64,000 bases of DNA, from the NCBI GenBank assembly GCA_034429595.1, contig DAOUGB010000089.1:1260-65259 (forward strand). Reading direction: 5' to 3'. Within the stretch, counting starts at the first letter, position 1. Each line of letters opens with the position of its first letter. Both the position numbers and the translations under genes were made by a program. Below are positions 1 to 64,000 of the stretch, one piece after another. Origin of the DNA: Dehalococcoidales bacterium. Lineage in GTDB: Bacteria > Chloroflexota > Dehalococcoidia > Dehalococcoidales > RBG-16-60-22. The notes below the pieces were generated by a model. That model saw nothing but the letters and a program-made list of their open reading frames with translations, did no database searches and had not been told where the DNA came from.

Positions 1-476
1 CGGTAGCCAATGCCGCGGCGCCGGTGGTGATGATGCCGCTGCACAAAGGCGCGGACAGCTTTATGTCCATCAAGCAGTACGAGACCTTCTACTGGCCCAC
101 CTTTAAGAAGGTAGTCATGGCGATGGTCAATGAAGGTATTTTCCCCATCCTCTTCGCGGAAGGCAGTTATAACAACCGTCTGGACATCATCGGCGATTTC
201 CCCAAAGGTTCCGTGGCCTGGTACTTCGACCAGACGGATATCTTTAAAGCTAAAGAAAAAATCGGCGACCGGTGCTGCATTATCGGCAACGTGCCCACCT
301 CGCTGGTCATGACGGGCACGCCGCAGGCAGTCAAGGAACATTGCCGGAAACTCATCGAGGTCTGCGGCAAGGGCGGCGGCTACGTCCTGGCCGGCGGCGC
401 CAATGTGGACGAAGGCAATCCGGAAAACCTGCGCGCGATGATGGCGGCGGTCCAAGAATACGGCGTATATAAATAG
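1..476 (+). CDS. URO-D (uroporphyrinogen decarboxylase) family protein, putative corrinoid-dependent methyltransferase; paralog 0, 5'-truncated by window edge
   Basis: Frame is open from base 3 (VANAAAPVVMMPLHKG...). The 150 aa align block for block with the C-termini of the 7 complete paralogs downstream (PLHKG, YWPTFKK, CCIIGNVP, CRKLIEVCGKGGGYVL, NLRAMMAA..EYG). Confidence 0.8.
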   Translation, partial: VANAAAPVVMMPLHKGADSFMSIKQYETFYWPTFKKVVMAMVNEGIFPILFAEGSYNNRLDIIGDFPKGSVAWYFDQTDIFKAKEKIGDRCCIIGNVPTSLVMTGTPQAVKEHCRKLIEVCGKGGGYVLAGGANVDEGNPENLRAMMAAVQEYGVYK

Positions 477-581
477 GATATTGGCACATTAACGGTTGGC
501 AGCGCTAACTTAGCTTTTCCCATTACCGGGAATGGCGGCGCTGCCAATTCTAATCCACTGTCTTTGAGCGGGGGGATTGAT

Positions 582-1910
582 ATGTCAAAAGAATGGTCAG
601 AGATGACCTGGCAGGAGAAACGCGAGGAACGCTTTAAAAAGTGGCTTGACACATCGAATTTTAAACTAAGCCCGGCAGCGGCTAAAAAATATCAGACCCG
701 CGCCACCCGGATGATGAAAGCCATCAAGATGGAAATACCGGACCGCGTCCCGATACACATCGCCGGGAATTCCATGATAGCGTATAACGCCGGGTATACG
801 CTTAAAGACGTAATTTACAACCCTTCAAAAATCGTTCCCGCCTGGGCAAAATGGCTCAAGGACTATGACCAGGATTCCAATGATGCCCCCATGTTCTTTT
901 CCGCTAAGGTTTATGAGCTGCTGGATTACAAGGTCAACAAGTGGCCGGGGGGCGGCCTGCCGGACAACGCGACGCTGCAGAACTTTGTGGAAAAGGAATA
1001 CATGAAGGCGGATGAATACGAGCTTTTCATGAAGGACCAGTTCGACTTCGGCCTGCGGCGTTTTATCCCGCGCGCTTACGGCGTTTTCGAGCCCTGCGCC
1101 AATCTGCCCCCGATGTCATCTTACCAGGGGCTGCCCAACCAGCTGATGGCCATGTGCCTGGACCCGGCTTTCCAGAAACTCTTTAAAGCGGTCAGCGCGG
1201 CCGCCAAAGAGCAGGTAAAGTTCCAGAAAGCCATGGGCGAATGCGCCAGGCTATCTCTGGAAGAAGGATATCCGCCGCTGATGGGCGGCGTGATGCTGGC
1301 GCCCTTCGATACCGTGGCGGATATGCTCCGCGGGACCCACGGCTCCGTCATGGATATGTACCGCCAGCCGGAAAAACTGATAGAATGTCTGGAATACCTC
1401 GCGGAGCAGAGTATGAAGGCGGCGGTGGGCATGGTCAATATGGCAAAGAGCCCCGTCATTTTCGTCCCGATGCATAAAGGCGATGACAGTTTTATGTCGG
1501 TCAAACAGTTCGAAAAGTTTTACTGGCCCACCTTCCGCAAACTGCTGCTGGGGTGTATCAACGAGGGCTGTGTGCCGATGATGGTCATCGACGGCAGCTA
1601 TAATGAAGCGCGTTTAAAGATAATCAGCGAGCTGCCGCGCAGTTCCGTTATCTGGACGATGGAAAAAACGGATATGTTCATGGCCAAGAAAATACTGGGC
1701 GATTCCGCCTGTATCTCCGGTAACGTCACCGCGGTACAGCTCTATACGCAAAAACCGGCGGCGATAAAGGAATATTGCCGCAAACTCATTGAAGGCTGCG
1801 CTCCGGGCGGCGGCTATATCCTTTCACTCGGCTCCGGTATCGATAAATGTGACCCGGCGAATCTGCACGCTATCATCGAAGCCGCTGAAGAATACGGATA
1901 TTATAAATAA
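582..1910 (+). CDS. URO-D family protein, putative substrate:corrinoid methyltransferase (MT-I/MtvB-like), paralog 1
   Basis: Long ORF. ATG at 582 gives MSKEWSEMTWQEKREERF, matching the paralog N-termini (the track ORF starts at TTG 564). Has the GN..P and GGGYIL blocks typical of the URO-D fold. Confidence 0.8.
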   Translation: MSKEWSEMTWQEKREERFKKWLDTSNFKLSPAAAKKYQTRATRMMKAIKMEIPDRVPIHIAGNSMIAYNAGYTLKDVIYNPSKIVPAWAKWLKDYDQDSNDAPMFFSAKVYELLDYKVNKWPGGGLPDNATLQNFVEKEYMKADEYELFMKDQFDFGLRRFIPRAYGVFEPCANLPPMSSYQGLPNQLMAMCLDPAFQKLFKAVSAAAKEQVKFQKAMGECARLSLEEGYPPLMGGVMLAPFDTVADMLRGTHGSVMDMYRQPEKLIECLEYLAEQSMKAAVGMVNMAKSPVIFVPMHKGDDSFMSVKQFEKFYWPTFRKLLLGCINEGCVPMMVIDGSYNEARLKIISELPRSSVIWTMEKTDMFMAKKILGDSACISGNVTAVQLYTQKPAAIKEYCRKLIEGCAPGGGYILSLGSGIDKCDPANLHAIIEAAEEYGYYK

Positions 1911-1996
1911 CGGCTATAGCTTTTAGCCGGCCCGTTTTTCATCGGCAGGACATGGAATATGGTTATTCCCGCCGGCGCGTAATTTGGGGTACGGTT

Positions 1997-3322
1997 ATGG
2001 ATAAAAAATGGTCGGAATTGACTCCGGCGGAAAAGCGGGAGAAGCGGTTTGGCGATTGGCTGAAGCCTCCTACCGGATTTAACAGCCCGGCCGCGGCAAA
2101 AGCCTACGATACCCGTATCAAGAGACTGGCGGATACGCTCCTCATGAAAAAGACGGACCGGGTGCCGGTCACGCTGCCGGTGGATAATTTCCCGGCGCTC
2201 TATTACGGCTCGTCGGTCCACGAGGTGATGTACGATTATGACGCGCTTTATAGCGTCTGGAAAAAATTCCTGAATGATTTTGAAATGGATACGGTTTCCG
2301 GCCCCGGCATGGTCTACCCGGCCAGGGTGCTGGACATCGTCGATTATAAACTGTATGCCTGGCCCGGCCACGGGCTGCCCTTAAACGCCAACGGTCACCA
2401 GTTCGTCGAAGGGGAATACATGACGGCGGACGAGTATGATGCCCTGATTACCGACCCATCCGATTATTTAATGCGGGTGTTTCTGCCCCGGGCTATGGGT
2501 TCTTTAAAAGCCTTCAGCAAACTGCCGTCCCTTACCTCCCTTCTCGGCAAGCCCCAGGCTTTATTGATGGCGGCGGGACAGCCGGACGTGCAGGCCGCTT
2601 TCCAGGCGCTGGCGGACGCCGGGCGGGAAATGAACAGGTACCAGCAGATAGTCATGAGGTTCGGTGAAGAGGCGCAGACCGCCGGTTATCCCTCCATCAG
2701 GGGCGGGGTAGCGATGGCGCCGTTCGATTCCCTGGGCGATGCGCTGCGCGGCACCAAGGGCGTTATCATGGACATGTACCGCCGCCCGGAGAAAGTCCTC
2801 AAAGCCGTGGAGGTGATTACGGATTTTGCCATCCGCAACACCATCGAGCAGATGAACCAGACGGGCGGCGTGATGGTCACTTTCCCCCTGCATAAAGGCG
2901 ATGATACCTTCATGTCCGCTACCCAGTTCGATAAATTCTACTGGCCTTCCCTAAAGAGATTCATCCTTGCCTTGATTGATGAAGGCATCATGGTTTCCCT
3001 CTTCGCCGAGGGGAAATACAACAGCCGCCTCGAACGCGTTAAAGACCTGCCTTCCGGCTGGATACTCTGGCACTTCGACCAGACGGATATGACGCGGGCC
3101 AAGCAGGCCCTCGGCAATACCCAGTGCCTGGCCGGCAACGTACCCTCCTCGCTGATGTGCACCGGCACGCCGGAAGACGTGAAGGAATACTGCCGGAAGC
3201 TCATCGAGCTTTGTGCCGAAGACGGCGGCTATATTTTAACCGGCGGCGCCAGCTGCGCGGAAGTGAAGGCGGAAAACCTGCGCGCGATGATGGCCGCCGC
3301 CAAAGAATACGGGAAGTTTTAA
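1997..3322 (+). CDS. URO-D family protein, putative corrinoid-dependent methyltransferase, paralog 2
   Basis: ATG at 1997 gives MDKKWSELTPAEKREKRF. Shares PLHKGDDTFMS, CLAGNVP and CRKLIELCAEDGGYIL with its siblings. Confidence 0.8.
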   Translation: MDKKWSELTPAEKREKRFGDWLKPPTGFNSPAAAKAYDTRIKRLADTLLMKKTDRVPVTLPVDNFPALYYGSSVHEVMYDYDALYSVWKKFLNDFEMDTVSGPGMVYPARVLDIVDYKLYAWPGHGLPLNANGHQFVEGEYMTADEYDALITDPSDYLMRVFLPRAMGSLKAFSKLPSLTSLLGKPQALLMAAGQPDVQAAFQALADAGREMNRYQQIVMRFGEEAQTAGYPSIRGGVAMAPFDSLGDALRGTKGVIMDMYRRPEKVLKAVEVITDFAIRNTIEQMNQTGGVMVTFPLHKGDDTFMSATQFDKFYWPSLKRFILALIDEGIMVSLFAEGKYNSRLERVKDLPSGWILWHFDQTDMTRAKQALGNTQCLAGNVPSSLMCTGTPEDVKEYCRKLIELCAEDGGYILTGGASCAEVKAENLRAMMAAAKEYGKF

Positions 3323-3435
3323 GGAGAAAAGGGAATAGCAGACGGTATTCCAGGTAACCTCCCTTACCCGAGCCTGTAAACTGTTAACCGAAAACGGCAA
3401 ACGTTGTTGGTCATTGAAGAAGGAGGCGTATCATC

Positions 3436-4779
3436 ATGGCTGAAACTAAAAACTGGGAAGAAATGACCTGGCAGGAAAAGCGGGAGGCGCGCTTTGAACG
3501 GTGGATGAATCCTCCGGACGTAAAATTCGTCAGCAAGGAAGCGGAACAGCTTTATAAAGCGCGTGTCAAAAGATTTATTAAAGCCATCAAGCTGGAAGAA
3601 CCGGACCGCGTGCCGGTCATGCTCCCCACCGGGAACTACCCGGCTTACTGGGGCGGCGCGTCCTTCCGCACGCTGATGTATGATTATGATAAAGGCACGG
3701 AAATCTGGAAGAAATATTTAAAAGCCTTCGGGGACATGGACACCTTTAACGGGCCATCCCTCGTCCCCTCCGGCAAAATAGCGGCGGAGCTTCCCTCCAA
3801 GCTCCAGAAGCTGCCCGGCCTCGGCCTGCCGGAAGACGCCACCATGAACCAGTTCGTCGAAGGCGAGTACATGATGGCGGATGAATATGATAAATACATG
3901 ATGGACCCGTCCGATTATAACCTCCGCACCATGCTGCCCCGCACCTCTCCCTTCTTCGAGGCGTTCAGGCGGCTGCCGCCCATCCGTTCGCTGATGGGCA
4001 CATCCTGGGTCTCCATCATGGCCGACCCGGATATCCAGAAAATCATCAAGACCCTTTCGGGCCTGGTGGATGAGCAGAATAAATGGATGAAAGCCAATTT
4101 TGAAATCAACCAGTGGATTAAAGAGCAGGGATATCCTTCACTGTTCGGCGGCGGCATCATGGCGGGCGCGCCCTTCGACCATTTTGCCGATGCGTTACGC
4201 GGCACGCAGGGCATCGCCCGGGACATGTTCCGCCAGCCCAAGAAGCTGCATGAAGCCATGGAATGCTATCTCAAACTGACCATCGAGACCACCATTAAGA
4301 ACTTCCCGATGACCGCCTGCCCCATCTGCATGATGCCGCTGCACAAAGGCGATGACTGCTTCATGTCGGACAAGCAGTTCGCGGAGTTTTACTGGCCCAC
4401 TTACCGCCGGCTGCTGCTGGCGATGGTCAATGAAGGCCTGGTGCCGATGCCGTTCGCGGAAGGGCGCTATACCAACCGGCTCAAACAGATTAACGATACA
4501 CCGCCGAGCGGCGTGGTCTGGTACTTCGACCAGACGGACATGAAGGAAGCCAAGCGGATTCTCGGCGATGTTTGCTGTATCGCCGGTAACGTGCCCACCT
4601 CCGTTGTCATCAAGGGTACCGTCCAGCAGGTGAAGGACTACTGCAAGAAATTGATTGATGACTGCGCGCCGGGCGGCGGCTTTATCCTGGCTGGCGGCGC
4701 CAGCATCGATAACGGCAAGATGGAAAACCTCAAGGCCATGATGGACGCGGCCAAAGAATACGGGGTGTACAAGAAATAA
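3436..4779 (+). CDS. URO-D family protein, putative corrinoid-dependent methyltransferase, paralog 3
   Basis: GGAGG lies upstream of the ATG. Shows the same conserved blocks as its siblings. Confidence 0.8.
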   Translation: MAETKNWEEMTWQEKREARFERWMNPPDVKFVSKEAEQLYKARVKRFIKAIKLEEPDRVPVMLPTGNYPAYWGGASFRTLMYDYDKGTEIWKKYLKAFGDMDTFNGPSLVPSGKIAAELPSKLQKLPGLGLPEDATMNQFVEGEYMMADEYDKYMMDPSDYNLRTMLPRTSPFFEAFRRLPPIRSLMGTSWVSIMADPDIQKIIKTLSGLVDEQNKWMKANFEINQWIKEQGYPSLFGGGIMAGAPFDHFADALRGTQGIARDMFRQPKKLHEAMECYLKLTIETTIKNFPMTACPICMMPLHKGDDCFMSDKQFAEFYWPTYRRLLLAMVNEGLVPMPFAEGRYTNRLKQINDTPPSGVVWYFDQTDMKEAKRILGDVCCIAGNVPTSVVIKGTVQQVKDYCKKLIDDCAPGGGFILAGGASIDNGKMENLKAMMDAAKEYGVYKK

Positions 4780-4786
4780 AGTTTGG

Positions 4787-4903
4787 TGTCATTGCGAGGA
4801 GTACAGCGACGAAGCAATCCCGTTGACTACCAGTGAGATTGCTTCGCCTCCTTCCGATGGTTCGACAAGCTCACCATGAGCGGAAGGATGGTCTCGCAGT
4901 GGC
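4787..4903. repeat. Type-A palindromic MITE-like repeat, copy 1 (TGTCATTGCGAGG..AGCGACGAAGCAATCC..GATTGCTTCGCC.. degenerate CTCGCAGTGGC end)
   Basis: Intergenic between paralogs 3 and 4. Nested inverted repeats. Shares termini and inner arms with copies at 6279, 33280, 45465 and 62829. Confidence 0.75.
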
Positions 4904-4936
4904 GGCATATATGAATTTTTAATTTTGGAGGAAGTA

Positions 4937-6271
4937 ATGTTTAAAAGACCGGAAAACTGGGATAAACTGACCTGGCAGGAGAAGCGGGAACTGCGCCTCA
5001 ATCAGTGGATAAGCGCGCCCGGGATAAAATTCGTCAGTAAAGAAGCGGAAAAGAACTATAAAGCCCGCGCCACCCGCCTGGCCCAGTCCGTAAAAATGGA
5101 AAAAGGCGACCGCGTGCCCTGCATGGTGCCTACCGGCTGGTTCCCGGCCAAGAACGCCGGCGTCACCCTTAAGGAGGTCATGTACGACCCGGAGCTGATG
5201 AAGAAGGTCTGGCTGAAATTCGTGGATGAATTCGAATCGGACACTTTTGACGGCACGCTCTTCTTCCAGGCGCCGATTAACGATTTAATGGAGGTCAAGA
5301 CCCAGAAATGGCCCGGCCACGGCCTGCCGGATAATGCCCATTCCTACCAGTACGTCGAGGGCGTTTACATGAAAGCGGACGAGTACGACCTTTTCATGAA
5401 GGACCCGTTCGATTTCCAGTTGCGCAAGCTGTTGCCCCGCACCTATGGCGTCTTCGAGCCTTTTGCAGATGTCCCCTCTTTCTCTTCCTACCAGGGGCTG
5501 CCCAACCGTCTGATGGCCATGTGCCTGGACCCCAAGTTCCAGAAACTTTTTAAAGCTATCAATGAAGCCAGCAAATACCTGCCGGCTTTCGGCAAAGCTA
5601 CCATGGAGACCAGTCAGGCCGCCCAGTCTAAAGGTTTCCCGATGTTCCGCGGCGGCATGGCGGTAGCGCCGTTTGACGTCTTCGCGGACAGCCTGCGCGG
5701 CACGCAGGGCATCGTCATGGACATGTTCCGCCAGCCGGATAAAATCCACCAGGCGATGGAGTTTGTCTTGCCCGGGCTTGTTTCCGGCGCTACCAGCATG
5801 TGTGATGCCGCCGATTGCCCGGTGGTGATGATGCCGCTGCACAAGGGCGATGATACCTTTATGTCCGATAAGCAGTTCGAGGTCTTTTACTGGCCTACCT
5901 TCCGGCGGATGCTGCTGGGCATGGTGGAAGAAGGGCTGGTGCCTTTCCCGGTGGCGGAAGGCGCTTACAACCGCCGCCTGGAGTATATTTCGGACATGCC
6001 TAAATCCGCCGTCACCTGGATGTTCGACCAGACGAATATGGCCAACGCCAAGAAAACAGTCGGCAAGGTGTCCTGCATCGCCGGGAACGTACCGGTCTCC
6101 GTGGCCTACACCGGCACGGAAAAAGATATGAAAGAGTACTGCCGCAAGCTCATCGAGACCTGCGCTCCGGGCGGCGGCTATATCCTTTCCGGCGGCGCTA
6201 CTTTTGATATGGCCAAGCCGGAAAACATCCGCGCCATGATGGCGGCGGCCAAAGAATACGGAAAATATTAA
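4937..6271 (+). CDS. URO-D family protein, putative corrinoid-dependent methyltransferase, paralog 4
   Basis: ATG at 4937 follows GGAGGA (the track ORF starts at TTG 4925). Conserved paralog blocks are present. Confidence 0.8.
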   Translation: MFKRPENWDKLTWQEKRELRLNQWISAPGIKFVSKEAEKNYKARATRLAQSVKMEKGDRVPCMVPTGWFPAKNAGVTLKEVMYDPELMKKVWLKFVDEFESDTFDGTLFFQAPINDLMEVKTQKWPGHGLPDNAHSYQYVEGVYMKADEYDLFMKDPFDFQLRKLLPRTYGVFEPFADVPSFSSYQGLPNRLMAMCLDPKFQKLFKAINEASKYLPAFGKATMETSQAAQSKGFPMFRGGMAVAPFDVFADSLRGTQGIVMDMFRQPDKIHQAMEFVLPGLVSGATSMCDAADCPVVMMPLHKGDDTFMSDKQFEVFYWPTFRRMLLGMVEEGLVPFPVAEGAYNRRLEYISDMPKSAVTWMFDQTNMANAKKTVGKVSCIAGNVPVSVAYTGTEKDMKEYCRKLIETCAPGGGYILSGGATFDMAKPENIRAMMAAAKEYGKY

Positions 6272-6278
6272 AAATAAT

Positions 6279-6368
6279 TGTCATGGCGAGGAGCGAAGCG
6301 ACGCGGCAATCCCGCCGACTAACCGTGAGATTGCTTCGCCTTCCCTTCGGGTATGGCTCGCAATGACA
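6279..6368. repeat. Type-A palindromic MITE-like repeat, copy 2
   Basis: TGTCATGGCGAGGAGCGAAGCGACGCGGCAATCC ... GAGATTGCTTCGCC ... GCTCGCAATGACA. Intergenic between paralogs 4 and 5. Confidence 0.8.
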
Positions 6369-6390
6369 GAACAAAAATAAGGAGGTTCAC

Positions 6391-7737
6391 ATGGAAGGCA
6401 TCGAAAATTGGAAAGATTTGACGCCGGAACAGAAAAGGGCCGCGCGGTTCAAGCGCTGGCTGGACGCCCCCGGCGTAAAATTCAAGGATAAAGCGGCGGA
6501 ACAGCTTTATAAGACCAGAGTAAGCCGGTTCATCAAGGCCATCAGCCTGGAAGAGGCCGACCGCGTGCCCTGCAACCTGCCGGTAGGCTATTTCCCCGCC
6601 TACTATGCCGGTTACGACCTCAAGACGGTCATGTACGATTATGAAAAGCAGCGGGATGCCTGGCTGAAGTTCATGAAGGACTTCGGGGATATGGACAGCT
6701 TCGGCGGGCCGGGGCTAATTCTGCCGGCCAAAGCGCTGGAAATCATCGACCATAAACTGCACAAGTGGCCGGGGCACGGCATCGGCGATGACGTGCCTTC
6801 CTACCAGTTCGTCGAAGGCGAGTACATGAAAAAGGACGAATACGACAAGCTTATCCGGGACCCCTCCGATTTCTGGCTGCGCACCTTTATGCCGCGCCAG
6901 GCCGGGGCCTTTAAGCCTTTAGCCAATCTGCCCCACCTCAACCCGATGATAGGCCTGCCCATTTTCTTCCTGACAAAGTTCGCCGACCCCGCGGTACAGG
7001 GAGCGTATATCAAGATATTCCAGGCGGCTGAAGAAATAATTAAATGGATGAAAATTACCGGCGAGGTAGGGCGTATAGCCATACAGTCCGGCTACCCCGG
7101 CTTCAGCAGCGGCGGTTTTTCCGGCGCGCCCTTCGATATGCTGACGGATATGCTGCGCGGCACGACAGGCATCTTTATGGATATGTACCGCCAGCCGGAG
7201 AAAATCCACGAGGCGATGGAAGCCCTGGTGCCCATCGTCATCGAGGAAGCGGTCAGCGGCGCGGACAATTCACTATCGCCGATTGTCATGATGCCGCTGC
7301 ACAAGGGTGAAAAGGGCTTCATGTCTCCCAAACAGTTCGAAACCTTCTACTGGCCCACTTTTAAGAAAGTGCTGCTGGGCATCATTAATGAAGGGCTGAT
7401 ACCCCTGCCTTTCGCCGAGGGCAACTATATCCCCCGCCTGGATATCATCCAGGATATGCCCAAAGCCTCGATGGTCTGGTACTTCGAGTACATGGACATG
7501 GCGCAGGCCAAGAAGACGGTAGGCCGGACGAACTGTATTTGCGGCAACCTGCCTATTTCCATCATGGTCACCGGCACGGTCAAGGACGTTAAAGAAGGCT
7601 GCCGCAAGCTCATCGAGGACTGTGCGCCCGGCGGCGGCTATATTCTGACATCCGCGGCCTCGATGGACCAGGGGAAAATAGAGAATCTGCACGCGATGAT
7701 GGACGCCGCCAAAGAATACGGCGTCTATAAGAAATAG
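6391..7737 (+). CDS. URO-D family protein, putative corrinoid-dependent methyltransferase, paralog 5
   Basis: AAGGAGG lies upstream. Conserved paralog blocks are present (PLHKGEKGFMS variant). Confidence 0.8.
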   Translation: MEGIENWKDLTPEQKRAARFKRWLDAPGVKFKDKAAEQLYKTRVSRFIKAISLEEADRVPCNLPVGYFPAYYAGYDLKTVMYDYEKQRDAWLKFMKDFGDMDSFGGPGLILPAKALEIIDHKLHKWPGHGIGDDVPSYQFVEGEYMKKDEYDKLIRDPSDFWLRTFMPRQAGAFKPLANLPHLNPMIGLPIFFLTKFADPAVQGAYIKIFQAAEEIIKWMKITGEVGRIAIQSGYPGFSSGGFSGAPFDMLTDMLRGTTGIFMDMYRQPEKIHEAMEALVPIVIEEAVSGADNSLSPIVMMPLHKGEKGFMSPKQFETFYWPTFKKVLLGIINEGLIPLPFAEGNYIPRLDIIQDMPKASMVWYFEYMDMAQAKKTVGRTNCICGNLPISIMVTGTVKDVKEGCRKLIEDCAPGGGYILTSAASMDQGKIENLHAMMDAAKEYGVYKK

Positions 7738-7794
7738 GAACTCTCCCCTGATTTTATCGAAGGGGTTTCCCTAAAAAATATATCGAGGTTGATT

Positions 7795-9129
7795 ATGGAA
7801 GGCGTTGCCAACTGGGAAAAACTTACCTGGCAGGAAAAGCGCGAAGAGCGCTTTAAAAAATGGCTGGAGGCTCCCGGCGTGACCTTTAACAGCCCGGCGG
7901 CGAAAAAAGCCTACCAGGAACGGGTTACCCGCTTTATTAAAGTCATCAAGCTGGAAGAACCGGACCGCGTTCCCGTGATGCTGCCGTCCGGTTATTATCC
8001 CGCCATATATGCCGGATATTCGCTTAAAGAAGTGATGTACGATTACCGGAAACTGGCGGATGCCTGGCGGAAATTCAACCGTGATTTCCCGTCGGACAGC
8101 TTTGCCAGCCCGGGGCTGGTCTACCCCGGCCGCGTTATCGAGAAAATCGGGCACAAGCTGCATAAGTGGCCCGGCCACGGCCTCCCGGATAACGCCCAGA
8201 TGTACCAGTTTATCGAGGGCGTTTACATGAAGCCGGGTGAGTATGACGACTTTATGGAGAACTTTACGGACTACTGGATGCGGGTCTTTCTGCCCCGTAC
8301 CGCCGGCGCGCTGGAGCCGTTCCAATACCTGGCGGGATTCCAGCCGGTCCTGACCAACCCCCTCGGCTGGGTAGCGTCTTTTGCTAATCCGGATGTGCAG
8401 AAAGCGTTTGAAACTTTGATTGAAGCCGGCAAAGAAATCGCGCAATGGCGTGACGCCGTCGGCGAGGTCAGCCGCGAAGCGCTGGCGGAAGGGCATGCCT
8501 CTTTCGGGGGCGGTATGGCCGGCGCGCCCTTCGATAATCTTTCCGATGTCTTGCGCGGCACCACGGGCATCGTCATGGACATGTACCGCCAGCCGGACAA
8601 GATAAAAGAAGCGATGGAAAAACTGGTCCCCGTCATCGTCAGGGGGGCGGTGCGGGGCGCTGACGCGTCTTTGAGCCCGGTCTGCTCCATGCCCCTGCAC
8701 AAAGGCGATAATTCCTTTATGTCCGGCAAGCAGTTCGAGGAATTTTACTGGCCTACTTTTAAAAAAGTACTGCTCGGCATGGTTAACGAGGGCCTGGTGC
8801 CCATGCCTTTTGCCGAGGGCAATTACGAACCGCGGCTGGATATCATCAAAGAAATGCCAAAGTCGTCCGTCGTCTGGTACTTCGAGGTGATGGATATGGC
8901 CAAGGCCAAGGAAAAGCTCGGCGGCGCGGCCTGCATCGCCGGCAACCTGCCGTCTTCTCTTATCGTCACCAGCACGCCTACAATCGTTAAGGAAGGCTGC
9001 CGCAAGCTCATCGAGACCTGCGGGAAGGGCGGCGGCTATATATTAGCCGGAGCGTCCAGTGTCAGTAAATGCAATCCGGATAATCTACGCGCCATGCAGG
9101 CAGCCGCCGAAGAGTACGGAAGATATTAG
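7795..9129 (+). CDS. URO-D family protein, putative corrinoid-dependent methyltransferase, paralog 6
   Basis: ATG at 7795 (the track ORF starts at TTG 7789). Conserved paralog blocks are present. Confidence 0.8.
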   Translation: MEGVANWEKLTWQEKREERFKKWLEAPGVTFNSPAAKKAYQERVTRFIKVIKLEEPDRVPVMLPSGYYPAIYAGYSLKEVMYDYRKLADAWRKFNRDFPSDSFASPGLVYPGRVIEKIGHKLHKWPGHGLPDNAQMYQFIEGVYMKPGEYDDFMENFTDYWMRVFLPRTAGALEPFQYLAGFQPVLTNPLGWVASFANPDVQKAFETLIEAGKEIAQWRDAVGEVSREALAEGHASFGGGMAGAPFDNLSDVLRGTTGIVMDMYRQPDKIKEAMEKLVPVIVRGAVRGADASLSPVCSMPLHKGDNSFMSGKQFEEFYWPTFKKVLLGMVNEGLVPMPFAEGNYEPRLDIIKEMPKSSVVWYFEVMDMAKAKEKLGGAACIAGNLPSSLIVTSTPTIVKEGCRKLIETCGKGGGYILAGASSVSKCNPDNLRAMQAAAEEYGRY

Positions 9130-9289
9130 GGAGAAAGTATACAGTAGACAGTTTGCAGTAAGCCCCCGCCTGCTTTTTCCCCCGACTGTTGGCTGTTAAC
9201 TGGAAACTCTTAACTATATCCCTCCCTTATTAGCATTTTAGCGGATGCAGGCAGTAAGATATTAAAGCATAATATGGGGGTGGCATAAT

Positions 9290-10627
9290 ATGGCAACAGC
9301 GAAGAAATGGGAAGAAATGACCTGGCAGGAAAAGCGCGAGGAGCGCTTTAAACGCTGGCTCAATCCAGGCATCAAATTCAATAATAAGGAAGCGGAGAAG
9401 CTTTACAAAGAAAGGACTACCCGCTTCATCAAAGCGATCAAGCTGGAAGAGCCGGACCGCGTGCCGTGTATGCTGCCCTCCGGCTTTTTCCCGGCTTATT
9501 ATGCCGGCTACGACCTCAAGACGGTCATGTACGACTATGATAAGTTAAAGCAGGCTTACCTCAAGTTCGTTGCCGAATTCGATATGGACACCTATACCGG
9601 ACCCAGCCTGGTCTTCCCCGGGCGGGCCCTGGATATTACCGACCACCGTCTGCATAAATGGCCGGGCCACGGCCTGCCGGACAAGACATCGCTTTACCAG
9701 TATGTAGAAAAGGATTATATGAAAGCGGACGAGTATCCCCTGCTGCTCGGCAACGCGGGTGATTTCTGGTGGCGTTATCTTCTCCCGCGCGCCGTGGGGT
9801 CTTTAGAGCCGTTAAGCAAACTGCCGCAGATGAACGGCATGATGGGCGTGCCTTTAAACTTCTACGCGGCGATGGCCGAGCCGGAAGTCGAGGTTGCTTT
9901 CAAGACCATGATCGAGGCCGGGAAAGAGGTCCGGAAGTGGCAGAAAGCGGTAAACGAGATAAATATGGCTACGCTGGCCGCCGGCGTTCCTAACCTGCGC
10001 GGCGGCGGCATGGGCGGCGCGCCATTCGATAACATCGCGGATATGCTGCGGGGCACGCAGGGTATGGTGATGGATATGTACCGCCAGCCGGAAAAGCTGC
10101 ATGAAGCGATGGAAAGAATCGTCCCCAATACCATCAAGGGTGCGGTGGCGGTGGCAGATGCCACTAATTGCCCGCTTTGTTTTATGCCCCTCCACAAGGG
10201 CGATGAGAGCTTTATGTCCCCCAAGCAGTTCGAGACCTTCTACTGGCCTACTTACCGCCGCGTGCTGATGGGGATGATTGAGGAAGGGCTGGTGCCTTAC
10301 CCCTTTGCGGAAGGAAGATACGGCGCACGTCTGGAATTGCTCGCGGAAATGCCGAAGAGCTCGATATTGTGGTCGTTCGAGACTATCGATATGGCGCGGG
10401 CGAAAAAGGTGCTGGGCGGCGTGGCTTGTATCGCCGGGAATGTGCCGGCTTCCGTGCTGTGCACCAAAACACCTGAAGATGTCAAAGAGGCCTGCCGGCA
10501 GTTAATCGAGACCTGCGCGCCGGGCGGCGGCTATATTTTAACCGGGGCGGCCAGCATGAACGAAGGCAATCCGGATAACCTCCGGGCCATGATGGAAGCC
10601 GCCAGAGAATACGGTGTCTATCACTAA
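9290..10627 (+). CDS. URO-D family protein, putative corrinoid-dependent methyltransferase, paralog 7
   Basis: Begins MATAKKWEEMTWQEKREERFKRWL. Conserved paralog blocks are present. Confidence 0.8.
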   Translation: MATAKKWEEMTWQEKREERFKRWLNPGIKFNNKEAEKLYKERTTRFIKAIKLEEPDRVPCMLPSGFFPAYYAGYDLKTVMYDYDKLKQAYLKFVAEFDMDTYTGPSLVFPGRALDITDHRLHKWPGHGLPDKTSLYQYVEKDYMKADEYPLLLGNAGDFWWRYLLPRAVGSLEPLSKLPQMNGMMGVPLNFYAAMAEPEVEVAFKTMIEAGKEVRKWQKAVNEINMATLAAGVPNLRGGGMGGAPFDNIADMLRGTQGMVMDMYRQPEKLHEAMERIVPNTIKGAVAVADATNCPLCFMPLHKGDESFMSPKQFETFYWPTYRRVLMGMIEEGLVPYPFAEGRYGARLELLAEMPKSSILWSFETIDMARAKKVLGGVACIAGNVPASVLCTKTPEDVKEACRQLIETCAPGGGYILTGAASMNEGNPDNLRAMMEAAREYGVYH

Positions 10628-10642
10628 ATTAGGAGAGAGAAA

Positions 10643-11500
10643 ATGGAAACAAAAGTATCGACCCCTACCAAAGAAGTCATTATTTCCTATGACCGGCCGA
10701 CGGTCATCATCGGCGAACGCATCAATCCCACCGGCAAGAAGAAGCTGCAGGAAGCCCTCAAAGCCGGCGACCTTGCCATCGTGAAGAAGGAAGCAATCGA
10801 GCAGGTTGCCGCCGGAGCGACCATCCTCGACTGTAATGTCAATGCGCCGGGCGTCAATGACGTAAAACTGCTGCCCGAGGCAATTAAACTCATCCAGGAT
10901 ACGGTGGATGTCCCCCTCTGCATCGATAGCCCCAACGCTGATGCCCTGGAAGCGGGACTTAAAGTCTACAAGGGCAAGCCGCTGGTCAATTCCATCAGCG
11001 GTGAGAAGGCCCGGCTGGAGCGCGTCCTGCCTTTAATTAAGCACTACGGGGCTGCGGTCATCGGCCTGGCCCAGGACGATGCCGGTATCCCCAAGAGCAC
11101 GGAACGCCGCGTGGATATCACCAAGCGTATCGTTGAAGCCTGCGAGAAGGCGGGCGTGCCCAGGGAAGACCTCGTTATCGATGTGATGACCTATTCCATC
11201 GGCGCCGAGCCCAAGGCCGCCAAAGACGTTCTTAATGCCCTGCGCCAGATACGCCTGGAAATCGGCCTGAACATGACGATGGGCGCTTCTAACATTTCCT
11301 TCGGCATGCCGGACCGTCAGATATTAAACAACGCCTGGATGGCGATGGTCATCGAAGCCGGCGGCACCGCCCTCATCGCCGATGCGGCTAAAGTGATGCC
11401 CGCCGTCCTTTCCGCCGACCTCGTGCTTGGCCGCGACAGGTTTGCCCGGCGCTATCTGGAAGGCTACCGCAAACGTTCCGCGGAACAGCCCCCGAAATAG
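10643..11500 (+). CDS. Pterin-binding (DHPS/MeTr-like) methyltransferase, putative methyl-corrinoid:tetrahydrofolate methyltransferase (MtvA/AcsE-like)
   Basis: 285 aa. Motifs IIGERINPTG, DCNV, LCIDS, LVNSIS and GASNISFG are typical of the pterin-binding TIM barrel of MetH/AcsE-type enzymes. Starts 15 nt after paralog 7, with GGAGAGAG as RBS. Confidence 0.8.
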   Translation: METKVSTPTKEVIISYDRPTVIIGERINPTGKKKLQEALKAGDLAIVKKEAIEQVAAGATILDCNVNAPGVNDVKLLPEAIKLIQDTVDVPLCIDSPNADALEAGLKVYKGKPLVNSISGEKARLERVLPLIKHYGAAVIGLAQDDAGIPKSTERRVDITKRIVEACEKAGVPREDLVIDVMTYSIGAEPKAAKDVLNALRQIRLEIGLNMTMGASNISFGMPDRQILNNAWMAMVIEAGGTALIADAAKVMPAVLSADLVLGRDRFARRYLEGYRKRSAEQPPK

Positions 11501-11537
11501 GCTATAAGCGAAAGGACTAACCGACCTCTCCTCCTGA

Positions 11538-11617
11538 CCCCCTCTCCGCGTACGGAGAGGGGGAGAATGATAACCCCCCCCATAATCCCCCCTTTCCCAC
11601 AAGGGGAGAGAGGGGGT
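11538..11617. repeat. Degenerate relatives of the type-B hairpin element (CCCCCTCTCCG-CGTA-CGGAGAGGGGG, then CCCCCCTTTCCC-ACAA-GGGGAGAGAGGGGG)
   Basis: Two G/C-rich hairpins followed by GAATGATAA, resembling the GGGAGAG..GATGAT core of the type-B copies. Confidence 0.5.
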
Positions 11618-11695
11618 TGATACACACCCCCCACGCTTGACACATTCACCTCTAAAAGCATATACTTAAAATTGCGCCTTGAGAGTGCGCGGCGG

Positions 11696-11770
11696 CGCGG
11701 GGTAGAGCAGTGGTAGCTCGTCGGGCTCATAACCCGGAGGCCGTTGGTTCGAATCCAACCCCCGCTACCA
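11696..11770 (+). tRNA. Initiator tRNA-fMet (anticodon CAT at 11728-11730), CCA encoded
   Basis: CGCGGGG acceptor arm with a C1:U72 mismatch. The GGG/CCC run in the anticodon stem (TCGGGCTCATAACCCGA-like) is present. Near-identical in layout to E. coli tRNA-fMet, with a GGTTCGAATCC T-arm. Confidence 0.9.
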
Positions 11771-11921
11771 ATGAATTTGGGTAACTAGATTACCACAGGT
11801 TAAATCCCCCAAAATAAACCACCTTAAAATGCACCTTCTTCACTTGTTTATGGCAATAGTGTTACCCTAACCATCATCTACGACTAAAATACTGGCATCG
11901 CCTGGGATATTTCCCTTTTCG

Positions 11922-14600
11922 TTACCATTTACCCCATGAGAAGAGCCTGGGGAAAAGATATTTGCGTACTTCTTCCAGCAAAAACAGGCTTAGCCCCGCG
12001 CCGAAAATGATTCCCCAGTCTCTCAACCCTATCGGGGCGGTATGGAACGCTGTTTGGAGGAACGGCACGTAGACAATGGCTACCTGCAATAAAGCTACCA
12101 GGGCAATCGAGAATATGAGTATCTTGTTTTTGAAAAATCCCAGCTTGAAAACGGAGTGTTCATCCGAGCGGGCGTTGAACGCCATACACCAGACGAACGT
12201 ATTCAGCGCACAGAAGGTCATGGTTTCAGCCGCTTCAAGACTCATGCGAGGTTCCGCCCAGCGGAATATGAGGAATGTTCCTATACCAATGAAAAGCGAT
12301 ATCACGACAATTCTCATTATCAAGCCCGGGTAGAGCAGGCCTGAACCCGGCCGGCGCGGGGGTTTATTTAATTCGTCACCTACCTTGGGTTCAAAACCCA
12401 GGGGTATATCGCCGGCTGTATCCGTCGCCAGGTTCACCCATAAAATCTGCACCGCTACCAACGGGGATTGCCCCATGAAAAGGACGCTTAAAATCAGTAC
12501 CATCAGCTCGCCGATGTTGGTACTAAGCATGTAAAAAAGCACGTTCCGCAGGCGGTTGAAAATAGCCCGGCCTTCGTCTACAGCCGCCACCACCGATGCG
12601 AAATTATCGTCCGCCAGGACCATATTACTGGCCTCTTTGGCGACATCCGTGCCTGTAATTCCCATGGCTATACCGATATCGGCTGATTTCAGGGCCGGGG
12701 CATCATTAACGCCGTCCCCGGTCATGGCGACTACATGCCCCCGTTGCTTGAAAGCATTGACGATTCTTAATTTGTGCAGCGGCTCGATGCGGGCGAATAC
12801 CGAGACGTCTTCAATTGTTCCGGTTAAATCGCCATCACTCATTTGCTCCAGTTCCGCCCCGGTGACGGATTTACCCGGAGGCAACTCCAGCTGGCGGGCA
12901 ATCGATTCTGCCGTCGCCTTATTATCACCGGTAATCATGACCACTTTAATGCCGGCCTGTTTGCATTGCCTGATGGCGGCTTTGGCTTCCTCCCGGGGGG
13001 GGTCTTCCATCCCCGCCAGCCCCGCAAAAACCAGCCCGTTTTGTAAAACATCTTGGTTCAACCTGCCGGCACCAGGCGGTAATTCCATGTAGGCCAGGGC
13101 GATGACGCGTAAAGCATCATTTGCCATCTCATTAGCCGCCGACACTATCTTTTGGAAATCAGCCGGTTGGAGAGGGACTGTTTGCCCGTCGTTGCGCCAA
13201 TACTTACTTAAGCGCAGGATTTTTTCGACTGACCCTTTCATACAGGCTAAATGCTTCCCGTTTTCATTGTGCAGCGTTACCATGTACTGGTTTTCGCTTT
13301 CAAACGGGATTTCATCTATCCTGGGGGAGGTGTTCTCAAGCTGGTCTTTGGTGATATCGGCCTTACCGGCGACTACTACCAGGGCGCCCTCGGTGGGGTC
13401 GCCGATAATACCCTCTCCGTTCGCAGACGTTAAGCGGGAATCATTGCATAGCGCCCCGATTTTCAGGATAAGCGTTAGTTGCTCCATATCTTCCCGTGTT
13501 AAAGGCTGGTTATCCTTAAGGAATTTACCTCTGGGTTCATAGCCTTCTCCGGTTACTTGGATAAAACCGCTTCCGTTAAAGAGCCGCCGTACTGTCATCT
13601 GGTTAAGGGTTAAAGTACCGGTTTTATCGGAACATATCACCGTTGCCGATCCCAGGGTCTCTACGGCGAGCAACTTCCGCACGATGGCATTGCGGCGCGC
13701 CATCGCCCGCATGCCGATGGAGAGCACCACCGTCAATACGGCCGGCAGCCCCTCCGGTATGGCGGAAACCGCCGCCGCTATCCCTACCATGAAGATATCC
13801 ATCCACGTCATTCCCTTGAGAAGGCCGATGATGACAAGGAGCGCGACAGCCCCCAGGAAGATAAATACCAGGTAACGGCTTAGCTGGCTGACGTTTTTCT
13901 GCAGAGGCGTGGCTTCCGGTTTAACCTCCTGAATACCCCTGGCAATCTTTCCCATCTCCGTGGACATTCCGGTTTTGACCACCAGCGAGATAGCACGGCC
14001 ATTGGTAACGGTAGTCCCCATGAAAACCATGTTTGCGCGGTCGGCAATCGGCGCGTCACCGGCGATTGCCGAAACATCCTTCTCCACCGGCATGGATTCA
14101 CCGGTAAGGGTAGATTCGTTTATTTTCAAATTAGAGGCTTCTATTAGCCTGGCGTCGGCGGGGATTTTGTCGCCGGCCTCCAGCTGGATGATATCTCCGG
14201 GCACCAGTTCGCCGGCCGGTTTGACCTTGATACCGTTATCGCGCTTTACCTTAGCTTTAGGTGAAGCCAGTTCCAGCAACGCCTGCATGGATTTTTCAGC
14301 CTGGGTTTCCTGGAAATAACCTATCGCGGCATTGAGTATCAGGATACCCAAAATCACCAAGGCATCCGTGTAATGCCCGACCAGAAAGGATATTATCGCG
14401 GCAATCGCCAAAACGTAAATCAGGGGACTCATGAATTGTTTGAGGAACACGATGACAGGGGAAGCTTTCTTTTTAGTCTCTAATTCATTGCGCCCATATT
14501 CCATAAGCCTCCGGTTGGCTGCCTCTTCGGTCAAACCGGAGGGTTTTGACTCCAGTCCTTGCAAGGCTTCATCAATACCAAGGCTATGAAAATTATCCAT
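11922..14600 (-). CDS. Cation-translocating P-type ATPase (P2-type, Ca2+-ATPase-like)
   Basis: 892 aa. Has TGES, the DKTGTLT phosphorylation site and MTGDGVNDAPAL, with multiple TM segments at both ends. Confidence 0.9.
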   Translation of the reverse strand: MDNFHSLGIDEALQGLESKPSGLTEEAANRRLMEYGRNELETKKKASPVIVFLKQFMSPLIYVLAIAAIISFLVGHYTDALVILGILILNAAIGYFQETQAEKSMQALLELASPKAKVKRDNGIKVKPAGELVPGDIIQLEAGDKIPADARLIEASNLKINESTLTGESMPVEKDVSAIAGDAPIADRANMVFMGTTVTNGRAISLVVKTGMSTEMGKIARGIQEVKPEATPLQKNVSQLSRYLVFIFLGAVALLVIIGLLKGMTWMDIFMVGIAAAVSAIPEGLPAVLTVVLSIGMRAMARRNAIVRKLLAVETLGSATVICSDKTGTLTLNQMTVRRLFNGSGFIQVTGEGYEPRGKFLKDNQPLTREDMEQLTLILKIGALCNDSRLTSANGEGIIGDPTEGALVVVAGKADITKDQLENTSPRIDEIPFESENQYMVTLHNENGKHLACMKGSVEKILRLSKYWRNDGQTVPLQPADFQKIVSAANEMANDALRVIALAYMELPPGAGRLNQDVLQNGLVFAGLAGMEDPPREEAKAAIRQCKQAGIKVVMITGDNKATAESIARQLELPPGKSVTGAELEQMSDGDLTGTIEDVSVFARIEPLHKLRIVNAFKQRGHVVAMTGDGVNDAPALKSADIGIAMGITGTDVAKEASNMVLADDNFASVVAAVDEGRAIFNRLRNVLFYMLSTNIGELMVLILSVLFMGQSPLVAVQILWVNLATDTAGDIPLGFEPKVGDELNKPPRRPGSGLLYPGLIMRIVVISLFIGIGTFLIFRWAEPRMSLEAAETMTFCALNTFVWCMAFNARSDEHSVFKLGFFKNKILIFSIALVALLQVAIVYVPFLQTAFHTAPIGLRDWGIIFGAGLSLFLLEEVRKYLFPRLFSWGKW

Positions 14601-14697
14601 TAGCTTATTTCCTTTTTAAAACCGGCTGTAAGCCATAACAGCGTGGTTATCTATCTGTTATATTTAGTCTATTTTACACCGGCATAATTCCATAAAA

Positions 14698-15810
14698 TCA
14701 AATTTCCCCGCTTGCCTTTGGTTTTTCAGTTTGCTTTACGAACAGTAGTATCACGGAAGCGATTAAGGCCAGCGCCAGGCCGTAGATGAATGTCGCTTCC
14801 GGGCTTATCTTGTCCCAGAGCAATCCGGCTATATAGCCGCCGGGTAAGGCCACCAGCCCTATGGCGGTATGGAACGTTCCGATGGCGGTCGCCTTTAAAT
14901 CTTTCGGGGCGAAATCAGCCACGAAAGCCCTTTGCACGCCGTCGAACATGGCGAAAGATATGCCGTAGATGGCGAAAAACGGCAGGATGCCGGCAAGGTC
15001 CGAGGTGTATACCAGTCCCAGAGAGACGATAGCGAATATCAGGTAGCTGGCCATTAAAACCGGTTTTCTGCCGAGCTTATCCGAGAGCATTCCCGCCGGG
15101 ATGGAGGCGATAACATAGACGGCATAGAAAAACACGTAAAGGAGAATGGCCTGTTCGTCCGCCAGCCCGATATTTTTAGCGCGCAGCAGCATGAAGGCGT
15201 AGCCGAAATGCCCCAGGTAAAAGACCGAGGCGGCGGCAATCAGCAGTTTTAAATTATGGGGCAGCGCCCGGAAGCTTATCCGGATGGATGCCTTCTGCCC
15301 CGGCTGTTCAGGTTCTATGGTCTTTTTCTCCCTGACGAATAAGATGCATAATACCGCGATAACGCCGGGAACCGCCGAGAGGAGAAAAATATTTGTGTAA
15401 CCTATCAGCGGCAACAGGGCAAATCCCAGCAGTGCCCCGATGACCGAGCCGATGCCGTCCATCGCCCGGTGGAATCCATAGGCCTTGCCGCGGTAACATC
15501 CCTCTACAGATTCAGCGACGATGGCATCTTTAGGGGCGGTTCTCAACCCTTTGCCGATTCTCTCTACCGAACGGAACAGCACCACCAGCGGCCAGGTATT
15601 GGCCAGGGCGAACAGCGGCTTGGTCACCGTGGAAAAGCCGTAGCCCAGCAGGACGAAAGGTTTCCGTTTCCTGGTTTTATCCGACAGATACCCGGATACG
15701 ACTTTTAACAGGGATGAGACTGTTTCGGCAAAGCCCTCGCAAATGCCGACCGCCGAGGCTCCGGAGTTCAGAACGGTAACCATGTACAGGGGAATCAGGG
15801 GGAAGACCAT
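14698..15810 (-). CDS. MFS transporter
   Basis: About 12 hydrophobic segments and MFS-like loop motifs. The ATG at 15810 probably falls inside TM1: the frame stays open to 15885 but holds no ATG/GTG/TTG, so the real start is uncertain. Confidence 0.75.
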   Translation of the reverse strand: MVFPLIPLYMVTVLNSGASAVGICEGFAETVSSLLKVVSGYLSDKTRKRKPFVLLGYGFSTVTKPLFALANTWPLVVLFRSVERIGKGLRTAPKDAIVAESVEGCYRGKAYGFHRAMDGIGSVIGALLGFALLPLIGYTNIFLLSAVPGVIAVLCILFVREKKTIEPEQPGQKASIRISFRALPHNLKLLIAAASVFYLGHFGYAFMLLRAKNIGLADEQAILLYVFFYAVYVIASIPAGMLSDKLGRKPVLMASYLIFAIVSLGLVYTSDLAGILPFFAIYGISFAMFDGVQRAFVADFAPKDLKATAIGTFHTAIGLVALPGGYIAGLLWDKISPEATFIYGLALALIASVILLFVKQTEKPKASGEI

Positions 15811-15953
15811 CTGGGCGCCGACATCGGTAAACAGGCTGACCAGCCCTAAAACGAATACATTTCTCGTAATCCCTTTAAAAATAGCGGTTTTAGTGTCTTG
15901 CTTAATCGCCGTATCCCCCCGTATTTACTTTGTATTTTTCTTGTTCCGCTAGA

Positions 15954-16817
15954 TTATTTCCCGTTGTAGAAAGCCACGCCAACCAACCCGGGGCCGGTAT
16001 GAGCCCCCATGACCGGCGTGAACTCGGTAACCATTAGCTCGGCGCAGTCGAATGAGGAGGAAATCCGGTTTTTAAGTTCTGCGGCTTTCTCCGGCTCGGC
16101 GGCGTGCATCACTGCCACGTGCAGAGGTAACCCCTTGTCCACCCTGTTTTTCATCATTTCCATCATACGCTTCATAGCGCCCAGATAGGTCCGGGCCCTG
16201 CTCGCCGGATAGGCCTCGCCGTCTTTCAATGTAATGATAGGCTTGATATTAAGCAGCGACCCCGCCCAGGCAACTACCTTAGGGACGCGCCCGCCTCTGG
16301 CCAGGTATTGTAACGTGTCTACTATCGCCAGAAGATGAACGTGCCCCATTACATTTTTGGCGGCGTTTATTACTTCCGTTATCCCTTTGCCCATAGCAGT
16401 AACTTTAGCAGCGGCCAGAACGACGAATCCCTGCGCCGCCGCCGCTGTCTGGCTATCCAGCACCTCTACGGCGACATTTGGAAGCACATCCCCGGCCATT
16501 TTAGCGGCCAGCTTGGCTGAGTTGAAGGTACTGCTGAGCTTGCTGGAGAGGGTGATACACAGAATGCTCGTTGCTTCCCGGCTCATTTCGCGGAAGGCAT
16601 TGAGAAAATGCTCCGGGGATGGGGCCGCGGTGGTAGGGAGTTGTTTGGCTTCTTTAAGCAGGGAATAGAATTCCTCGGCTTTTAAATCTACCCTGTCTTG
16701 ATAAACTTTGTCTCCGAAGATAATCCTTATCGGCACTTCGCGTATGTTATATCTGTTTATCTCTTCTTCGGGGATACAGCCGATGGTGTCAGTAACGATA
16801 GCGACCTTTCTTTTCAT
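15954..16817 (-). CDS. DegV family fatty-acid-binding protein (FakB-like), paralog 1
   Basis: MKRKVAIVTDT..., PTTAAPSP and GRVPK motifs are typical of DegV. Start chosen at ATG 16817 rather than the track start 16871. Confidence 0.85.
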   Translation of the reverse strand: MKRKVAIVTDTIGCIPEEEINRYNIREVPIRIIFGDKVYQDRVDLKAEEFYSLLKEAKQLPTTAAPSPEHFLNAFREMSREATSILCITLSSKLSSTFNSAKLAAKMAGDVLPNVAVEVLDSQTAAAAQGFVVLAAAKVTAMGKGITEVINAAKNVMGHVHLLAIVDTLQYLARGGRVPKVVAWAGSLLNIKPIITLKDGEAYPASRARTYLGAMKRMMEMMKNRVDKGLPLHVAVMHAAEPEKAAELKNRISSSFDCAELMVTEFTPVMGAHTGPGLVGVAFYNGK

Positions 16818-16909
16818 AAATTGCGAAGCCTCCATGATTTTATGAGAACCCAAATGGCACCTGCAAGTCATCAGCGATTGCTCTTCAGCTATTTCACGCT
16901 GCTGAATCC

Positions 16910-17095
16910 TTAAACTTCAATTGAAACATCATATAACCATGATGCTTCGGCTTCTTTTACGGTTTTTACTTCATCCAATGGGACTGTGTAGCCGCAGAGG
17001 AAACAGTGCTCGCACCAGCCTGCCGGGTCATCATAATCAAGATAGACATTTTTACCGCCGCATTTCCGGCAAAATTTCCCTTTGATTATATCCAT
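16910..17095 (-). CDS. Small zinc-ribbon protein (CxxC...CxxC)
   Basis: 61 aa, with CRKCGG ... CEHCFLCG. GGAGG lies upstream. Confidence 0.55.
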   Translation of the reverse strand: MDIIKGKFCRKCGGKNVYLDYDDPAGWCEHCFLCGYTVPLDEVKTVKEAEASWLYDVSIEV

Positions 17096-17199
17096 AGCTA
17101 CCTCCGATATGACTTAAATCTACAGAGTCATTCAGCCTTTTTGCTATATAGTATTTATTGTTCTAATCATTTCCTTGCCAGAAATATTCTACATCATAT

Positions 17200-17227
17200 T
17201 TGATTATGTTACAACATATGTTATAAT
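17200..17227 (+). promoter_or_regulatory. Sigma-70-like promoter (TTGATT-N16-TATAAT) with embedded TATGTT-AC-AACATA palindrome
   Basis: Hexamers at 17200-17205 and 17222-17227, about 33 nt upstream of GTG 17260. Confidence 0.45.
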
Positions 17228-17259
17228 AACAACAGTTGCTATGAAAGGAGAGGTAGAAC

Positions 17260-18054
17260 GTGACGGCTGAAGATAAACGAAGCTGGTTCATCATCATCTA
17301 CAAAATATCGGCCAAGCCATCCACCGCCAGGGTTACTGCCTGGAAAAAAGTAAGGGAATTGGGCTCTCTGCCACTGCAACAATCGGTCTATATTCTTCCT
17401 AAATTGCCAAAATTGAAGGTTGCCTTGAATCGTCTCCAGGAACAAATCCAGCAATTAGGAGGCGAATGCAAGGTCCTTGAGATTGAAGCCTTTGAAGCTA
17501 TTCAGGAAAAGGAAACTATTGCTGAATTCAACAGTTTAAGAAACCAGGAATACAAAGAGATTGCCGAGGAAAGTGCGAAGCTTGTCCTGGAGATAGACCG
17601 TGAAGCTAAAGCCGGTAAGTATAACTTCGCCGAGTCGGAAGATACTGAAAAAAGATTCCTGAAGCTTAAAGAATGGTTTGAGGCGACCAATGGGCGGGAC
17701 TTTTTTGGAGCAGACTTTAAGGGTGAAGCTAATAAAGCCATTAAAGAGTGTAAAAGTGTCGTTGATGCTTTTAACCGGGAGGTTTTTTCCCGTGAGCAAG
17801 CCTCTGAAAAAGATAAGACTCTCGGTATCTCCTTGGTTGTGCCGTTAAAACCGAGCCAAACGGAGATTGAAAAGCAGTTTTATACCAAGGAAGAGCTATT
17901 AGCCAGGTTTAAGGATTTTGTCTCAAATCTGGAGAATAATATCTTGAAGATTGGCAATGAGGAAATAAGTATTATTCCGGAATCTACCATTATGGAACTG
18001 AAATACAAAACTCGCCGGGGTAAAAATTCTATCATTATTGAAATAGAGTATTAG
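17260..18054 (+). CDS. ChrB N-terminal-domain-like protein
   Basis: N-terminus SWFIIIYKISAKPSTARVTAWKKVRELGSLPLQQSVYILP matches the ChrB_N pattern (W..L.Y.LP.EPS.ARV..WR.L...GA). GTG start after AAAGGAGAGG. The gene is AT-rich. Confidence 0.55.
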   Translation: MTAEDKRSWFIIIYKISAKPSTARVTAWKKVRELGSLPLQQSVYILPKLPKLKVALNRLQEQIQQLGGECKVLEIEAFEAIQEKETIAEFNSLRNQEYKEIAEESAKLVLEIDREAKAGKYNFAESEDTEKRFLKLKEWFEATNGRDFFGADFKGEANKAIKECKSVVDAFNREVFSREQASEKDKTLGISLVVPLKPSQTEIEKQFYTKEELLARFKDFVSNLENNILKIGNEEISIIPESTIMELKYKTRRGKNSIIIEIEY

Positions 18055-18089
18055 TGCTCCCAGTCAGTTTGCTGCCGAGGTGATAAACT

Positions 18090-18947
18090 ATGCAAAAAGT
18101 AGCAGTGGTTGTCAGCAGTGCCGTTTCCCTGCCGGAAGAGCTAATCAAGACTTACGGCATCCGTTTGGTGCCGGAGAAAATTATTATTGAAAATAAGGTC
18201 TATCAGGACCGCGTTGATATTACTCCCCGCGAATTTTATCCCATCCTTGAAAAGTCTGAAAATATTCCCACCACTTCCGCTCCCACCACTCATGATTTCG
18301 CCGATGCCTTCACGGAAACCGCCGAAACAGCCAGCGCCATTGTATGTATCACCGTGACCAAAGGATTCAGTCAGATGGAATTTCAGTCGGCGCTCGCGGC
18401 CAGTAAAGATTTTTCCAAGATTCCCACGGTTGTCATCGATTCGCGGGCGGCTCCCGGAGCCTACGGCTTCGTTGCCTTAGCGGCGGCCAAAGCCGCCGCC
18501 GCCGGTGGCGACATCGACGAAGTGAGAGCCGCGGCGGAAGATATGCAACAGCGTGTTACCATGCTGTTTACGCTGGATACCCTGAAATATCTGGCTAAGG
18601 GAGGGCGTATCGGCAAGGCCGCTTTGTGGGCGAGCAGCCTGCTTAGTATCAAACCGATAATGGAAATTCCCACTACTACCGGGGCTATCGAGCCGTTGGA
18701 AAGGGTCAGAACCAGGGAAAAATCCCTGACACGGCTCCTGGAAATCATGAAGGCGAAAACAGCTAAGAATGGCTCCGTGCACGTCATCATCGACCAGGCG
18801 AATGTCCCGGGTGAGGCTCATGAGTTTCAAAAGCGTTTGGCCTCCCGCTTCGACTGCGCGGAAATTTATGTGAATGACTGGCCGCTGGTAGCCGCGGTCC
18901 ACTGCGGGCCGGGTGCTATGGGCGTTTCCTTTTACACCGGGGAATAG
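18090..18947 (+). CDS. DegV family fatty-acid-binding protein (FakB-like), paralog 2
   Basis: 285 aa, with typical DegV blocks (PTTSAPT, LAKGGRIGKA). Confidence 0.85.
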   Translation: MQKVAVVVSSAVSLPEELIKTYGIRLVPEKIIIENKVYQDRVDITPREFYPILEKSENIPTTSAPTTHDFADAFTETAETASAIVCITVTKGFSQMEFQSALAASKDFSKIPTVVIDSRAAPGAYGFVALAAAKAAAAGGDIDEVRAAAEDMQQRVTMLFTLDTLKYLAKGGRIGKAALWASSLLSIKPIMEIPTTTGAIEPLERVRTREKSLTRLLEIMKAKTAKNGSVHVIIDQANVPGEAHEFQKRLASRFDCAEIYVNDWPLVAAVHCGPGAMGVSFYTGE

Positions 18948-18972
18948 TCAATAATATTACGGATATCCGGGG

Positions 18973-19596
18973 GTGACCATGGAAATTCAGTCTTTGTTGG
19001 TGATATTACTGGGTTATTTATTAGGTTCCGTATCCTGGGCTTATATCATCGGGCGCCTGTTCGGTAAATTCGATGTCAGGGAAGCCGGTGACGGCCATAT
19101 CAGCGCTGCCTCCCTGCATAAACGGCTAGGCCTCCCAGCGACTATGTTGTCAGGCTGTCTGGATTTTTGCATGGGAGTCCTGGCAGTTGTCATCGCCAGA
19201 GCGCTGAATGAATCTCAAATGGTAGTCATGCTTGCCGGATTTGCTGCCATGCTCGGTCACAACTGGTCGCTCTTCCTGAAATTCCAGGGAGGCCAGGGAG
19301 CCTCGATAATCCAGGGGGTGCTTGCCGTCATGGTATTGCGGCCGTTCATCATCGGCGGTCTCTTAGCACTGGTATCACAACGCTTTATAAAGAAAACCGG
19401 CGTCAGCACCATAGTCTGGGTTGCCAGCGTCACCCTCATTCTGCTGATACAAAATCTCCTTGGACATGAAAGCTATTCAATGCTTTTCATTGTCTATCCG
19501 CTCCTTCTCCTCCTGCCGATGGGACTGAAACGCTTCCAGATAAGTCATATGTCCCTGAACAGTTACGTGACATCGCACCTCCAGCACCCTTCCTAA
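18973..19596 (+). CDS. PlsY (glycerol-3-phosphate acyltransferase) family membrane protein, divergent
   Basis: Aligns along its length with PlsY (LLGYLLGS, REAGDGHISAAS vs GSGN.GATN, GHNWSLFLKFQGGQGAS vs GH.FP.F..FKGGKG.AT). Several signature residues are replaced. The start could instead be ATG 18979. Confidence 0.6.
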   Translation: MTMEIQSLLVILLGYLLGSVSWAYIIGRLFGKFDVREAGDGHISAASLHKRLGLPATMLSGCLDFCMGVLAVVIARALNESQMVVMLAGFAAMLGHNWSLFLKFQGGQGASIIQGVLAVMVLRPFIIGGLLALVSQRFIKKTGVSTIVWVASVTLILLIQNLLGHESYSMLFIVYPLLLLLPMGLKRFQISHMSLNSYVTSHLQHPS

Positions 19597-19649
19597 AATT
19601 AAACCCGTCAGGCGCGTAGCATCGCCCGGCACCGCGGAGGACACCGGAT

Positions 19650-20384
19650 TTGAAACAAATCGAAGAAGACGCGCTCCGAAAGGAGCGCTGGCCGCATCGC
19701 CTGTACCGTAAGATTATCAATGATACCGGAGAGCGCGTCGAGCACATGGCGGAATCCCCGGCGAAACCGGTCCATTGGTATGACCGTAAAATCCTGCTGG
19801 GTGTTCTGGCACTCCTGCTCACCATAGCTATATGTATCGCGGCGCTTTACTACCAGGACACCTTAACGAACACCAAGTATGTTCAAAATCTGGGTTTATT
19901 CGGCATCTTTGTCATTTCCTTCGTCGCTACGATTACCAGTGTAGCTTTTGTTCCGGTGCCTTACTGGGCGTTCGTGATAACCGTGCCGGTCTTGCTCGCC
20001 AAGCAATGGGGTATCTTATCTCCTATCCTGGTTGGAGGTGCCGCCGCCATTGGCGCCACCTTAGGGTGTTTCCCTATCTTTATGGTCGGCTACGGCGGGC
20101 GGGAAGTATTTCAGAAGATGATGGAAAAACGTGATTCTCCACCGGGTAAAAGAGAATATCGCATCTTCGCCTGGGCAAAACGCCATATGACGTGGGCAGT
20201 CTTCCTCCAGTCTGCCATCCCCAACCCCCTGTACGTACCCATAACTGTCGCCATCGGCACCACGCGCTACCCGCCGCTTAAGTTCGTCCTTGTGTCATTA
20301 ATCGGCAATGTGGTTAAGGGTTGCTTTCTGGCCTTCAGTGGATATTTCGGCCTGGAATTCGTGAGAAACTGGCTCGGTGTTTAA
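19650..20384 (+). CDS. DedA/VTT-domain-like membrane protein
   Basis: Polytopic membrane protein whose pattern resembles YqaA/DedA (FVATITSVAFVPVPYW). The start is uncertain (TTG 19650 or ATG 19746). Confidence 0.45.
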   Translation: MKQIEEDALRKERWPHRLYRKIINDTGERVEHMAESPAKPVHWYDRKILLGVLALLLTIAICIAALYYQDTLTNTKYVQNLGLFGIFVISFVATITSVAFVPVPYWAFVITVPVLLAKQWGILSPILVGGAAAIGATLGCFPIFMVGYGGREVFQKMMEKRDSPPGKREYRIFAWAKRHMTWAVFLQSAIPNPLYVPITVAIGTTRYPPLKFVLVSLIGNVVKGCFLAFSGYFGLEFVRNWLGV

Positions 20385-20412
20385 GCCTAACTTCCGGTAC
20401 CCGTTTTTCAAA

Positions 20413-20525
20413 AAAGGATGTTATCTCAAATTTGGGAAATACTATCTTAAAGATCGGCAATGAAGAAACAAGCATTATATCGTAATCTACATACATCAAT
20501 CACAGGTATCATTGAAACTCACTTC
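20413..20525 (+). pseudogene. Remnant of the 3' end of a second ChrB_N-like gene
   Basis: About 110 nt align by eye with 17910-18030, the 3' end of CDS 17260..18054 (AAGGATGTTATCTCAAATTTGGGAAATACTATCTTAAAGATCGGCAATGAAGAAACAAGCATTAT vs AAGGATTTTGTCTCAAATCTGGAGAATAATATCTTGAAGATTGGCAATGAGGAAATAAGTATTAT). Translation ILKIGNEETSIIS* is interrupted by stops. Confidence 0.6.
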
Positions 20526-20715
20526 TCTGGAACTACAAGGCCGGCTGTTAACAATTGGTGTTCCTTTCATTACTATATTCTGGATAATTAGACCACATCA
20601 GTCAGTAGGCCCGCACAGGACTAAGGTAGATGAACATAACCAAGATTCTTGCATATCATTGAGTATGAAAAGTATGTTATATTATATATAACACACATTT
20701 CAGAAGGAGATTGCG

Positions 20716-20979
20716 ATGACGTTCGGAATTACGGAAAACGCTCCAAAGTTCTATGGTTCGGTAACGGTGGGTGAACGCGGTCAGGTGGTTGTTCCGGCAA
20801 AAGCCCGGCATGAACTCGATATTATACCTTCAACAAATCTGTTGGTTTTTAGTATCCCTAATGCCAAGGGTATTGCTATGGTGAAGGTTGAAGTTATGTC
20901 CGAATTCCTGAAAGTATTTGGCAATGCGGTACATAATCTGGAGCAGGTATTAAAAGAGGGTTCCACGGAAGGAACCTAA
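20716..20979 (+). CDS. AbrB/MazE/SpoVT-family DNA-binding protein
   Basis: GSVTVGERGQVVVPAKARHEL is a SpoVT-AbrB swapped-hairpin motif. GAAGGAG RBS. Confidence 0.7.
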   Translation: MTFGITENAPKFYGSVTVGERGQVVVPAKARHELDIIPSTNLLVFSIPNAKGIAMVKVEVMSEFLKVFGNAVHNLEQVLKEGSTEGT

Positions 20980-21196
20980 ACCAAACAATAGTCATTCTGA
21001 AGCGGGAGTTGACTTCGGTATAGTTCTGCTGCTTATCAGATGGGAATGGTTTTCTGAAGCGCCATCCGAAACGGTTCTTTGATACAACGAACCAAAAACT
21101 GCTTAGTTTATCCTGCACAGTCAGGCTGTGTATGTTGAAGAATCGCCCCAAGACTATGGCCGGGACATAATCAAAAATATCCAGAGGTGATAATTA

Positions 21197-21601
21197 ATGA
21201 GAGAGCGATTAATCAGAATGATGTACGGGCGTAACGGTATGGATGAACTCTCGCGGTTTCTATGCATTGCCGCCTTCATTCTTCTTCTCATAGCAATATT
21301 TGTGCCGGGAACTTTTAGTCTGATAATCTGGTTGCTGGCACTCGGCTTACTTATCTGGGCATATATACGGATATTCTCCAGGAATATTTATAAACGGCAG
21401 GCGGAAAACGCGAAGTATATAGAAACAAAGAGTCATATCATAAACGTTTTGCGCAATAAAACGCAGCAATTCAAAATGCGGAAGGAGTACCGCTTCTTCA
21501 AATGCCCCGGCTGTAAAGTCACGGTCCGGATACCGAAGGGCAAAGGCAAAATAATTATTACTTGCCCCCGGTGCCGAACAAGTTTCAATGGGGAGAGTTG
21601 A
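21197..21601 (+). CDS. Membrane protein with C-terminal zinc ribbon
   Basis: Two TM helices, then CPGCKV...CPRCRTSF. AGAGGTG RBS. First gene of the Hsp70 module. Confidence 0.65.
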   Translation: MRERLIRMMYGRNGMDELSRFLCIAAFILLLIAIFVPGTFSLIIWLLALGLLIWAYIRIFSRNIYKRQAENAKYIETKSHIINVLRNKTQQFKMRKEYRFFKCPGCKVTVRIPKGKGKIIITCPRCRTSFNGES

Positions 21602-21609
21602 GCGAATCA

Positions 21610-22449
21610 ATGTTCGGTTTTATCGTAGCTAACAAAGAAGCTCTGACGGAGCAGCAGCTGGAGCGCTACAGGGGATGCTACTGCGGTCTGTGCAAGGCAT
21701 TGGATCAGCGTCATGGTTTGATAGGAAAGATGACGCTGAATTACGATATGACCTTTCTGGTGCTGCTGCTATCCTCGCTGTACGAACCGCAGGACAGCAG
21801 CGGCCGGGGCCGGTGCGCTATTCACCCTAAACAACGGCTTGGTTTTTGGCAGAACAAATTCACTGATTACGCCGCGGATATGAACATCGCTTTGAGCTAT
21901 TACAAGTGCATCGATGACTGGCGTGACGAACGCCGGCTGCTCCGGCTGGGCTACGCCAGGCTGCTCAAGCCCCGCTATAAAAAGGCTATGTTACAATACC
22001 CCCGCCAGTGCCGGTGTATCGAGGAATGTTTTACAAAGATAGCCGAGATTGAGAAAAACGGGTGCACGCTCCCGGATGCGGCGCCGAACTGTTTCGGTCA
22101 ATTGATGGGGTGCCTGCTTGCGTACTACGAGGATGATCACTGGACAGAAACACTGGAGCGTACCGGCATGGCCCTGGGAAAATTCATTTATGCTATGGAT
22201 GCCTGTCTTGACCTGAAATCGGACAAAAAGCACGGGCGGTATAATCCGCTTTTTTCCTATACAGCGGCTGATAGGGACAGCGACTTTTATGAGTTACTGA
22301 CCATGCTGGCCGGTGACTGCACCCTTGAATTTGAAAAGCTGCCCCTGGTGCAGGATATAGATATCATGCGTAACATCCTGTATTCCGGCGTGTGGCAAAA
22401 ATACCAGATAGCAGCCCGAAAAACCGCTAAAAGTGGTGATAAAAAATGA
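21610..22449 (+). CDS. Cys-rich hypothetical protein (possibly DUF5685-like)
   Basis: MFGFIVANKEALTEQQLERYRGCYCGLCKAL resembles, from memory, proteins found next to accessory Hsp70/J-protein pairs in Firmicutes. Needs an HMM check. The track ORF starts earlier, at 21562. Confidence 0.5.
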   Translation: MFGFIVANKEALTEQQLERYRGCYCGLCKALDQRHGLIGKMTLNYDMTFLVLLLSSLYEPQDSSGRGRCAIHPKQRLGFWQNKFTDYAADMNIALSYYKCIDDWRDERRLLRLGYARLLKPRYKKAMLQYPRQCRCIEECFTKIAEIEKNGCTLPDAAPNCFGQLMGCLLAYYEDDHWTETLERTGMALGKFIYAMDACLDLKSDKKHGRYNPLFSYTAADRDSDFYELLTMLAGDCTLEFEKLPLVQDIDIMRNILYSGVWQKYQIAARKTAKSGDKK

Positions 22450-23129
22450 TTGATGATCCATACAAAGTACTTGGGGTTCCACCCAATGCGTCCGATGCTG
22501 AAATCAAAGCGGCCTACCGGCGGCTGGTAAAAAAGTATCATCCGGATTTAAACCCCGGTAATGTTGAAGCTGCCGAAAAGATGAAGGAGTTAAATGCTGC
22601 CTATGACCAGATAAAAAACCCGCAGAAGAACTCCGGCCAAGCAGGGACCGGCCAGAGCCAGGGCTATCAGGATTACCAGGGCCGCGCCAACGGTTATGAC
22701 GACCCGTTCGGATTCGGCGGGTTCGGCGGATACCAGCGGCAGCAACAATCACGGTATTCCGGGCAGGAAGCAGCGGAATTTCTGGCGGCAGAGCATTTTA
22801 TACAGGCAAACCAGTTCCAGAGCGCCTTGCATGTGCTGTCGGAAGTGGCTGAAGGAAAACGCAACGGAAGATGGTATTACCTTAGTGCGCTGGCAAATTA
22901 CGGCGAAGGCAATACTATCCTTGCTTCCGACCATATCCGGCACGCCATCCGGCTGGAGCCGAATAACCTTGAATACCAGCAGTCTTTTAATATGATGCAA
23001 AACGGGGGACGCGTTTACCAGCAGACCGGCAGCGGCTTTCCCCCGGTATCCATAAGCCCGTCGCTGATTTGCCTGGGCTGTTGCCTGTCACAGCTATTAT
23101 GCCAATTCTGCCCATTTTTATCACATTAA
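22446..23129 (+). CDS. J-domain protein with TPR-like middle region and Cys-rich hydrophobic tail
   Basis: DPYKVLGV...YRRLVKKYHPDLNPGN (the HPD motif). Overlaps the upstream stop by 4 nt. C-terminus is LICLGCCLSQLLCQFCPF. Confidence 0.85.
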   Translation: MIDDPYKVLGVPPNASDAEIKAAYRRLVKKYHPDLNPGNVEAAEKMKELNAAYDQIKNPQKNSGQAGTGQSQGYQDYQGRANGYDDPFGFGGFGGYQRQQQSRYSGQEAAEFLAAEHFIQANQFQSALHVLSEVAEGKRNGRWYYLSALANYGEGNTILASDHIRHAIRLEPNNLEYQQSFNMMQNGGRVYQQTGSGFPPVSISPSLICLGCCLSQLLCQFCPFLSH

Positions 23130-23175
23130 AAGGCTGAATATCTGAAAATATTCTGTAATTGGAGGGAATTGTACG

Positions 23176-24918
23176 ATGTCAAGAATCATCGGGATAGATT
23201 TAGGGACAACTTATTCCTGCGTCGCTGTCGTCGAGTTCGGTAAAGCAGTGGTCATTCCCAACGCCGAGGGCGAAAAAACAACGCCGTCCGTCGTTGCCTT
23301 TACTAAAAACGGGGAGCGACTGGTAGGCCAGATGGCCAAGCGGCAAGCTGTTATCAATCCTGACCGTACCATCATCTCTATTAAGCGTGAAATGGGTACG
23401 GATTACAAGAAGAAAATAGACGGCAAGCAATATTCTCCGCAGGAGATATCCGCCATGATATTGCAAAAGCTGAAGACCGATGCCGAAAACTATCTGGGCG
23501 AGGCTGTCACTTCTGCCGTGATTACCGTTCCCGCCTACTTTACCGATGCCCAGCGCCAGGCCACCAAGGATGCCGGGATAATTGCCGGGCTGGATGTGCA
23601 ACGTATCATCAATGAGCCTACCGCAGCCGCTTTAGCTTACGGGATAGGCAGTGAACAGGCGCAAAAGATTATGGTCTATGACCTTGGCGGCGGGACCTTC
23701 GATGTTTCGATTCTCGATATAAACAGCGGTGTCATCGAAGTCCTGGCCACCGCCGGGAACAACCGTTTGGGCGGTGATGATTTTGACCAGTGCATCGCGG
23801 ATTATCTGGTAAAGGAATTTAAGAGGGAGACGCGCATTGACCTTACCAACAATGCCGCGGCCATGCAGAGAGTCCGGGAGGCGGCGGAAAAGGCCAAGAT
23901 TGAGCTATCCGGCGTTACCTCGGCCAACATAAATCTGACCTTTATCGCCGGCGATAAGGACGGCCCGAAGCATATGGATATCACGCTTACCAGGGCCAAA
24001 TTCAACGAGCTTACCCGCCACCTTGTGGAAAAAACCATGGCACCGGTGCGCCAGGCAATAAGCGATTCCGGCCTTGCCGTATCTGATATTTCAAAGGTGC
24101 TCCTGGTTGGCGGCTCCAGCCGTATTCCGGCGGTGCAGGAGTCAGTGAAGCAAATTACCGGGAGAGAGCCATTTAAGGGAATAAACCCCGACGAGTGTGT
24201 AGCTATGGGAGCTTCTTTGCAGGGGGGTGTGCTGGCTGGCGGTGTTAAAAGCCTGGTGCTTCTGGATGTGACACCCTTATCGCTGGGTATCGAGACCATG
24301 GGGGGTATCTTTACCAAGATGATTGACCGCAACTCCACACTGCCTATTATGAAAAGCCAGATATACACGACGGCGGCTCACTTCCAATCATCAGTGGATG
24401 TACACGTCCTCCAGGGCGAGCGTGAAATAGCCGCATACAATAAAACTCTCGGGAAATTCCGGCTTGGCGGCATACGCCGCGCCCCGCGGGGCGTGCCGCA
24501 AATTGAAGTGACGTTTTCAATAGATGTAAACGGTATCGTGAATGTCTCGGCCAAGGATTTAGGGACTGGCAAGCAGCAGCAAATCACCATTACCGCATCA
24601 TCCAATATGAGCCAGGAAGATATTAACAAGGCTGTTCGAGAGGCACAGCAATACGCTGCCGAGGACATGCGGCAAAAGAAAGAGACCACCGCTAAAGATA
24701 ACCTTGAGAGGCTTATTTATCAAGCCGAGAGTATAAAGAAAAAACTGGCGAAAGACGATAAAAGCAAACTTGAAGAAGTCCTGTCCAGGGCTAAAAAAGC
24801 GTTAAAAAGCAAGGACAGCCAGGCTATTCTAGCTGTATCCGATGATTTGGAACTCTTATTGTCATCCGTGGGGCAATACGATTCGCAGAATGACGCTTCC
24901 GGTTCCGGCTCTAAATAA
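23176..24918 (+). CDS. Hsp70-family chaperone, short (580 aa) non-canonical DnaK paralog
   Basis: Has [35 protein letters not shown] and a full substrate-binding domain. There is no grpE or canonical dnaJ nearby. Confidence 0.9.
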
Positions 24919-25164
24919 AAAATTTGATAACGCCGTTCATGGCATCCGGCATAGCCAGAAGCAGCTTTCCCTCACTGAAGGTTTGCTCAAAGGTTCTGGT
25001 TCTGCGTATGGTAAAGTATCGCCCTCTTTACAGGAATCGAGCCAAGACAAATATCCCATATCATAGAGGGGATGCAAGAATTTGGTGCAACGCCGGGATA
25101 AGCTCTTTTTTCTCGAATAAAAGTTCGGAATCCTTCCAATGCGGGCTACCAATTTTAGAAGCTA

Positions 25165-25210
25165 AAATCCCTCGAAATCATAAAACGGTTTCGGGGGATT
25201 TTTCATTTTT
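25165..25210 (+). terminator. Rho-independent terminator
   Basis: 13-bp stem AAATCCCTCGAAA / TTTCGGGGGATTT with an 11-nt loop, followed by TTTCATTTTT. Confidence 0.6.
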
Positions 25211-25278
25211 GCTAACAAATTGCTAACCAAATAATGAAGGTAACTATCCCCTCAGAACACGTAGGAGGCTAGAGTAGA

Positions 25279-25476
25279 ATGAGCAATAGAGACAAGGTAA
25301 TATTGGATTTATGTGAAGGCACCGGAGCGTGGTCACAAGATTACGCCGCAGCAGGATATGACCGACGTATTATCACATTACCTAAATTTGATGTGAGAGA
25401 CTACTCACCACCGGCGAATGTTTATGGAATATTGGCCGCACCGCCCTGTACAGAATTTACTGCGTATTGCCTATGA
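25279..25476 (+). pseudogene. N-terminal fragment of a DNA (cytosine-5) methyltransferase-like gene
   Basis: ILDLCEGTGAWS resembles motif I (DLF.G.GG) and ILAAPPCTEFT resembles motif IV (GPPCQ.FS). The ORF stops after 65 aa, so the remaining motifs are missing. Confidence 0.5.
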
Positions 25477-25542
25477 AGGCGCAAAAGGGAAATTAGTCTT
25501 TATCCCAGATGATTAGAATTTGTCCCACTCGGACAAAAACTC

Positions 25543-25572
25543 TTGACAAACACGAATGGATGTGCTGATAAT
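25543..25572 (+). promoter_or_regulatory. Sigma-70-like promoter (TTGACA-N18-GATAAT)
   Basis: Hexamers at 25543-25548 and 25567-25572. Followed by hairpin CCCGCCG-ATATAAA-CGGCGGG plus T6 (25591-25617), directly before the tRNA-like gene. Confidence 0.4.
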
Positions 25573-25622
25573 CATGGGTAATAGAGTGTGCCCGCCGATA
25601 TAAACGGCGGGTTTTTTATTGG

Positions 25623-25698
25623 CGCAGGGAGGACAAGTGCTAAGTCTGCCGGTCTCATAAGCCGTGCGAAGCGGGTTCGATTCCCGCCCCTGCTACCA
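25623..25698 (+). tRNA. Atypical tRNA-like gene with CAU anticodon (Met/Ile2-type), possibly a pseudo-tRNA
   Basis: 76 nt with a good T-arm (GCGGGTTCGATTCCCGC), an acceptor stem with a C1:U72 mismatch, a CTCATAA anticodon loop and an encoded CCA. However, the D-arm is irregular (GGAC/GTCT stem shifted by 1 nt, no GG in the D-loop) and 27:43 is a C-U mismatch. Confidence 0.55.
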
Positions 25699-25752
25699 CG
25701 TTAATTAGCTCTCGGAAGTGGGGGACGAACGTAGGATAGTTCCCAATTTAAA

Positions 25753-25792
25753 GGGGTAAATTCGCGTATATTCGCGAATTTACCCCTTTTTT
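25753..25792 (+). terminator. Rho-independent terminator
   Basis: Perfect 14-bp stem GGGGTAAATTCGCG / CGCGAATTTACCCC with loop TATATT, followed by T6. Confidence 0.75.
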
Positions 25793-25869
25793 GTACCCAA
25801 ATTCAGGGCAGTATCTGGTTCATTTTCAGGTCTGCCCTTTTTTATATCCTGATTTTTAAGAGGTGAAGT

Positions 25870-26190
25870 ATGAGACGAGGTAGAAAAAAGTACAACAATT
25901 TTTGGAGCTTAGTTTTTAGTATGGTGTTTTATCTAGTAATAAGTATTATCTTATATATATTCGTGAAAGAGTTTGGTCTATGGGCAGCTTTATCCATTAC
26001 GGTAATTAGCTATCCGCACATGGTTCTTTTTCTCGCAACAATTCTACGCATGCGCGGTGATATTACAGAAAGAAGTTTCATCAACTTGGTTTTAGAAGGA
26101 TTAAAAATTATCAAACTACTACAAAAAACCCAAACTGGTCTAACAAACATCAAGCTAAATATCTCTTCAAACAAATTCAAGAAATCATAA
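25870..26190 (+). CDS. Hypothetical small membrane protein (AT-rich)
   Basis: 106-aa ORF with AGAGGTG RBS and 2-3 hydrophobic helices. I recognise no family. Confidence 0.35.
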   Translation: MRRGRKKYNNFWSLVFSMVFYLVISIILYIFVKEFGLWAALSITVISYPHMVLFLATILRMRGDITERSFINLVLEGLKIIKLLQKTQTGLTNIKLNISSNKFKKS

Positions 26191-26206
26191 CTATAGCAAC
26201 ACAATG

Positions 26207-26320
26207 CTATTTCCTCGCTAGTTCCTTCTTACTAAACCCTCCCACAATCATTTCGTCAAACCCTTTCGCAGCTGCTTCTTGAAGTCCTGGGGTTACATGG
26301 CTGTAGGTGTCAAGAGTTAT
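26207..26320 (-). pseudogene. 3'-terminal remnant of a tyrosine recombinase (phage-type integrase) gene
   Basis: The minus-strand frame reads ITLDTYSHVTPGLQEAAAKGFDEMIVGGFSKKELARK*. This is the classic integrase C-terminus containing the catalytic Tyr (..TLDTYSHV.PG.QE.AA..). Everything N-terminal of it is missing. Confidence 0.65.
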
Positions 26321-26330
26321 CTCTTTTCCC

Positions 26331-27806
26331 CTAAAGCGCATTAACCAGATAACCGAACCCCACCGCCAGCACCAGGTAGGCCGCGCTGCCGCAGAGGCTG
26401 GTGAGGAGGAAAGCCCTTAACGCTTTGCCGCGGCTGGCGCCCAGCCTTTTGCTGTGAATCAGCATAAAGATGCCGATGGAAATGCCCGCGCCCAGCAGGA
26501 ACTGGATAGCCAGCGCCGGGGCCGGCGCGCCGAGGAGGAAGACCAGATACAGTACGGAACCGGGGAAGACGATGAAGACGAGGTTGATGCCCGGGTAAAT
26601 CAAACCTTCATACCAGGCCGGTATGGCATACTCGGCTTTGTTACCCAGGAAGACGGGAATCAGAAAGCGCCAGGCGAATACCCATATCAATATCCCGATG
26701 ATGATAGCAAAAACGATGGAATAACCCAGCGCCCCATCTTCCAGTCCGGCGAGGAATTTACTGAACGCCGATTGTGTTTTGACCGTGACAACAACGTTAT
26801 CCGTGGGGTTGCTCTGGGTATAAGTCGCCCGCCAGACGTGCCCGAAAGCGCCCCTGGCTTCATCCACGGCGTAAGAAGGTATGGCGATAAACTCCTGAAT
26901 CTTCGACCCTTCAATAATATCGAAGCCGGACTGGTCCGTCCCCAGTGCCGGATACTGCACGTCAAAGTCCAGTCCTTCCGGCGAACTGATATAAACGCGC
27001 GTCAACTCGATGGGCTTAGACCAGGCGGCCCCGGTGCCCAGGGGATAAGTTACGGTCTTGCCGGCACCCGATGAGATTAGCTCCGTGCTCCACGAGAGGT
27101 GCAGCCCAGGCTCGGTGGGTTCCGGCTCCCAGTACGAATCACTTTCTTCCGGTTCGGCGATGGCGGCTTTTGTCTGCAGTTTGACGATGGCCACCTGCTG
27201 TCCCTTGAGCGTAGCCAGCGTATCGGCGACCGAAGCGGGCAGGCCGGTGGTCTGAATTAAAGCATTAATATCGGTATTATCATCAATGCCGTAGATGCTT
27301 ATCTCGGAGCTTTCCGTCGTGACGACTGATTCCGGCTGGGGTGTCGCGCTCGCGCACCCGGTCAGTAAGACCGGCGTCCAGAACGGGATGAGAATAGCGC
27401 CGTTGGTCAGCAACGCGCCGGCGAACAGCGCCTGAACGGCGTACTGCCGGCGATTAGCGCCGTCGCGGATAATCTTATCGAGTCCGCCGGTCGTCGATTT
27501 ATCGAAGGTAAACAGGTCTTCCTCGACCGCGTTGAAATAGGAGGTGTTGGTACCGATAGGTACGAAGAAGGTGATTTCATGGGACTCTCCGGTGCTATCC
27601 AGGATTGAGATAAAAAGATCCATCCTCGCCGTGTTCTCATCGATGATGGTCACGACGCCGATTTGATGCCCTTCTTCCAATTCCGCCCAGAGGTCATGGG
27701 GGACGATTGGCCCGCCGTCCGCAACGGCCGGGGAGGGGACGACAACCGCTAGCAGTAAAACCAGGAGGGCAGATATGGCGGCAAATTTAAGCTTGCTGGC
27801 GGACAT
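26331..27806 (-). CDS. Hypothetical secreted/membrane-anchored protein
   Basis: ATG 27806 follows GGGAGGT. Has an N-terminal signal peptide, a large extracytoplasmic part and 4-5 C-terminal TM helices. I recognise no family. Confidence 0.55.
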   Translation of the reverse strand: MSASKLKFAAISALLVLLLAVVVPSPAVADGGPIVPHDLWAELEEGHQIGVVTIIDENTARMDLFISILDSTGESHEITFFVPIGTNTSYFNAVEEDLFTFDKSTTGGLDKIIRDGANRRQYAVQALFAGALLTNGAILIPFWTPVLLTGCASATPQPESVVTTESSEISIYGIDDNTDINALIQTTGLPASVADTLATLKGQQVAIVKLQTKAAIAEPEESDSYWEPEPTEPGLHLSWSTELISSGAGKTVTYPLGTGAAWSKPIELTRVYISSPEGLDFDVQYPALGTDQSGFDIIEGSKIQEFIAIPSYAVDEARGAFGHVWRATYTQSNPTDNVVVTVKTQSAFSKFLAGLEDGALGYSIVFAIIIGILIWVFAWRFLIPVFLGNKAEYAIPAWYEGLIYPGINLVFIVFPGSVLYLVFLLGAPAPALAIQFLLGAGISIGIFMLIHSKRLGASRGKALRAFLLTSLCGSAAYLVLAVGFGYLVNAL

Positions 27807-27887
27807 GTTACCTCCCACGGCGTATATTGATTAAAGTGTAGGGATTTGGAGGCGGGAAGTCAATATGAACGAATTATTAGTAAATAT

Positions 27888-27916
27888 TTGACACAATATT
27901 AAAGTAGTAATATACT
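27888..27916 (+). promoter_or_regulatory. Sigma-70-like promoter (TTGACA-N17-TATACT) overlapped by direct repeats TAGTAATATA x2
   Basis: Hexamers at 27888-27893 and 27911-27916. The 10-mer repeats lie at 27905-27914 and 27921-27930. The leader before ATG 27934 would be very short. Confidence 0.5.
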
Positions 27917-27933
27917 ACAATAGTAATATAGTA

Positions 27934-28209
27934 ATGCCGAGTTTATTGATGATAATTGCCCGAACCGAGAATTTTAAAAAGGCCTGGCATAATTTAACGG
28001 TTGAGCTAAAATCTTTAGCTCGTAAAGCGATTAATAATCTGATGATAGATATGCACTATCCGGCTCTAAGAGTAAAAAAGATACAAGGCGTAAATAAAAT
28101 ATGGGAAGCCAGAGTCAGCCGGTCGCTCCGGATGACCTTTCAGCTTGAAGGTGATACGATCATTCTGCGGAATATAGGGCAGCATGATGAAACATTAGAG
28201 CGACCTTAG
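27934..28209 (+). CDS. RelE/ParE-superfamily type II toxin
   Basis: 91 aa. KIWEARVSRSLRMTFQLEGDTIILRNIGQHDE matches the RelE/ParE C-terminal pattern (..W.lRv....Ri.y.....i.l...g.H..). Confidence 0.7.
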   Translation: MPSLLMIIARTENFKKAWHNLTVELKSLARKAINNLMIDMHYPALRVKKIQGVNKIWEARVSRSLRMTFQLEGDTIILRNIGQHDETLERP

Positions 28210-28221
28210 GAGATAGAGGAA

Positions 28222-28494
28222 ATGGCGACATACAGCAAAGTAACAAGACACGGACAAATCACTTTACCGTCCCAGGTACGTAAAAGCTTAGATATAGAAG
28301 AGGGTGACCTGATAGAAATTAAAGTAATAGATGAACAAGCCGTACTTGTTCCTAAGAAACTGGTTGATAAAAGTCAGGCGTATTTCTGGACTAAAAAATG
28401 GCAAGAGGGCGAAAAAGCCGCGGATGAAGATATCAAAGCCGGGCGTGTTAAGTCCTTTAAATCTGCCGATGAGCTGATTGAGGATTTAGAGTAA
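28222..28494 (+). CDS. AbrB/MazE-family antitoxin
   Basis: VTRHGQITLPSQVRKSLDIEEGDLIEI is a SpoVT-AbrB domain. Starts 12 nt after the toxin stop. Confidence 0.7.
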   Translation: MATYSKVTRHGQITLPSQVRKSLDIEEGDLIEIKVIDEQAVLVPKKLVDKSQAYFWTKKWQEGEKAADEDIKAGRVKSFKSADELIEDLE

Positions 28495-28522
28495 GGCATC
28501 CCTAACACCAATTTTTGAAGAT

Positions 28523-28569
28523 ACAATCCCCCAGAATCAGTAATAGAATCCAGGGGATTGTTGTTTTTT
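28523..28569. terminator. Hairpin terminator between convergent genes
   Basis: ACAATCCCC / GGGGATTGT stem with a 21-nt loop and a following T-run. Confidence 0.5.
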
Positions 28570-29014
28570 ACTTCGTGTACTTCTTGCCCATGCCCGCGGT
28601 AAAATGGAACATCGGCCTGGTGATTTTTCTAATGTTAATGGGGCCGTGCTCCACCCCCGCCGGGATGAAGGCGATAAAGCTCCTATCGATGAAGTTCTGC
28701 TTGCCGTCAATCCAGAATTCTATTTCCCCGTTTAAGTTGTACTGGTCTTTAGGGTCGGTGCCGACCCAGGCGATGGTCTCATCGAAGTCATGAACGTGTT
28801 TCCCGATGGTGCGGGTGGGGTCGCCCTTGGTCTTATCCGGCCAGTCACCGGGGAAGAACCAGGCCGTTTCCATGTAAAAAGCGTCCTTGATGACCTCGCC
28901 ATCCAGGGAAAGCAAACGCTGCGCCTCATGAGGCGCGAAAACCGGCGACCACGGCGCCGCGCCTACCACGTCTTTAAGCTCGGTGACAAAGTATTTCTTA
29001 TCCCACTTAGCCAT
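28568..29014 (-). CDS. Cupin-like small protein, paralog A
   Basis: Has HVHDFDETIAWVGTDP..L.GEIEFWIDG...IPAGVEHGP, the same motif frame as paralogs B and C. Confidence 0.6.
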   Translation of the reverse strand: MAKWDKKYFVTELKDVVGAAPWSPVFAPHEAQRLLSLDGEVIKDAFYMETAWFFPGDWPDKTKGDPTRTIGKHVHDFDETIAWVGTDPKDQYNLNGEIEFWIDGKQNFIDRSFIAFIPAGVEHGPINIRKITRPMFHFTAGMGKKYTK

Positions 29015-29478
29015 TATTGCTTTTTCCCCTTTCTTTTTTCGTGGCCGCCGGGGTCGGCCTGGGCCAGCGTTCCGGCGCCAACCATAATCGTCAGTTCCAG
29101 ATGAGGTTTTTGGTACTTCTTCCAGGTCAGCGGCCCGTGTTTGACGCCTTTAGGCACAAAGACCGCCGATGTTTTATTGATTTTCAGCGGCTGACCGCCC
29201 ACCATGAACTCGATTTCCCCGCCCAGGTCTTCCTGGTTAGCCGGGTCCGTCCCTAGGTGGATAACGATTTCATCATAATCGTGCGCGTGCTCTTCGATAT
29301 GGGGATTGGGGTCCGGCATGGCGAAGACCCAGCCCGTCTCGATGTACATGTTGGCGCCCGGCACCAGGTTATTGCTCATCAAAGTCATCGCCGGGCGGCG
29401 GCCTTTTACCTCAAAATCCGGCGTAACCTCATAGGCGGGCTGGCTGACAAAGTATTTGTTCATGTCTTTTTTGGGCAT
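29014..29478 (-). CDS. Cupin-like small protein, paralog B
   Basis: Has HAHDYDEIVIHLGTDP..LGGEIEFMVGG...VPKGVKHGP. Its stop overlaps the start of paralog A. Confidence 0.6.
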   Translation of the reverse strand: MPKKDMNKYFVSQPAYEVTPDFEVKGRRPAMTLMSNNLVPGANMYIETGWVFAMPDPNPHIEEHAHDYDEIVIHLGTDPANQEDLGGEIEFMVGGQPLKINKTSAVFVPKGVKHGPLTWKKYQKPHLELTIMVGAGTLAQADPGGHEKRKGKKQ

Positions 29479-29494
29479 CTTAACCTCCTGCGGA

Positions 29495-29965
29495 CTATTG
29501 CTTCATGACATAGGCGCCGCTATTGGCGGACTCGAACATAAAGATAGGGGTATCGATTCTTTTTAAAATAATGGGGCAGTGCTTTACGCCCTGGGGAATA
29601 AAGATATAGCAGGTCTTGGTCAGTGTGTAAGGCTCGCCGTCCATCCAGAGCTCGATTTCCCCGCCCAGGTCGCGCGGATGGTTGCGGTTGGAACCGGCGA
29701 ACCCGATTATCTCATCGAAGTCATGGGCGTGCTCCTCTTCGATTTGCACCGGGCCGTCCCCGGTAAGCTGCCAGAGCCATTCGCACCCCGCGAAGAACGA
29801 CCCCTTGACGAAGGCGTCCTGGATGGCGAGCAGCATCGTCCGGTCCAGCGTTTTGCCCGCTTTTTCCTGGTCGTCCATCATTTTCACGTAGGCGGCGGGC
29901 CGCGGCGGCATAAGGTCTTCCGTGATAATGTTTTTGGCGTACTTTTGCGTTTTCTTTATCGCCAT
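29495..29965 (-). CDS. Cupin-like small protein, paralog C
   Basis: Has HAHDFDEIIGFAGSN..LGGEIELWMDG...IPQGVKHCP. Confidence 0.6.
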   Translation of the reverse strand: MAIKKTQKYAKNIITEDLMPPRPAAYVKMMDDQEKAGKTLDRTMLLAIQDAFVKGSFFAGCEWLWQLTGDGPVQIEEEHAHDFDEIIGFAGSNRNHPRDLGGEIELWMDGEPYTLTKTCYIFIPQGVKHCPIILKRIDTPIFMFESANSGAYVMKQ

Positions 29966-29967
29966 AT

Positions 29968-30083
29968 AAATCCCTCTCTCACTCTCCCCTTGCGAAGGGG
30001 AGAGGATGATTAGTCAAGCCATTTTATCATTGGTTATATAATAATCTTTCCCTCCTTCGTAAGGAGGGATTAAGGGAGATTTA
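29968..30083. repeat. Type-B composite double-hairpin MITE-like element, copy 1
   Basis: AAATCCCTCTCTCACTCTCCCC-TTGCGAA-GGGGAGAGGATGATTAG, an AT-rich spacer, then TTCCCTCCTT-CGTA-AGGAGGGATTAAGGGAGATTTA. It fills the gap between the reductase stop and the cupin C start. Confidence 0.8.
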
Positions 30084-30085
30084 AA

Positions 30086-32176
30086 CTAAATGTTCCTTAC
30101 CACCTGTGAAGCCGTACCGATAGCGTCCGCAATGAGTAAGGGGTCCTGGCAATCGCCGACGGAGTAGACCTCCGGAGCTTTATCTTTTAGTTTTTCGTAC
30201 AGGGCGAGGTTGGGGGATAAAGGCAGGGCGGTCACTATCGTGTCTGCCTGCAGGGCCAGCTTTTCCCCCTCTTTCGTGATAATCGTCAGGCCGTTGCTGG
30301 TTACTTCCATGTCTTTAACGCCGCTGATAAGCCGTACGCCCTTCTTATTGAACCAGGTAAACAGGTAGCCTTGGATAACGTCCACCATGCCCGTTCCCAG
30401 TTTGTCCGCTTTATCCACGATGGTCACCAGCCGGCCGCGCTTGGTAAAATATTCGCCGAGCTCGCAGCCGTGCAAACTCCCCCCGATGATGACCACCCGC
30501 TTCCCGATGGGCAGGTAGAACCTGGTCAGCCAGCGGAGGAGGTTGGGCGGTATAAAGCGTAAATAGGATTTCAGCTGTTTATGCAAAGCCGCGTTGCTGA
30601 CCACGTTTTTATTTTCAATGCCTTTGATATCCGGCGTGGCCTGTAACCCCCCCGCCGCGACGATAATGGCATCCGGCTTCAGTTTATCGGCCGTTTTCTC
30701 GTCAATCTCTTTGCCAAGGTGCATTTTAACGCCCAGGTTCTTGAGCTGGCGCTTATAATACTTAATCAGAGCGGGCAAATCTTCCAGTTCCGTGCCTTTG
30801 ACCACGGCCGCCAGGGGCAGCAGCCCGCCCGTGAAAGGCGTTTTATCGTAGAGGGTTACGTCATGGCCGCGCCGGGCGGCTACCCGGGCGGCTTCCATGC
30901 CCCCCGGCCCCGCGCCGATGACGAGCACCTTTTTCTTTTGCGCCGCCGGCTCGATGGTGTTATAGTCCTTGCCCATGAAAGCGTTGATGCGGCAGCGCCG
31001 CGAACCCAGACAATTTTCGCAGGCGGTGCAGGGCGCGATATCCTTGAGCCTTCCCGCCGCCACTTTGTTGGGGTAATCGGGGTCGGCCTGCAGTCGCCGC
31101 GTCATGGCTATAAAGTCGGCCTTGCCTTCCCGTAAAGCTTTTTCGCCGAGTTCCGCATCGAGTTTGCCCACGACCATCACCGGGATTTTGACCGCCTCTT
31201 TAATCCGGGCGGCCAGGTTCACGTTCCAGGCTTTGCCCCGCCCTTTTACGTCGTAATCTTTAGGGAAGGAACTCAAGGGGATGGGTGGCTCCGGATAGAA
31301 AAGCAGGTCCGGCAGGTACGCGCCGACATGATAGCCGAGCCAGTGGCTGCGCACGTGTATCATGTTCGCACCGGCGGCCTCCAAAAGCCTGGCGGTGGTC
31401 TGCGCGTCTTCTATAGTAATGCATTTTTCATTGGGGATGTCCGCCATCTGCCCGAACTCCGCGGCATTGATGCAGACGGAAACGGGGAAGTCCTGCCCCA
31501 GCCGTTTTTTGATTTCTTTAATGATGGAAGTGACGATGCGCGCCCGGTTTTCCGGCGACCCGCCGTAGGCGTCCTGCCGCCGGTTCCAGAACTTTGACAG
31601 GAAATTATGCAGCAGGTGGCTGCTGGCGGCGTTGATATCCACGCCATCGAACCCGGCTTGCTGCGCGCGTACCGCCGCGCTGGCGAATTTACCGATAATT
31701 ATCTCGATTTCCGGGACGGTCAGCTCCCGCGGCATCTGGTTATGGAAGTCATTTTCCGAATTTAATGTTACGCGGGAAGCGGCTATCGGCGGGCCTAAAA
31801 AGGCGGGGTTGGGGTCTTCAAAAAGCGGGGTCTGCCACGGGCCGTCATGGTTCATCTGCATGAAGGTAGGGCAGTTGTATTTATGGATAATTTCTACCAG
31901 TTCGGTCATCATGGGGATGTATTTATCGTCATCGATGCGGTAGCGGAAACGCCAGCGCGCCCCGGCCGGATAATCAATAATCGGGGATTCCACGATGAGC
32001 AACCCCACCCCGCCCCGCGCCAGCGATTCGTAAAAAGCGCGCATGGCGCCGTTCAATTGCGTCTCATCTTCGTGGGACATGAAGGTGCCGGCGCCCGTCT
32101 TGATAATCCTGTTCCGAGTCTTGACCGGCCCGATATAACCCGGCTCCAGCAGCTTTTGGAATTTCGTATTGCCCAT
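30086..32176 (-). CDS. Old-yellow-enzyme family NADH:flavin oxidoreductase fused to an FAD/NAD(P)-binding domain (2-enoate reductase / 2,4-dienoyl-CoA reductase-like)
   Basis: 696 aa. N-terminal OYE TIM barrel, a Cys cluster (CTACENCLGSRRC), then GAGPGG dinucleotide-binding motifs. Confidence 0.85.
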   Translation of the reverse strand: MGNTKFQKLLEPGYIGPVKTRNRIIKTGAGTFMSHEDETQLNGAMRAFYESLARGGVGLLIVESPIIDYPAGARWRFRYRIDDDKYIPMMTELVEIIHKYNCPTFMQMNHDGPWQTPLFEDPNPAFLGPPIAASRVTLNSENDFHNQMPRELTVPEIEIIIGKFASAAVRAQQAGFDGVDINAASSHLLHNFLSKFWNRRQDAYGGSPENRARIVTSIIKEIKKRLGQDFPVSVCINAAEFGQMADIPNEKCITIEDAQTTARLLEAAGANMIHVRSHWLGYHVGAYLPDLLFYPEPPIPLSSFPKDYDVKGRGKAWNVNLAARIKEAVKIPVMVVGKLDAELGEKALREGKADFIAMTRRLQADPDYPNKVAAGRLKDIAPCTACENCLGSRRCRINAFMGKDYNTIEPAAQKKKVLVIGAGPGGMEAARVAARRGHDVTLYDKTPFTGGLLPLAAVVKGTELEDLPALIKYYKRQLKNLGVKMHLGKEIDEKTADKLKPDAIIVAAGGLQATPDIKGIENKNVVSNAALHKQLKSYLRFIPPNLLRWLTRFYLPIGKRVVIIGGSLHGCELGEYFTKRGRLVTIVDKADKLGTGMVDVIQGYLFTWFNKKGVRLISGVKDMEVTSNGLTIITKEGEKLALQADTIVTALPLSPNLALYEKLKDKAPEVYSVGDCQDPLLIADAIGTASQVVRNI

Positions 32177-32280
32177 AGCTCTTTACACTCCCGCTGGTAA
32201 AACTTGCTGATATTATACAACTTTAACCTTTTAAGTTCATGTGTCACTGCCTGCCCGGCAAAATAACCACTAATCTTTGG

Positions 32281-32309
32281 TTGACATCATTAAATAGAAT
32301 GTGTATACT
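32281..32309 (+). promoter_or_regulatory. Sigma-70-like promoter (TTGACA-N17-TATACT)
   Basis: Hexamers at 32281-32286 and 32304-32309, upstream of the CopG-like gene. Confidence 0.5.
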
Positions 32310-32337
32310 TATGTGTAATAAATATGTGGAGTATAAT

Positions 32338-32589
32338 GTGGTAAGGAAAGTGATACAGGTTCCTTTTGATGAGGAGCTTTTAAAAAACCTGAACAATCTT
32401 TCAAAAAAACGGGGCAGTGCCAGAGCGGAGATAATCCGTCAAGCTTGCTCGCGTTATATACGCCAGGCTGAAAATGAGGATTTGGACAGGATTTATCAAC
32501 AGGGGTATGGAAGATTCCCCGAGCAGTCGGAAGAGGGTGAAGGACAAATAGCCATATCCGGAGAGATTTTATCCAGGGAGCCGTGGTAA
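32338..32589 (+). CDS. CopG/ribbon-helix-helix antitoxin
   Basis: VIQVPFDEELLKNLNNLSKKRGSARAEIIRQACSRYI is an RHH fold pattern. The start is uncertain (GTG 32326, 32338 or 32350); the track start at 32239 lies upstream of the promoter. Confidence 0.65.
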   Translation: MVRKVIQVPFDEELLKNLNNLSKKRGSARAEIIRQACSRYIRQAENEDLDRIYQQGYGRFPEQSEEGEGQIAISGEILSREPW

Positions 32590-32907
32590 TTGCGTCGCGG
32601 GGAAATATGGTGGGCTGAATTGCCACCGCCCGTTGGCAGACGCCCGGCTCTTTTATTATCGAGAAATTCCGCTTACGGTGTCAGGACATCGGTAACCATA
32701 GCCATGGTCACCCGCACCATCCGCGAAATTCCTGTTGAGGTGCTTCTTGATCAGAAAGACGGGATGCCGGTAAAATGTGTGGTTAACCTGGATGAAATCC
32801 TCACTATCCCCAAGTCCAGATTAATAGAACGAATCGCCGTGTTGTCTCCGGAAAAGATGGTTGCGGTAACTAAGGCTATTGTTTTTGCGCTTGACCTGGG
32901 CGTCTAA
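32590..32907 (+). CDS. MazF/PemK-family toxin (mRNA interferase)
   Basis: RRGEIWWAELPPPVGRRPALLLS...VNLDEILTIPKSRL is the PemK/MazF pattern. TTG start directly after the antitoxin stop. Confidence 0.75.
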   Translation: MRRGEIWWAELPPPVGRRPALLLSRNSAYGVRTSVTIAMVTRTIREIPVEVLLDQKDGMPVKCVVNLDEILTIPKSRLIERIAVLSPEKMVAVTKAIVFALDLGV

Positions 32908-32924
32908 CTGATTCTATCTCACTG

Positions 32925-33284
32925 TCAACCACTGATCTTCTCCAGCCCCTCCCGGCACTCTTTCTTTTCCGGCCCCGGCTGCCAGTTGGCGCAGCAGGCG
33001 GGTTTGACGGCATGAATGGCGCAGGCAGAAAGCCCCCCGTCATACTTGAGAAAGGCGCAGGCGCCGTCGACGTGGCGTATGAGACGGTATTCCGAATACT
33101 GCCAGCGCGAATCGTCATAAAGCTCTTCCCAGTCGTTGACCGTTATCCCCAGGTATTGCACGATACGGTCGATATCCGTAGGGGTAACGAAGGCCTGGTG
33201 CCGGGTGCAGCAGACGCCGCAACGCCGGCATTCCATCGGTTTTGTTTCAGATGATTTCATATCTTGATCATAACTATCTTTCAT
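32925..33284 (-). CDS. YkgJ-family (UPF0153) cysteine-cluster protein
   Basis: Has a CRRCGVCC motif plus downstream Cys residues. Confidence 0.65.
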   Translation of the reverse strand: MKDSYDQDMKSSETKPMECRRCGVCCTRHQAFVTPTDIDRIVQYLGITVNDWEELYDDSRWQYSEYRLIRHVDGACAFLKYDGGLSACAIHAVKPACCANWQPGPEKKECREGLEKISG

Positions 33285-33375
33285 TGCGAAACCACGGCTT
33301 GTCGGGGCGAAGTAATCTCATGGAGTATTTAGTCGATTCATAGGATTGCTTCGTCGTTTCACTCCTCGCAATGAC
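33280..33375. repeat. Type-A palindromic MITE-like repeat, copy 3 (inverted orientation)
   Basis: TTCATTGCGAA ... GGATTGCTTCGTCGTTTCACTCCTCGCAATGAC. Its left terminus overlaps the ATG of the YkgJ-like gene. Confidence 0.7.
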
Positions 33376-33383
33376 GCCGGAAT

Positions 33384-33935
33384 CTATTTCACGATAGCGC
33401 TTATCTGCTTGAACTGGTCGCCTTTGGCTACTTTCAACAGCTCGAACAGCGCCATTTCGGTGGTGGTGGGGCTGATGCCCCCGGCCCCCAGCTTGAAAAG
33501 CGTCACCAGCTTATTCTCCGGATCGCGGGAAGCAACGCCGTCGCCGACCACTGCCACCTGGTAGCCCGCCCGCGCTAATGCCACGGCCGTCTGGTAGACG
33601 CAGATATGCGCCTCGATGCCGGCCACGAGCACCTGCTGGCGTTTTAATGATGCCAGCGCTTCCGCGAAAGCAGGTTCGTCACAGCAGCTAAAGCACACCT
33701 TTTCAACCGCCTTAAAGTTCGGGATAAGGCTTTTTACCTCCGGGATGGTGGGGCCCAGTCCCTTGGGGTACTGCTCGGTAACGATGATGGGTATTTCCAG
33801 GGCCAAAGCTCCTTTGACGAGTTTCAACACATTATTCAGGAGCTTTTCCCTGTCATGCATTACCGGGAACAGCCTTTCCTGGAAATCGATGAGCAGCAGG
33901 ACGGTGTTACCGGTGGTAAAAGGTTTTAATTCCAT
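33384..33935 (-). CDS. Isochorismatase-family cysteine hydrolase
   Basis: Has LLLIDFQ, a conserved Lys region and GIEAHICV (the nucleophile Cys). Confidence 0.85.
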   Translation of the reverse strand: MELKPFTTGNTVLLLIDFQERLFPVMHDREKLLNNVLKLVKGALALEIPIIVTEQYPKGLGPTIPEVKSLIPNFKAVEKVCFSCCDEPAFAEALASLKRQQVLVAGIEAHICVYQTAVALARAGYQVAVVGDGVASRDPENKLVTLFKLGAGGISPTTTEMALFELLKVAKGDQFKQISAIVK

Positions 33936-34050
33936 AAAAAAATACCTCGGCTTGTTTGGATTTGCAGCTGGATTCAGCTTGATGATTTAAGTATATAAAC
34001 TCAATCGATATGTGTCAAAAATTTGGGGGTACCGAATCCGGTATTTTTTA

Positions 34051-34572
34051 TCACTTGAACAAAGCCGCCCAGACAATGGCATCCAGGACAACGGTATGAA
34101 GCGCGAAATAACCGGCCCCGGCTACGGCCAGCCAGTAAGCAATGCCGCGGGTATCTACCTGGAGAGAAAGCAGCGCCCATACCAAGGCAATCGAACCGAG
34201 GCCCACTAAAGCCAGCACGCTGCGCACACCTATCCACAGGCCGGTGCCGGGGTTATTCACATACATATTCGTCAGCGGCATCCAGAAAGCGGAAGCGACA
34301 AGAATCACCAGGAAAATGGCATAAAAGAGACTGTATTCCAGGTTCGATGCGGCAGGATCGATGCGGAAAAGAATGTAATAGATGAACGCAAAATATCCCA
34401 GGGCGGAGATAATCATCGAAACCGAGTAAAGCGGCCTGACGTTCTCCGCGACATTGCCCCACAGAACATTCGCGCCGCCCGTCTGGGCTTTCAACCCGTA
34501 GATATAACTTAAGATAACCGCCGCCCCGCCGAGGATGTTGATAATGAGCAATATTATTTGCTGGGTTCCCAT
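34051..34572 (-). CDS. Hypothetical polytopic membrane protein
   Basis: About 5 TM helices. ATG 34572 follows AAGGAG, and I prefer it to the track's TTG 34605. I recognise no family. Confidence 0.55.
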   Translation of the reverse strand: MGTQQIILLIINILGGAAVILSYIYGLKAQTGGANVLWGNVAENVRPLYSVSMIISALGYFAFIYYILFRIDPAASNLEYSLFYAIFLVILVASAFWMPLTNMYVNNPGTGLWIGVRSVLALVGLGSIALVWALLSLQVDTRGIAYWLAVAGAGYFALHTVVLDAIVWAALFK

Positions 34573-34601
34573 AGGTCTACTCCTTTGCATCAAATCATTC
34601 C

Positions 34602-35438
34602 TCAACTTTCACGGAGAGCTACCAATAAGACACCCGGCCCACCGTGCACGCCCAGCCCGGCACCCATTTTCATAATGTTTATCTGATTTTCCGGGAAGAA
34701 ATCACCCAGCCGTTGCTTGAGTTTTTCCGCCTGCTCCGGGATGGCGCTGTGAACGATAATCATCTCCGCGATATTGTGTTTTCCCTGAACGAATTTATAA
34801 AGCCTATCCATACCGCGGGAAATACTGCGTACCAGTCCCGCCCGGACAATATCTCCTTCATGGAAAGTGAGCAGCGGCTTGACATTGAGAATATTGGCCG
34901 CCGCAACGATAGTTTTACTAACGCGGCCGCTCCGGGCCAGATACTTCATGGTGTTGAAAAAGCCGAACATATCTACCCGGCGGATGGTTCCCCGGATTTC
35001 TTCCGTAAGCGCCGCCAGACTTTTGGGGGTCTTGGATATTCTGGCGGCGGCCATCGTTACCAGGGCAAGTCCTGCCGAATTGAACCGGGAATCGATTATT
35101 TCAATGGGACATTTACTGCCGAGCATCTTTTTGGCGATCATGGCCGAGTTATAGGTCCCGCTTATTTTGGATGAGATATGGATGGATATTATGCCTTCAG
35201 CTTTCTGGCAGTATTCCTTATAAACACTCTCGAAATCTTCCGGGGTGGGCTGCGATGTGGCGGGATGGACCGGTGAATTTGCCAGCGTCTTATAGAAAGT
35301 ATCGCTATCCATGTCCACCCCGTCGCGGTAGACCTTAGCCCCGAAGCGGACGTATATCGGCACGACGCGGATACCGAGTTTCTCCGCTGTATCCGGAGGG
35401 ATATCGGAGGTGCTATCGGTAATAACCTGGATACTCAT
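34602..35438 (-). CDS. DegV family fatty-acid-binding protein (FakB-like), paralog 3
   Basis: Has MSIQVITDSTSD, PATSQPTP and LARSGRVSK, which are DegV blocks. Confidence 0.85.
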   Translation of the reverse strand: MSIQVITDSTSDIPPDTAEKLGIRVVPIYVRFGAKVYRDGVDMDSDTFYKTLANSPVHPATSQPTPEDFESVYKEYCQKAEGIISIHISSKISGTYNSAMIAKKMLGSKCPIEIIDSRFNSAGLALVTMAAARISKTPKSLAALTEEIRGTIRRVDMFGFFNTMKYLARSGRVSKTIVAAANILNVKPLLTFHEGDIVRAGLVRSISRGMDRLYKFVQGKHNIAEMIIVHSAIPEQAEKLKQRLGDFFPENQINIMKMGAGLGVHGGPGVLLVALRES

Positions 35439-35503
35439 GGTCTTCCCTTTACAATTACTGCCTGGATAAAGTCAAATCCGCTAGCGATAGCCGATTAAAA
35501 CCA

Positions 35504-36268
35504 TTACAAAACCAGCACGTTCGCGAATACCTGCCAGGCAAGTAGAGCTTTAGCTGTGAGACTTAGAATAATGTATACTTTTTCACCGAACAGGTAATCG
35601 CGCCAGGGTCCCACTTTCTTGTACTGTAATACCATGTTGACGGCAAAGCAGTTAAAGAAAACAAAGAGAGAAACAATGATGCCGTAGACAAACCCGGGCG
35701 GGGATGTGCTTACCCCGGGCGCAATAACATAGATAACTATGGCAATCCAAGGGATGATACCGGCGAAACTACCAAACCAGAATGGAAGCCAGCTTGGCTT
35801 ACCGGGTCGCTCATACTTTTCCTGTAACGCGCCGAAGAGTATCATGCAGGCGTTAATACCGAAGATGGGCAGTAGAGCGGCAATATCACTGATACCGCAT
35901 ATCTGGGAAATCAGCACGATCATAATCGAAGAGCTGAAGAAATACTCGATCCAGCGCCCGTAATTCCGGCTTTCAAGCAGATTGCGCTTGTACCAGGGGA
36001 AGACCCAGGGAGACGCAATCAGCAGGAGCGCTAAGGCTGATATTGCCATAAAGGCGAAAACACCCCAGCCGGTCTGAATATCCCATATATTGTGAAGTGT
36101 TGCAGGACTGCCGGGAGGCCCTTGCATGAAGGTGGCTGTTACCGGAAGGGAGAAGTTATTGGTAAGTACAGCCATGAGTACTGCCTGTACCGCAAGTACA
36201 AGCCCGACAACAAGGTTCCAGATTCTAAGGTTATTGAGCTTCCGTTCAATGGCCTGGTCAAGAGTCAT
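35504..36268 (-). CDS. Heliorhodopsin
   Basis: 254 aa with 7 TM helices. Collinear with heliorhodopsin 48C12 as I remember it (LPVTATFMQGPPG, RWIEYFFSSSIMIVLISQICGISDIAALL, LQEKY, LPFWFG..AGIIPWIAIVIYVIAPG, PGFVYGIIVSLFVFFN, YIILSLTAKALLAWQVF with the Schiff-base Lys). Strong AAGGAGG RBS. Confidence 0.85.
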   Translation of the reverse strand: MTLDQAIERKLNNLRIWNLVVGLVLAVQAVLMAVLTNNFSLPVTATFMQGPPGSPATLHNIWDIQTGWGVFAFMAISALALLLIASPWVFPWYKRNLLESRNYGRWIEYFFSSSIMIVLISQICGISDIAALLPIFGINACMILFGALQEKYERPGKPSWLPFWFGSFAGIIPWIAIVIYVIAPGVSTSPPGFVYGIIVSLFVFFNCFAVNMVLQYKKVGPWRDYLFGEKVYIILSLTAKALLAWQVFANVLVL

Positions 36269-36424
36269 AATATCCTCCTTTTCATAGCCATAGTCCCTTG
36301 GGGTAAAGAATACGGGAATATTATAAGAACGGGCAATGAGCTTGGATGTAACTTTTGTCTCATCCGGGGAAATATAAGGCAGGCAACGAGGAATACCAGC
36401 TATAAAAAATTACTTTCATACCTA

Positions 36425-36453
36425 TTGCAAAAAGAAAAACGCCATTATATAAT
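36425..36453 (+). promoter_or_regulatory. Sigma-70-like promoter (TTGCAA-N17-TATAAT)
   Basis: Hexamers at 36425-36430 and 36448-36453. Implies a leader of about 110 nt before GTG 36568. Confidence 0.5.
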
Positions 36454-36567
36454 ATCCAACGGTGGTTTTCTGTCTAGGTTATCGCAAATGATAGTACATT
36501 ACTTAAACCTGACCCAGTTACGGATGACCTTAGCTCTAACCAACTAACTGAAGAAAGGAGGTCATCC

Positions 36568-36864
36568 GTGGCTTTTCAGGATAAGACGTTGACATGTTCC
36601 GATTGCGGCACCCAGTTCACGTTCTCCGCTGCGGAACAAGAGTTCTTCCAATCCAAGGGTTATACCAACGAACCCAAACGCTGCCCCACCTGCCGTCAGG
36701 CTAGGAAAGCTGAGCGCGCTGGCACCGGCGGTATGAAGACCCGGCAGATGTATCCTGCTGTCTGCGCCGAATGCGGCAAGGATACGGAAGTACCTTTCGA
36801 GCCTCGCGAGGGCAGACCCGTTTATTGCTCTGACTGCTTTAGCAAAATGCGGACTAACCGCTAA
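36568..36864 (+). CDS. Zinc-ribbon domain protein (two CxxC...CxxC units)
   Basis: Has CSDCG..CPTC and CAECG..CSDC. GTG start after GAAAGGAGG. Confidence 0.65.
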   Translation: MAFQDKTLTCSDCGTQFTFSAAEQEFFQSKGYTNEPKRCPTCRQARKAERAGTGGMKTRQMYPAVCAECGKDTEVPFEPREGRPVYCSDCFSKMRTNR

Positions 36865-36892
36865 ATAGTCCTCTAAAATTGCTGGCACAAAG

Positions 36893-36932
36893 ATAGACCG
36901 GTGAGATTTAGTTTTCACCGGTCTATTTTTTT
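36893..36932 (+). terminator. Rho-independent terminator
   Basis: 11-bp stem ATAGACCGGTG / CACCGGTCTAT followed by T7. Confidence 0.8.
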
Positions 36933-36976
36933 ACAATGGCGCCCGGATAATTTTCACGCTTGCATATTCAAAATGC

Positions 36977-37912
36977 GTGGATTACAATAATCGGAAAAAA
37001 GGCAGAAAATTGGACACGGCTGAATTAGTAATTTCCATCGCCTTTGGCATATTAGGAATCACCGGGATTACCGCGGGTGCTATTTTAACCCGTATTAAAC
37101 GGCGTATGCGTAAAGATGTTACAGTCAGGAGAATCGAGAAAAACACCGATAATGACTTTGATGATTTTTGCGACCTGTTTAAACAGCGGATACGTTATGA
37201 ATTACGCGAGAATCCAGATGACGTCGGTAAATGGCTCGATGATTACCATGAAAGCAAAAAGAACCACCAGCTTACGTTGTATGAATATCTAACGGTTGCC
37301 AAACGTGAAGGCGCTGTTATTGGCTTTATGTTTTTTGAATATTCTGTTCGTACTAAATTTTTATACATCGATTTTCTTGGCGCAAAAGATAATGACGGCG
37401 AGCCGTGTTATCGCAGGGTTACACCTCCTTTGGTAAAAGACTGTTATAAGAGAATGTTGAAAGAAATGCCTGAATGTAAGCTGATAATATTTGAACTGGA
37501 TGATGAGAATGACTCAAGCCTGACCAAGAAACAGCGGCATGATGCTGAAGTCAAAAAGGACTTATTCGGGCTTCAGCTTCAAAGAAACAAAGAGTTAAGA
37601 GCGCGCGGGGCTAAAGCCTATGAAATTTGTATTGACTATCATCAGCCGCCTTTACATAGAAATCAGCAGCAGGGCATAAAGCAGGATTTGGTGATTGTGC
37701 CTTTGGATTGGCCGATTTCAACCGGGGGCAAGACTATCACCAGGGCGCAATTTGGGGAAATATTGCGTTTCCTATTCTTTGAAAGTTATGATACCCTTTC
37801 AGAGTCTCGATACCTTGGCGTTGAATATCATTCTATATTAAATGAGTATTACGAGAAACTTCTTGAAAGCGCGCCGGATAAAATACCGTTAAAGCCGCTC
37901 GTAAGGGAATAG
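36977..37912 (+). CDS. Hypothetical protein with N-terminal TM helix (AT-rich orphan)
   Basis: 311-aa ORF with a GTG start. I recognise no family. Confidence 0.45.
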   Translation: MDYNNRKKGRKLDTAELVISIAFGILGITGITAGAILTRIKRRMRKDVTVRRIEKNTDNDFDDFCDLFKQRIRYELRENPDDVGKWLDDYHESKKNHQLTLYEYLTVAKREGAVIGFMFFEYSVRTKFLYIDFLGAKDNDGEPCYRRVTPPLVKDCYKRMLKEMPECKLIIFELDDENDSSLTKKQRHDAEVKKDLFGLQLQRNKELRARGAKAYEICIDYHQPPLHRNQQQGIKQDLVIVPLDWPISTGGKTITRAQFGEILRFLFFESYDTLSESRYLGVEYHSILNEYYEKLLESAPDKIPLKPLVRE

Positions 37913-37980
37913 TTGCAGTCTTGGATTGAGTGAATTGCCGGGGCTATTGCTTGAAAATAAATGGTGTTAATTGATGCCGG

Positions 37981-38904
37981 TTATTTCCGGTACATATACA
38001 GAGGATTATTATCCGTAATAAGTCTGGTCTGCCGGGACATTTCTTCCCGGAGGTATTTGGGCAGGTTGAACATTCCCTGGTGGGTAATGCCGTCGTAAAA
38101 CTTAAATGCTTTAAGGCTGCGGGCCTTAATCCTTTTATCTACTTCGGCGGGAATTAGTGTTGTGGGGTTTAGGTTGGATGAAGCAAGGCAAAAGCCCCAC
38201 GGCACGCCGAAGCACGGAACGTTTATCGCACATCCAACTACGATGGGAAAAACGCTTTTCAGGGTGTTAAAAACGGCAGTAAAATTCAATAATTCAGTTA
38301 ATGAAGTAGAGCCCGCCTGGACACTAATAATACCATTAGCGGTGAGGCGGTTTATGGCTATCCGGTAAAATTCCTGCGTAAAAAGCATGGCTGCCGGGCC
38401 TTCTTCCATAGGGTCCGGTAAATCAATAATAATCACATCGAATTTATCTTTAGATTGCTCTAAAAAGCCGCGGGCGTCAACATGGTGTAATTCCGTTCTC
38501 TTGTCTTCAAATGACTTGCCGGCATGTTCCGGCAGGTATTTTTTGCTTAAGTTGGTTACCTCTTCATCTATATCCACCATCACCGCTTTTTTAACGGTCT
38601 TATGGCGCAGGACTTCCCGCAACGTGGCGCCCTCGCCGCCACCTGCGATAAATACGGTTTCCGGCATTGGATGGGCGAGCATGGCCGGCTGCACCAGCGC
38701 CTCGTGATAGATAAACTCGTCCCTCTCGGTGGATTGAAGTTTATTATCCAATACCAAGCAAACACCCAGGCCGAAACAACGCACTATCCGGACAGACTGG
38801 TACTGCGTCTTTCCTTCGTAAAGTACCTCTTTAATCCGGTTGCGGTAAACTAGGTTATCGCTAACTTTTTCATTAAGCCATTGATTATCTGGGTCGTTAT
38901 CCAT
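37981..38904 (-). CDS. speE: Spermidine synthase (polyamine aminopropyltransferase)
   Basis: Has GGGEGATLREVLRH, VDIDEEV and IIIDLPDP motifs. Confidence 0.9.
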   Translation of the reverse strand: MDNDPDNQWLNEKVSDNLVYRNRIKEVLYEGKTQYQSVRIVRCFGLGVCLVLDNKLQSTERDEFIYHEALVQPAMLAHPMPETVFIAGGGEGATLREVLRHKTVKKAVMVDIDEEVTNLSKKYLPEHAGKSFEDKRTELHHVDARGFLEQSKDKFDVIIIDLPDPMEEGPAAMLFTQEFYRIAINRLTANGIISVQAGSTSLTELLNFTAVFNTLKSVFPIVVGCAINVPCFGVPWGFCLASSNLNPTTLIPAEVDKRIKARSLKAFKFYDGITHQGMFNLPKYLREEMSRQTRLITDNNPLYMYRK

Positions 38905-38919
38905 AAAAAATCCCGTTTT

Positions 38920-39276
38920 CTAGACGGTTACCAGGACTCCTCTCGGAACTTCAGTAAGAGAATGGTTTTTGGACCCGAGCCTATCGATGAGTACCTCGGC
39001 GGCTATTTCCGGGTTAACGGAGGTGCCGCAGGTAAATACATCGACCGCTGCATAGCCGTATTCCGGCCAGGTATGGATGGAAATGTGAGATTCCGCGATA
39101 ACCACCACCCCGCTCACCCCCTGCGGACTAAAACGATGAAAGGAATTACCGAGTACTACGGCGCCGCAATCGATTGCGGCCTTGACCATGACGTCACGGA
39201 TCAGGTCCAGATCGTTTAGAGCCTCCCGGTTGCAATCGTGAAGCTCTACCAGCAAGTGCCTACCCAAAGCATTCAA
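38920..39276 (-). CDS. speD: S-adenosylmethionine decarboxylase proenzyme (small class 1B type)
   Basis: Has the AESHISIHTWPEYGYAAVDVFTCG self-cleavage motif. Lies directly upstream of speE. Confidence 0.9.
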   Translation of the reverse strand: MNALGRHLLVELHDCNREALNDLDLIRDVMVKAAIDCGAVVLGNSFHRFSPQGVSGVVVIAESHISIHTWPEYGYAAVDVFTCGTSVNPEIAAEVLIDRLGSKNHSLTEVPRGVLVTV

Positions 39277-39505
39277 TCACCTGCCCCCCTTTAAAAATTT
39301 TATTCCCGTTATTTAAAAATGGCCGGGTCGCCGTAAGGTATTTTCTCATTCCTTCTTTCCCGTCTGTTGCTTTACCAAATAAAAATTCCCAGAGCAATAA
39401 AACCACCCCAGGAACCTGCCCAGCTGCCTCTTGATGAAAGCGCGGGGAAACATCATCAAACACGGATGACGGTTAGACTGGTATGTTGATAAAGCCCCTT
39501 TCTTC

Positions 39506-40432
39506 TTACCCGAATACTTTCATATCCAGGTTCTGTTTGATTATTTCACCCAGCTTAGCCAGTTTCTTTTCCTGGTTCAGGCGGGTTTTTAATAGAGAAC
39601 TTTCAATATTTTTTACGATATCTTCAATGCCTGATTCCGTGACGATGATGGGCACGCCCTTTTTTTCTGCTTTGGCGCGGACATTATAAATCGGGGGTTC
39701 GCTGCTGCCGGCCAGTACCATGCAGTTCGTCTGGGTTTCCAGCGCGGCCAGCTGCATATCCGGGCGGTTCTGCCGGATGACTGCCGCTTTACGGCTCTTC
39801 CGCCCGAAGTATTCCGTCCCGGAATCCGGCGTCATGGCGCCCAGCAGAAAGTTTTCCACCAGTTCCCCGGCATTTTCACTGTTGTTGATTATCTTGCCTT
39901 TAATGCTTTCCGCCAGCTCGGCGACAGTAATCGCCAGCAGGACACGGTTCTCCGGGATAACCCCGAGTACTTTAATATCGCCGGTTCCGGCCGTTTCTCT
40001 GGCTTGCTTCAGACGGGTTGGCGGTACTTTATTAATCACTACTCCCAGGAAACTATCGCCGAAGCCTTTATAAAGTGCGGCATATTGGGCTGGCCGTCCG
40101 GTAAAACTTTCCACGGCGATGACTTTGGCCTGCATTTCTTTGGCCGCACCGTAGGCATCTTTGCTATCAGGGTCGGTGGCTTTAGCTCCTAGCCTGGCTT
40201 CCACCAGGACGACGTCCCGCCCCTGGATAATGTCCGGCGCGTTTACGAGGTCGGTCAGGCCGAGGGTCTTCCTCATGAAAGCGATATCGCCATCCGCAAC
40301 GCCTTTTTCCGCGGCCTGCGGCTTCAAATAACCTACTTTTTTATTCGCGTTCAGGAAGTTGATGGCAATACCGGCGCAGATAGCCGTTTTGCCAGTTCCT
40401 TCTTCCGCTGAAACGATATATAAAACGCCCAA
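39506..40432 (-). CDS. BioD-like P-loop domain plus DRTGG domain protein (phosphotransacetylase N-terminal-region-like)
   Basis: Has the P-loop EEGTGKTAICAGIA. The C-terminal part (NCMVLAGSSEPP...GVPIIVTESG) resembles a DRTGG domain. TTG start. Confidence 0.6.
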   Translation of the reverse strand: MGVLYIVSAEEGTGKTAICAGIAINFLNANKKVGYLKPQAAEKGVADGDIAFMRKTLGLTDLVNAPDIIQGRDVVLVEARLGAKATDPDSKDAYGAAKEMQAKVIAVESFTGRPAQYAALYKGFGDSFLGVVINKVPPTRLKQARETAGTGDIKVLGVIPENRVLLAITVAELAESIKGKIINNSENAGELVENFLLGAMTPDSGTEYFGRKSRKAAVIRQNRPDMQLAALETQTNCMVLAGSSEPPIYNVRAKAEKKGVPIIVTESGIEDIVKNIESSLLKTRLNQEKKLAKLGEIIKQNLDMKVFG

Positions 40433-40555
40433 TTTTTGCTCCAGGGTTACTTATATGAATTAACCAATATATTATAATTCATTACGCACGTGACGTAAAG
40501 AGGTTGTACCGGCGAAAGCTTTGTCTTTAGCGGCTATAGGTACCGGGCGAACGTA

Positions 40556-40584
40556 TTGACAAAGATGCCTGATGGGGATATACT
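40556..40584 (+). promoter_or_regulatory. Sigma-70-like promoter (TTGACA-N17-TATACT)
   Basis: Hexamers at 40556-40561 and 40579-40584. Confidence 0.5.
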
Positions 40585-40629
40585 CATGCCGCACTGAAAC
40601 CTGAATAAAGTATTGAGAGGTTTCTAAAA

Positions 40630-41625
40630 ATGAAAAAGTATACTCATGCCTGGCTCGCTTTTATGGCGATTAAGCGGCTGGAGGAAAAAAAGGCAGGGCT
40701 GGCGGATGACGACCGGAAGTACGCCGAGAAGCTAATCAAGTGGTTCAAGGACCATAAAGACGGCGTCATTAACGGCGCCTGGTATCCGGACGACTTAATC
40801 AAGGATATGGCGGACAAACACGTGCTGAAATTCGCGCCTTATGATAAGGCGCCGGCGGGAACGGTCTCCATGCCCCCGGAGAAAATAAAAGCGCTGCCGA
40901 AAGAATACCTTATCTACCAGTATGGAGAGCAATCGCCGGTGCGGCAGAAGGCGTTCAACGTAACCGACCCGAATGACAACCTGCCCGACCGCTGCGAGTC
41001 CATCGCCGAGGCGGTCATCGACCAGCTGAAGGTGCAGGAGGACCAGGATAAAGGCTCGCCGGTAGCGCCGACGGATAACCAGGTGGCGCTGTGGCTTTTC
41101 ATGTTGAGTCATTACGTGGCGGATGCGCATGTGCCGGTCCACTGCGACAGCCGGCCGTTTTCCAGCGGGAAAAACATCCACGGCCTGATGGAAAAAACCT
41201 GGGATGATGAGATTAAAAAATTCTTTGAAATCGATAAGCCGAACAACCGGTTTTTCTACGATATCGGCGGCTACCCGGCCCGCGCGGTGAAAAAGAACAG
41301 CGAAAAAGCCTACGAGAAGTCGTTTTTAAGCGCGGTCGAGGAAGAATTGCAGCAGAGGGCTTACGAGTCTACGTTCGGCCCCGGCAATAAAAACGTCTGG
41401 GACTTCATGAACGCCATCTGCCACCGGTCTTATCTGGTATCGTACCGCTTCTTTCCGCCGCAATACGAGTGCGGAGATGTCACCGGAGAAAACTGGAAAA
41501 CGCTGGCCTCGCCGGAGCTATCGCTGGAGCAGCTAAGCGCCGCCGTGCTGGCGGATGCTATCGATTCCATCTCCCGCGTCTGGTTCAGAATCTGGCGCCG
41601 GTATGAGAAGTGGGTACATAGATAG
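40630..41625 (+). CDS. Putative zinc-dependent phospholipase C / S1-P1 nuclease superfamily protein
   Basis: N-terminal THAWLA and LSHYVADAHVPVHCD resemble the metal-ligand motifs of that fold. This is a weak call. Confidence 0.35.
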   Translation: MKKYTHAWLAFMAIKRLEEKKAGLADDDRKYAEKLIKWFKDHKDGVINGAWYPDDLIKDMADKHVLKFAPYDKAPAGTVSMPPEKIKALPKEYLIYQYGEQSPVRQKAFNVTDPNDNLPDRCESIAEAVIDQLKVQEDQDKGSPVAPTDNQVALWLFMLSHYVADAHVPVHCDSRPFSSGKNIHGLMEKTWDDEIKKFFEIDKPNNRFFYDIGGYPARAVKKNSEKAYEKSFLSAVEEELQQRAYESTFGPGNKNVWDFMNAICHRSYLVSYRFFPPQYECGDVTGENWKTLASPELSLEQLSAAVLADAIDSISRVWFRIWRRYEKWVHR

Positions 41626-41712
41626 CCGGGGAAGGGCAACCAATGCAACCAGCATTCCGTTAGCCGCCGGCGGATGATAGACATACGTGCGGTGAAAGTC
41701 TATAATTTCACT

Positions 41713-42240
41713 ATGAATCCTCAAACTAAACCACCGGTTTTAATCTCCGCGAAAGAAATAAAAGCAACCATCAAACGTCTGGCGGCGGAAATCACCCGGG
41801 ACTACCGGGATAAAAATCCGATTTTACTGGGTATTCTTAAAGGTTCCTGCTTTTTTATGGCGGACCTTGCCAGAGAGCTGGATTTCCCGCTGGAAATAGA
41901 GTTTGTCAGGTGCTCCAGCTACGGCAGCGGGCGGCAGAGTTCCGGCAGCGTTAAAATGGTACGCGGCCTGCGCCTGAAGGTGAAAGGCCGGCATGTGCTG
42001 GTAGTTGAAGATATTATAGACACGGGAAACACTGTCGCATTTTTGATGGACTACCTAAAAAAGAAGAAACCGGCCTCGGTTAAAATATGCGCGCTGACCG
42101 ATAAGCCTTCCCGCAGAAGGGTGCCGTTAAAAATAGATTATACGGGAATCACCGTACCGGATAAATTTATCGTCGGTTTTGGTATTGATTGTGATGAAAA
42201 ATACCGCAACCTGCCGGACATTTGCTACCTGGAGGACTGA
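41713..42240 (+). CDS. hpt: Hypoxanthine phosphoribosyltransferase
   Basis: Has LLGILKGSCFFMADL, VLVVEDIIDTGNT and DYTGI..PDKFIVGFG motifs. Confidence 0.9.
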   Translation: MNPQTKPPVLISAKEIKATIKRLAAEITRDYRDKNPILLGILKGSCFFMADLARELDFPLEIEFVRCSSYGSGRQSSGSVKMVRGLRLKVKGRHVLVVEDIIDTGNTVAFLMDYLKKKKPASVKICALTDKPSRRRVPLKIDYTGITVPDKFIVGFGIDCDEKYRNLPDICYLED

Positions 42241-43053
42241 TTGGTCGACGATACCAGCGATATCAGGCAGTTTTATGACGATAGCGTCGAAAAAGAAAGC
42301 GGTCGTCTGGACAGGCACCAGCTGGAACGCGATATGACTTGGCGCTACCTGGATAAATACCTCCCAAGGCGGGGGAAAATCCTGGAAATCGGCGCCGCCT
42401 CCGGCGCTTATACAATTCCTCTCGCCAAGCGCGGCTATACCGTTACCGCCGTCGATTTCTCCCCCGGATTGCTGGAAGCCTGTAAAAAAAGAGTCAAAGA
42501 TGAGAAGCTGGGAGAAAAGGTAACCTGCCTGGTGGCCGACGCGCGCGACCTTAGCGCGGTCATGGGAAATGACTATGACGTGGCACTCATCATGGGGCCG
42601 CTTTACCACCTGATTCTGGAAGAAGACCGGAAAGCGGTGTTGCAGCAGGCCTTTCTGCGTTTAAAAAAAGGCGGACTAATATTCTCCACCTTTATCAGCC
42701 GGTACGGCATCTGGGGAGACGTGATGAAGGACCTCCCGCAATACATCGAGTTTCAGAAAGATGTGCGGTCCGTTATTCATGAGGGAAAAGATGCCGATTT
42801 AGCATATCAGAAAGGTAACTTCCGCGGCTATTTTGCCACAGTTGAAGAAATTACACCGCTGCATGAGCAGGCGGGGTTTAAAACGCTGGCGCTGGCCGGG
42901 ATAGAAACCGGCGGCATCCGCGATGAAATGTATAATTCCCTCCAAGGTAAAAGACGGCAACTCTGGCTGGATTTGCTGTTCTCTATCAGCACGGAGAAAT
43001 CCATCATCGGAGCGTCAAATCATCTCCTTTATATTGGGGAAAAGGAGGAGTAG
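42241..43053 (+). CDS. Class I SAM-dependent methyltransferase
   Basis: ILEIGAASGAYTIPLAKRGYTVTAVDFS is SAM-binding motif I with the post-I acidic residue. Confidence 0.8.
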   Translation: MVDDTSDIRQFYDDSVEKESGRLDRHQLERDMTWRYLDKYLPRRGKILEIGAASGAYTIPLAKRGYTVTAVDFSPGLLEACKKRVKDEKLGEKVTCLVADARDLSAVMGNDYDVALIMGPLYHLILEEDRKAVLQQAFLRLKKGGLIFSTFISRYGIWGDVMKDLPQYIEFQKDVRSVIHEGKDADLAYQKGNFRGYFATVEEITPLHEQAGFKTLALAGIETGGIRDEMYNSLQGKRRQLWLDLLFSISTEKSIIGASNHLLYIGEKEE

Positions 43054-43056
43054 CGG

Positions 43057-43746
43057 GTGAAAAAGCTGCTGCTTTTTGATATCGATGGGACTTTACTCCG
43101 GGCGGAAGGCGCTACCCATAGAGCCATTAACCGGACATTTCAGGAACTATTCAATGTACGGCAAACTGTGGATGTCCGTGTTTTGATCGGGGCTACCGAC
43201 CGCGGTATTTTTAAAAATGTCGCCGGGAAGCTTCTCGGTAGGCAATTGTCAGATAAGGAACTGAAGGCCGTAGAAAAACGTTATCTTGAGCTTCTCCCCG
43301 GAGAACTGGCCGTGGTCAACTTTCACATTAAGCCGGGCGTTAAAGAGTTGCTGCCGCTGCTTTCCGCCAGGGAAGATGTTATCCTGGGACTGGAAACCGG
43401 CAACCTGGAACCGGCGGCTTTGATGAAGCTAAAACAGGGAAATATCGACGGCTATTTCAAATGCGGCGGGTTTGGCTCTGATAGCGAAAACCGTACGATA
43501 ATCATCCGCAAGGCCATCGAAAGAGCAAGCCGCCTGAACGGTGGGGCAATCAAGCCGGAAAATATTTACGTTATCGGTGATGCCCCTACCGACATCAATG
43601 CCGGGCAAGAAGCGGGCATCGTTACTATAGCTGTCGGTACCGGGCTCCTTCCTAAAGAAGAAGTGATGGCCGCAAAACCGGACTATTTCCTGAATGATTT
43701 AAGCGATATTCCGAAATTCCTAAAATGTATAGGGTGTGAACGATGA
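43057..43746 (+). CDS. HAD-superfamily hydrolase
   Basis: Has LLLFDIDGTLL (the DxDxT motif) and a C-terminal GDAPTD motif. Confidence 0.8.
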   Translation: MKKLLLFDIDGTLLRAEGATHRAINRTFQELFNVRQTVDVRVLIGATDRGIFKNVAGKLLGRQLSDKELKAVEKRYLELLPGELAVVNFHIKPGVKELLPLLSAREDVILGLETGNLEPAALMKLKQGNIDGYFKCGGFGSDSENRTIIIRKAIERASRLNGGAIKPENIYVIGDAPTDINAGQEAGIVTIAVGTGLLPKEEVMAAKPDYFLNDLSDIPKFLKCIGCER

Positions 43747-45455
43747 CAAAAATCAGTAAGGCACAAAAATTCATTTCCGTCGCCAAAGGCGAGTCTCCCG
43801 CCGACCTCATCCTGGCGAACGCCCGGGTGGTCAACACATTTAACGGCGCAGTGGAAAAAGCCAGCGTAGCCGTTTACGACGGTAAAATCGCGGGGGTGGG
43901 CGATTACCAGGAAGCCAGAAAAATAATCGACCTGAAGGGTAAATATATCGCGCCGGGGTTAATCAACGGGCATGTCCACCTGGAGAGCTCGATGCTGGAC
44001 GTGGGGCAGTATGCTCGGGCGGTGGTGCCGCACGGCACGTCAGCCATCGTGACCGACCTGCATGAGATTGCCAACGTCTGTGGGGTGGAGGGCATCAGGT
44101 ACGTGCTGGACAGCGCGCGGCGGCTGCCCTTCGACCTGTTCCTGATGGCGCCTTCCTGCGTGCCGGCCACGCACCTGGAAACCTCCGGGGCGGTTTTGGG
44201 GGCGGAAGACATCAAGAAAATACTGAAATTCAAGGAATGCATCGGGCTGGGTGAAGTGATGAATTACCCCGGCGTTTTATTCGGGGACGAGGGGATGCTG
44301 AAGAAAATAGCGTCCGCTGCCGGCAAAGCGGTGGACGGCCACGCGCCCAGCGTCAGCGGGAAGGACCTGAACGCCTATATCGGGACGGGGATACGTTCCG
44401 ACCACGAGAGCGTCACGCTGGCGGAGGCGGAGGAAAAGCTGCGGCGGGGCATGTACGTGATGATACGGGAAGGCTCCACGGAAAGGAACCTGGAGTCGTT
44501 ACTGCCCCTCGTAACGGACAAAACCTATCCCAGATGTTGCTTTGTAACGGATGACCGCCATGCCGAGGATATTTTACATGACGGGGATATCGACGCTGTG
44601 GTGCGCAAAGCCATCCGGCTGGGGCTCAACCCCGTGCGGGCAATACAGTTAGCCACCATCAATACGGCCGCTTATTTCCGGCTGGCGGGGCTGGGGGCAA
44701 TCGCGCCCGGCTATTACGCCAATCTCATCGTCCTCGATAGCCTGAAAGATTTCACCATCGATACCGTTTATTACCGCGGTAAAGCGGCGGCGCAGGGTGG
44801 CCAGCCGCTCTTCAATCTGCCGGAAGCCGCCGCTAATAAATTGAACCGCACGGTCAAGGTAAAGTCGTTTTCCGTTGACGCCTTAAAGCTAAAAGCCAAA
44901 GGTGCGGAGTCCCTGGCCATCGAGGTGGTGCCGGGGCAGATAATCACCCGCCGGAAACAGGTAAAAGCTACGGTAAAAGACGGCTGTATTGTGCCGGACA
45001 CCGGGCGGGATATTCTCAAAGCGGTGGTGGTGGAGCGGCATAACGCCACGGGAAATATCGGGGTGGGGCTGGTCAGCGGCTTCGGGCTGAAAAAAGGCGC
45101 GCTGGCGTCTTCCACTGCCCACGATTCGCACAACATCGTGGCGGTAGGCACGAGTGACGAGGATATTTACGCGGCGGTCAAAGAAATAGAGCGGATACAA
45201 GGCGGCATCGCGGTGGCGGCCGGGGGCAAGGCGCTGGACAGCCTGGCCACGCCGATAGCCGGACTGCTTTCCGATGAACCGCTGGAAACAGTGGTGGCCG
45301 GGTTGGAGCGACTGGAAAAGCAAGCCAGGGAACGGGGCTGCACGCTGCCGGCGCCTTTCGCGGCGCTGTCCTTCATGGCGCTGCCGGTGATACCGGAATT
45401 GCGGCTGACCGACCTCGGTCTGGTGGATGTTAACGAATTTAAGCTGGTAGAATAA
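43743..45455 (+). CDS. ade: Adenine deaminase
   Basis: 570 aa. GLINGHVHLESSM is an amidohydrolase metal motif, and the overall layout is typical of Ade. Confidence 0.85.
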   Translation: MTKISKAQKFISVAKGESPADLILANARVVNTFNGAVEKASVAVYDGKIAGVGDYQEARKIIDLKGKYIAPGLINGHVHLESSMLDVGQYARAVVPHGTSAIVTDLHEIANVCGVEGIRYVLDSARRLPFDLFLMAPSCVPATHLETSGAVLGAEDIKKILKFKECIGLGEVMNYPGVLFGDEGMLKKIASAAGKAVDGHAPSVSGKDLNAYIGTGIRSDHESVTLAEAEEKLRRGMYVMIREGSTERNLESLLPLVTDKTYPRCCFVTDDRHAEDILHDGDIDAVVRKAIRLGLNPVRAIQLATINTAAYFRLAGLGAIAPGYYANLIVLDSLKDFTIDTVYYRGKAAAQGGQPLFNLPEAAANKLNRTVKVKSFSVDALKLKAKGAESLAIEVVPGQIITRRKQVKATVKDGCIVPDTGRDILKAVVVERHNATGNIGVGLVSGFGLKKGALASSTAHDSHNIVAVGTSDEDIYAAVKEIERIQGGIAVAAGGKALDSLATPIAGLLSDEPLETVVAGLERLEKQARERGCTLPAPFAALSFMALPVIPELRLTDLGLVDVNEFKLVE

Positions 45456-45464
45456 TTAATAGTG

Positions 45465-45583
45465 TCATTGCGAGTCCCGATAAGTATTCCCTTTTTCCCC
45501 GCGAATCGGGACGCGGCAATCTCCTGGATAGGACTTGATAAATGATTGAGATTGCCACGTCGCTAACGCTCCCCGCAATGACG
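45465..45583. repeat. Type-A palindromic MITE-like repeat, copy 4 (with nested extra hairpin TCCCGAT..ATCGGGA)
   Basis: TGTCATTGCGAG ... GACGCGGCAATCTCC ... GAGATTGCCACGTCGC ... CCCCGCAATGAC. Confidence 0.75.
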
Positions 45584-45605
45584 GTGAAATGGGAGACTTT
45601 TTTAA

Positions 45606-46316
45606 ATGCGTCATACTTCGGAAGAACCGGTTTTTGAAAACCGCTATGACGCCGGGCGCAAGCTGGCGGAAAAATTAACGGAATTTACCGGCAGTTCAGC
45701 CATTGTGCTGGCGATACCCAACGGCGGCGTGGCGGTGGCCCTGGGGGTGGCTCTGGCAATCGGTGCGGAGTTCGACCTGGTAATATCGCGGAAAATACCG
45801 CTGCCGCTAAGTCCTGAAGGCGGCTTCGGCTCCGTCACCGACGACGGCACCATCATCCTGGACGAGAATATCGTCAAACACGCGGGCTTGACCCAACAGC
45901 AGATAAACTACCAGGTGAACCAGGTGAGGGCGAACATCAAGCAGCGGAGCCTGCTTTATCATAAAGACCGTCGGCCGCTCGTCATAACGGGTCGCACGGT
46001 GGTTATCGTGGATGACGGACTGGCTTCCGGCTATACGATGAAAGCCGCCATCACATCCATCCGCAAACGCAAACCGGACAGGGTAATCGCGGCGGTGCCG
46101 GTGGGGCCGGAACGCGTCGTTAATGATTTAAAGAAGGTGGCGGATAGAGTGGTTGCCTGCGTTATCGGCACCAACCCGGAGTTCTATGTCTCGGACTACT
46201 ACCGCTACTGGCATGATATTACTGATAGTGAAGTGCTCACCTGTCTGAAAGAGTTCAAAATGAGGCGCGGCGATGGCAGGATAAAACTGCCGGAGAAAAA
46301 AACGGGTAGGCTTTAA
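45606..46316 (+). CDS. Phosphoribosyltransferase-family protein
   Basis: Has the PRPP-binding motif VVIVDDGLASGYTM. Confidence 0.7.
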   Translation: MRHTSEEPVFENRYDAGRKLAEKLTEFTGSSAIVLAIPNGGVAVALGVALAIGAEFDLVISRKIPLPLSPEGGFGSVTDDGTIILDENIVKHAGLTQQQINYQVNQVRANIKQRSLLYHKDRRPLVITGRTVVIVDDGLASGYTMKAAITSIRKRKPDRVIAAVPVGPERVVNDLKKVADRVVACVIGTNPEFYVSDYYRYWHDITDSEVLTCLKEFKMRRGDGRIKLPEKKTGRL

Positions 46317-47062
46317 CCTAACGCCATACCGCCATCGACGGCGATGACCTGCCCGGTAACGTAACGCGCTGCATCGGAAGCTAAAAATGCCACGACTTCC
46401 GCCACATCACGCGGCGAGCCGCTGGTCCCCAGCGGTATATGCTGCAGAAAAGCCTGCTTCTGTTTCTCGTCCAATTTCTCCGTCATCTTCGTCTCGATAA
46501 AGCCGGGGGCGATAGCGTTGGCGGTAATCCCGCGTGAGCCCGCTTCTTTAGCGATGGATTTGGTCAGGCCGATAATCCCGGCCTTGGCGGAAGCGTAGTT
46601 GGCCTGCCCGGCATTGCCCATGAGACCTACCACGCTGGCAATGCTGATGATTCTGCCGGAACGTTGCTTCATCATGTGCCGCAGGACAGCGCGGGTGCAT
46701 AGAAACGCGCTCTTGAGGTCGATATTGAGAACAGTATCCCATTCCTCGTCGGACATGCGCATGATAAGCTGGTCACGCGTCACGCCGGCGTTATTGACCA
46801 GGATATCGACTTTACCCATGGTGCTGACGGCGGTTTCTATCATGCCATTTACATCCGCCGCGGAACTGACATCGGCGGTGACGGCCAGGGCTTTTCTACC
46901 CAGCGCCTTGATTTCATTAGCGGTGCCTTCCAGCGTTTCCGCCGCCGCGGCGATATCATTGACGACGATATCCGCCCCGGCCTCCGCCAGTCTTAGAGCA
47001 ATGGCTTTGCCAATGCCCCGGGCGCTGCCGGTAACGACGGCTACTTTATTCGAGAGGTCCAT
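46313..47062 (-). CDS. fabG: 3-oxoacyl-[ACP] reductase
   Basis: Has VAVVTGSARGIGKAIA, NNAG and YASAKAG (the SDR catalytic YxxxK). ATG 47062 follows AGGAGGT; the longer track ORF runs into a repeat. Confidence 0.85.
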   Translation of the reverse strand: MDLSNKVAVVTGSARGIGKAIALRLAEAGADIVVNDIAAAAETLEGTANEIKALGRKALAVTADVSSAADVNGMIETAVSTMGKVDILVNNAGVTRDQLIMRMSDEEWDTVLNIDLKSAFLCTRAVLRHMMKQRSGRIISIASVVGLMGNAGQANYASAKAGIIGLTKSIAKEAGSRGITANAIAPGFIETKMTEKLDEKQKQAFLQHIPLGTSGSPRDVAEVVAFLASDAARYVTGQVIAVDGGMALG

Positions 47063-47077
47063 GATTACCTCCTGTTT

Positions 47078-47191
47078 AAATCCTTCTCCCACTCTCCCTT
47101 GACGAAAGGAGAGGATGATGGTATTTACCCGTTTATCTCTGTGATGAGTTCATCTTCCCCTCTTTGAAAAAGAGGGGCCGGGGGAGATTTA
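47078..47191. repeat. Type-B composite double-hairpin MITE-like element, copy 2
   Basis: AAATCCTTCTCCCACTCTCCCTT-GACGAA-AGGAGAGGATGATGG, a spacer, then CCCCTCTTT-GAAAA-AGAGGGGCCGGGGGAGATTTA. Its last TTA is the complement of the fabD stop codon. Confidence 0.8.
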
Positions 47192-48109
47192 CTCCAGAGC
47201 CTTTATCGCGTTCAAATCACCGAGGTTCTGGGTGGCGATTTCTTTGTTAATGCGTTTGATAAGCCCCGCCAGCACCCTGCCCGGGCCGATTTCTATAATC
47301 GTGGTAACGTCGTGTTGGACCATATATTCGATGGTGCGAATCCACTGAACCGGGCTGGTGAGCTGTTTGGTAAGCTCGGTTTTTACCTCTTCCGGGGTGG
47401 CGAGGGGCAAAGCGGTCACGTTGCCGATGATCGGGATAGCCGGTTTGTTAAACGCGGTGGCATCCAGGTATTTTATCATGCCATCGACGGCTGGCTGCAT
47501 CAGCGGGGAATGAAAAGCGCCGCTGACCTGGAGCGGCACGGCGCGGCTGGCCCCGGCGGCGGCGGCCAGTTCCATAGCTTTTTTGATATTATCGGCGGCG
47601 CCGCTGATGACAATCTGCCCCGGGGAGTTGATGTTGGCCATAACGGTGTCCGAGGCTTTACAGACCTCGGCGAGTTTAGCTTCATCCAGTCCCATGACGG
47701 CGGACATGGCGCCGGCGCGTTTTTGACCGGCTTCATGCATCAGGCGGCCCCTTTCACGGGCGAGCCGGACGGCAGTGGGAAAATCGAAGACTCCGGCGGC
47801 CAGTAGAGCGGTGTATTCGCCAAGGCTGTGCCCGGCCACGAAAGACGGAGCGGGCAGTTTACGGCCGGAAATTTCCCGCGCGGCTTGAAGGCAGGCGTAA
47901 CCGGCGGTAACGAGGGCGGGCTGGGCGTTGATGGTCTGGCGGAGTTCTTCCTCCGGGCCTTCAAAGCATAATTTAGACAGGGGAAAGCCCAGGGCCTTAT
48001 CCGCCTGTTCAAAGGCCTCTCTGGCTGATTTTACGTTGTCATAGAGGTCGCGGCACATGCCTACGGATTGTGAACCCTGACCGGGAAATACCCAGGCTGT
48101 CTGTGTCAT
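47189..48109 (-). CDS. fabD: Malonyl-CoA:ACP transacylase
   Basis: Has AWVFPGQGSQ and the GHSLGEY active-site Ser motif. ATG 48109 follows GGAGGAGG. Confidence 0.9.
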   Translation of the reverse strand: MTQTAWVFPGQGSQSVGMCRDLYDNVKSAREAFEQADKALGFPLSKLCFEGPEEELRQTINAQPALVTAGYACLQAAREISGRKLPAPSFVAGHSLGEYTALLAAGVFDFPTAVRLARERGRLMHEAGQKRAGAMSAVMGLDEAKLAEVCKASDTVMANINSPGQIVISGAADNIKKAMELAAAAGASRAVPLQVSGAFHSPLMQPAVDGMIKYLDATAFNKPAIPIIGNVTALPLATPEEVKTELTKQLTSPVQWIRTIEYMVQHDVTTIIEIGPGRVLAGLIKRINKEIATQNLGDLNAIKALE

Positions 48110-48215
48110 CTCGGTAGCTAACCTCCTCCGTAGAATTATAAAAGTATAAAAAAACCCCTTCAGGTACGGATTCAATAGACGAATCAGTAAAGGGGTCTTT
48201 TATACTATCGCTGGG

Positions 48216-48416
48216 CTAGCCGGCGGCCTTCTTGGGCGATTTTATCTTAATGACTTCCCGGCCCTGATAAGTGCCGCAGGTAGGGCAGGCGCGGTGGGGC
48301 ATTATCGCGGTATGGCACTGGGGACATTCCACCAGCGCCGGAGGCGTTAAGGCGTTATGACTTAGCCGCTGCGCGGCACGAGACTTGCTCTTTTTGCGTT
48401 TTGGTAAAGCTCCCAT
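48216..48416 (-). CDS. rpmF: 50S ribosomal protein L32
   Basis: ALPKRKKSKSR...CPQC...CPTCG is the L32 pattern. Confidence 0.9.
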   Translation of the reverse strand: MGALPKRKKSKSRAAQRLSHNALTPPALVECPQCHTAIMPHRACPTCGTYQGREVIKIKSPKKAAG

Positions 48417-48453
48417 ATCTAACTCCGTTCTTCAGGGTCTATTATAACAGAAA

Positions 48454-48963
48454 TTACTTAAAGTCCGCCAGCTTTGACCAGCGGGGGTCGATTTTCTCGG
48501 GGGGACAAGCGCATTTGCCCTGGTTCAGGTTCTTGCCGCAGGTGACGCAGAGCCCGGCGCAGTCTTTTCTACAGAGCGGTTTCATCGGGACGGCAAGTAA
48601 AGCGTACTGGCGGACTGCCTCCGTCAGGTCGAGGATGTGCTGCTCATTGATGGTAAAGGAGCCGGACTCCTCCGGCTGGGCCACCGGCGCGCCGCTCTGC
48701 ACATCTATCGTGGGAAAAAACTCCTCGTTAAACTTTATTTTTACCGGGTGCCGGAAACTGCCCAGACACCGGCTGCAGAACAGTTCCAGTTCCGTGTTCA
48801 GCGCACACTTGACGAGGATACTGCGCTGGGTGCGGAGCATGTTGCAGTTGCCCTGAATTCTATTCTTTTTCCCCTCACCGGTAATATCAATAACCTCATC
48901 GACTTGAAAGTCACGCATGGAACCGATGGGCTCGCGCAGCAGTTGGGCTACATTAACATCCAT
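48454..48963 (-). CDS. yceD: YceD/DUF177 family protein
   Basis: Has the conserved position upstream of rpmF, and the CSRCL...C..C pattern. Confidence 0.8.
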   Translation of the reverse strand: MDVNVAQLLREPIGSMRDFQVDEVIDITGEGKKNRIQGNCNMLRTQRSILVKCALNTELELFCSRCLGSFRHPVKIKFNEEFFPTIDVQSGAPVAQPEESGSFTINEQHILDLTEAVRQYALLAVPMKPLCRKDCAGLCVTCGKNLNQGKCACPPEKIDPRWSKLADFK

Positions 48964-49063
48964 GCCGCCTCACCTCCACTCCGGGATAATCATAACAATT
49001 AAATATTATAGGGGATAGGCAGCGATTCTGGCAAGACGATATGTCAGCAGGTTTACCTCTGCA

Positions 49064-49492
49064 TCAGGCAATTTCAGCCAGGAGGATATCGAAGGTAAGG
49101 TCTTTGCCCGCCAGCGGATGGTTGGCATCCAGCGTCAGGCTTTTTTCCGAGACATCGGTGACTCTGACCATGAAGGTCGTTCCGTCATTATGGCGTACCT
49201 GCAGCATCTGGTCGACTTTAGGCTCGATGTTCGGCGGGACATTTTTACGGTCAACCACCATGACCATTTTGTCCTGGCGCGGGCCATAGGCTTGCTCCGC
49301 GGGGATTTGCACGGTCTTGGACTCGCCGGGTTCCATGCCGACGACAGCCGTGTCAAAACCTTCAATTACCTTGCCGTCCCCGACCACAAATTCCATCGGC
49401 TTGTTCTCGTCAGACGTATCGAATACCGTGCCGTCCGCCAATTTGCCGGTGTAATGGACTTTCACCGTATCTCCGTTTTTTACTTTAGCCAT
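49064..49492 (-). CDS. slyD: FKBP-type peptidyl-prolyl cis-trans isomerase (SlyD-like, with IF insert)
   Basis: Has GDTVKVHYTGKLADGTVFDTS and NHPLAGKDLTFDI. Confidence 0.8.
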   Translation of the reverse strand: MAKVKNGDTVKVHYTGKLADGTVFDTSDENKPMEFVVGDGKVIEGFDTAVVGMEPGESKTVQIPAEQAYGPRQDKMVMVVDRKNVPPNIEPKVDQMLQVRHNDGTTFMVRVTDVSEKSLTLDANHPLAGKDLTFDILLAEIA

Positions 49493-49717
49493 GACTTTCT
49501 CCTTTTGTTTTATTGCCCGTATGAAATGCCGTAAAAAGAAACAGAATATCCTAGGGAATAATGAAAACAGGGAAAACCGGAATTAATTGGAAGGGGGAAT
49601 GACCATCAGCAGATTTGGCCAAGAGGGGAGTAACGGAACACTTTTCTATTGTAGTTAAAGTCTAACACATTACAGGGGTGAGGTAAACCCCTGCATACGG
49701 GAGAGGAATTTATGGTG

Positions 49718-49776
49718 GCATAAAATACTTGCGATTCCCGGCATAAAATACTTGCGATTCCCGGCATAAAGTGCCG
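49718..49776. repeat. Tandem direct repeat, 23-nt unit GCATAAAATACTTGCGATTCCCG x2 plus a partial third
   Basis: Two exact adjacent copies at 49718-49740 and 49741-49763, then GCATAAAGTGCCG. Confidence 0.85.
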
Positions 49777-49804
49777 ATAATGGTATGAACGGGAAGGAAC
49801 GGCG

Positions 49805-49942
49805 ATGAGACGGGACAGAAACACGGGGCAGATATACAAGAGTTTCTGGGACTGGCTGTTTAATGGCGGGCACCTTATGTGGATAATACTGATATTCTTT
49901 GCCTACGGGTGGTATCTGGGGTCAACGGATGAGGTGAAATAA
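49805..49942 (+). CDS. Possible 45-aa membrane micro-protein
   Basis: MRRDRNTGQIYKSFWDWLFNGGHLMWIILIFFAYGWYLGSTDEVK. Has a GGAAGGA RBS and a possible TTGCGA-N18-GATAAT promoter (49752-49781) that overlaps the tandem repeat. Confidence 0.3.
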   Translation: MRRDRNTGQIYKSFWDWLFNGGHLMWIILIFFAYGWYLGSTDEVK

Positions 49943-49944
49943 CC

Positions 49945-51126
49945 TTACCCCTTCAGCTTTTTAATCATCATTGGGACAACCTGGAAAAGGTCGCCGACGA
50001 TGCCGTAATGCGCCACCTGGAAGATGGGGGCGTCCGGGTTATCGTTAATCGCCACGATGCAATCGGATGTCTGCATACCCGCTAAATGCTGGATAGCGCC
50101 GGAAATGCCGCAGGCGATATAAAGCTTGGGGCAGACGGTCTTGCCGGTCTGGCCCACCTGATGGCTATAGGGTATCCACCCCTCGTCCACCGCCGCGCGG
50201 GAAGAGCCTAAAGCCGCGCCCATCGTCTCCGCCAGCTCCTCTAGGAGCTTAAAGTTCTCCGCTTTGCCCAGGCCGCGCCCGCCGGAAACGATGATATCCG
50301 CGTCCTCCAGCTTAACTTTTTCCGTCAGGTCTTCCACAAAGCTTAATAATTTGGTTCTAGCGGTGACACTCTCTTTTTTAAAATCAACTTTAATGATTTG
50401 CCCCTTACGGCTGGGGTCGGAATTGGTTTGCTTAAAGACGCGGGGGCGCACCGTGGACATCTGGGGCCGCTTATTGGGGCAGAGAATGGTGGCCAGAATG
50501 TTGCCGCCGAAGGTGGGGCGGGTCTGCAGGAGAAGTCGTTTTTCTGTATCTATATCGAGGCCGGTGCAGTCGGCGGTCAGGCCGGTGTTCAGGATGGCCG
50601 CCACGCGGGGGAAGAAGGAGCGGCCTAAAGCGGTGGCGCCGGCCAGGACAACCTCCGGCTTATGTTCTTTAATCAGGTTGAGCAGGCTGTGAGTGAGATA
50701 ATCTTCCTGGTTATCCGCTAAATCCTGGTTATCGACTAAATACACCTTGTCCGCGCCCTGGGCAATCAGATTTTCCACATCGGCAATATTGTGCCCTAAA
50801 GCGACGGCGCAGAGTTCCGTCTTTAAAGTGTCCGCCAATTCCCGGCCGCGAGACAAAAGCTCGTAGCCGACCTTTTTCAGCGCGCCTTGACGGGTTTCCG
50901 CAAAGACCCAGACGCCGCGGGAGTTGTTACTATCGGGGGTAGCGGCTGCCTGGATTTTTTCCATGGTGATAGCGTCATAATTGCAGACATCCCGGCAGGC
51001 GCCGCAAAGCGTGCAGCCTTCCTTGATGTTGATTTTATTATCCGCAAATTCCAGTATGCCAAAAGGGCACGCCGGTACACAGCTGCCGCAGACGACGCAT
51101 TTTTCGGGGTCGATAATTATTCCCAT
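49945..51126 (-). CDS. Electron transfer flavoprotein alpha subunit with N-terminal 2x[4Fe-4S] ferredoxin domain (CarE/FixB-like)
   Basis: CVVCGSCVPACP and CTLCGACRDVC, followed by the ETF-alpha FAD-binding region (ACGISGAIQHLAGM). Confidence 0.85.
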   Translation of the reverse strand: MGIIIDPEKCVVCGSCVPACPFGILEFADNKINIKEGCTLCGACRDVCNYDAITMEKIQAAATPDSNNSRGVWVFAETRQGALKKVGYELLSRGRELADTLKTELCAVALGHNIADVENLIAQGADKVYLVDNQDLADNQEDYLTHSLLNLIKEHKPEVVLAGATALGRSFFPRVAAILNTGLTADCTGLDIDTEKRLLLQTRPTFGGNILATILCPNKRPQMSTVRPRVFKQTNSDPSRKGQIIKVDFKKESVTARTKLLSFVEDLTEKVKLEDADIIVSGGRGLGKAENFKLLEELAETMGAALGSSRAAVDEGWIPYSHQVGQTGKTVCPKLYIACGISGAIQHLAGMQTSDCIVAINDNPDAPIFQVAHYGIVGDLFQVVPMMIKKLKG

Positions 51127-51136
51127 AACAATTAAA

Positions 51137-51349
51137 TCAGCCTTTCTTGGGGGCCGGTTTTTCCAGCGTAATCGCTTTAAAGCTGCAAGCCTCCACGCAC
51201 TTGCCGCAGGAAATGCAGCCTTCTTTCACCGTGCTTTTCATATCCACCAGTTCCAGCACGTTCACCGGGCAGACGTAGGTGCAGGCCCCGCACCCCGTAC
51301 ATTTTAACCTGTCTATTTTTACGCCCAAGGTCTTAAATCCCTCTCTCAC
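51137..51349 (-). CDS. 4Fe-4S dicluster ferredoxin
   Basis: Has CTGCGACTYVCP and CISCGKCVEAC. The real start may be TTG 51328, because the first 7 codons of the track ORF lie inside a type-B repeat. Confidence 0.7.
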   Translation of the reverse strand: MREGFKTLGVKIDRLKCTGCGACTYVCPVNVLELVDMKSTVKEGCISCGKCVEACSFKAITLEKPAPKKG

Positions 51350-51449
51350 TCTCCCTTTTTCAAAGGGAGAAGATGATTAGCTAAACCATATTATCTTTGT
51401 TTATATTCAATCTTCCCCTCTTTAGAAAAGAGGGGCAAGGGGAGATTTA
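51335..51449. repeat. Type-B composite double-hairpin MITE-like element, copy 3
   Basis: AAATCCCTCTCTCACTCTCCCTTTTTCAAAGGGAGAAGATGATTAG, a spacer, then CCCCTCTTT-AGAAA-AGAGGGGCAAGGGGAGATTTA. Its terminal TTA is the complement of the etfB stop codon. Confidence 0.8.
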
Positions 51450-52232
51450 TATCAGCCTGGTTTCCTTCAGTTTATCGATTAAGGTATCCACCTGCTTGTC
51501 AATTTCTCCGGAGAGGATTTCCGCCTTGGTGACGCGCTGCGGGAAGAATATTTTCATGACCTGCGTTGAAGAACCGGCCAGCCCCACGGAATTGGGGTCG
51601 AGGCCGAGTTCGGCGTTCGTCCAGGTGGTAATCTTATGGCTCTTGGATTTCATGATGCCGCGCAAAGAGGGGAGGCGGGGGGTATTGATTTCTTTGGCGA
51701 CAGTAATAACGGCGGGGAGGGTAGTCTCGATGACCTCATGGCCGTCCTCCACCGCGCGGGTAACACGGATGTATTTATCCTTGATTTCCTCTATCTTGCT
51801 GACGTAAGCGATAAAAGGGACGCCGAGCATCTCCGCCATTTCCGGCCCGACCTGCCCGGTATCGCCGTCAACGGTCTGGCGGCCGCAGATGATGATATCG
51901 TACGCGCCCATCTTTTTGACAGCCCCGGCCAACGTATTGGCGGTGGCCCAGGTATCCGCAGTGGCGAAAGCGCGGTCAGAGAGCAGGATGGTATCATCCG
52001 CGCCTAAAGAAACGGCCTCTTTCAAAGCGGCATCGGCCTGCGGGGGGCCCATCGTGAGGACAGTGACCTTGCCGCCGAGTTTTTCCTTAAGGCGCACGCC
52101 TTCTTCCAGCGCGTAGGTATCGAAAGGGTTGATGATATTGGGGATACCCTGACGGATTAAACTATTCGTTTGGGGGTCTATCTTAACTTCCGTGGTGCCG
52201 GGCACCTGCTTCAGGCAGACGATGATGTTCAT
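51447..52232 (-). CDS. etfB: Electron transfer flavoprotein beta subunit
   Basis: MNIIVCLKQVPGT and the overall ETF-beta pattern. Overlaps the upstream gene by 4 nt. Confidence 0.9.
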   Translation of the reverse strand: MNIIVCLKQVPGTTEVKIDPQTNSLIRQGIPNIINPFDTYALEEGVRLKEKLGGKVTVLTMGPPQADAALKEAVSLGADDTILLSDRAFATADTWATANTLAGAVKKMGAYDIIICGRQTVDGDTGQVGPEMAEMLGVPFIAYVSKIEEIKDKYIRVTRAVEDGHEVIETTLPAVITVAKEINTPRLPSLRGIMKSKSHKITTWTNAELGLDPNSVGLAGSSTQVMKIFFPQRVTKAEILSGEIDKQVDTLIDKLKETRLI

Positions 52233-53386
52233 GCAGTTTTGCCCTTCCTCTTGCGCAGGTTCATGGCGATGGCGTTGCGGAGTATCTGGTTGGTGCCTTC
52301 GTAAATCTGGAGAATCTTGGCATCACGCATCATTTTTTCCACCGGGTAGTCCCGCATATAGCCGGCGCCGCCGCAAACCTGGACAGCATCAACCGTAATC
52401 TTCATGGCGGCGTCGGAGGCAAAAACCTTGGCCGCGGCGGAGTACTCGGTAACATCCTTGGCGCCGCTATCCACATAACGGGCGGCGGCGTAAACCAGAG
52501 CGCGGGCGGCCTCCGTCTGGATGGCCATGTCCGCCAGCATCTGCTGGACGACGGGCTGATTGATAATCGCCTGGTCGAACTGGATGCGCTGCGCGGCATA
52601 ATCCACGGCGGCTTCCAGAGCGCCCTGGCAAAGCCCTACTGCTTCAGCCCCGATGCCGGGACGGGATTTATCGAAGAGGCGCATGGCCTGGATAAAGCCG
52701 TGGCCGGGCTTGCCGATGATATTGGCTTCCGGCACGAGGCAGTTGCGGAAGACCAGTTCCCGCGTGGCGGAAGTGCGGATGCCCATCTTCTTTTCTTTTT
52801 TCCCGAAGGTAAAGCCGGGGGTATCTTTTTCCACGATAATGGCGGAAGCGCCTCTAGCGCCTTTATTTTTATCGGTCAGGGCGATAACGGTATAGATTTC
52901 CGCCTCGCCGCCGTTGGTGATAAACTGCTTGGTGCCGTTAAGCAGGTAGCCGCCTTCAACCTTTTCCGCGGTCGTTTTAATGTTGGAAGAGTCCGACCCG
53001 GCGGTGGGCTCGGTAATGGCGAAAGCGGCCAGCCGCTTGCCGCTGGCGATATCCGGCAGGTATTTTTTCTTCTGCTCTTCCGAGCCGTATTCAATCAAGG
53101 TCATACAGCCCAAAGCATTGACGGCATAAGTGGTGGCGACGCCGCAACACACGCGGCTCAACTCTTCCGTGACCAGGCACAGGTCGAGGCAGCCGCCGCC
53201 CAGGCCGTCGTATTCTTCCGGGATAAAAACGCGGAACATATCCGCGGCGGCCAGCTCTTTAACGATGTCCCAGGGGAACTCTTCACTCTCATCAAGCTGG
53301 GCGCGGACGGGTAAGACCTTTTCTTCCGCGATGCGGCGCGCCAGGTCCTTGATGGTCTTTTGCTGTTCAGTTAAAAAATAATCCAA
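52229..53386 (-). CDS. Acyl-CoA dehydrogenase (butyryl-CoA dehydrogenase / CarC-like)
   Basis: 385 aa, with typical ACAD blocks (AFAITEPTAGSD, IYEGTNQI). Confidence 0.9.
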   Translation of the reverse strand: MDYFLTEQQKTIKDLARRIAEEKVLPVRAQLDESEEFPWDIVKELAAADMFRVFIPEEYDGLGGGCLDLCLVTEELSRVCCGVATTYAVNALGCMTLIEYGSEEQKKKYLPDIASGKRLAAFAITEPTAGSDSSNIKTTAEKVEGGYLLNGTKQFITNGGEAEIYTVIALTDKNKGARGASAIIVEKDTPGFTFGKKEKKMGIRTSATRELVFRNCLVPEANIIGKPGHGFIQAMRLFDKSRPGIGAEAVGLCQGALEAAVDYAAQRIQFDQAIINQPVVQQMLADMAIQTEAARALVYAAARYVDSGAKDVTEYSAAAKVFASDAAMKITVDAVQVCGGAGYMRDYPVEKMMRDAKILQIYEGTNQILRNAIAMNLRKRKGKTA

Positions 53387-53763
53387 TGTATCTGTCCTCC
53401 TACAAAAGAGAGCGGATTTGGCTAAACAATATCACCCTCAAAGCTATTTATTGAGAAAAGGGATACCGGCGAATCTATAGATAAACTATGATAAATTATA
53501 GAGAGTGCGGGAAGGGGAGTCAAGGCGAGAGGAGAAAGCATTGTTTAGTATAATCTTAGAGACATAAGAATCTTCTTTAACAAAAAATGGGTGGTAGTAT
53601 AGTCACAATTATTTTATAATATTGTTATAATTATATATGACATAACGCTTGACAAGTGTATACTAGTAATATACACTATCTGGGTGAGTGGATAAATCCC
53701 CGGCGTTTACATTCCCTTTGGGGTTTGTAGATGCCGGGGATGTTTATTTTCAGGGGGTATGTT

Positions 53764-54327
53764 ATGTATCGTGTTGCGGTATTTATAGATGGTGGGTATT
53801 TGGATAGAGAACTTGATAATAAAAGACAAGGACATAGAATTGATTACAACAAATTAGTAAACAATATTGTTGATAAATCAGGAACGGATAGGAAAATAAT
53901 TAGGGTATATTATTATCATTGCCTACCATATCAAGCTAACCCTCCAACTGTAGAGCAAAAGGAAAAATTCGGCAGAGCCCAGGGATTTTTCAGAGCTTTA
54001 CAGCGTACATCAAGATTTGAGGTTAGGTTGGGGCGTCTTGCCTTCCGTGGAAATAGAGAAGATGGCACACCAATATATGAACAAAAGAAGGTTGATCTGA
54101 TGCTTGGGCTAGACTTAATGTCTCTTTCTGCGAAGCATATTATTGATGAGGTTTTTATTATAGCAGGTGATAGTGATTTCGTACCTGCCGTTAATGCGGT
54201 TAAAAAAGAAGGAATAGTGGTCTATTTGGTTCACGGAGATTCGCCTCATGATGACTTACTTGATGAAGTTGATGAGCGAATCCCGCTTACACAGGAATTA
54301 GTCGGCGGTTGCTTCAGATTGATTTAA
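53764..54327 (+). CDS. NYN-domain (LabA/DUF88-like) protein, predicted RNase fold
   Basis: Has MYRVAVFIDGGYL and IIAGDSDFVPAV motifs. The gene is very AT-rich. Confidence 0.7.
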   Translation: MYRVAVFIDGGYLDRELDNKRQGHRIDYNKLVNNIVDKSGTDRKIIRVYYYHCLPYQANPPTVEQKEKFGRAQGFFRALQRTSRFEVRLGRLAFRGNREDGTPIYEQKKVDLMLGLDLMSLSAKHIIDEVFIIAGDSDFVPAVNAVKKEGIVVYLVHGDSPHDDLLDEVDERIPLTQELVGGCFRLI

Positions 54328-54350
54328 GAATTCAATAGGCCAAACCACCT

Positions 54351-55349
54351 TTACCCCCAGTACTTCTTCAGCATCCGGCAGATTCTTAGCCCCAGCCAGA
54401 GCCGCGCTTCTTCGTCTTTAGGATTGATTTCTTTATCCTGTTCAATCTTCCAGATGCCGTCTTTTTCCTGGTGTTCCAGGAACCAGTCCAGTGCCTTTTT
54501 AATATCCGGGTCGGTGGCGGGAAAGCGCAAAGGACGCAGGGATTCCAGCGCGGTGAGGAGGTTGGGCCACCAGAAAGTGAACCTGGTCCAGTACGAGGGG
54601 TTTTGATAGGAAGTATAGTTATCTGGCTTGAAGAGGCTGGACTTTAACAATCGCCCCGCCGCCACGATGCCCTGAAATTTCCGGTAGACCGGGTGGACGA
54701 TGAAAGCGCGCAGGGCCATATCCGTCCAGTTATGGGAAAAGGGCTGTGACCTGTCTGTTTGCAGCGGCTCGGCGAATTCTGATGTGATTTTGTTTTGCGT
54801 TACCTTATCCAGCTTGTGGGTGAGCATGGGAATCGTCCAGCCGCCATCGGTCTGGCGCACGGAGAGTAGCCAGTTAAGGCCTTTTTCGATGCGCGGGTCG
54901 TCTTGATAGCCCGCCATGATCAGCAGGGACAGCAGGTAGCCGGTGTAATACGGGGCGTATTGGTTGCCGATGAAGCCGCGGATATCCCCCTCTGCCGTCT
55001 GGAAGGAGAAAAGAAACTCGGCGGCTTTGGCGATGGCGTCATGGTCTTTGGTGAAGGCGTATTCCTCTACCAGAATACGGAACTGCTTGAAGGCCTCCAC
55101 CAGCGCGTAATGGTTGGGGGGATAGGCCTCTTTTTTCACCGCCCTTGCCCAGGAGCCGTCCTCCTGCTGTTTTTTGAGTATCTTCTGCGGTTGTGGTAGC
55201 TCCCAGACATAGCTGATGGGTTCCACTTTTTCGCCCAGCAGCTCGCGCCGGGTGAAATAGACAATCGCTTTATTTTCCGCCGCCAGGAGGGTTGGAATGG
55301 GGTCGGTATACAATTTCTCGCGCCAGGTTGGCGTGGATTTCTCGCTCAT
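54351..55349 (-). CDS. Prenyltransferase/squalene-oxidase-repeat (alpha-alpha toroid) protein
   Basis: Repeated Q..DGSW / RQTDGGW / QEKDGIW motifs. Confidence 0.5.
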   Translation of the reverse strand: MSEKSTPTWREKLYTDPIPTLLAAENKAIVYFTRRELLGEKVEPISYVWELPQPQKILKKQQEDGSWARAVKKEAYPPNHYALVEAFKQFRILVEEYAFTKDHDAIAKAAEFLFSFQTAEGDIRGFIGNQYAPYYTGYLLSLLIMAGYQDDPRIEKGLNWLLSVRQTDGGWTIPMLTHKLDKVTQNKITSEFAEPLQTDRSQPFSHNWTDMALRAFIVHPVYRKFQGIVAAGRLLKSSLFKPDNYTSYQNPSYWTRFTFWWPNLLTALESLRPLRFPATDPDIKKALDWFLEHQEKDGIWKIEQDKEINPKDEEARLWLGLRICRMLKKYWG

Positions 55350-55353
55350 AATA

Positions 55354-56217
55354 CTAACTCATTTCCTTCAGTTTTTTCATTACCTCGTCCACGGTATCTT
55401 CCGCCGTGGAAGCCCCGGACGTAACGCCGATATGCTTTTTGCCCTTAAGCCAGTCCGGTTTGATGTCAGCAGCCGTCTCGATTAAATGCGTTTCGGTGAC
55501 CGGGAAACAAAGCTCGGCCATATTTTCAGAATTAGCGCTTTCAGACCCCCCGACTACCAGTATAAGATCGGCCCGGTGCGCCATTTCGAGGGCGGCTTCC
55601 TGTCTTTCTCTTAGCGGGTGACAGATGGTATCGATAAACCGGATTTCCGAATTCTTAGTTAAAGCGATGCCGCGAATATTTTCCACGAACCTGGCAAAAT
55701 TAGCGGGTACCTGGGTTGTCTGGGAGAGAATGCCCAGCTTCCGGGGGAAGGGGTCGAGCGCCGCCACGACCTTTTCATCCATGGTAGCCAGGCCGCGGTT
55801 CTTCGCCCAGCCGAGGATGCCCTCGACCTCGGCGTGTTTAGCGTTGCCATAGATAATCACAAAAAAGCCGGACTCCGCCAGTTTTTCCGCGGCGGACTGG
55901 GCGCGCTGCACGTTATTACAGGTACCGCTGATAATTTTAATGCCGCGGGCGCGGATTTTTTCTTCCAGGTCAGGACTGATGCCGTGCGAACTGGTGACCA
56001 CCGTATCGCCTTTAATTTCATCGATGTTTTTCACAGACTTTACGCCAATATCCGCAAGTTTTTTCAGCACCTGCCGGTTATGCACAATATCCCCCAGGGT
56101 TTCCACGCCGCCGCGCTCGCGGGCGACCTTCTCCACCAGGTTCACCGCGCGTTCAACACCGAAGCAGAAGCCGGTCTTGCCGGCTTTTTCAATGACCGGT
56201 TTTATTTTCTGTGCCAT
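55354..56217 (-). CDS. ispH: 4-hydroxy-3-methylbut-2-enyl diphosphate reductase
   Basis: Has GFCFGVERAV, the conserved Cys positions and an IspH-typical length. Confidence 0.9.
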   Translation of the reverse strand: MAQKIKPVIEKAGKTGFCFGVERAVNLVEKVARERGGVETLGDIVHNRQVLKKLADIGVKSVKNIDEIKGDTVVTSSHGISPDLEEKIRARGIKIISGTCNNVQRAQSAAEKLAESGFFVIIYGNAKHAEVEGILGWAKNRGLATMDEKVVAALDPFPRKLGILSQTTQVPANFARFVENIRGIALTKNSEIRFIDTICHPLRERQEAALEMAHRADLILVVGGSESANSENMAELCFPVTETHLIETAADIKPDWLKGKKHIGVTSGASTAEDTVDEVMKKLKEMS

Positions 56218-56863
56218 AGACTCCCTGATATTCCGGCGGCAGTATATCCGCTATTTTTCTCATCATAAGGTCCGCCATCTCGCGGCGCTGTTCGCGGGTA
56301 ATTTTACCATTATGGGGCGGGAGGTCGAAGGGCTTGCCGATGGTAACCGCTATTTTAGGGTGGTGCAGGAAGCACCATTTAAGATGACGGAGGTGTTCCG
56401 ACCCCGTAATACTCACCGGCAGGAGGGCAACGCCCATGCGGGCGGCGATCAAAACGGCGCCGGGCAGGGCTGGCGTCATTTGAGCGTTGGGGCTGCGGGC
56501 GCCTTCCGGGAACATGATGACGGAAAAGCCTTCTTTAAGGGCGCGTTCCGCGCTGCGAATGGCCTCCGTATCGATGCTGCCGCGGCGCACCGGAAATGCC
56601 CCGAAGTTGGCTACCCAAAAACGGCTCCACGCGTTATGCCAGAGGTCCTCTTTAGCCATGAACTTACATTTAAGCGGGATGCTGGCGGCGATAATCGGAG
56701 GGTCGGCGAGGTGAAGGTGATTGCAAACGATGAGTACCGGCTTATCCTTGGGGAGGTTTTCCTTGCCTTTTACCTTCCAGAAAGCAAAGAAGAACACCAG
56801 GAAGCGTATCAAACCTCTCCCGAAGTAATAAACAAAGTGCATCCGGCTTTTGGTTTGTTTCAT
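56189..56863 (-). CDS. plsC: 1-acyl-sn-glycerol-3-phosphate acyltransferase
   Basis: Has the NHLHLADP (HxxxxD) and FPEGARS motifs. Its 3' end overlaps the ispH start by 29 nt. Confidence 0.75.
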   Translation of the reverse strand: MKQTKSRMHFVYYFGRGLIRFLVFFFAFWKVKGKENLPKDKPVLIVCNHLHLADPPIIAASIPLKCKFMAKEDLWHNAWSRFWVANFGAFPVRRGSIDTEAIRSAERALKEGFSVIMFPEGARSPNAQMTPALPGAVLIAARMGVALLPVSITGSEHLRHLKWCFLHHPKIAVTIGKPFDLPPHNGKITREQRREMADLMMRKIADILPPEYQGVYGTENKTGH

Positions 56864-56919
56864 ATGACCGTATTATTTAACTATATTCTGGAGGAAGAAG
56901 ACAAGAAAAATGTATGGCT

Positions 56920-57366
56920 TTACAACCGGTTCTGGATGGATGTCCTGATTTGCCGCATCAGGTCTTTATCACGCTCGGCGTCAAACCTGGGTAAGACCAC
57001 GCGCTCGCGTTCATAGAACCAGACCGGCAACTTGCGCAGTTCTTCTGGTTCGCTCATGTAGCGGGGGATGATATGCGCATGTAAAGCCGGGTTCATATCG
57101 CCGAGGATTTCATAATTAATGCGGTAGGTGTCCGTCACTTCCAGCAGCGCGTCACCGACGATAACCATGTCGGTTAAAAACCGGTCGCGCGCCTCTTTAT
57201 CAAGATAGTTGAGGTCGGGCACTACGGGGTCGGGCAGCAGCAGGCAGTAGCCGCGGGTATACTGTACATCGCCCATCACCACCCATCCGGACGGCACCTC
57301 GCAGATAACCGCTGCATTTCTTTTTGCCCTGGCCTTCTCAACGCGCCGTTGTATCTGGGTTTTCAT
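56920..57366 (-). CDS. HIT-superfamily protein (variant histidine triad ALHAHIIPR)
   Basis: Has a C-terminal HxHxx-type motif, and its size is typical of HIT proteins. Confidence 0.5.
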   Translation of the reverse strand: MKTQIQRRVEKARAKRNAAVICEVPSGWVVMGDVQYTRGYCLLLPDPVVPDLNYLDKEARDRFLTDMVIVGDALLEVTDTYRINYEILGDMNPALHAHIIPRYMSEPEELRKLPVWFYERERVVLPRFDAERDKDLMRQIRTSIQNRL

Positions 57367-58196
57367 GAGAGTCCTAATCCTTTGATTCTTCTTTTTATTT
57401 CCGGTAAAGCTTCTTCGGCGGCCTCACGGCCGTAGTCAATGAATTCTTTAGCCAGCCTGAAATCACTGAAAGTGGTATGCCCCAGGTCCGGCTCGATAGT
57501 GATATCGGCTTCCAGCATGCAGCTGCGTGCCAGCGAGTAGGTGGTGATGTAGAAGGACTGCATCAGTATCTGGAAAATGTTGGGTTCCCTGCGGGCTTTG
57601 GCCCGCTGTGTGGAGGTCTTGCTCATACGCTGGGATACATCAGGGTTGACGTTCACGGCGATGATAAAATCGGCGCCCATATGCCGGACAACGTTAATCG
57701 GCACCGGCGTGGTTAGTCCGCCGTCGACCAGGTAGCGCCCTTCCCGCCTGACCACGGTAAAAATACCGGGGATGGAAATACTGGCGCGGACGGCATCTAT
57801 CACTGGGCCGTTATTGATAACCACTTCTTCGCCGGTATCGATATCCGTAGCCACGCAGGCAAACGGAATCTTGAGGTCGGTGAACTTTAAATCCCCGCCG
57901 ATAAAGCCGGTCAGCAGGTTCTTGATTTTCCTGCCCTTGAGAAAGCCGGATTTTTCCACGGTGGGGTCGACCATCGGGGTGAACTTCTTCCAGGCAGGGT
58001 CGAGGGCATACTCCAGCATCTTTTCCGTGTCCAGACGTGAAGCGTAGACCGCCCCCATAATCGCCCCGGCGCTGGTGCCGGCAATCAAATCTATGGGGAT
58101 ACCTGCCTGGTGCAGAACGTCCAGCACCCCGATATGCGCCAGCCCGCGCGCCCCGCCGCCGCTTAATGCCAGCCCCACCTTTTTCTTATTATTCAT
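57363..58196 (-). CDS. Patatin-like phospholipase
   Basis: Has GGGARG (oxyanion hole), GTSAGA (nucleophile) and DGG (the catalytic Asp motif). ATG 58196 follows GGAGG. Confidence 0.85.
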   Translation of the reverse strand: MNNKKKVGLALSGGGARGLAHIGVLDVLHQAGIPIDLIAGTSAGAIMGAVYASRLDTEKMLEYALDPAWKKFTPMVDPTVEKSGFLKGRKIKNLLTGFIGGDLKFTDLKIPFACVATDIDTGEEVVINNGPVIDAVRASISIPGIFTVVRREGRYLVDGGLTTPVPINVVRHMGADFIIAVNVNPDVSQRMSKTSTQRAKARREPNIFQILMQSFYITTYSLARSCMLEADITIEPDLGHTTFSDFRLAKEFIDYGREAAEEALPEIKRRIKGLGLS

Positions 58197-58462
58197 CCCA
58201 TCCTCCAGGTATTTCGCCGTCATCTATATTATACCTGATGGACGCAATGAATTGGTGCGGGTTAACCCTTATTCATACTATGGTTAAACACGCTCACCGC
58301 GATTGGATTAATTATTCCGCTCGCCCTAAGCCCCCGGCGTGGTTCCACTCGTTCCGATTCGTCAGAGTGAACTAAGTCGCCACCGCAGTGAGCCCGGTCA
58401 AAAGCTTATCTAAGGGGCGGCATCTGTAATTTGGATAAAAGCCGGTATCTATCTTGGCCTTG

Positions 58463-58521
58463 CCCCCTCTCTAAAGGGGACATGGAACCATTCATCAGCT
58501 TATTTTGAGAGGGGGATGATT
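58463..58521. repeat. Degenerate type-B-like hairpin (CCCCCTCTC ... GAGAGGGGGATGATT)
   Basis: Shares the CTCTC/GAGAG arms and the GATGATT tail with the type-B elements. Confidence 0.4.
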
Positions 58522-58600
58522 TTCTTGATAGGGGTTCACGCTCCTCTTTGATACCCTGTTGCGGGCATCGATGCCGCCCTTTTTTAAAGGGGGAAAGATG

Positions 58601-58629
58601 TTGACAAAAAAGTTTCTGCTCCATAAAAT
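58601..58629 (+). promoter_or_regulatory. Sigma-70-like promoter (TTGACA-N17-TAAAAT)
   Basis: Hexamers at 58601-58606 and 58624-58629, upstream of the MarR gene. Confidence 0.45.
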
Positions 58630-58731
58630 GTAACTATAACAGAAACAATAAGCGTGATACATACTATTAGTCTGAATGAAGAGTTTGGGGTTAGGAATGG
58701 TTGGCGCGAAAAGCTGCGAGGAGAATAAGCG

Positions 58732-59223
58732 ATGAATAAGAAGGAACTAATCCGCCAGGCCATCGGATTTCAGAAAGAAATTGACCGGTTGATTATGTAT
58801 TTCAAAATCGAAGAATGGCTATCGCTTGACCTTACCATAGCCCAGCTAAAGAGCGTTATTTATATCTATCAAAAGAGGAAGGCCAGCTATAAGGAACTTG
58901 CCGAAGCGCTTAACGTAACACCGTCAGTAGTGACTGGAATTGTCGACCGGCTGGTAATACAGGGTATGGTAAAACGTAAGGTAGGAGATAAGTCAGCCGA
59001 CCGCCGCGTTCAATGGCTCGTAGTCACCGATAAGGGTAAAGCACTTCTTGATAACATACGGCAGCAAATGCACGTAAATATGGAACAAATATTAGAGACA
59101 ATGAGTATTGAAGACCTTTCAGCTATGATAAAAGGCTTTTCCTCTCTTATTAAAGCAGCTGGGACATTCCTTAAAAACTCAAGTAAGCCAGCCGGAATAG
59201 CTGCTAACCAGGAAGAATTCTGA
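58732..59223 (+). CDS. MarR-family transcriptional regulator
   Basis: Winged-HTH pattern (LTIAQLKSVIYI...YKELAEALNVTPSVVTGIVDRLV..G.V.R..D..DRR). Confidence 0.8.
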   Translation: MNKKELIRQAIGFQKEIDRLIMYFKIEEWLSLDLTIAQLKSVIYIYQKRKASYKELAEALNVTPSVVTGIVDRLVIQGMVKRKVGDKSADRRVQWLVVTDKGKALLDNIRQQMHVNMEQILETMSIEDLSAMIKGFSSLIKAAGTFLKNSSKPAGIAANQEEF

Positions 59224-59257
59224 AAACAGCGGGCTGATATTATTCATTGGAGGTTAA

Positions 59258-59377
59258 ATGAACGAGGGAAATTATACCGGGCTAATCGTACTTGGCAGTA
59301 TTATTGTGCTTTGTATCATCGGAGTAATCGTCTACTCGATAGTAAAGCGGGTGAAAAAACACAATAAGCCGGAATAA
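59258..59377 (+). CDS. Possible 39-aa single-TM micro-protein
   Basis: MNEGNYTGLIVLGSIIVLCIIGVIVYSIVKRVKKHNKPE. GGAGG lies 5 nt upstream. Confidence 0.4.
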   Translation: MNEGNYTGLIVLGSIIVLCIIGVIVYSIVKRVKKHNKPE

Positions 59378-59501
59378 ATCATCGTCTGATTAAAAACAGC
59401 TTAATCAGGAAGGAAAGATTATAGCGATTCGTGAACCTGCACAATTTATTTCTCCCTTAGTAGGCAGAATGTGAAATTATTGTATTCAGGGTTGATGTGC
59501 G

Positions 59502-60425
59502 ATGAAAGAAACACGCATCAGGAAAAGCTATCATTCCAGACGCTGGAGGTTGCCGGTCATTCTGGTGTTCGTCCTCATTATCAATATCGTAGTGGGGCTA
59601 TCGGTAACTTCTGTAGGTGTAGCCTCGGAACTTGGTGCCGGCGGGCATCCTCTGTACGCCGGCACCGATTTATCAGCAGTGCCGGAGTCCGTAGCTGATG
59701 ACGCCGTCCAATTAGCTGGCCGGCTATTCGGTGATATTGGAGAGGAATCCCAAAATTTCATAGACGAACTGCTGTCTATGTATGTGGAATCTCAAGATAA
59801 AGACGTGCTGCTACTTTTCAATCCCGGCGGCTGGGGAAACAACCTTCCGGAAACGGATACAGGCTGGGGGAGTATCCTGAATGGAATACAAGGGCAATTG
59901 TCTGCTTCCGGCATCGATTCTCTGGTACTAACATACCAGCGTACCGCGGATAATTTCTTCGGCCATTGTGAGGAGTTTGTGGAGATGTTTCTGAACTACT
60001 CATCCAAGGCAGAAGACCTGGCTTCACGCATAGAGTTCTTGACCGTACAAAACCCCGATCTCAAGGTAGTGGTTACCGGGGAGAGCATGGGTACGCTCAT
60101 CAGCGGCGAGGTTATGGATATCCTGTCCCAAAACCCGCAGGTCTTTAGTATCCAGACCGGACCGCCCCCCTGGTACCGGGGCGAAAATACAGACCGGACA
60201 CTGGTTATCGCCGATAACGGAATTGTTCCTGACTCCTTCAGCCGGGGCGATGTATTGACGATAATCAAGGCTAACCTGACTGCCCTGTTTAACCTATCTT
60301 CGTCTGAAAAAAGCCAGGGTACGGTGCTGAAACTTTTTCAATCTCCGGGTCATGATTATTCCTGGCAATACCCGGCTGTCTCTTCACAGATAACGGGGTT
60401 CCTGAAGAATACGGTCGGTCGATAA
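59502..60425 (+). CDS. Hypothetical membrane-anchored protein, possible alpha/beta hydrolase (GESMG nucleophile-elbow-like motif)
   Basis: Has an N-terminal TM helix, and VVVTGESMGT resembles GxSxG. Confidence 0.35.
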   Translation: MKETRIRKSYHSRRWRLPVILVFVLIINIVVGLSVTSVGVASELGAGGHPLYAGTDLSAVPESVADDAVQLAGRLFGDIGEESQNFIDELLSMYVESQDKDVLLLFNPGGWGNNLPETDTGWGSILNGIQGQLSASGIDSLVLTYQRTADNFFGHCEEFVEMFLNYSSKAEDLASRIEFLTVQNPDLKVVVTGESMGTLISGEVMDILSQNPQVFSIQTGPPPWYRGENTDRTLVIADNGIVPDSFSRGDVLTIIKANLTALFNLSSSEKSQGTVLKLFQSPGHDYSWQYPAVSSQITGFLKNTVGR

Positions 60426-60472
60426 TAAAGGACTCTCTATTCCGTAAAACGGGCAAGAGCGGGATTTTTCCC

Positions 60473-62104
60473 TTATTCCCAGAGTTTTTCCAGGTCATCA
60501 TCGGGCTTTTTACCGGCAGGCGGCTGGCTCTCCGGCGTAAAGCTGCTGTAGGATTTGGCGGAGCCGTACTCGCGGGGCTGGAAAGCCACCGGCATGGGCA
60601 CGGCGTGCCCGAAGATGAGCGCCTGCTGCTTGGGGGCGAGACGGGCTAAAACGGACTTAAGCTCGTTCTTGCCGGAGACGCCCGCGAGGACGCTATCGAT
60701 ATCCTTTTCATTATCCAGGAGGCAGGTTATCTTGGTGCCGAGCTGGGACATGATGTCATCATAAATGCCGGAGGGACGCTGGTCGATGACGAGCAGGGTG
60801 ACGTTGTATTTGCGCATCTCCCGCGCGATGGTGCCGAAGATGGTCTGCCCGGCCACCTCCGGGTTGAGGAACTTGTGCGCTTCCTCGATGGTGATGACCA
60901 GCGGGTTGGGCTTGGCGCTATCTTCCGCCTCGGCTTTTTCCGTGCGTTCTTGATATTTTTGATAAATACGTCTGGCAAGCATATTGGCCACGAGAATATA
61001 GGAGGTTATATCTTGGTGGCGACCGAATTCCAGCACAACGTTTATACCCCGGTCGAGGTGGTCGATGATGCTTTTCACGGCGTCTGCTGGAGCATGGGGT
61101 TCGATAAAAGACAGCCGCCCGATGTTACTAAGGCCGCGTTTAAGGTTACCAAATGTCCCTTCATGAATAGATAAGGATTCAAGTAACTCTTTAATATCCT
61201 CTCCATTTTCGAGTTCGAGTGTCTTCTGTATCCAGCTTTTACCGAAGCGTCGCTCCAATTGATATACCGCTGCAACCGCTTGCTCGGTAAGGTTTAAAGT
61301 CTCGCGTAAAAGAGCGATATCGGCTGGTTCTATTTCATCGTAACCGATTTTTACCACAAAGTCAGGGCTGAAACCACGGCGTCTTGAACTTACTTCATCC
61401 AAAGAAAATATGGCCACTTTTGACTGTATAAACGGTAATTGCTTGAGACCTTTAACGCTGCCTCCGGTTCCTTCAAAAGTGCCTTTCCAGCCGTACTCGT
61501 TGTGCATATCGAAAATCAGGTTGACGGCCTTGCTTTTCTGCAGCATCCCGATGAGCAGGATACGCGTCAGGAAGGTCTTGCCGGTGCCGCTCTTGCCGAA
61601 GATGCCGTTGGAGCGCTTGACGAACTCCTCCAGGTTGAGGCAGAGCTTGGTCTCCATATCCAGCGGGTTACCGATGAAGAATCTTTGCTTGTCCTCCTCC
61701 CCGAAGACAAGCTCCATATCCCGTTCCGTAGCCAGGTTGACGGTGGAGAAGTGGGCGGGGATGGTCTTGACGGGCTGGGGGCCTTCCAGCGTGGCATCAA
61801 CATCGCCGCCGATGGTGAGCATGGGGGTAACGTGTATCTGCCCGAAGGTGCTGGTGCCGGAGAGAACATCTTTCATAAAGGGGTCGGCGACATCGGGCGG
61901 GGAAACGGAGAGGCGCTCGTCGGTGTACTTCAGGCTGACGTCCGTAATCATCCCGAAGAAGCGGCGCTTCTGCCCCTCGATGGTCACGTAGCGCCCCACC
62001 ACCATATCCTCCACGGAGACGGGGCTATCCAGCCGGACGTCCACGCCTTTTTCCAGCGAGGCCGAGGTAACGATACCGAGTTTTTGGTTATTTTCCGGGT
62101 TCAT
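60473..62104 (-). CDS. HerA/FtsK-superfamily ATPase (HerA-like, DUF87-type) with N-terminal HAS-barrel
   Basis: Has Walker A GKSGTGKT, Walker B LVITIEEAHKF and the HerA-typical LLVIDQRPSGI. ATG 62104 is preferred because the longer track ORF runs into a type-B repeat. Confidence 0.85.
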   Translation of the reverse strand: MNPENNQKLGIVTSASLEKGVDVRLDSPVSVEDMVVGRYVTIEGQKRRFFGMITDVSLKYTDERLSVSPPDVADPFMKDVLSGTSTFGQIHVTPMLTIGGDVDATLEGPQPVKTIPAHFSTVNLATERDMELVFGEEDKQRFFIGNPLDMETKLCLNLEEFVKRSNGIFGKSGTGKTFLTRILLIGMLQKSKAVNLIFDMHNEYGWKGTFEGTGGSVKGLKQLPFIQSKVAIFSLDEVSSRRRGFSPDFVVKIGYDEIEPADIALLRETLNLTEQAVAAVYQLERRFGKSWIQKTLELENGEDIKELLESLSIHEGTFGNLKRGLSNIGRLSFIEPHAPADAVKSIIDHLDRGINVVLEFGRHQDITSYILVANMLARRIYQKYQERTEKAEAEDSAKPNPLVITIEEAHKFLNPEVAGQTIFGTIAREMRKYNVTLLVIDQRPSGIYDDIMSQLGTKITCLLDNEKDIDSVLAGVSGKNELKSVLARLAPKQQALIFGHAVPMPVAFQPREYGSAKSYSSFTPESQPPAGKKPDDDLEKLWE

Positions 62105-62224
62105 TAAATTCTCCCTCTTATCCCTCCTTACGAAGGAGGGATGATGATTGAATATAACCAAGAGAACAATGGAATTAACCCATCATCCTCTCCCTTTGAA
62201 AAAGGGAGAGTGAGAGAGGGATTT
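62105..62224. repeat. Type-B composite double-hairpin MITE-like element, copy 4 (inverted orientation)
   Basis: The reverse complement aligns end to end with copies 1-3. It abuts the HerA ATG on one side and the stop codon of 62225..62806 on the other. Confidence 0.8.
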
Positions 62225-62806
62225 TTAAGACAGCCTCCCCAGGATGTTCTTCAGTTTAATAAAATCCGCGCTTAGTAAATTCGCCAGCTCTTTACCGGCC
62301 GCCACCAGGAAAGCGCGCGGGTCATCCTGCGCTTTACTTATCTGCCGCAGCGCCGCGGCGATGATTTCTTCCTGGGCAACCGGCAGGGCGGCGTTAAGTA
62401 AAATATTGAGGAAGCCGAAGCTCCGGCTGAATTCTGCGACTTCCTCCGGCGGGCATAAATAGACAAAACTGTGGAGTCTGGCGGGTGTGGGTGGAAGATA
62501 TTGAAAGACTTTATCCCCGTCTTTAAAGCCTACCGCCGCCGCCGTGAACGCGCTGCGCAGCAGCTTGGTGAGCTGGGGCGACGACTGGTAGACGGCCTCT
62601 TCTGTTGCTTCGTCTTTGCCCCGCGCCACCGGCTTGCGCCCGGTGTCCAGTCCGGCGGTCTCCGCGTGGCAGACGATGCCGTAAATATCACCGGCTTTCA
62701 CCAGCGCCCCGAGGGGCGGCAGCTCATAAAGCTCGTAGCTCTGGGCGGTGAACCCGCCGGTCTCCGCCGCGATAATTTCCGCGATTTTATCTTGTTTTTG
62801 AGGCAT
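62225..62806 (-). CDS. Hypothetical 193-aa protein, possible HAS-barrel-like partner of the HerA-like ATPase
   Basis: ORF with plausible coding composition. The N-terminal 60 aa follow the same beta-barrel-like hydrophobic pattern as the ATPase N-terminus. I recognise no family. Confidence 0.55.
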   Translation of the reverse strand: MPQKQDKIAEIIAAETGGFTAQSYELYELPPLGALVKAGDIYGIVCHAETAGLDTGRKPVARGKDEATEEAVYQSSPQLTKLLRSAFTAAAVGFKDGDKVFQYLPPTPARLHSFVYLCPPEEVAEFSRSFGFLNILLNAALPVAQEEIIAAALRQISKAQDDPRAFLVAAGKELANLLSADFIKLKNILGRLS

Positions 62807-62828
62807 AATTAACCTTTTTCTTTTACCA

Positions 62829-62915
62829 TGTCATTGCGAGGAGCGCAGCGACGCGGCAATCTCTATCACTGGCTTCTCCGTACACAGGGATTGCCACGCT
62901 ACGCTCGCAATGACA
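62829..62915. repeat. Type-A palindromic MITE-like repeat, copy 5
   Basis: TGTCATTGCGAGGAGCGCAGCGACGCGGCAATCTC ... GGGATTGCCACGCTACGCTCGCAATGACA. Confidence 0.8.
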
Positions 62916-62999
62916 ATGTGTTTAGTGGTTCCAGTCTACTTCTTCTTGGGTGCCGGGGCTGCTTTCTTGGCGCCACCCTTGGGTTTCTTGACGTTCTTT

Positions 63000-63831
63000 C
63001 TACCTTTGCTGCCCATTAAAGACCTCCTGTATTATAGTATCTATGTCCGCTTCTTGTTTGGTTTCTTGAGGTTGATTTTTTCTAGTAGAAACAGCTCTTT
63101 TTTTCTTGTTATCGGTCACTGATATCTTTAATTTTTCCATCTCCGCTAAAGATGCTTCATTTAATAAGCGACGTACAGAGCCGATTATTTCTTCAGGTGT
63201 GACTGTAACATCAGTGCTTCTTTTTAATTTCCGACGTAATAAGTTGATAGAATCCTCAGATAATATTGTCTTGAGTATATTCTGTGTAGTTAAAACATTA
63301 CTCTTTACCCAAAGCTTTGATAAACCACTCTTTTTTAAATTTCTATATCCCACAAGTTCAAAATATTCAGCCAGTGAAGCAGGTTCCCCGGTCATTAAGT
63401 TCCATGAATTAATCAGTTGTATTTGCGGAGGTTTCCCGAAGGCAATATGATATAATCTCCACTCTTTTCCGTTTGTAAGTAAAACCCATTCACAGCCGCA
63501 ATTAATTGCATAAGACGAGGCTTGCTTAATATGTTTTGAAGAGAGGTCAATGTTTACTCTTTTTATCTCAACTAGCATATTTGGCGCAGAGGATTCATCC
63601 TCACCTATTTGCACAGCAAAGTCGCAATATTCTGTATCTCCAACACCATGAACTGCATGTTCTCTTGAAATGTGTGTTAATACATCATATCCCATAAGAG
63701 ACTCAAAAAATGCGTTCAATCCGCCTGCGGGTTTCTGCTTCATTGCCGTCTGCTTTCGCTACGGTCTCGATCATGTTCCTGGCATTAATAATAGCCTTTC
63801 TGATATCCTTGTCCAATTTTTGTCTAACCAT
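63000..63831 (-). pseudogene. PD-(D/E)xK nuclease, HsdR-N-terminal-domain-like, interrupted by a +1 frameshift in an A6/T6 run (63705-63710)
   Basis: The upstream frame from ATG 63831 (GGAG RBS) reads MVRQKLDKDIRKAIINARNMIETVAKADGNEAETRRRIERIF*. Removing one T restores ...RIERIFESLMGYDVLTHISRE..., which continues into the 247-aa track ORF. Motifs: NEAETR, CDFAV, LVEIKR, QASSYA. Confidence 0.7.
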
Positions 63832-63911
63832 GATTCATTCTCCTTTGCCCCTTTTATATTTTTAGGGTGTCAGGTCGTACAATCATGTTACACCCACCGC
63901 TTCCTCAACTA

Positions 63912-64000
63912 TTACTTCTTCGTCACCTTCATGCCCACCGGGCACATCCTCATGCACGCCCCGATTAATGTGCACCCGAACGATGCTTTACCATCTTTAA
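63912..64000 (-). CDS. 3' end of an unidentified Cys-containing protein (partial, runs off window)
   Basis: The minus frame reads ...KDGKASFGCTLIGACMRMCPVGMKVTKK*. Only 29 codons are visible. Confidence 0.25.
   Translation of the reverse strand, partial: KDGKASFGCTLIGACMRMCPVGMKVTKK

Follow-up and report, generated by a model that had tools for sequence, protein, structure and literature searches.

A heliorhodopsin–DegV–membrane protein gene cassette in uncultured Dehalococcoidia and its possible link to light-tuned fatty-acid exchange

Gene content and boundaries of the locus

We identified a heliorhodopsin gene (heR), a DegV-family gene (degV) and a gene for a membrane protein of an unnamed family (mem; the protein is called Mem below), consecutive on the reverse strand of the window, by which we mean the whole 64-kb stretch of DNA that was analysed. 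The genes and sites are listed here, with coordinates in the window:

36449..36476, reverse strand: promoter-like site TAGACA-16-TATTAT (10/12 in a consensus scan, a pattern match only)
35504..36268, reverse strand: heliorhodopsin gene, 254 aa, group A, Leu25/Leu81 type, with an AAGGAGG Shine-Dalgarno sequence before the ATG
35439..35503, reverse strand: heliorhodopsin-DegV spacer, 65 nt, no terminator-like site, fold z-score -0.21 against shuffles
34602..35438, reverse strand: DegV-family (FakB-like) fatty-acid-binding protein, 278 aa (PF02645, E=9e-72, 242 bits)
34573..34601, reverse strand: DegV-Mem spacer, 29 nt, holding the AAAGGAG Shine-Dalgarno sequence of mem, no terminator, fold z-score +0.75
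34051..34572, reverse strand: Mem, five long helices, 173 aa, ATG start at 34572
33990..34018, reverse strand: promoter-like site TTGACA-17-TATACT (11/12 in the consensus scan), in the 115-nt gap after mem
33384..33935, reverse strand: isochorismatase-family hydrolase (Pfam PF00857)
32925..33284, reverse strand: CxxCxxCC/YkgJ-like protein (Pfam PF03692)
18090..18947, forward strand: another DegV gene of the window
15954..16871, reverse strand: a further DegV gene of the window

Each of the three genes heR, degV and mem is preceded by a Shine-Dalgarno sequence, and all lie on one strand; most likely they form a single transcription unit read from a promoter 5′ of heR. The candidate for this promoter is the site at 36449..36476, about 180 nt 5′ of the heliorhodopsin ATG and inside a 299-nt divergent intergenic region. 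The spacing on which the original prediction had built its operon-like string was confirmed (DegV 65 nt after the heliorhodopsin stop on the same strand, the 173-aa membrane protein 29 nt after the DegV stop), and the homologous heliorhodopsin-DegV spacer measures 15-73 nt in most related loci. No Rfam match that would indicate a riboswitch or attenuator was found in 31000..39000, and the spacers fold unremarkably.

On the 3′ side, the site at 33990..34018 is probably the start of a separate isochorismatase unit, and the cassette likely ends there. The isochorismatase and YkgJ-like genes had been noted to continue on the same strand, and they do; we rejected them as operon members, since the closest relatives alone have them in this position and mem is followed by a strong promoter-like site. 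An isochorismatase gene comes after mem only in loci L001/L002 and L005, and in L083 it follows heliorhodopsin with no DegV or Mem gene present. As had been predicted, no carotenoid (crt) or blh families were matched among the scanned ORFs of the window. Four window ORFs of at least 300 aa had no Pfam match whatever.

The heliorhodopsin

The protein encoded at 35504..36268 matched the heliorhodopsin family over the complete Pfam model (PF18761, E=2e-96, 322.4 bits, cutoff 26.7; model positions 1-242 of 242) and in NCBIfam (NF038020, 320 bits, cutoff 100). Its best solved structure was HeR 48C12 (6su3, E=1e-74), with which it shares 123 of 248 residues (∼50%), so the identification first made by eye holds. 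By alignment mapping to 48C12, the Schiff-base lysine of helix 7 (K240, 48C12 K241) and the counterion glutamate of helix 3 (E108, 48C12 E107) are both kept; the family-typical, non-defining histidines of helices 1 and 2 are replaced by leucines (L25 for 48C12 H23, L81 for H80), in line with the original prediction. L25, L81, E108 and K240 are invariant in 120 of the 120 closest heliorhodopsin clusters, and the leucine pair occurs in all 75 alignable metagenomic relatives (80 loci were fetched), with or without the DegV module. A tie between the histidine-to-leucine changes and the DegV module was rejected on this clade-wide distribution, and is also contradicted by L005, where the heliorhodopsin at the equivalent position is of the His/His type. 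Judging from family membership and the published data on HeR HULAa30F3 (see below), the protein would have the inverted topology, retinal binding and slow photocycle of heliorhodopsins.

The DegV protein and its paralogues

The cassette DegV scored 276 bits against TIGR00762 (cutoff 99.7), and fell under the NCBIfam FakB1 equivalog cutoff (116.8 vs 350 bits). Its best PDB match was the DegV family protein 2dt8 (E=8e-41), whose motifs (TSQP, SxxxSGT, RxGR, HxGPG) align with TSQP, HISSKISGT, ARSGR and GVHGGPG in the cassette protein. In DegV/FakB structures the residues of these motifs reportedly hold the fatty-acid carboxylate. The protein had been called the third DegV paralogue of the window, and rightly, as two more genes were found at 15954..16871 and 18090..18947; it is 32% and 29% identical to their products, respectively, making it a divergent paralogue. 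One of the other two paralogues lies directly 5′ of PlsY, the classical acyl-phosphate route. No Dak2/FakA kinase was matched among the scanned ORFs of the window. The cassette protein resembles the FakA/FakB fatty acid kinase system of Firmicutes in its DegV fold family and in the aligned ligand-carboxylate motifs, but differs from it in scoring far under the FakB1 cutoff and in having a dedicated membrane partner, which is absent from the described Fak system.

Mem, a membrane protein family outside Pfam

The start of mem was placed at the ATG at 34572, since a Shine-Dalgarno sequence (AAAGGAG) lies 7 nt upstream and the homologues all begin with MGTQQ; the mechanical ORF, 184 aa from a TTG at 34605, starts too far upstream. 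Twelve positions are near-invariant across the family (G16, V19, Y23, W38, G39, L91, W97, P99, L120, L163, D164, and W168). None of 771 Mem homologues carries a Pfam domain, there was no Pfam match in 62 diverse members, and Mem itself had no NCBIfam match; the family is nevertheless sizeable (at least 536 clusters at 50% identity) and falls outside the versions of Pfam and NCBIfam that were used. A Foldseek search of the PDB with the AlphaFold model (pLDDT 83) returned nothing at E<1 and no TspO-like match, and neither the PDB fold search nor Pfam revealed a recognisable fold or motif indicating lipid transfer. Two candidate identities were rejected: DUF2177 (PF09945), which had no match at E<=1 in the 62 diverse members and an hhalign probability of 0.24% (using a profile of 21 sequences with seeds from Listeria and Legionella records), and DUF2878 (hhalign probability 0.04%). 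Ten longer homologues offered nothing informative in the way of domain fusions. Distant relatives of Mem are found in Anaerolineae and Actinomycetota, in strings of the order DegV-DUF1295-DUF1475-Mem. Of the cassette's components Mem is known least and linked most tightly, and the original prediction underplayed it.

Conservation of the neighbourhood

We surveyed the neighbourhood from both ends. In 13 of the 72 close heliorhodopsin loci a DegV gene comes immediately downstream, compared to 617 of 301875 Chloroflexi genes (binomial P=7e-22); the link between the two genes is non-random and operon-like, as had been suspected, and the adjacency is not unique to one genome. The module is present in 17 of the 72 loci (about a quarter), and Mem follows the heliorhodopsin-linked DegV in every locus of the clade where the sequence extends far enough. 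No DegV or Mem lies near 55 of the 72, where TspO, SOUL, fasciclin and other genes adjoin instead, so the heliorhodopsin does not depend on the module. In the Mem-centred survey, 57 GTDB loci could be evaluated for DegV: in 29 it lies directly 5′ of Mem, and in 39 it is found within 3.5 kb. The spacer was measured in 38 loci and is 21-29 nt long in 34 of them. Of 50 Mem loci that could be evaluated for heliorhodopsin, 21 contain the gene; seven DegV-Mem pairs and 14 Mem genes stand without it, so the module in turn does not depend on heliorhodopsin. DegV and Mem form a tight pair, one that exists without heliorhodopsin too. Mem genes are present in the complete or nearly complete MAGs CP070842.1 and CP070642.1. 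Many of the source samples seem to come from sediment, a habitat with little light.

Divergent partners are also combined independently in some loci. In L005, the heliorhodopsin is 43% identical to that of the window (with the His/His pair), and DegV and Mem are 73% and 76% identical; in L095, L098, and L103 the heliorhodopsin is 80-82% identical, with only 36-37% for DegV and 40-43% for Mem. Cassette members occur in other orders in L124, L127, L031, and L067. Genuine loci with heliorhodopsin directly beside Mem are L114, L124, L127, and L031; L036 and L028, which had been candidates for this arrangement, are decayed cassettes with DegV remnants. Across the loci compared, heR, degV and mem stay linked through rearrangement and through replacement of single partners. 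Looser arrangements exist as well: a further 500-660 nt lie between heliorhodopsin and DegV in L010, L033, and L038, and several MAGs contain two DegV-Mem loci, one alone with heliorhodopsin (L003/L018, L004/L039, and L011/L037).

Beyond the three genes, a homologue of Staygreen (the Mg-dechelatase family) lies immediately 3′ of Mem in 14 loci, giving four-gene HeR-DegV-Mem-Staygreen strings in L003, L013, and L080. Further neighbours of Mem are CrtI-like oxidoreductases, tocopherol-cyclase-like proteins, and SDRs.

Comparison with published systems

The pairing of heliorhodopsin with DegV had been put forward as undescribed in the original prediction, but it was published in 2021: DegV was named the strongest heliorhodopsin-specific neighbour, and light-dependent lipid remodelling was proposed (Chazan et al., bioRxiv 10.1101/2021.02.16.431466; Environ Microbiol 2022). 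DegV was found there beside 9 of 57 Chloroflexi group-A heliorhodopsins (Dataset S3 row 663), and the association was described for Firmicutes, Actinobacteria, and Patescibacteria as well (Chazan et al., bioRxiv 10.1101/2021.02.16.431466). The locus in the window agrees with the published neighbourhood: degV follows heR in the same orientation after 65 nt, and this DegV neighbour recurs in 13-17 of 72 relatives, compared to the 9 of 57 published. We found no experiments on the association in the literature searched. The same study characterised experimentally a heliorhodopsin from Dehalococcoidia, HULAa30F3, which by its published description is like ours in being of group A, in having leucines in place of H25 and H81, and in having DegV next door; it binds retinal, absorbs at 562 nm, and shows a long-lived O state and little M intermediate (bioRxiv 10.1101/2021.02.16.431466), a photocycle behaviour that suits a sensor. 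In contrast to the locus described here, no membrane protein after DegV is mentioned in that paper; Mem would have been invisible to the survey of Chazan et al. because their neighbour analysis used Pfam only. What is new here is that the Mem family, overlooked before, accompanies both DegV and heliorhodopsin.

[quoted passage not shown] DUF2177 and DUF1295 had no match among the scanned window ORFs, and Mem stands where the triad has its small membrane protein. The two arrangements are alike in pairing DegV with an uncharacterised small polytopic membrane protein in light-associated surroundings, and they differ in that Mem, with its five long helices, is 173 aa long, compared to ∼135 aa in DUF2177. 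DegV, DUF1295, and small membrane proteins also adjoin photolyase genes in Listeria and Legionella records (for example, photolyase-DUF2177-DegV-DUF1295 in the Listeria innocua record L145), and singlet oxygen induces DUF2177 and DUF1295 in Chlamydomonas.

Heliorhodopsin partners encoded next door (glutamine synthetase, the class-2 CPD photolyase, and the OmrDE ABC transporter) reportedly act by direct binding. The cassette resembles these systems in placing heliorhodopsin in a probable operon with a presumed target, with light proposed to modulate the target by direct contact, and differs in its targets, for which DegV and Mem are the candidates. Crystal structures of heliorhodopsins show a lipid in a fenestration near the retinal ring, as quoted in bioRxiv 10.1101/2021.02.16.431466.

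Interpretation of the cassette

The reading we favour, at a probability of about 0.45, is that heR-degV-mem is a cassette of uncultured Dehalococcoidia, probably transcribed as one unit, through which light tunes fatty-acid exchange; the connection from light to lipid through DegV that was originally proposed stands as the leading hypothesis for its function. Under this reading, light would generate a long-lived heliorhodopsin photoproduct that alters contact with Mem in the membrane; Mem would be the docking or transfer site at which DegV takes up or releases fatty acid, and light could thereby tune the exchange of fatty acid between membrane and carrier, for the remodelling or repair of photo-oxidised membrane lipid. 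Counting against this reading are the close heliorhodopsin relatives without the module and the modules without heliorhodopsin, the lack of a FakA match among the scanned window ORFs together with the low FakB1 score of DegV, the lack of a fold or motif in Mem that would point to lipid transfer, and the apparent sediment origin of many samples.

A rival to the favoured reading is the possibility, which we consider unlikely though worth serious attention, that the genes are co-regulated without contact: DegV and Mem would be a self-sufficient lipid-handling pair sharing a response to light or photo-oxidative stress with a heliorhodopsin that signals elsewhere or acts alone, no complex being formed. 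It would account for the DegV-Mem pairs and single Mem genes without heliorhodopsin, for the MAGs in which one of two DegV-Mem loci has one, for the extra 500-660 nt in three loci, and for the many other neighbours of the same heliorhodopsin clade, which match the ‘photosensory promiscuity’ view of heliorhodopsins (Bulzu et al.). However, the proximity of the genes survives changes of gene order and replacement of partners, beyond what a loose regulon would lead one to expect, and the next-door partners of heliorhodopsin studied so far reportedly bind it directly. That the three genes are merely neighbours by descent in one lineage is very improbable: most loci do belong to a single class (Dehalococcoidia), with many close relatives among them, but the excess over the DegV background (P=7e-22), the independent combination of divergent partners, and the reports from three further phyla speak otherwise, and this explanation is effectively refuted by the re-assortment together with the cross-phylum data.

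The ligand might also be something other than an ordinary fatty acid, namely a hydrophobic isoprenoid or a tetrapyrrole-derived compound, which seems to us rather improbable. DegV and Mem could then supply a retinoid chromophore to heliorhodopsin in a host without retinal synthesis, or remove photosensitisers (such as chlorophyll breakdown products) while heliorhodopsin reports dangerous light. The Staygreen homologues 3′ of Mem, the CrtI-like, tocopherol-cyclase-like and SDR neighbours, and the TspO and SOUL haem-binding genes beside the same heliorhodopsin clade would suit such compounds, as would the lack of crt and blh matches, although the latter covers the 64-kb window and not the genome. 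The DegV-Mem pairs without heliorhodopsin speak against a dedicated supply of chromophore. Retinal is an aldehyde, a point against it as the ligand of a DegV with carboxylate motifs. More generally, the fatty-acid carboxylate motifs are kept in the cassette DegV (with residue roles as reportedly described by Broussard et al. 2016), which argues for a fatty acid.

Significance

Few heliorhodopsin partners have been tested so far (glutamine synthetase, photolyase, and an ABC transporter), and DegV is the most systematic genomic association of heliorhodopsins. In Dehalococcoidia the associated unit is a pair of DegV and a membrane protein rather than a lone DegV. The three genes make a compact, clonable cassette in which Mem is a natural membrane-embedded candidate for contact with heliorhodopsin, and the light-to-lipid hypothesis can now be put to a direct test in E. 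coli, a host in which one relative of the heliorhodopsin already expresses and binds retinal.

A more specific and more tentative proposal, which we ourselves doubt, is that Mem represents a new five-helix family acting as direct membrane partner of both DegV and heliorhodopsin, with heliorhodopsin gating Mem by light and Mem controlling the loading or unloading of DegV. If true, heliorhodopsin would for the first time be connected to lipid metabolism by a concrete chain of effectors, and the finding of DegV alone in a Pfam-based survey would be explained; the frequent Staygreen, TspO, and SOUL genes nearby would in that case hint at a broader defence against light and photosensitisers in non-phototrophic Dehalococcoidia.

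The heliorhodopsin cassette and its boundaries

On the minus strand, from 32925 to 36268, five open reading frames follow one another in the same direction. The first three encode a heliorhodopsin, a DegV protein and a membrane protein of an unnamed family (hereafter Mem).

Features of the cassette and the DegV genes of the window
35504..36268, minus strand: heliorhodopsin gene, 254 aa (Pfam heliorhodopsin model and NCBIfam HeR equivalog)
34602..35438, minus strand: heliorhodopsin-linked DegV (PF02645, E=9e-72), starting 65 nt past the heliorhodopsin stop
34572 (start ATG), minus strand: Mem, 173 aa, starting 29 nt past the DegV stop, with an AAAGGAG Shine-Dalgarno 7 nt upstream
34018..33990, minus strand: promoter-like site, 11/12 match to the sigma-70 consensus, in the 115-nt gap past Mem
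15954..16871, minus strand: DegV paralogue, 32% identical to the heliorhodopsin-linked DegV
18090..18947, plus strand: DegV paralogue, 29% identical to the heliorhodopsin-linked DegV, directly upstream of PlsY

The product of 35504..36268 matches the Pfam heliorhodopsin model over its full length (E=2e-96, 322 bits) and scores 320 bits against the NCBIfam equivalog (cutoff 100), as the original prediction had it. Its top solved relative is HeR 48C12 (6su3; E=1e-74, 123/248 identical positions), and in this alignment K241, E107, H23 and H80 of 48C12 correspond to K240, E108, L25 and L81; the expected Schiff-base lysine and glutamate are in place, and the two originally noted histidine-to-leucine changes are real. 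All four residues recur in the 120 closest heliorhodopsin protein clusters and in all 75 alignable metagenomic copies, whether or not DegV and/or Mem (the module) lie nearby; the Leu/Leu state is not tied to the module.

Because AAAGGAG precedes the ATG at 34572 and all Mem homologues share the start MGTQQ, we regard a 184-aa ORF with a TTG start as an over-extension; the originally reported 173-aa length and spacings of 65 and 29 nt are upheld. Neither internal spacer contains a terminator-like site or folds better than shuffled sequence (z=-0.21 for heliorhodopsin-DegV, z=+0.75 for DegV-Mem), and Rfam gave no family match in the cassette region. The string was initially drawn further, through an isochorismatase and a CxxCxxCC/YkgJ-like gene, which do follow Mem but probably lie outside the cassette: from the promoter-like site past Mem and the synteny we set its limits at 34051..36268. 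Apart from the window's contig, L005 is the only GTDB locus in which isochorismatase comes after Mem, and in L083 it directly follows heliorhodopsin, with neither DegV nor Mem. We therefore regard the isochorismatase and YkgJ genes as a separate, lineage-specific unit, unrelated to the module.

Relation to the published DegV association

The pairing of heliorhodopsin with DegV was at first thought to be undescribed, which is wrong: Chazan et al. (bioRxiv 10.1101/2021.02.16.431466) identified DegV and DUF2177, a small membrane family, as the families that most typify the neighbourhoods of heliorhodopsin genes, chiefly those of Firmicutes and Chloroflexi, and proposed that heliorhodopsins have a part in remodelling membrane lipids in response to light. 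Their Dataset S3 puts DegV beside 9/57 non-redundant group-A heliorhodopsins of Chloroflexi (median distance one gene) and beside 0/819 proton-pump neighbourhoods (q=4.5e-11); isochorismatase, spermidine synthase and AdoMet decarboxylase, all neighbours in the window too, are also listed. The same study characterised HULAa30F3, a group A heliorhodopsin from a Dehalococcoidia fosmid with H25 and H81 replaced by leucine, 562 nm absorption, little M intermediate and an adjoining DegV gene. The window heliorhodopsin is of this type, and the nearest genome relatives of its contig are Dehalococcoidia MAGs. Thus both the pairing and a Leu/Leu Dehalococcoidia heliorhodopsin with a DegV neighbour are already known, and the suggested link from light to lipids through DegV, although reasonable, has been published together with a functionally characterised counterpart.

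The heliorhodopsin-linked DegV is a divergent paralogue, since it is only 32% and 29% identical to the other two DegV proteins of the window. We saw no FakA in the window. The second paralogue forms a stretch (18090..19596, plus strand) with PlsY, the G3P acyltransferase of the classical acyl-phosphate route; the window further encodes FabG, FabD, a PlsC-like acyltransferase and a patatin-like lipase (46313..48175, 56189..58223).

Mem, an unnamed membrane protein family

A word-indexed search collected 771 Mem homologues, none with a Pfam domain (0/771), and an exhaustive profile search gave 536 clusters at 50% identity. Pfam returned no convincing family match for any of 62 diverse members, NCBIfam had no match for Mem, and Foldseek against PDB found no relative below E=1. 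The AlphaFold model has five long helices and one short (pLDDT 83, pTM 0.78); near-invariant residues in the family alignment are G16, V19, Y23, W38, G39, L91, W97, P99, L120, L163, D164 and W168. Since Chazan et al. found DUF2177 beside DegV, we tested Mem as a divergent DUF2177, building a profile from homologues of annotated Listeria and Legionella seeds and comparing it with Mem by hhalign; this was rejected (probability 0.24%). The published survey was Pfam-based and so could not show Mem, which is an under-described component of the cassette.

Conservation and re-assortment of the three genes

Of the 80 metagenomic heliorhodopsins closest to that of the window (75-89% identity), 72 are on contigs that continue for 300 nt or more downstream of the gene. 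Within the available sequence, 17/72 loci carry the module and 55/72 have neither DegV nor Mem; the module/DegV frequency of 18-24% agrees with the published 16%. Eight of the 17 are complete heliorhodopsin-DegV-Mem strings, and in four the contig ends in or just past DegV (two of these show the start of Mem). Mem is inverted after DegV in L067, a 570-nt gap precedes DegV in L071, Mem directly follows heliorhodopsin in L114 and L124 (DegV being convergent in L124), and Mem is upstream of heliorhodopsin in L127. DegV is the next gene downstream in 13/72 loci versus 617/301875 Chloroflexi genes (P=7e-22; background as given in the Chazan et al. dataset); the adjacency is not unique to this genome.

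Seen from Mem, a profile scan of GTDB genomes gave 62 loci, mostly Dehalococcoidia MAGs, 59 with a usable match. In 29/57 evaluable loci the gene directly upstream, on the same strand, is DegV; in 39 loci a DegV gene falls within 3.5 kb, and the spacer is 21-29 nt in 34/38 measured loci. Heliorhodopsin is present in 21/50 evaluable loci; it is clearly absent beside seven DegV-Mem pairs, and fourteen Mem genes have neither partner. In L005 (CAZPAS010000061.1, 3731-5971) identity to the window proteins is 73% for DegV and 76% for Mem, and the heliorhodopsin slot holds a His/His protein of 43% identity, which looks like replacement in place. L095, L098 and L103 combine heliorhodopsins of 80-82% identity with DegV of 36-37% and Mem of 40-43%. 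Two cassettes are decayed: L036 (4628-5273) joins DegV residues 1-50 to Mem from residue 28 by an internal deletion, and in L028 (7897-8531) all that remains of DegV ahead of Mem is its last 24 residues, separated from heliorhodopsin by ABC transporter genes. In these comparisons the linkage survives re-assortment. Overall, the cassette is compact and operon-like, the three-way linkage is statistically and evolutionarily robust, and DegV-Mem is its tight core.

Of the genome loci, L005 also has the closest synteny to the window, sharing zf_Tbcl, isochorismatase and YkgJ. Four MAGs have two Mem loci each (L003/L018, L004/L039, L011/L037, L012/L042); in three of them both Mem genes are paired with a DegV and only one of the two pairs adjoins heliorhodopsin, and in L012/L042 neither Mem has DegV or heliorhodopsin nearby.

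Other neighbours

A Staygreen homologue (PF12638, Mg-dechelatase family) lies immediately downstream of Mem in 14/62 GTDB loci (including L003, 4638-5200 region; L008, 8578-9039; L013; L080), giving four-gene heliorhodopsin-DegV-Mem-Staygreen strings in several MAGs; it does not appear in the accessible part of the neighbour table of Chazan et al. The order DegV-DUF1295-DUF1475-Mem occurs in Anaerolineae and Actinomycetota, and SDR/3β-HSD-like enzymes, a CrtI-like flavoprotein with a STAS protein, tocopherol-cyclase-like proteins, MsrB, PNPOx-like proteins and ABC-2 transporters recur beside Mem. This set overlaps two other groups of genes linked to light: those that respond to singlet oxygen by induction in Chlamydomonas, and the DUF2177/DUF1295/cyclopropane-fatty-acid-synthase clusters adjoining photolyase genes in Listeria and Legionella. 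Listeria innocua (L145, NZ_CP095725.1, 387265-396026, filed as a 476-kb "plasmid") has photolyase-DUF2177-DegV-DUF1295 with an unusually long DegV (577 aa), and a Legionella lytica plasmid (L146) has FAD oxidoreductase-DUF1365-CFA synthase-DUF2878-DUF1295-DUF2177-SDR-cryptochrome; both tie lipid-modifying families to light-repair genes, and neither contains heliorhodopsin.

Metagenomic Leu/Leu-clade heliorhodopsins free of DegV and Mem often adjoin genes for TspO/MBR, SOUL haem-binding, fasciclin and PNPOx-like proteins; tetrapyrrole handling is a theme that recurs beside this light sensor of non-phototrophic organisms. In this clade TspO occurs in L090, L093, L108, L111, L113, L116 and L119, SOUL in L079, L091, L110, L114 and L124, and fasciclin in L082, L093, L096, L106, L113 and L119.

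Elsewhere in the window, no carotenoid or blh family matched the ORFs scanned, in keeping with the originally noted absence of retinal biosynthesis genes. Seven tandem paralogues (564..10627, plus strand; 445-456 aa, 40-51% mutually identical; the first, the only one scanned, has a URO-D-like C-terminal domain in Pfam) and a pterin-binding (methyltransferase-type) protein (10643..11500, plus strand) look like an expanded array of methyltransferase genes. On the strand opposite to the YkgJ-like gene, an RHH antitoxin gene is paired with a MazF/PemK toxin gene (32239..32907, plus strand); the pair lies between the YkgJ-like gene and the gene for a 696-aa fusion of OYE with a pyridine-nucleotide-disulphide oxidoreductase (30086..32176). 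Pfam gave no match for four ORFs of 307-495 aa (36977..37912, 40630..41625 and 59502..60425, plus strand; 26331..27818, minus strand); the first of these is on the strand opposite to heliorhodopsin, some 700 nt upstream of it and past a zf_Tbcl gene (36568..36864).

Possible function of the cassette

The Leu/Leu subtype has a sensor-like photocycle (HULAa30F3, bioRxiv 10.1101/2021.02.16.431466), and the heliorhodopsin fenestration holds bound lipid (literature). In our leading model, to which we assign a probability of roughly 0.45, light acts through the heliorhodopsin photoproduct and Mem on fatty-acid exchange by DegV: a long-lived photoproduct would alter the heliorhodopsin-Mem contact, Mem would be the membrane site where DegV exchanges fatty acid, and light would thereby adjust lipid turnover or repair. 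Against it stand the three quarters of close heliorhodopsin relatives without the module, the many DegV-Mem pairs without heliorhodopsin, the fact that no FakA was seen in the window, and the lack of any biochemical clue from Mem. Of the two main rivals, co-regulation of the three genes without contact between their products is somewhat unlikely. As to the other, the Staygreen, TspO, SOUL and CrtI-like neighbours suggest that DegV-Mem might instead bind a non-fatty-acid hydrophobic compound, for example a retinoid or a chlorophyll-derived ligand, which we consider improbable.

What is new here is that the unnamed Mem family is recognised as the constant third component of the cassette, and that neither the histidine-to-leucine changes nor the isochorismatase/YkgJ genes are related to the module; the three genes offer a clean cassette for experiment.

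Follow-up and report, generated by a model that had tools for sequence, protein, structure and literature searches.

A predicted barrel-only protein encoded with herA and nurA in Chloroflexota is a probable third part of the NurA-HerA machine

The described systems that come closest to the locus studied here are the NurA-HerA complexes, with two-component structures from Deinococcus radiodurans (7f6d, 7wrw, 7wrx), Thermococcus kodakarensis (9x1l, 9x1m) and Sulfolobus solfataricus (4d2i), and the Sir2-HerA and DUF4297-HerA systems. NurA docks on the HAS barrels of HerA via the alpha1 helices and the loops that precede these (PMC9960219, PMC12977600), and both the cellular role of NurA-HerA, repair versus defence, and its strand choice are still debated (PMC12977600). 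In Sir2-HerA and DUF4297-HerA, which are mobile systems of patchy distribution, the HerA hexamer works with an enzyme encoded by the neighboring gene, a NADase or a nuclease.

We analyzed a 64,000-nt stretch of a Dehalococcoidales genome (the window). It contains X and herA, the last two genes of a NurA / X / HerA module that is chromosomal and characteristic of Chloroflexota. Similar to NurA-HerA, the module combines a HerA-type ATPase carrying a HAS barrel with a PF09376 NurA (~400 aa) whose gene lies upstream in the same orientation, and the genome context without RecBCD recalls Deinococcus NurA-HerA; it differs from the two-component machine in having a third conserved gene, X, between nurA and herA. 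As in Sir2-HerA and DUF4297-HerA, herA adjoins the gene of a putative partner, but here the partner is predicted to be a non-enzymatic barrel, and the Chloroflexota module is chromosomal and comes with NurA. The explanation we favor, with some reservation, is a module of NurA, HerA and X in which X would be a physical accessory subunit of the nuclease-motor.

The herA gene and nurA past the contig end

The herA gene (60473..62104, minus strand) encodes a 543-aa HerA-type ATPase, a predicted hexameric DNA translocase with its own N-terminal HAS barrel. In the ORF reading, the gene starts at the ATG at 62104, which is preceded by a GGAGG/GAGGGAG ribosome-binding site; an alternative TTG start at 62161 would give a 562-aa HerA, and we favor the 543-aa form because relatives align from residues 2-8 of it. 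The Pfam search matched DUF87 (PF01935) at 1.5e-27 and the HAS barrel (PF09378) with an E value of 1e-7 (32.3 bits, cut-off 25.2, residues 29-122 of the 562-aa frame). The translation contains a Walker A motif (GKSGTGKT), a Walker B motif (VITIEEAH) and VIDQRPSG, and Walker A, Walker B and DQRPS are invariant across the HerA alignment. The protein is thus a standard HerA-family ATPase, and the Pfam matches and motifs bear out the first-pass annotation, which had described a 543-aa ATPase with a barrel-like N-terminus, Walker A/B and QRPS; the HerA and 193-aa ORFs both lie on the minus strand at the coordinates it had given.

The first-pass annotation went on to propose a two-gene HerA module with a novel small partner. 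Read as a self-contained system, this would make X a new effector in place of NurA, Sir2 or DUF4297. The 64-kb window indeed holds no nuclease partner for HerA, and X is uncharacterized. The claim that there is no NurA, Sir2 or DUF4297 partner stands within the window, but fails for the genome with respect to NurA. The contig of the window (C89) ends 103 nt after it, and its last 131 nt are an exact overlap with the reverse complement of the end of a 2.1-kb contig (C111) that carries nurA. The encoded NurA has 398 aa and matches the Pfam NurA family (PF09376) with E values of about 7.4e-28 to 2e-27. Placed by the overlap between the two contigs, with the gene order of a related locus (L001), nurA would occupy window-equivalent positions 64857-66053. 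It would share the minus strand with X and lie ~2 kb upstream of it, with two other genes in between; this join is assembly-based and rests on the 131-nt overlap and synteny. On this assembly basis, the genome that encodes HerA also has a linked NurA gene. Consistent with the join, a 269-aa ORF following nurA, whose 3′ end lies at 63912..64000 (minus strand), extends past the window and stays open through the junction of the two contigs. In L001, the gene after nurA (273 aa) shares 78% identity with it. With nurA linked to the contig of the window and NurA co-occurring with X and HerA across the class, and with X having no enzymatic domain and appearing to copy the barrel of HerA itself, we consider the two-gene reading highly improbable.

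The second gene between nurA and X is AT-rich (63000..63743, minus strand; GC 0.33-0.43 vs 0.50-0.62 in its neighbors). Its 247-aa ORF encodes an HSDR_N_2, PD-(D/E)xK-like protein (Pfam PF13588, 3.7e-11). Its position between nurA and X is peculiar to this genome, the related loci L001 and L003 having no such gene there, and it is not part of the module.

Protein X and its two domains

Gene X (62225..62806, minus strand; 193 aa plus stop) is, like herA, a real gene, and with dN/dS values of 0.12-0.20 against three relatives it is under purifying selection. While the X of the window itself matches no family in Pfam, PADLOC or NCBIfam, its homologues number about 2600-3000 and form 657 clusters at 50% identity. 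The AlphaFold2 (AF2) model (pLDDT 85) shows a beta barrel at residues 7-117 followed by a five-helix domain; the ATPase part is absent. No enzymatic domain or fold was found in X with Pfam, PADLOC, NCBIfam or Foldseek against PDB, and in this X differs from the Sir2 or DUF4297 effectors encoded beside other herA genes.

HAS barrels are the domains at the N-terminus of HerA and of the subunits of F1/V1 ATPases. The N-terminus of X (residues 7-117, 62456..62788, minus strand) is predicted to be a stand-alone HAS barrel, a motor-less copy of the HerA barrel domain. The first-pass annotation had suspected this and proposed a fold search, which bore the suspicion out: when the X model was compared with PDB using Foldseek, all 50 matches listed were HerA chains (best E value 2.2e-6), among them those of Sir2-HerA and DUF4297-HerA. 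The barrel can be superposed on HerA N-terminal domains, with query-normalized TM scores of 0.35-0.45 over 122-160 columns for the listed chains. Sequence evidence comes from the family, as 29 of 58 sampled members match PF09378 at E ≤ 1 (best 2.7e-9); the X of the window gave no match to it even at E ≤ 10, and the gathering score was not reached. The likeness to PF09378 therefore concerns residues 7-117, by fold, and by sequence in half of the sampled family.

In hhalign, X showed no significant similarity to its own HerA, a point against the subunit reading. The alignment with full-length HerA was spurious (probability 0.8%) and was rejected as a sign of homology; with the N-terminal 130 residues, X 4-56 aligned weakly with HerA 5-64 (E value 0.0088, probability 4.6%), in the register that the first-pass annotation had suggested. 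X also departs from the PF09378 barrels known in other proteins: it lacks any P-loop domain, it has conserved loop motifs of its own, and its barrel is fused to a five-helix domain without a relative in PDB. The loop at residues 55-68, modeled with low confidence, bears the family motif DPGRRPxARG, whose R57 is conserved in ≥ 90% of the family members sampled; a second motif, LPPxPxRxH, lies at residues 104-112. HerA keeps a HAS barrel of its own and a second barrel is therefore not obviously needed, an observation that speaks against a subunit role for X.

The C-terminal part of X (residues 118-193, 62228..62455, minus strand) is a compact five-helix domain in the model, and residues 116-193 modeled alone with 70 sequences reached a pLDDT of 94.5. 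Among 29 Foldseek PDB matches, no solved relative was found at E ≤ 0.001 (best E value 3.0) and none of the matches was a HerA chain. In the absence of a HerA or any other significant PDB match, we rejected the idea that the helical tail is a relic of the HerA helix bundle.

A comparison of X with DUF8166 (PF26500, 30 proteins) by hhalign gave a probability of 97.8% and an E value of 8.9e-13 over 161 columns, covering both the barrel and the helices, and no precomputed PF26500 match is listed among the X homologues. X thus appears to be a remote homologue of DUF8166 rather than a scored member, and its family may best be described as a sister subfamily that the PF26500 model does not capture. 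DUF8166 proteins, of unknown function in Pfam, are ~200 aa long; their genes immediately precede a DUF87/HerA gene and in some cases follow nurA. Even the weakest X-like matches, of the DUF8166 type, are followed immediately by herA or preceded immediately by nurA, and both hold for one of them (L131).

X and herA are separated by a 120-nt spacer (62105..62224, minus strand) made of dispersed palindromic repeat units, in agreement with the "type-B repeat" of the first-pass annotation. Its two hairpin units recur at 30049 and 51349 in the window, it has 64 short blastn matches in the genome, and its predicted RNA fold has an energy of −54 kcal/mol (z −4.56). An intrinsic terminator at this position was considered and rejected, since its match to the consensus was weak and such matches were no more numerous than chance would give. 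The spacer stands where most relatives have an overlap or a short gap between X and herA. Coupling is thus loosened at this locus, by the 120-nt structured repeat between X and herA and by ~2 kb and two genes between nurA and X, and this counts against the subunit reading.

Gene order in Chloroflexota and the role of X

Co-occurrence of X and HerA, a check that the first-pass annotation had called for, was surveyed in 201 sampled genomes of the class, together with NurA, and gene order in 80 species-level loci. X was present in 116 genomes, HerA in 118 and NurA in 119, with the HerA and NurA genome sets overlapping almost fully; in the three genomes with HerA only, herA lies at a contig edge. 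In 72 of the 80 loci, herA is immediately preceded by X in the same orientation, bearing out the idea of X as a conserved HerA partner, and the gap is ≤ 60 nt in 58 of these 72 relatives. In 48 of the 80 loci, nurA lies upstream on the same strand (gap ≤ 120 nt in 27). The usual order in the sampled Chloroflexota is nurA-X-herA, often with overlapping genes, and one compact operon (L040) has nurA and X overlapping. A patatin lipase gene was excluded as a member of the module, as it follows herA in only 9 of 64 loci. The one genome with the module that is labeled "Acidobacteriota", a MAG, falls in the phylum sample of the genome of the window.

Since X sits between nurA and herA across Chloroflexota, it is probably a third, so far unstudied part of a known DNA-end-processing machine and not the effector of a two-gene defence system. 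A two-gene module that lacks a nuclease and is served by a new effector is contradicted by nurA itself, ~2 kb upstream on the same strand, and X bears no mark of an effector. X would be made together with HerA, because their genes usually overlap or nearly abut, and its barrel would most likely become part of the HerA barrel ring or sit on top of it. X could thereby shape or adapt the platform and the DNA exit channel where NurA sits, and its helical domain may provide a lineage-specific contact, while HerA would thread linear DNA and NurA would cut it. The genome encodes RecJ and SbcD; our search for RecBCD and AddAB found no RecC and no AddA above the cut-off. As neither RecBCD nor AddAB was seen, the module is a plausible main end-processing machine of this genome.

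A different role for X would be that of a decoy or regulator, which holds the NurA dimer or caps the barrel face of HerA until DNA damage or another signal releases the nuclease. The operon is split in two families, which point in opposite directions: X remains beside nurA in genomes of f38, where herA has moved elsewhere, as a decoy for NurA might, whereas genomes of f62 keep X with herA and have nurA elsewhere. The surface that bacterial NurA turns to HerA is basic, opposite an acidic HerA surface (PMC9960219); with a mean net charge of −2.9, the barrel of X is mildly acidic, resembling the HerA N-terminus (−4.8). A single 372-aa ORF, untraced to a contig (P0251), joins the NurA C-terminus to X, which also fits a decoy; among the 80 loci, we found no NurA-X or X-HerA fusion ORF, and two apparent X-HerA fusions (G026, G151) were discarded, as the long open frames are different reading frames in high-GC DNA. 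In most species X overlaps herA tightly, which points to proteins assembled in equal amounts more than to an inhibitor that titrates its target, and we regard the decoy as unlikely.

The three genes could also be an anti-phage or anti-foreign-DNA system like Sir2-HerA or DUF4297-HerA, with NurA as the effector and X as a sensor or adaptor. In a PDB sequence search, the best match of HerA was SIR2-associated HerA (8wiv, 7.9e-22); Thermococcus 9x1l and Sulfolobus 4d2i were also matched, and D. radiodurans HerA was absent from the matches at E ≤ 0.001. PADLOC and NCBIfam HerA models match the 543-aa protein, the top PADLOC models at 6e-33, a restriction-like nuclease gene (the AT-rich gene above) adjoins X here, and a 2026 study makes the case that HerA-NurA of archaea degrades both strands of DNA and could be antiviral (PMC12977600). 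However, every one of these models scored under its equivalog cut-off, and the NCBIfam anti-phage HerA equivalogs fell far short, with 79.5 bits against 800 for NF042943 and 58.9 bits against 850 for NF042944. X has no PADLOC match, and its dN/dS shows no diversifying pattern. The module is single-copy and its distribution is lineage-consistent, all or none in most families; near relatives keep its synteny with the housekeeping genes secDF, ispH and plsC, and no relatives were found on plasmids, phages or viral contigs (IMG/VR). A defence system in this sense is therefore quite improbable. The first-pass annotation had left the choice between housekeeping and defence open; our evidence leans toward a chromosomal and vertically inherited module, although the role of NurA-HerA is itself debated.

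Returning to X as an accessory subunit, one tentative arrangement, which we think doubtful but worth stating, is that X forms its own six-membered ring stacked between the NurA dimer and the HerA hexamer (NurA2-X6-HerA6). If so, the X ring would lengthen or gate the DNA channel and decide whether one or both strands reach the nuclease, a built-in switch. We found no description in the open-access literature of an accessory barrel-only subunit in the NurA-HerA complexes studied so far. To our knowledge, structural studies have treated NurA-HerA as a two-protein machine only.

In conclusion, a third, strongly conserved and probably co-translated protein in Chloroflexota appears to copy the very domain on which NurA docks. 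For annotation, this means that barrel-only genes before herA should not be taken as orphan defence effectors. Should X prove to be a subunit, the complex of Chloroflexota would be a natural variant in which to study how a barrel ring controls nuclease docking and DNA exit, and a function would be at hand for a large unannotated family, with ~3000 X proteins and ~3600 more in the sister family DUF8166.

The HerA ATPase and the fold of protein X

The 543-aa ORF at 60473-62104 (minus strand, from the ATG) encodes a HerA-family ATPase with Pfam matches to DUF87 (1.5e-27) and the HAS barrel (1e-7). Its Walker A, Walker B, and DQRPS segments are all present and invariant among relatives, which bears out the first-pass annotation of a HerA-like ATPase with a barrel-like N-terminus, Walker A/B motifs, and QRPS. 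Many HerA models of PADLOC and NCBIfam match this protein, none of them near the equivalog cut-off, and the solved HerA structures matched by sequence are those of a SIR2-HerA system, Thermococcus, and Sulfolobus in the PDB. Lying 120 nt from herA, the 193-aa ORF of protein X (62225-62806, minus strand) has no match in Pfam, PADLOC, or NCBIfam, nor in the PDB by sequence. The X family comprises 2597 proteins at E <= 0.001 with a single-sequence query and 2975 with a profile, falling into 657 clusters at 50% identity, and X is kept under purifying selection (dN/dS 0.12-0.20 against three relatives).

An AF2 model of X built on 66 sequences (pLDDT 85, pTM 0.78) has three parts, a beta barrel (residues 7-117), a poorly ordered loop (55-68), and five helices (120-192), with the motor absent. 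A Foldseek search of the PDB with this model produced 30 matches at E <= 0.001, and every one of the 50 matches listed is a HerA chain, drawn from NurA-HerA, TdpAB, DUF4297-HerA, and SIR2-HerA complexes; in addition, 29 of 58 diverse family members match the Pfam HAS-barrel (best E 2.7e-9). Since the fold matches are all HerA and family members carry Pfam HAS-barrel matches, the earlier suspicion that the N-terminus of X might be HAS-barrel-like was right: as modeled, the X barrel is a HAS barrel, and the sequence matches in half of the sampled family concur. When X was compared by profile with the N-terminal part of the neighboring HerA, X 4-56 fell on HerA 5-64, in the register proposed earlier, but the alignment was not significant. 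The helical tail modeled alone with 70 sequences reached pLDDT 94.5; its best PDB match had an E of 3.0 and no HerA was among the matches, and we therefore rejected the tail as a relic of the HerA helix bundle. The model points instead to a small domain without recognized relatives.

Conservation in X is highest at E10, P30, G33, R57, P77, L82, position 85 (Thr in most family members, Ser in the window's X), P105, P108, and H112. R57 falls within the flexible loop preceding alpha1 in the model, and P77 is part of a short helix (77-80) set apart in the model. The barrel is mildly acidic, as is the HerA N-terminus.

Gene order around nurA, X, and herA

The first-pass annotation reported no NurA-like partner, which holds within the window but not for the genome, where a single NurA gene (398 aa, PF09376 E 7.4e-28) is found on C111, a 2120-nt contig. 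The window ends 103 nt short of the end of its own contig, C89. The final 131 nt of C89, which cover window positions 63973-64000 and run on past the window, match the final 131 nt of C111 exactly in reverse complement, and the start of C111 overlaps a third contig, C128, likewise; such short contigs probably represent pieces of the assembly graph near repeats or strain variants. Joining C89 and C111 on the basis of assembly overlap and synteny leaves a 269-aa ORF open across the junction (window 63912-64000, continuing on C111 at L006:1372-2120), and in L001, the nearest complete relative, the gene after nurA encodes 273 aa and shares 78% identity with this ORF. From the 131-nt overlap, the ORF open over the junction, and the synteny with L001, we read the local order as nurA (minus strand, window-equivalent 64857-66053, ~2 kb upstream of X), the 269-aa gene, an HSDR_N_2/PD-(D/E)xK-like gene (63000-63743), X, the repeat spacer, and herA. 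The 269-aa ORF has a Cys-rich stretch and no Pfam match, its gene is absent from the corresponding position in the related locus L003, and it may ride along in the operon as a lineage-specific passenger. The HSDR_N_2 gene is AT-rich (GC 0.33-0.43) and looks like a recent insertion.

The spacer between X and herA (62105-62224, 120 nt) is made up of palindromic repeats of a dispersed kind; 64 short matches to it occur in the genome, and it is predicted to fold strongly (-54 kcal/mol, z -4.56). Two palindromic units form strong hairpins, with copies at 30049-30069, 51349-51372, and on many contigs; the second spacer hairpin contains GGAGG, otherwise a potential herA ribosome-binding site. In most relatives, X would usually be co-translated with HerA. 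Given this 120-nt spacer and the two unrelated genes between nurA and X, such coupling would therefore have been lost in this genome.

On the other side of herA, the opposite strand encodes (58732-60425) a MarR-family regulator and a 307-aa protein that weakly matches alpha/beta-hydrolases. Beyond them comes the patatin gene, whose place in close relatives is immediately after herA. We considered the patatin gene as a module member and rejected it as only a local neighbor, found after herA in 9 of 64 loci.

Distribution in relatives and the DUF8166 family

Among the 201 genomes of the class sample, X is present in 116, HerA in 118, and NurA in 119; in the three HerA-only genomes herA sits at a contig edge, and the surplus NurA matches are weak and in other families. 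X and HerA are a conserved pair, while the two-gene module with no nuclease proposed earlier gives way to one with NurA. A profile search of the phylum sample found X in 107 of 251 genomes; in most families, either every genome has it or none does. We also retrieved 80 species-level loci with a HerA alignment, all labeled Chloroflexota save one "Acidobacteriota" MAG that is itself inside the same phylum sample. In 72 of these, the gene immediately before herA on its strand is X (in four of the remaining eight, < 500 nt of sequence is available ahead of herA), and the two are <= 60 nt apart in 58. A nurA gene with the same orientation is found upstream in 48 loci, separated by <= 120 nt in 27. 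The locus L040 is a compact operon of nurA (911-2110), X (2101-2709), and herA (2756-4396).

The operon has been split in two independent ways: in family f38, X is beside nurA and herA is elsewhere, and in family f62, X is beside herA and nurA is elsewhere. Because X stays with one partner or the other, we infer that it works with both proteins; of the genomic arguments for this, its linkage to either side is the strongest. No natural fusion of X with NurA or HerA occurs in the 80 loci; P0251, a 372-aa metagenomic protein from a single cluster, joins a complete X to the C-terminal half of NurA, and may represent a genuine fusion, an incomplete gene call, or a frameshift.

The weakest X-like matches in other Chloroflexota (L131-L133) adjoin herA, nurA, or both, and their proteins belong to a family of ~3600 with a precomputed match to Pfam PF26500 (DUF8166). 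In hhalign, the X family against 30 DUF8166 proteins gave a probability of 97.8% (E 8.9e-13, 161 columns). As none of the X homologues (2597-2975 proteins) has a precomputed PF26500 match, X appears to be a remote relative of DUF8166 and not a scored member. In L136 (Caldilineaceae, 4192-8435), the DUF8166 gene, closely preceded by a HigB-type toxin gene, is ~2.8 kb from herA, and several small toxin-antitoxin-type genes (DUF2442, DUF433, DUF5615) are among the contents of this interval. The module-bearing MAGs L081 and L131 are labeled Acidobacteriota and Sphingomonadaceae, although genome placement puts them in the phylum of the window's genome; mislabeling or mixed bins are the likely cause.

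Role of X and of the module

NurA dimers dock onto the HerA HAS-barrel ring, through an acidic-to-basic contact in Deinococcus (PMC9960219); in Thermococcus, the alpha1 helices make the contact together with the loops preceding them (PMC12977600). X copies this NurA-docking barrel domain of HerA without the motor. Most likely, X is an accessory subunit of NurA-HerA, whose barrel would join the HerA barrel ring or stack on top of it and so adapt the NurA platform and the DNA exit; the main rival reading is that X is a decoy or regulator holding NurA. Full-text searches of open-access papers found no description of a barrel-only partner of NurA-HerA, and Pfam has only the sister family, as a DUF.

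Whether the module serves housekeeping or defense had been left undecided. For archaeal HerA-NurA, a 2026 study makes the case that both strands are cut and that foreign DNA may be a target (PMC12977600), which would suit a defense system. In near relatives, however, the module sits between secDF and patatin/plsC/ispH, and it is present in a single copy; a tblastn search with X found nothing in 72,556 plasmid and 50,697 phage records, and the HerA profile found no relative in IMG/VR. These observations are evidence for a chromosomal, vertically inherited module, and we consider it improbable that the module as a whole is a defense system. In Deinococcus, NurA-HerA has reportedly been argued to be a main end-processing activity. 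The genome studied here (94% complete) encodes RecJ and SbcD, and since no RecC was found in it, and no AddA above the cut-off, NurA-HerA could likewise be a main end-processing activity in this bacterium.
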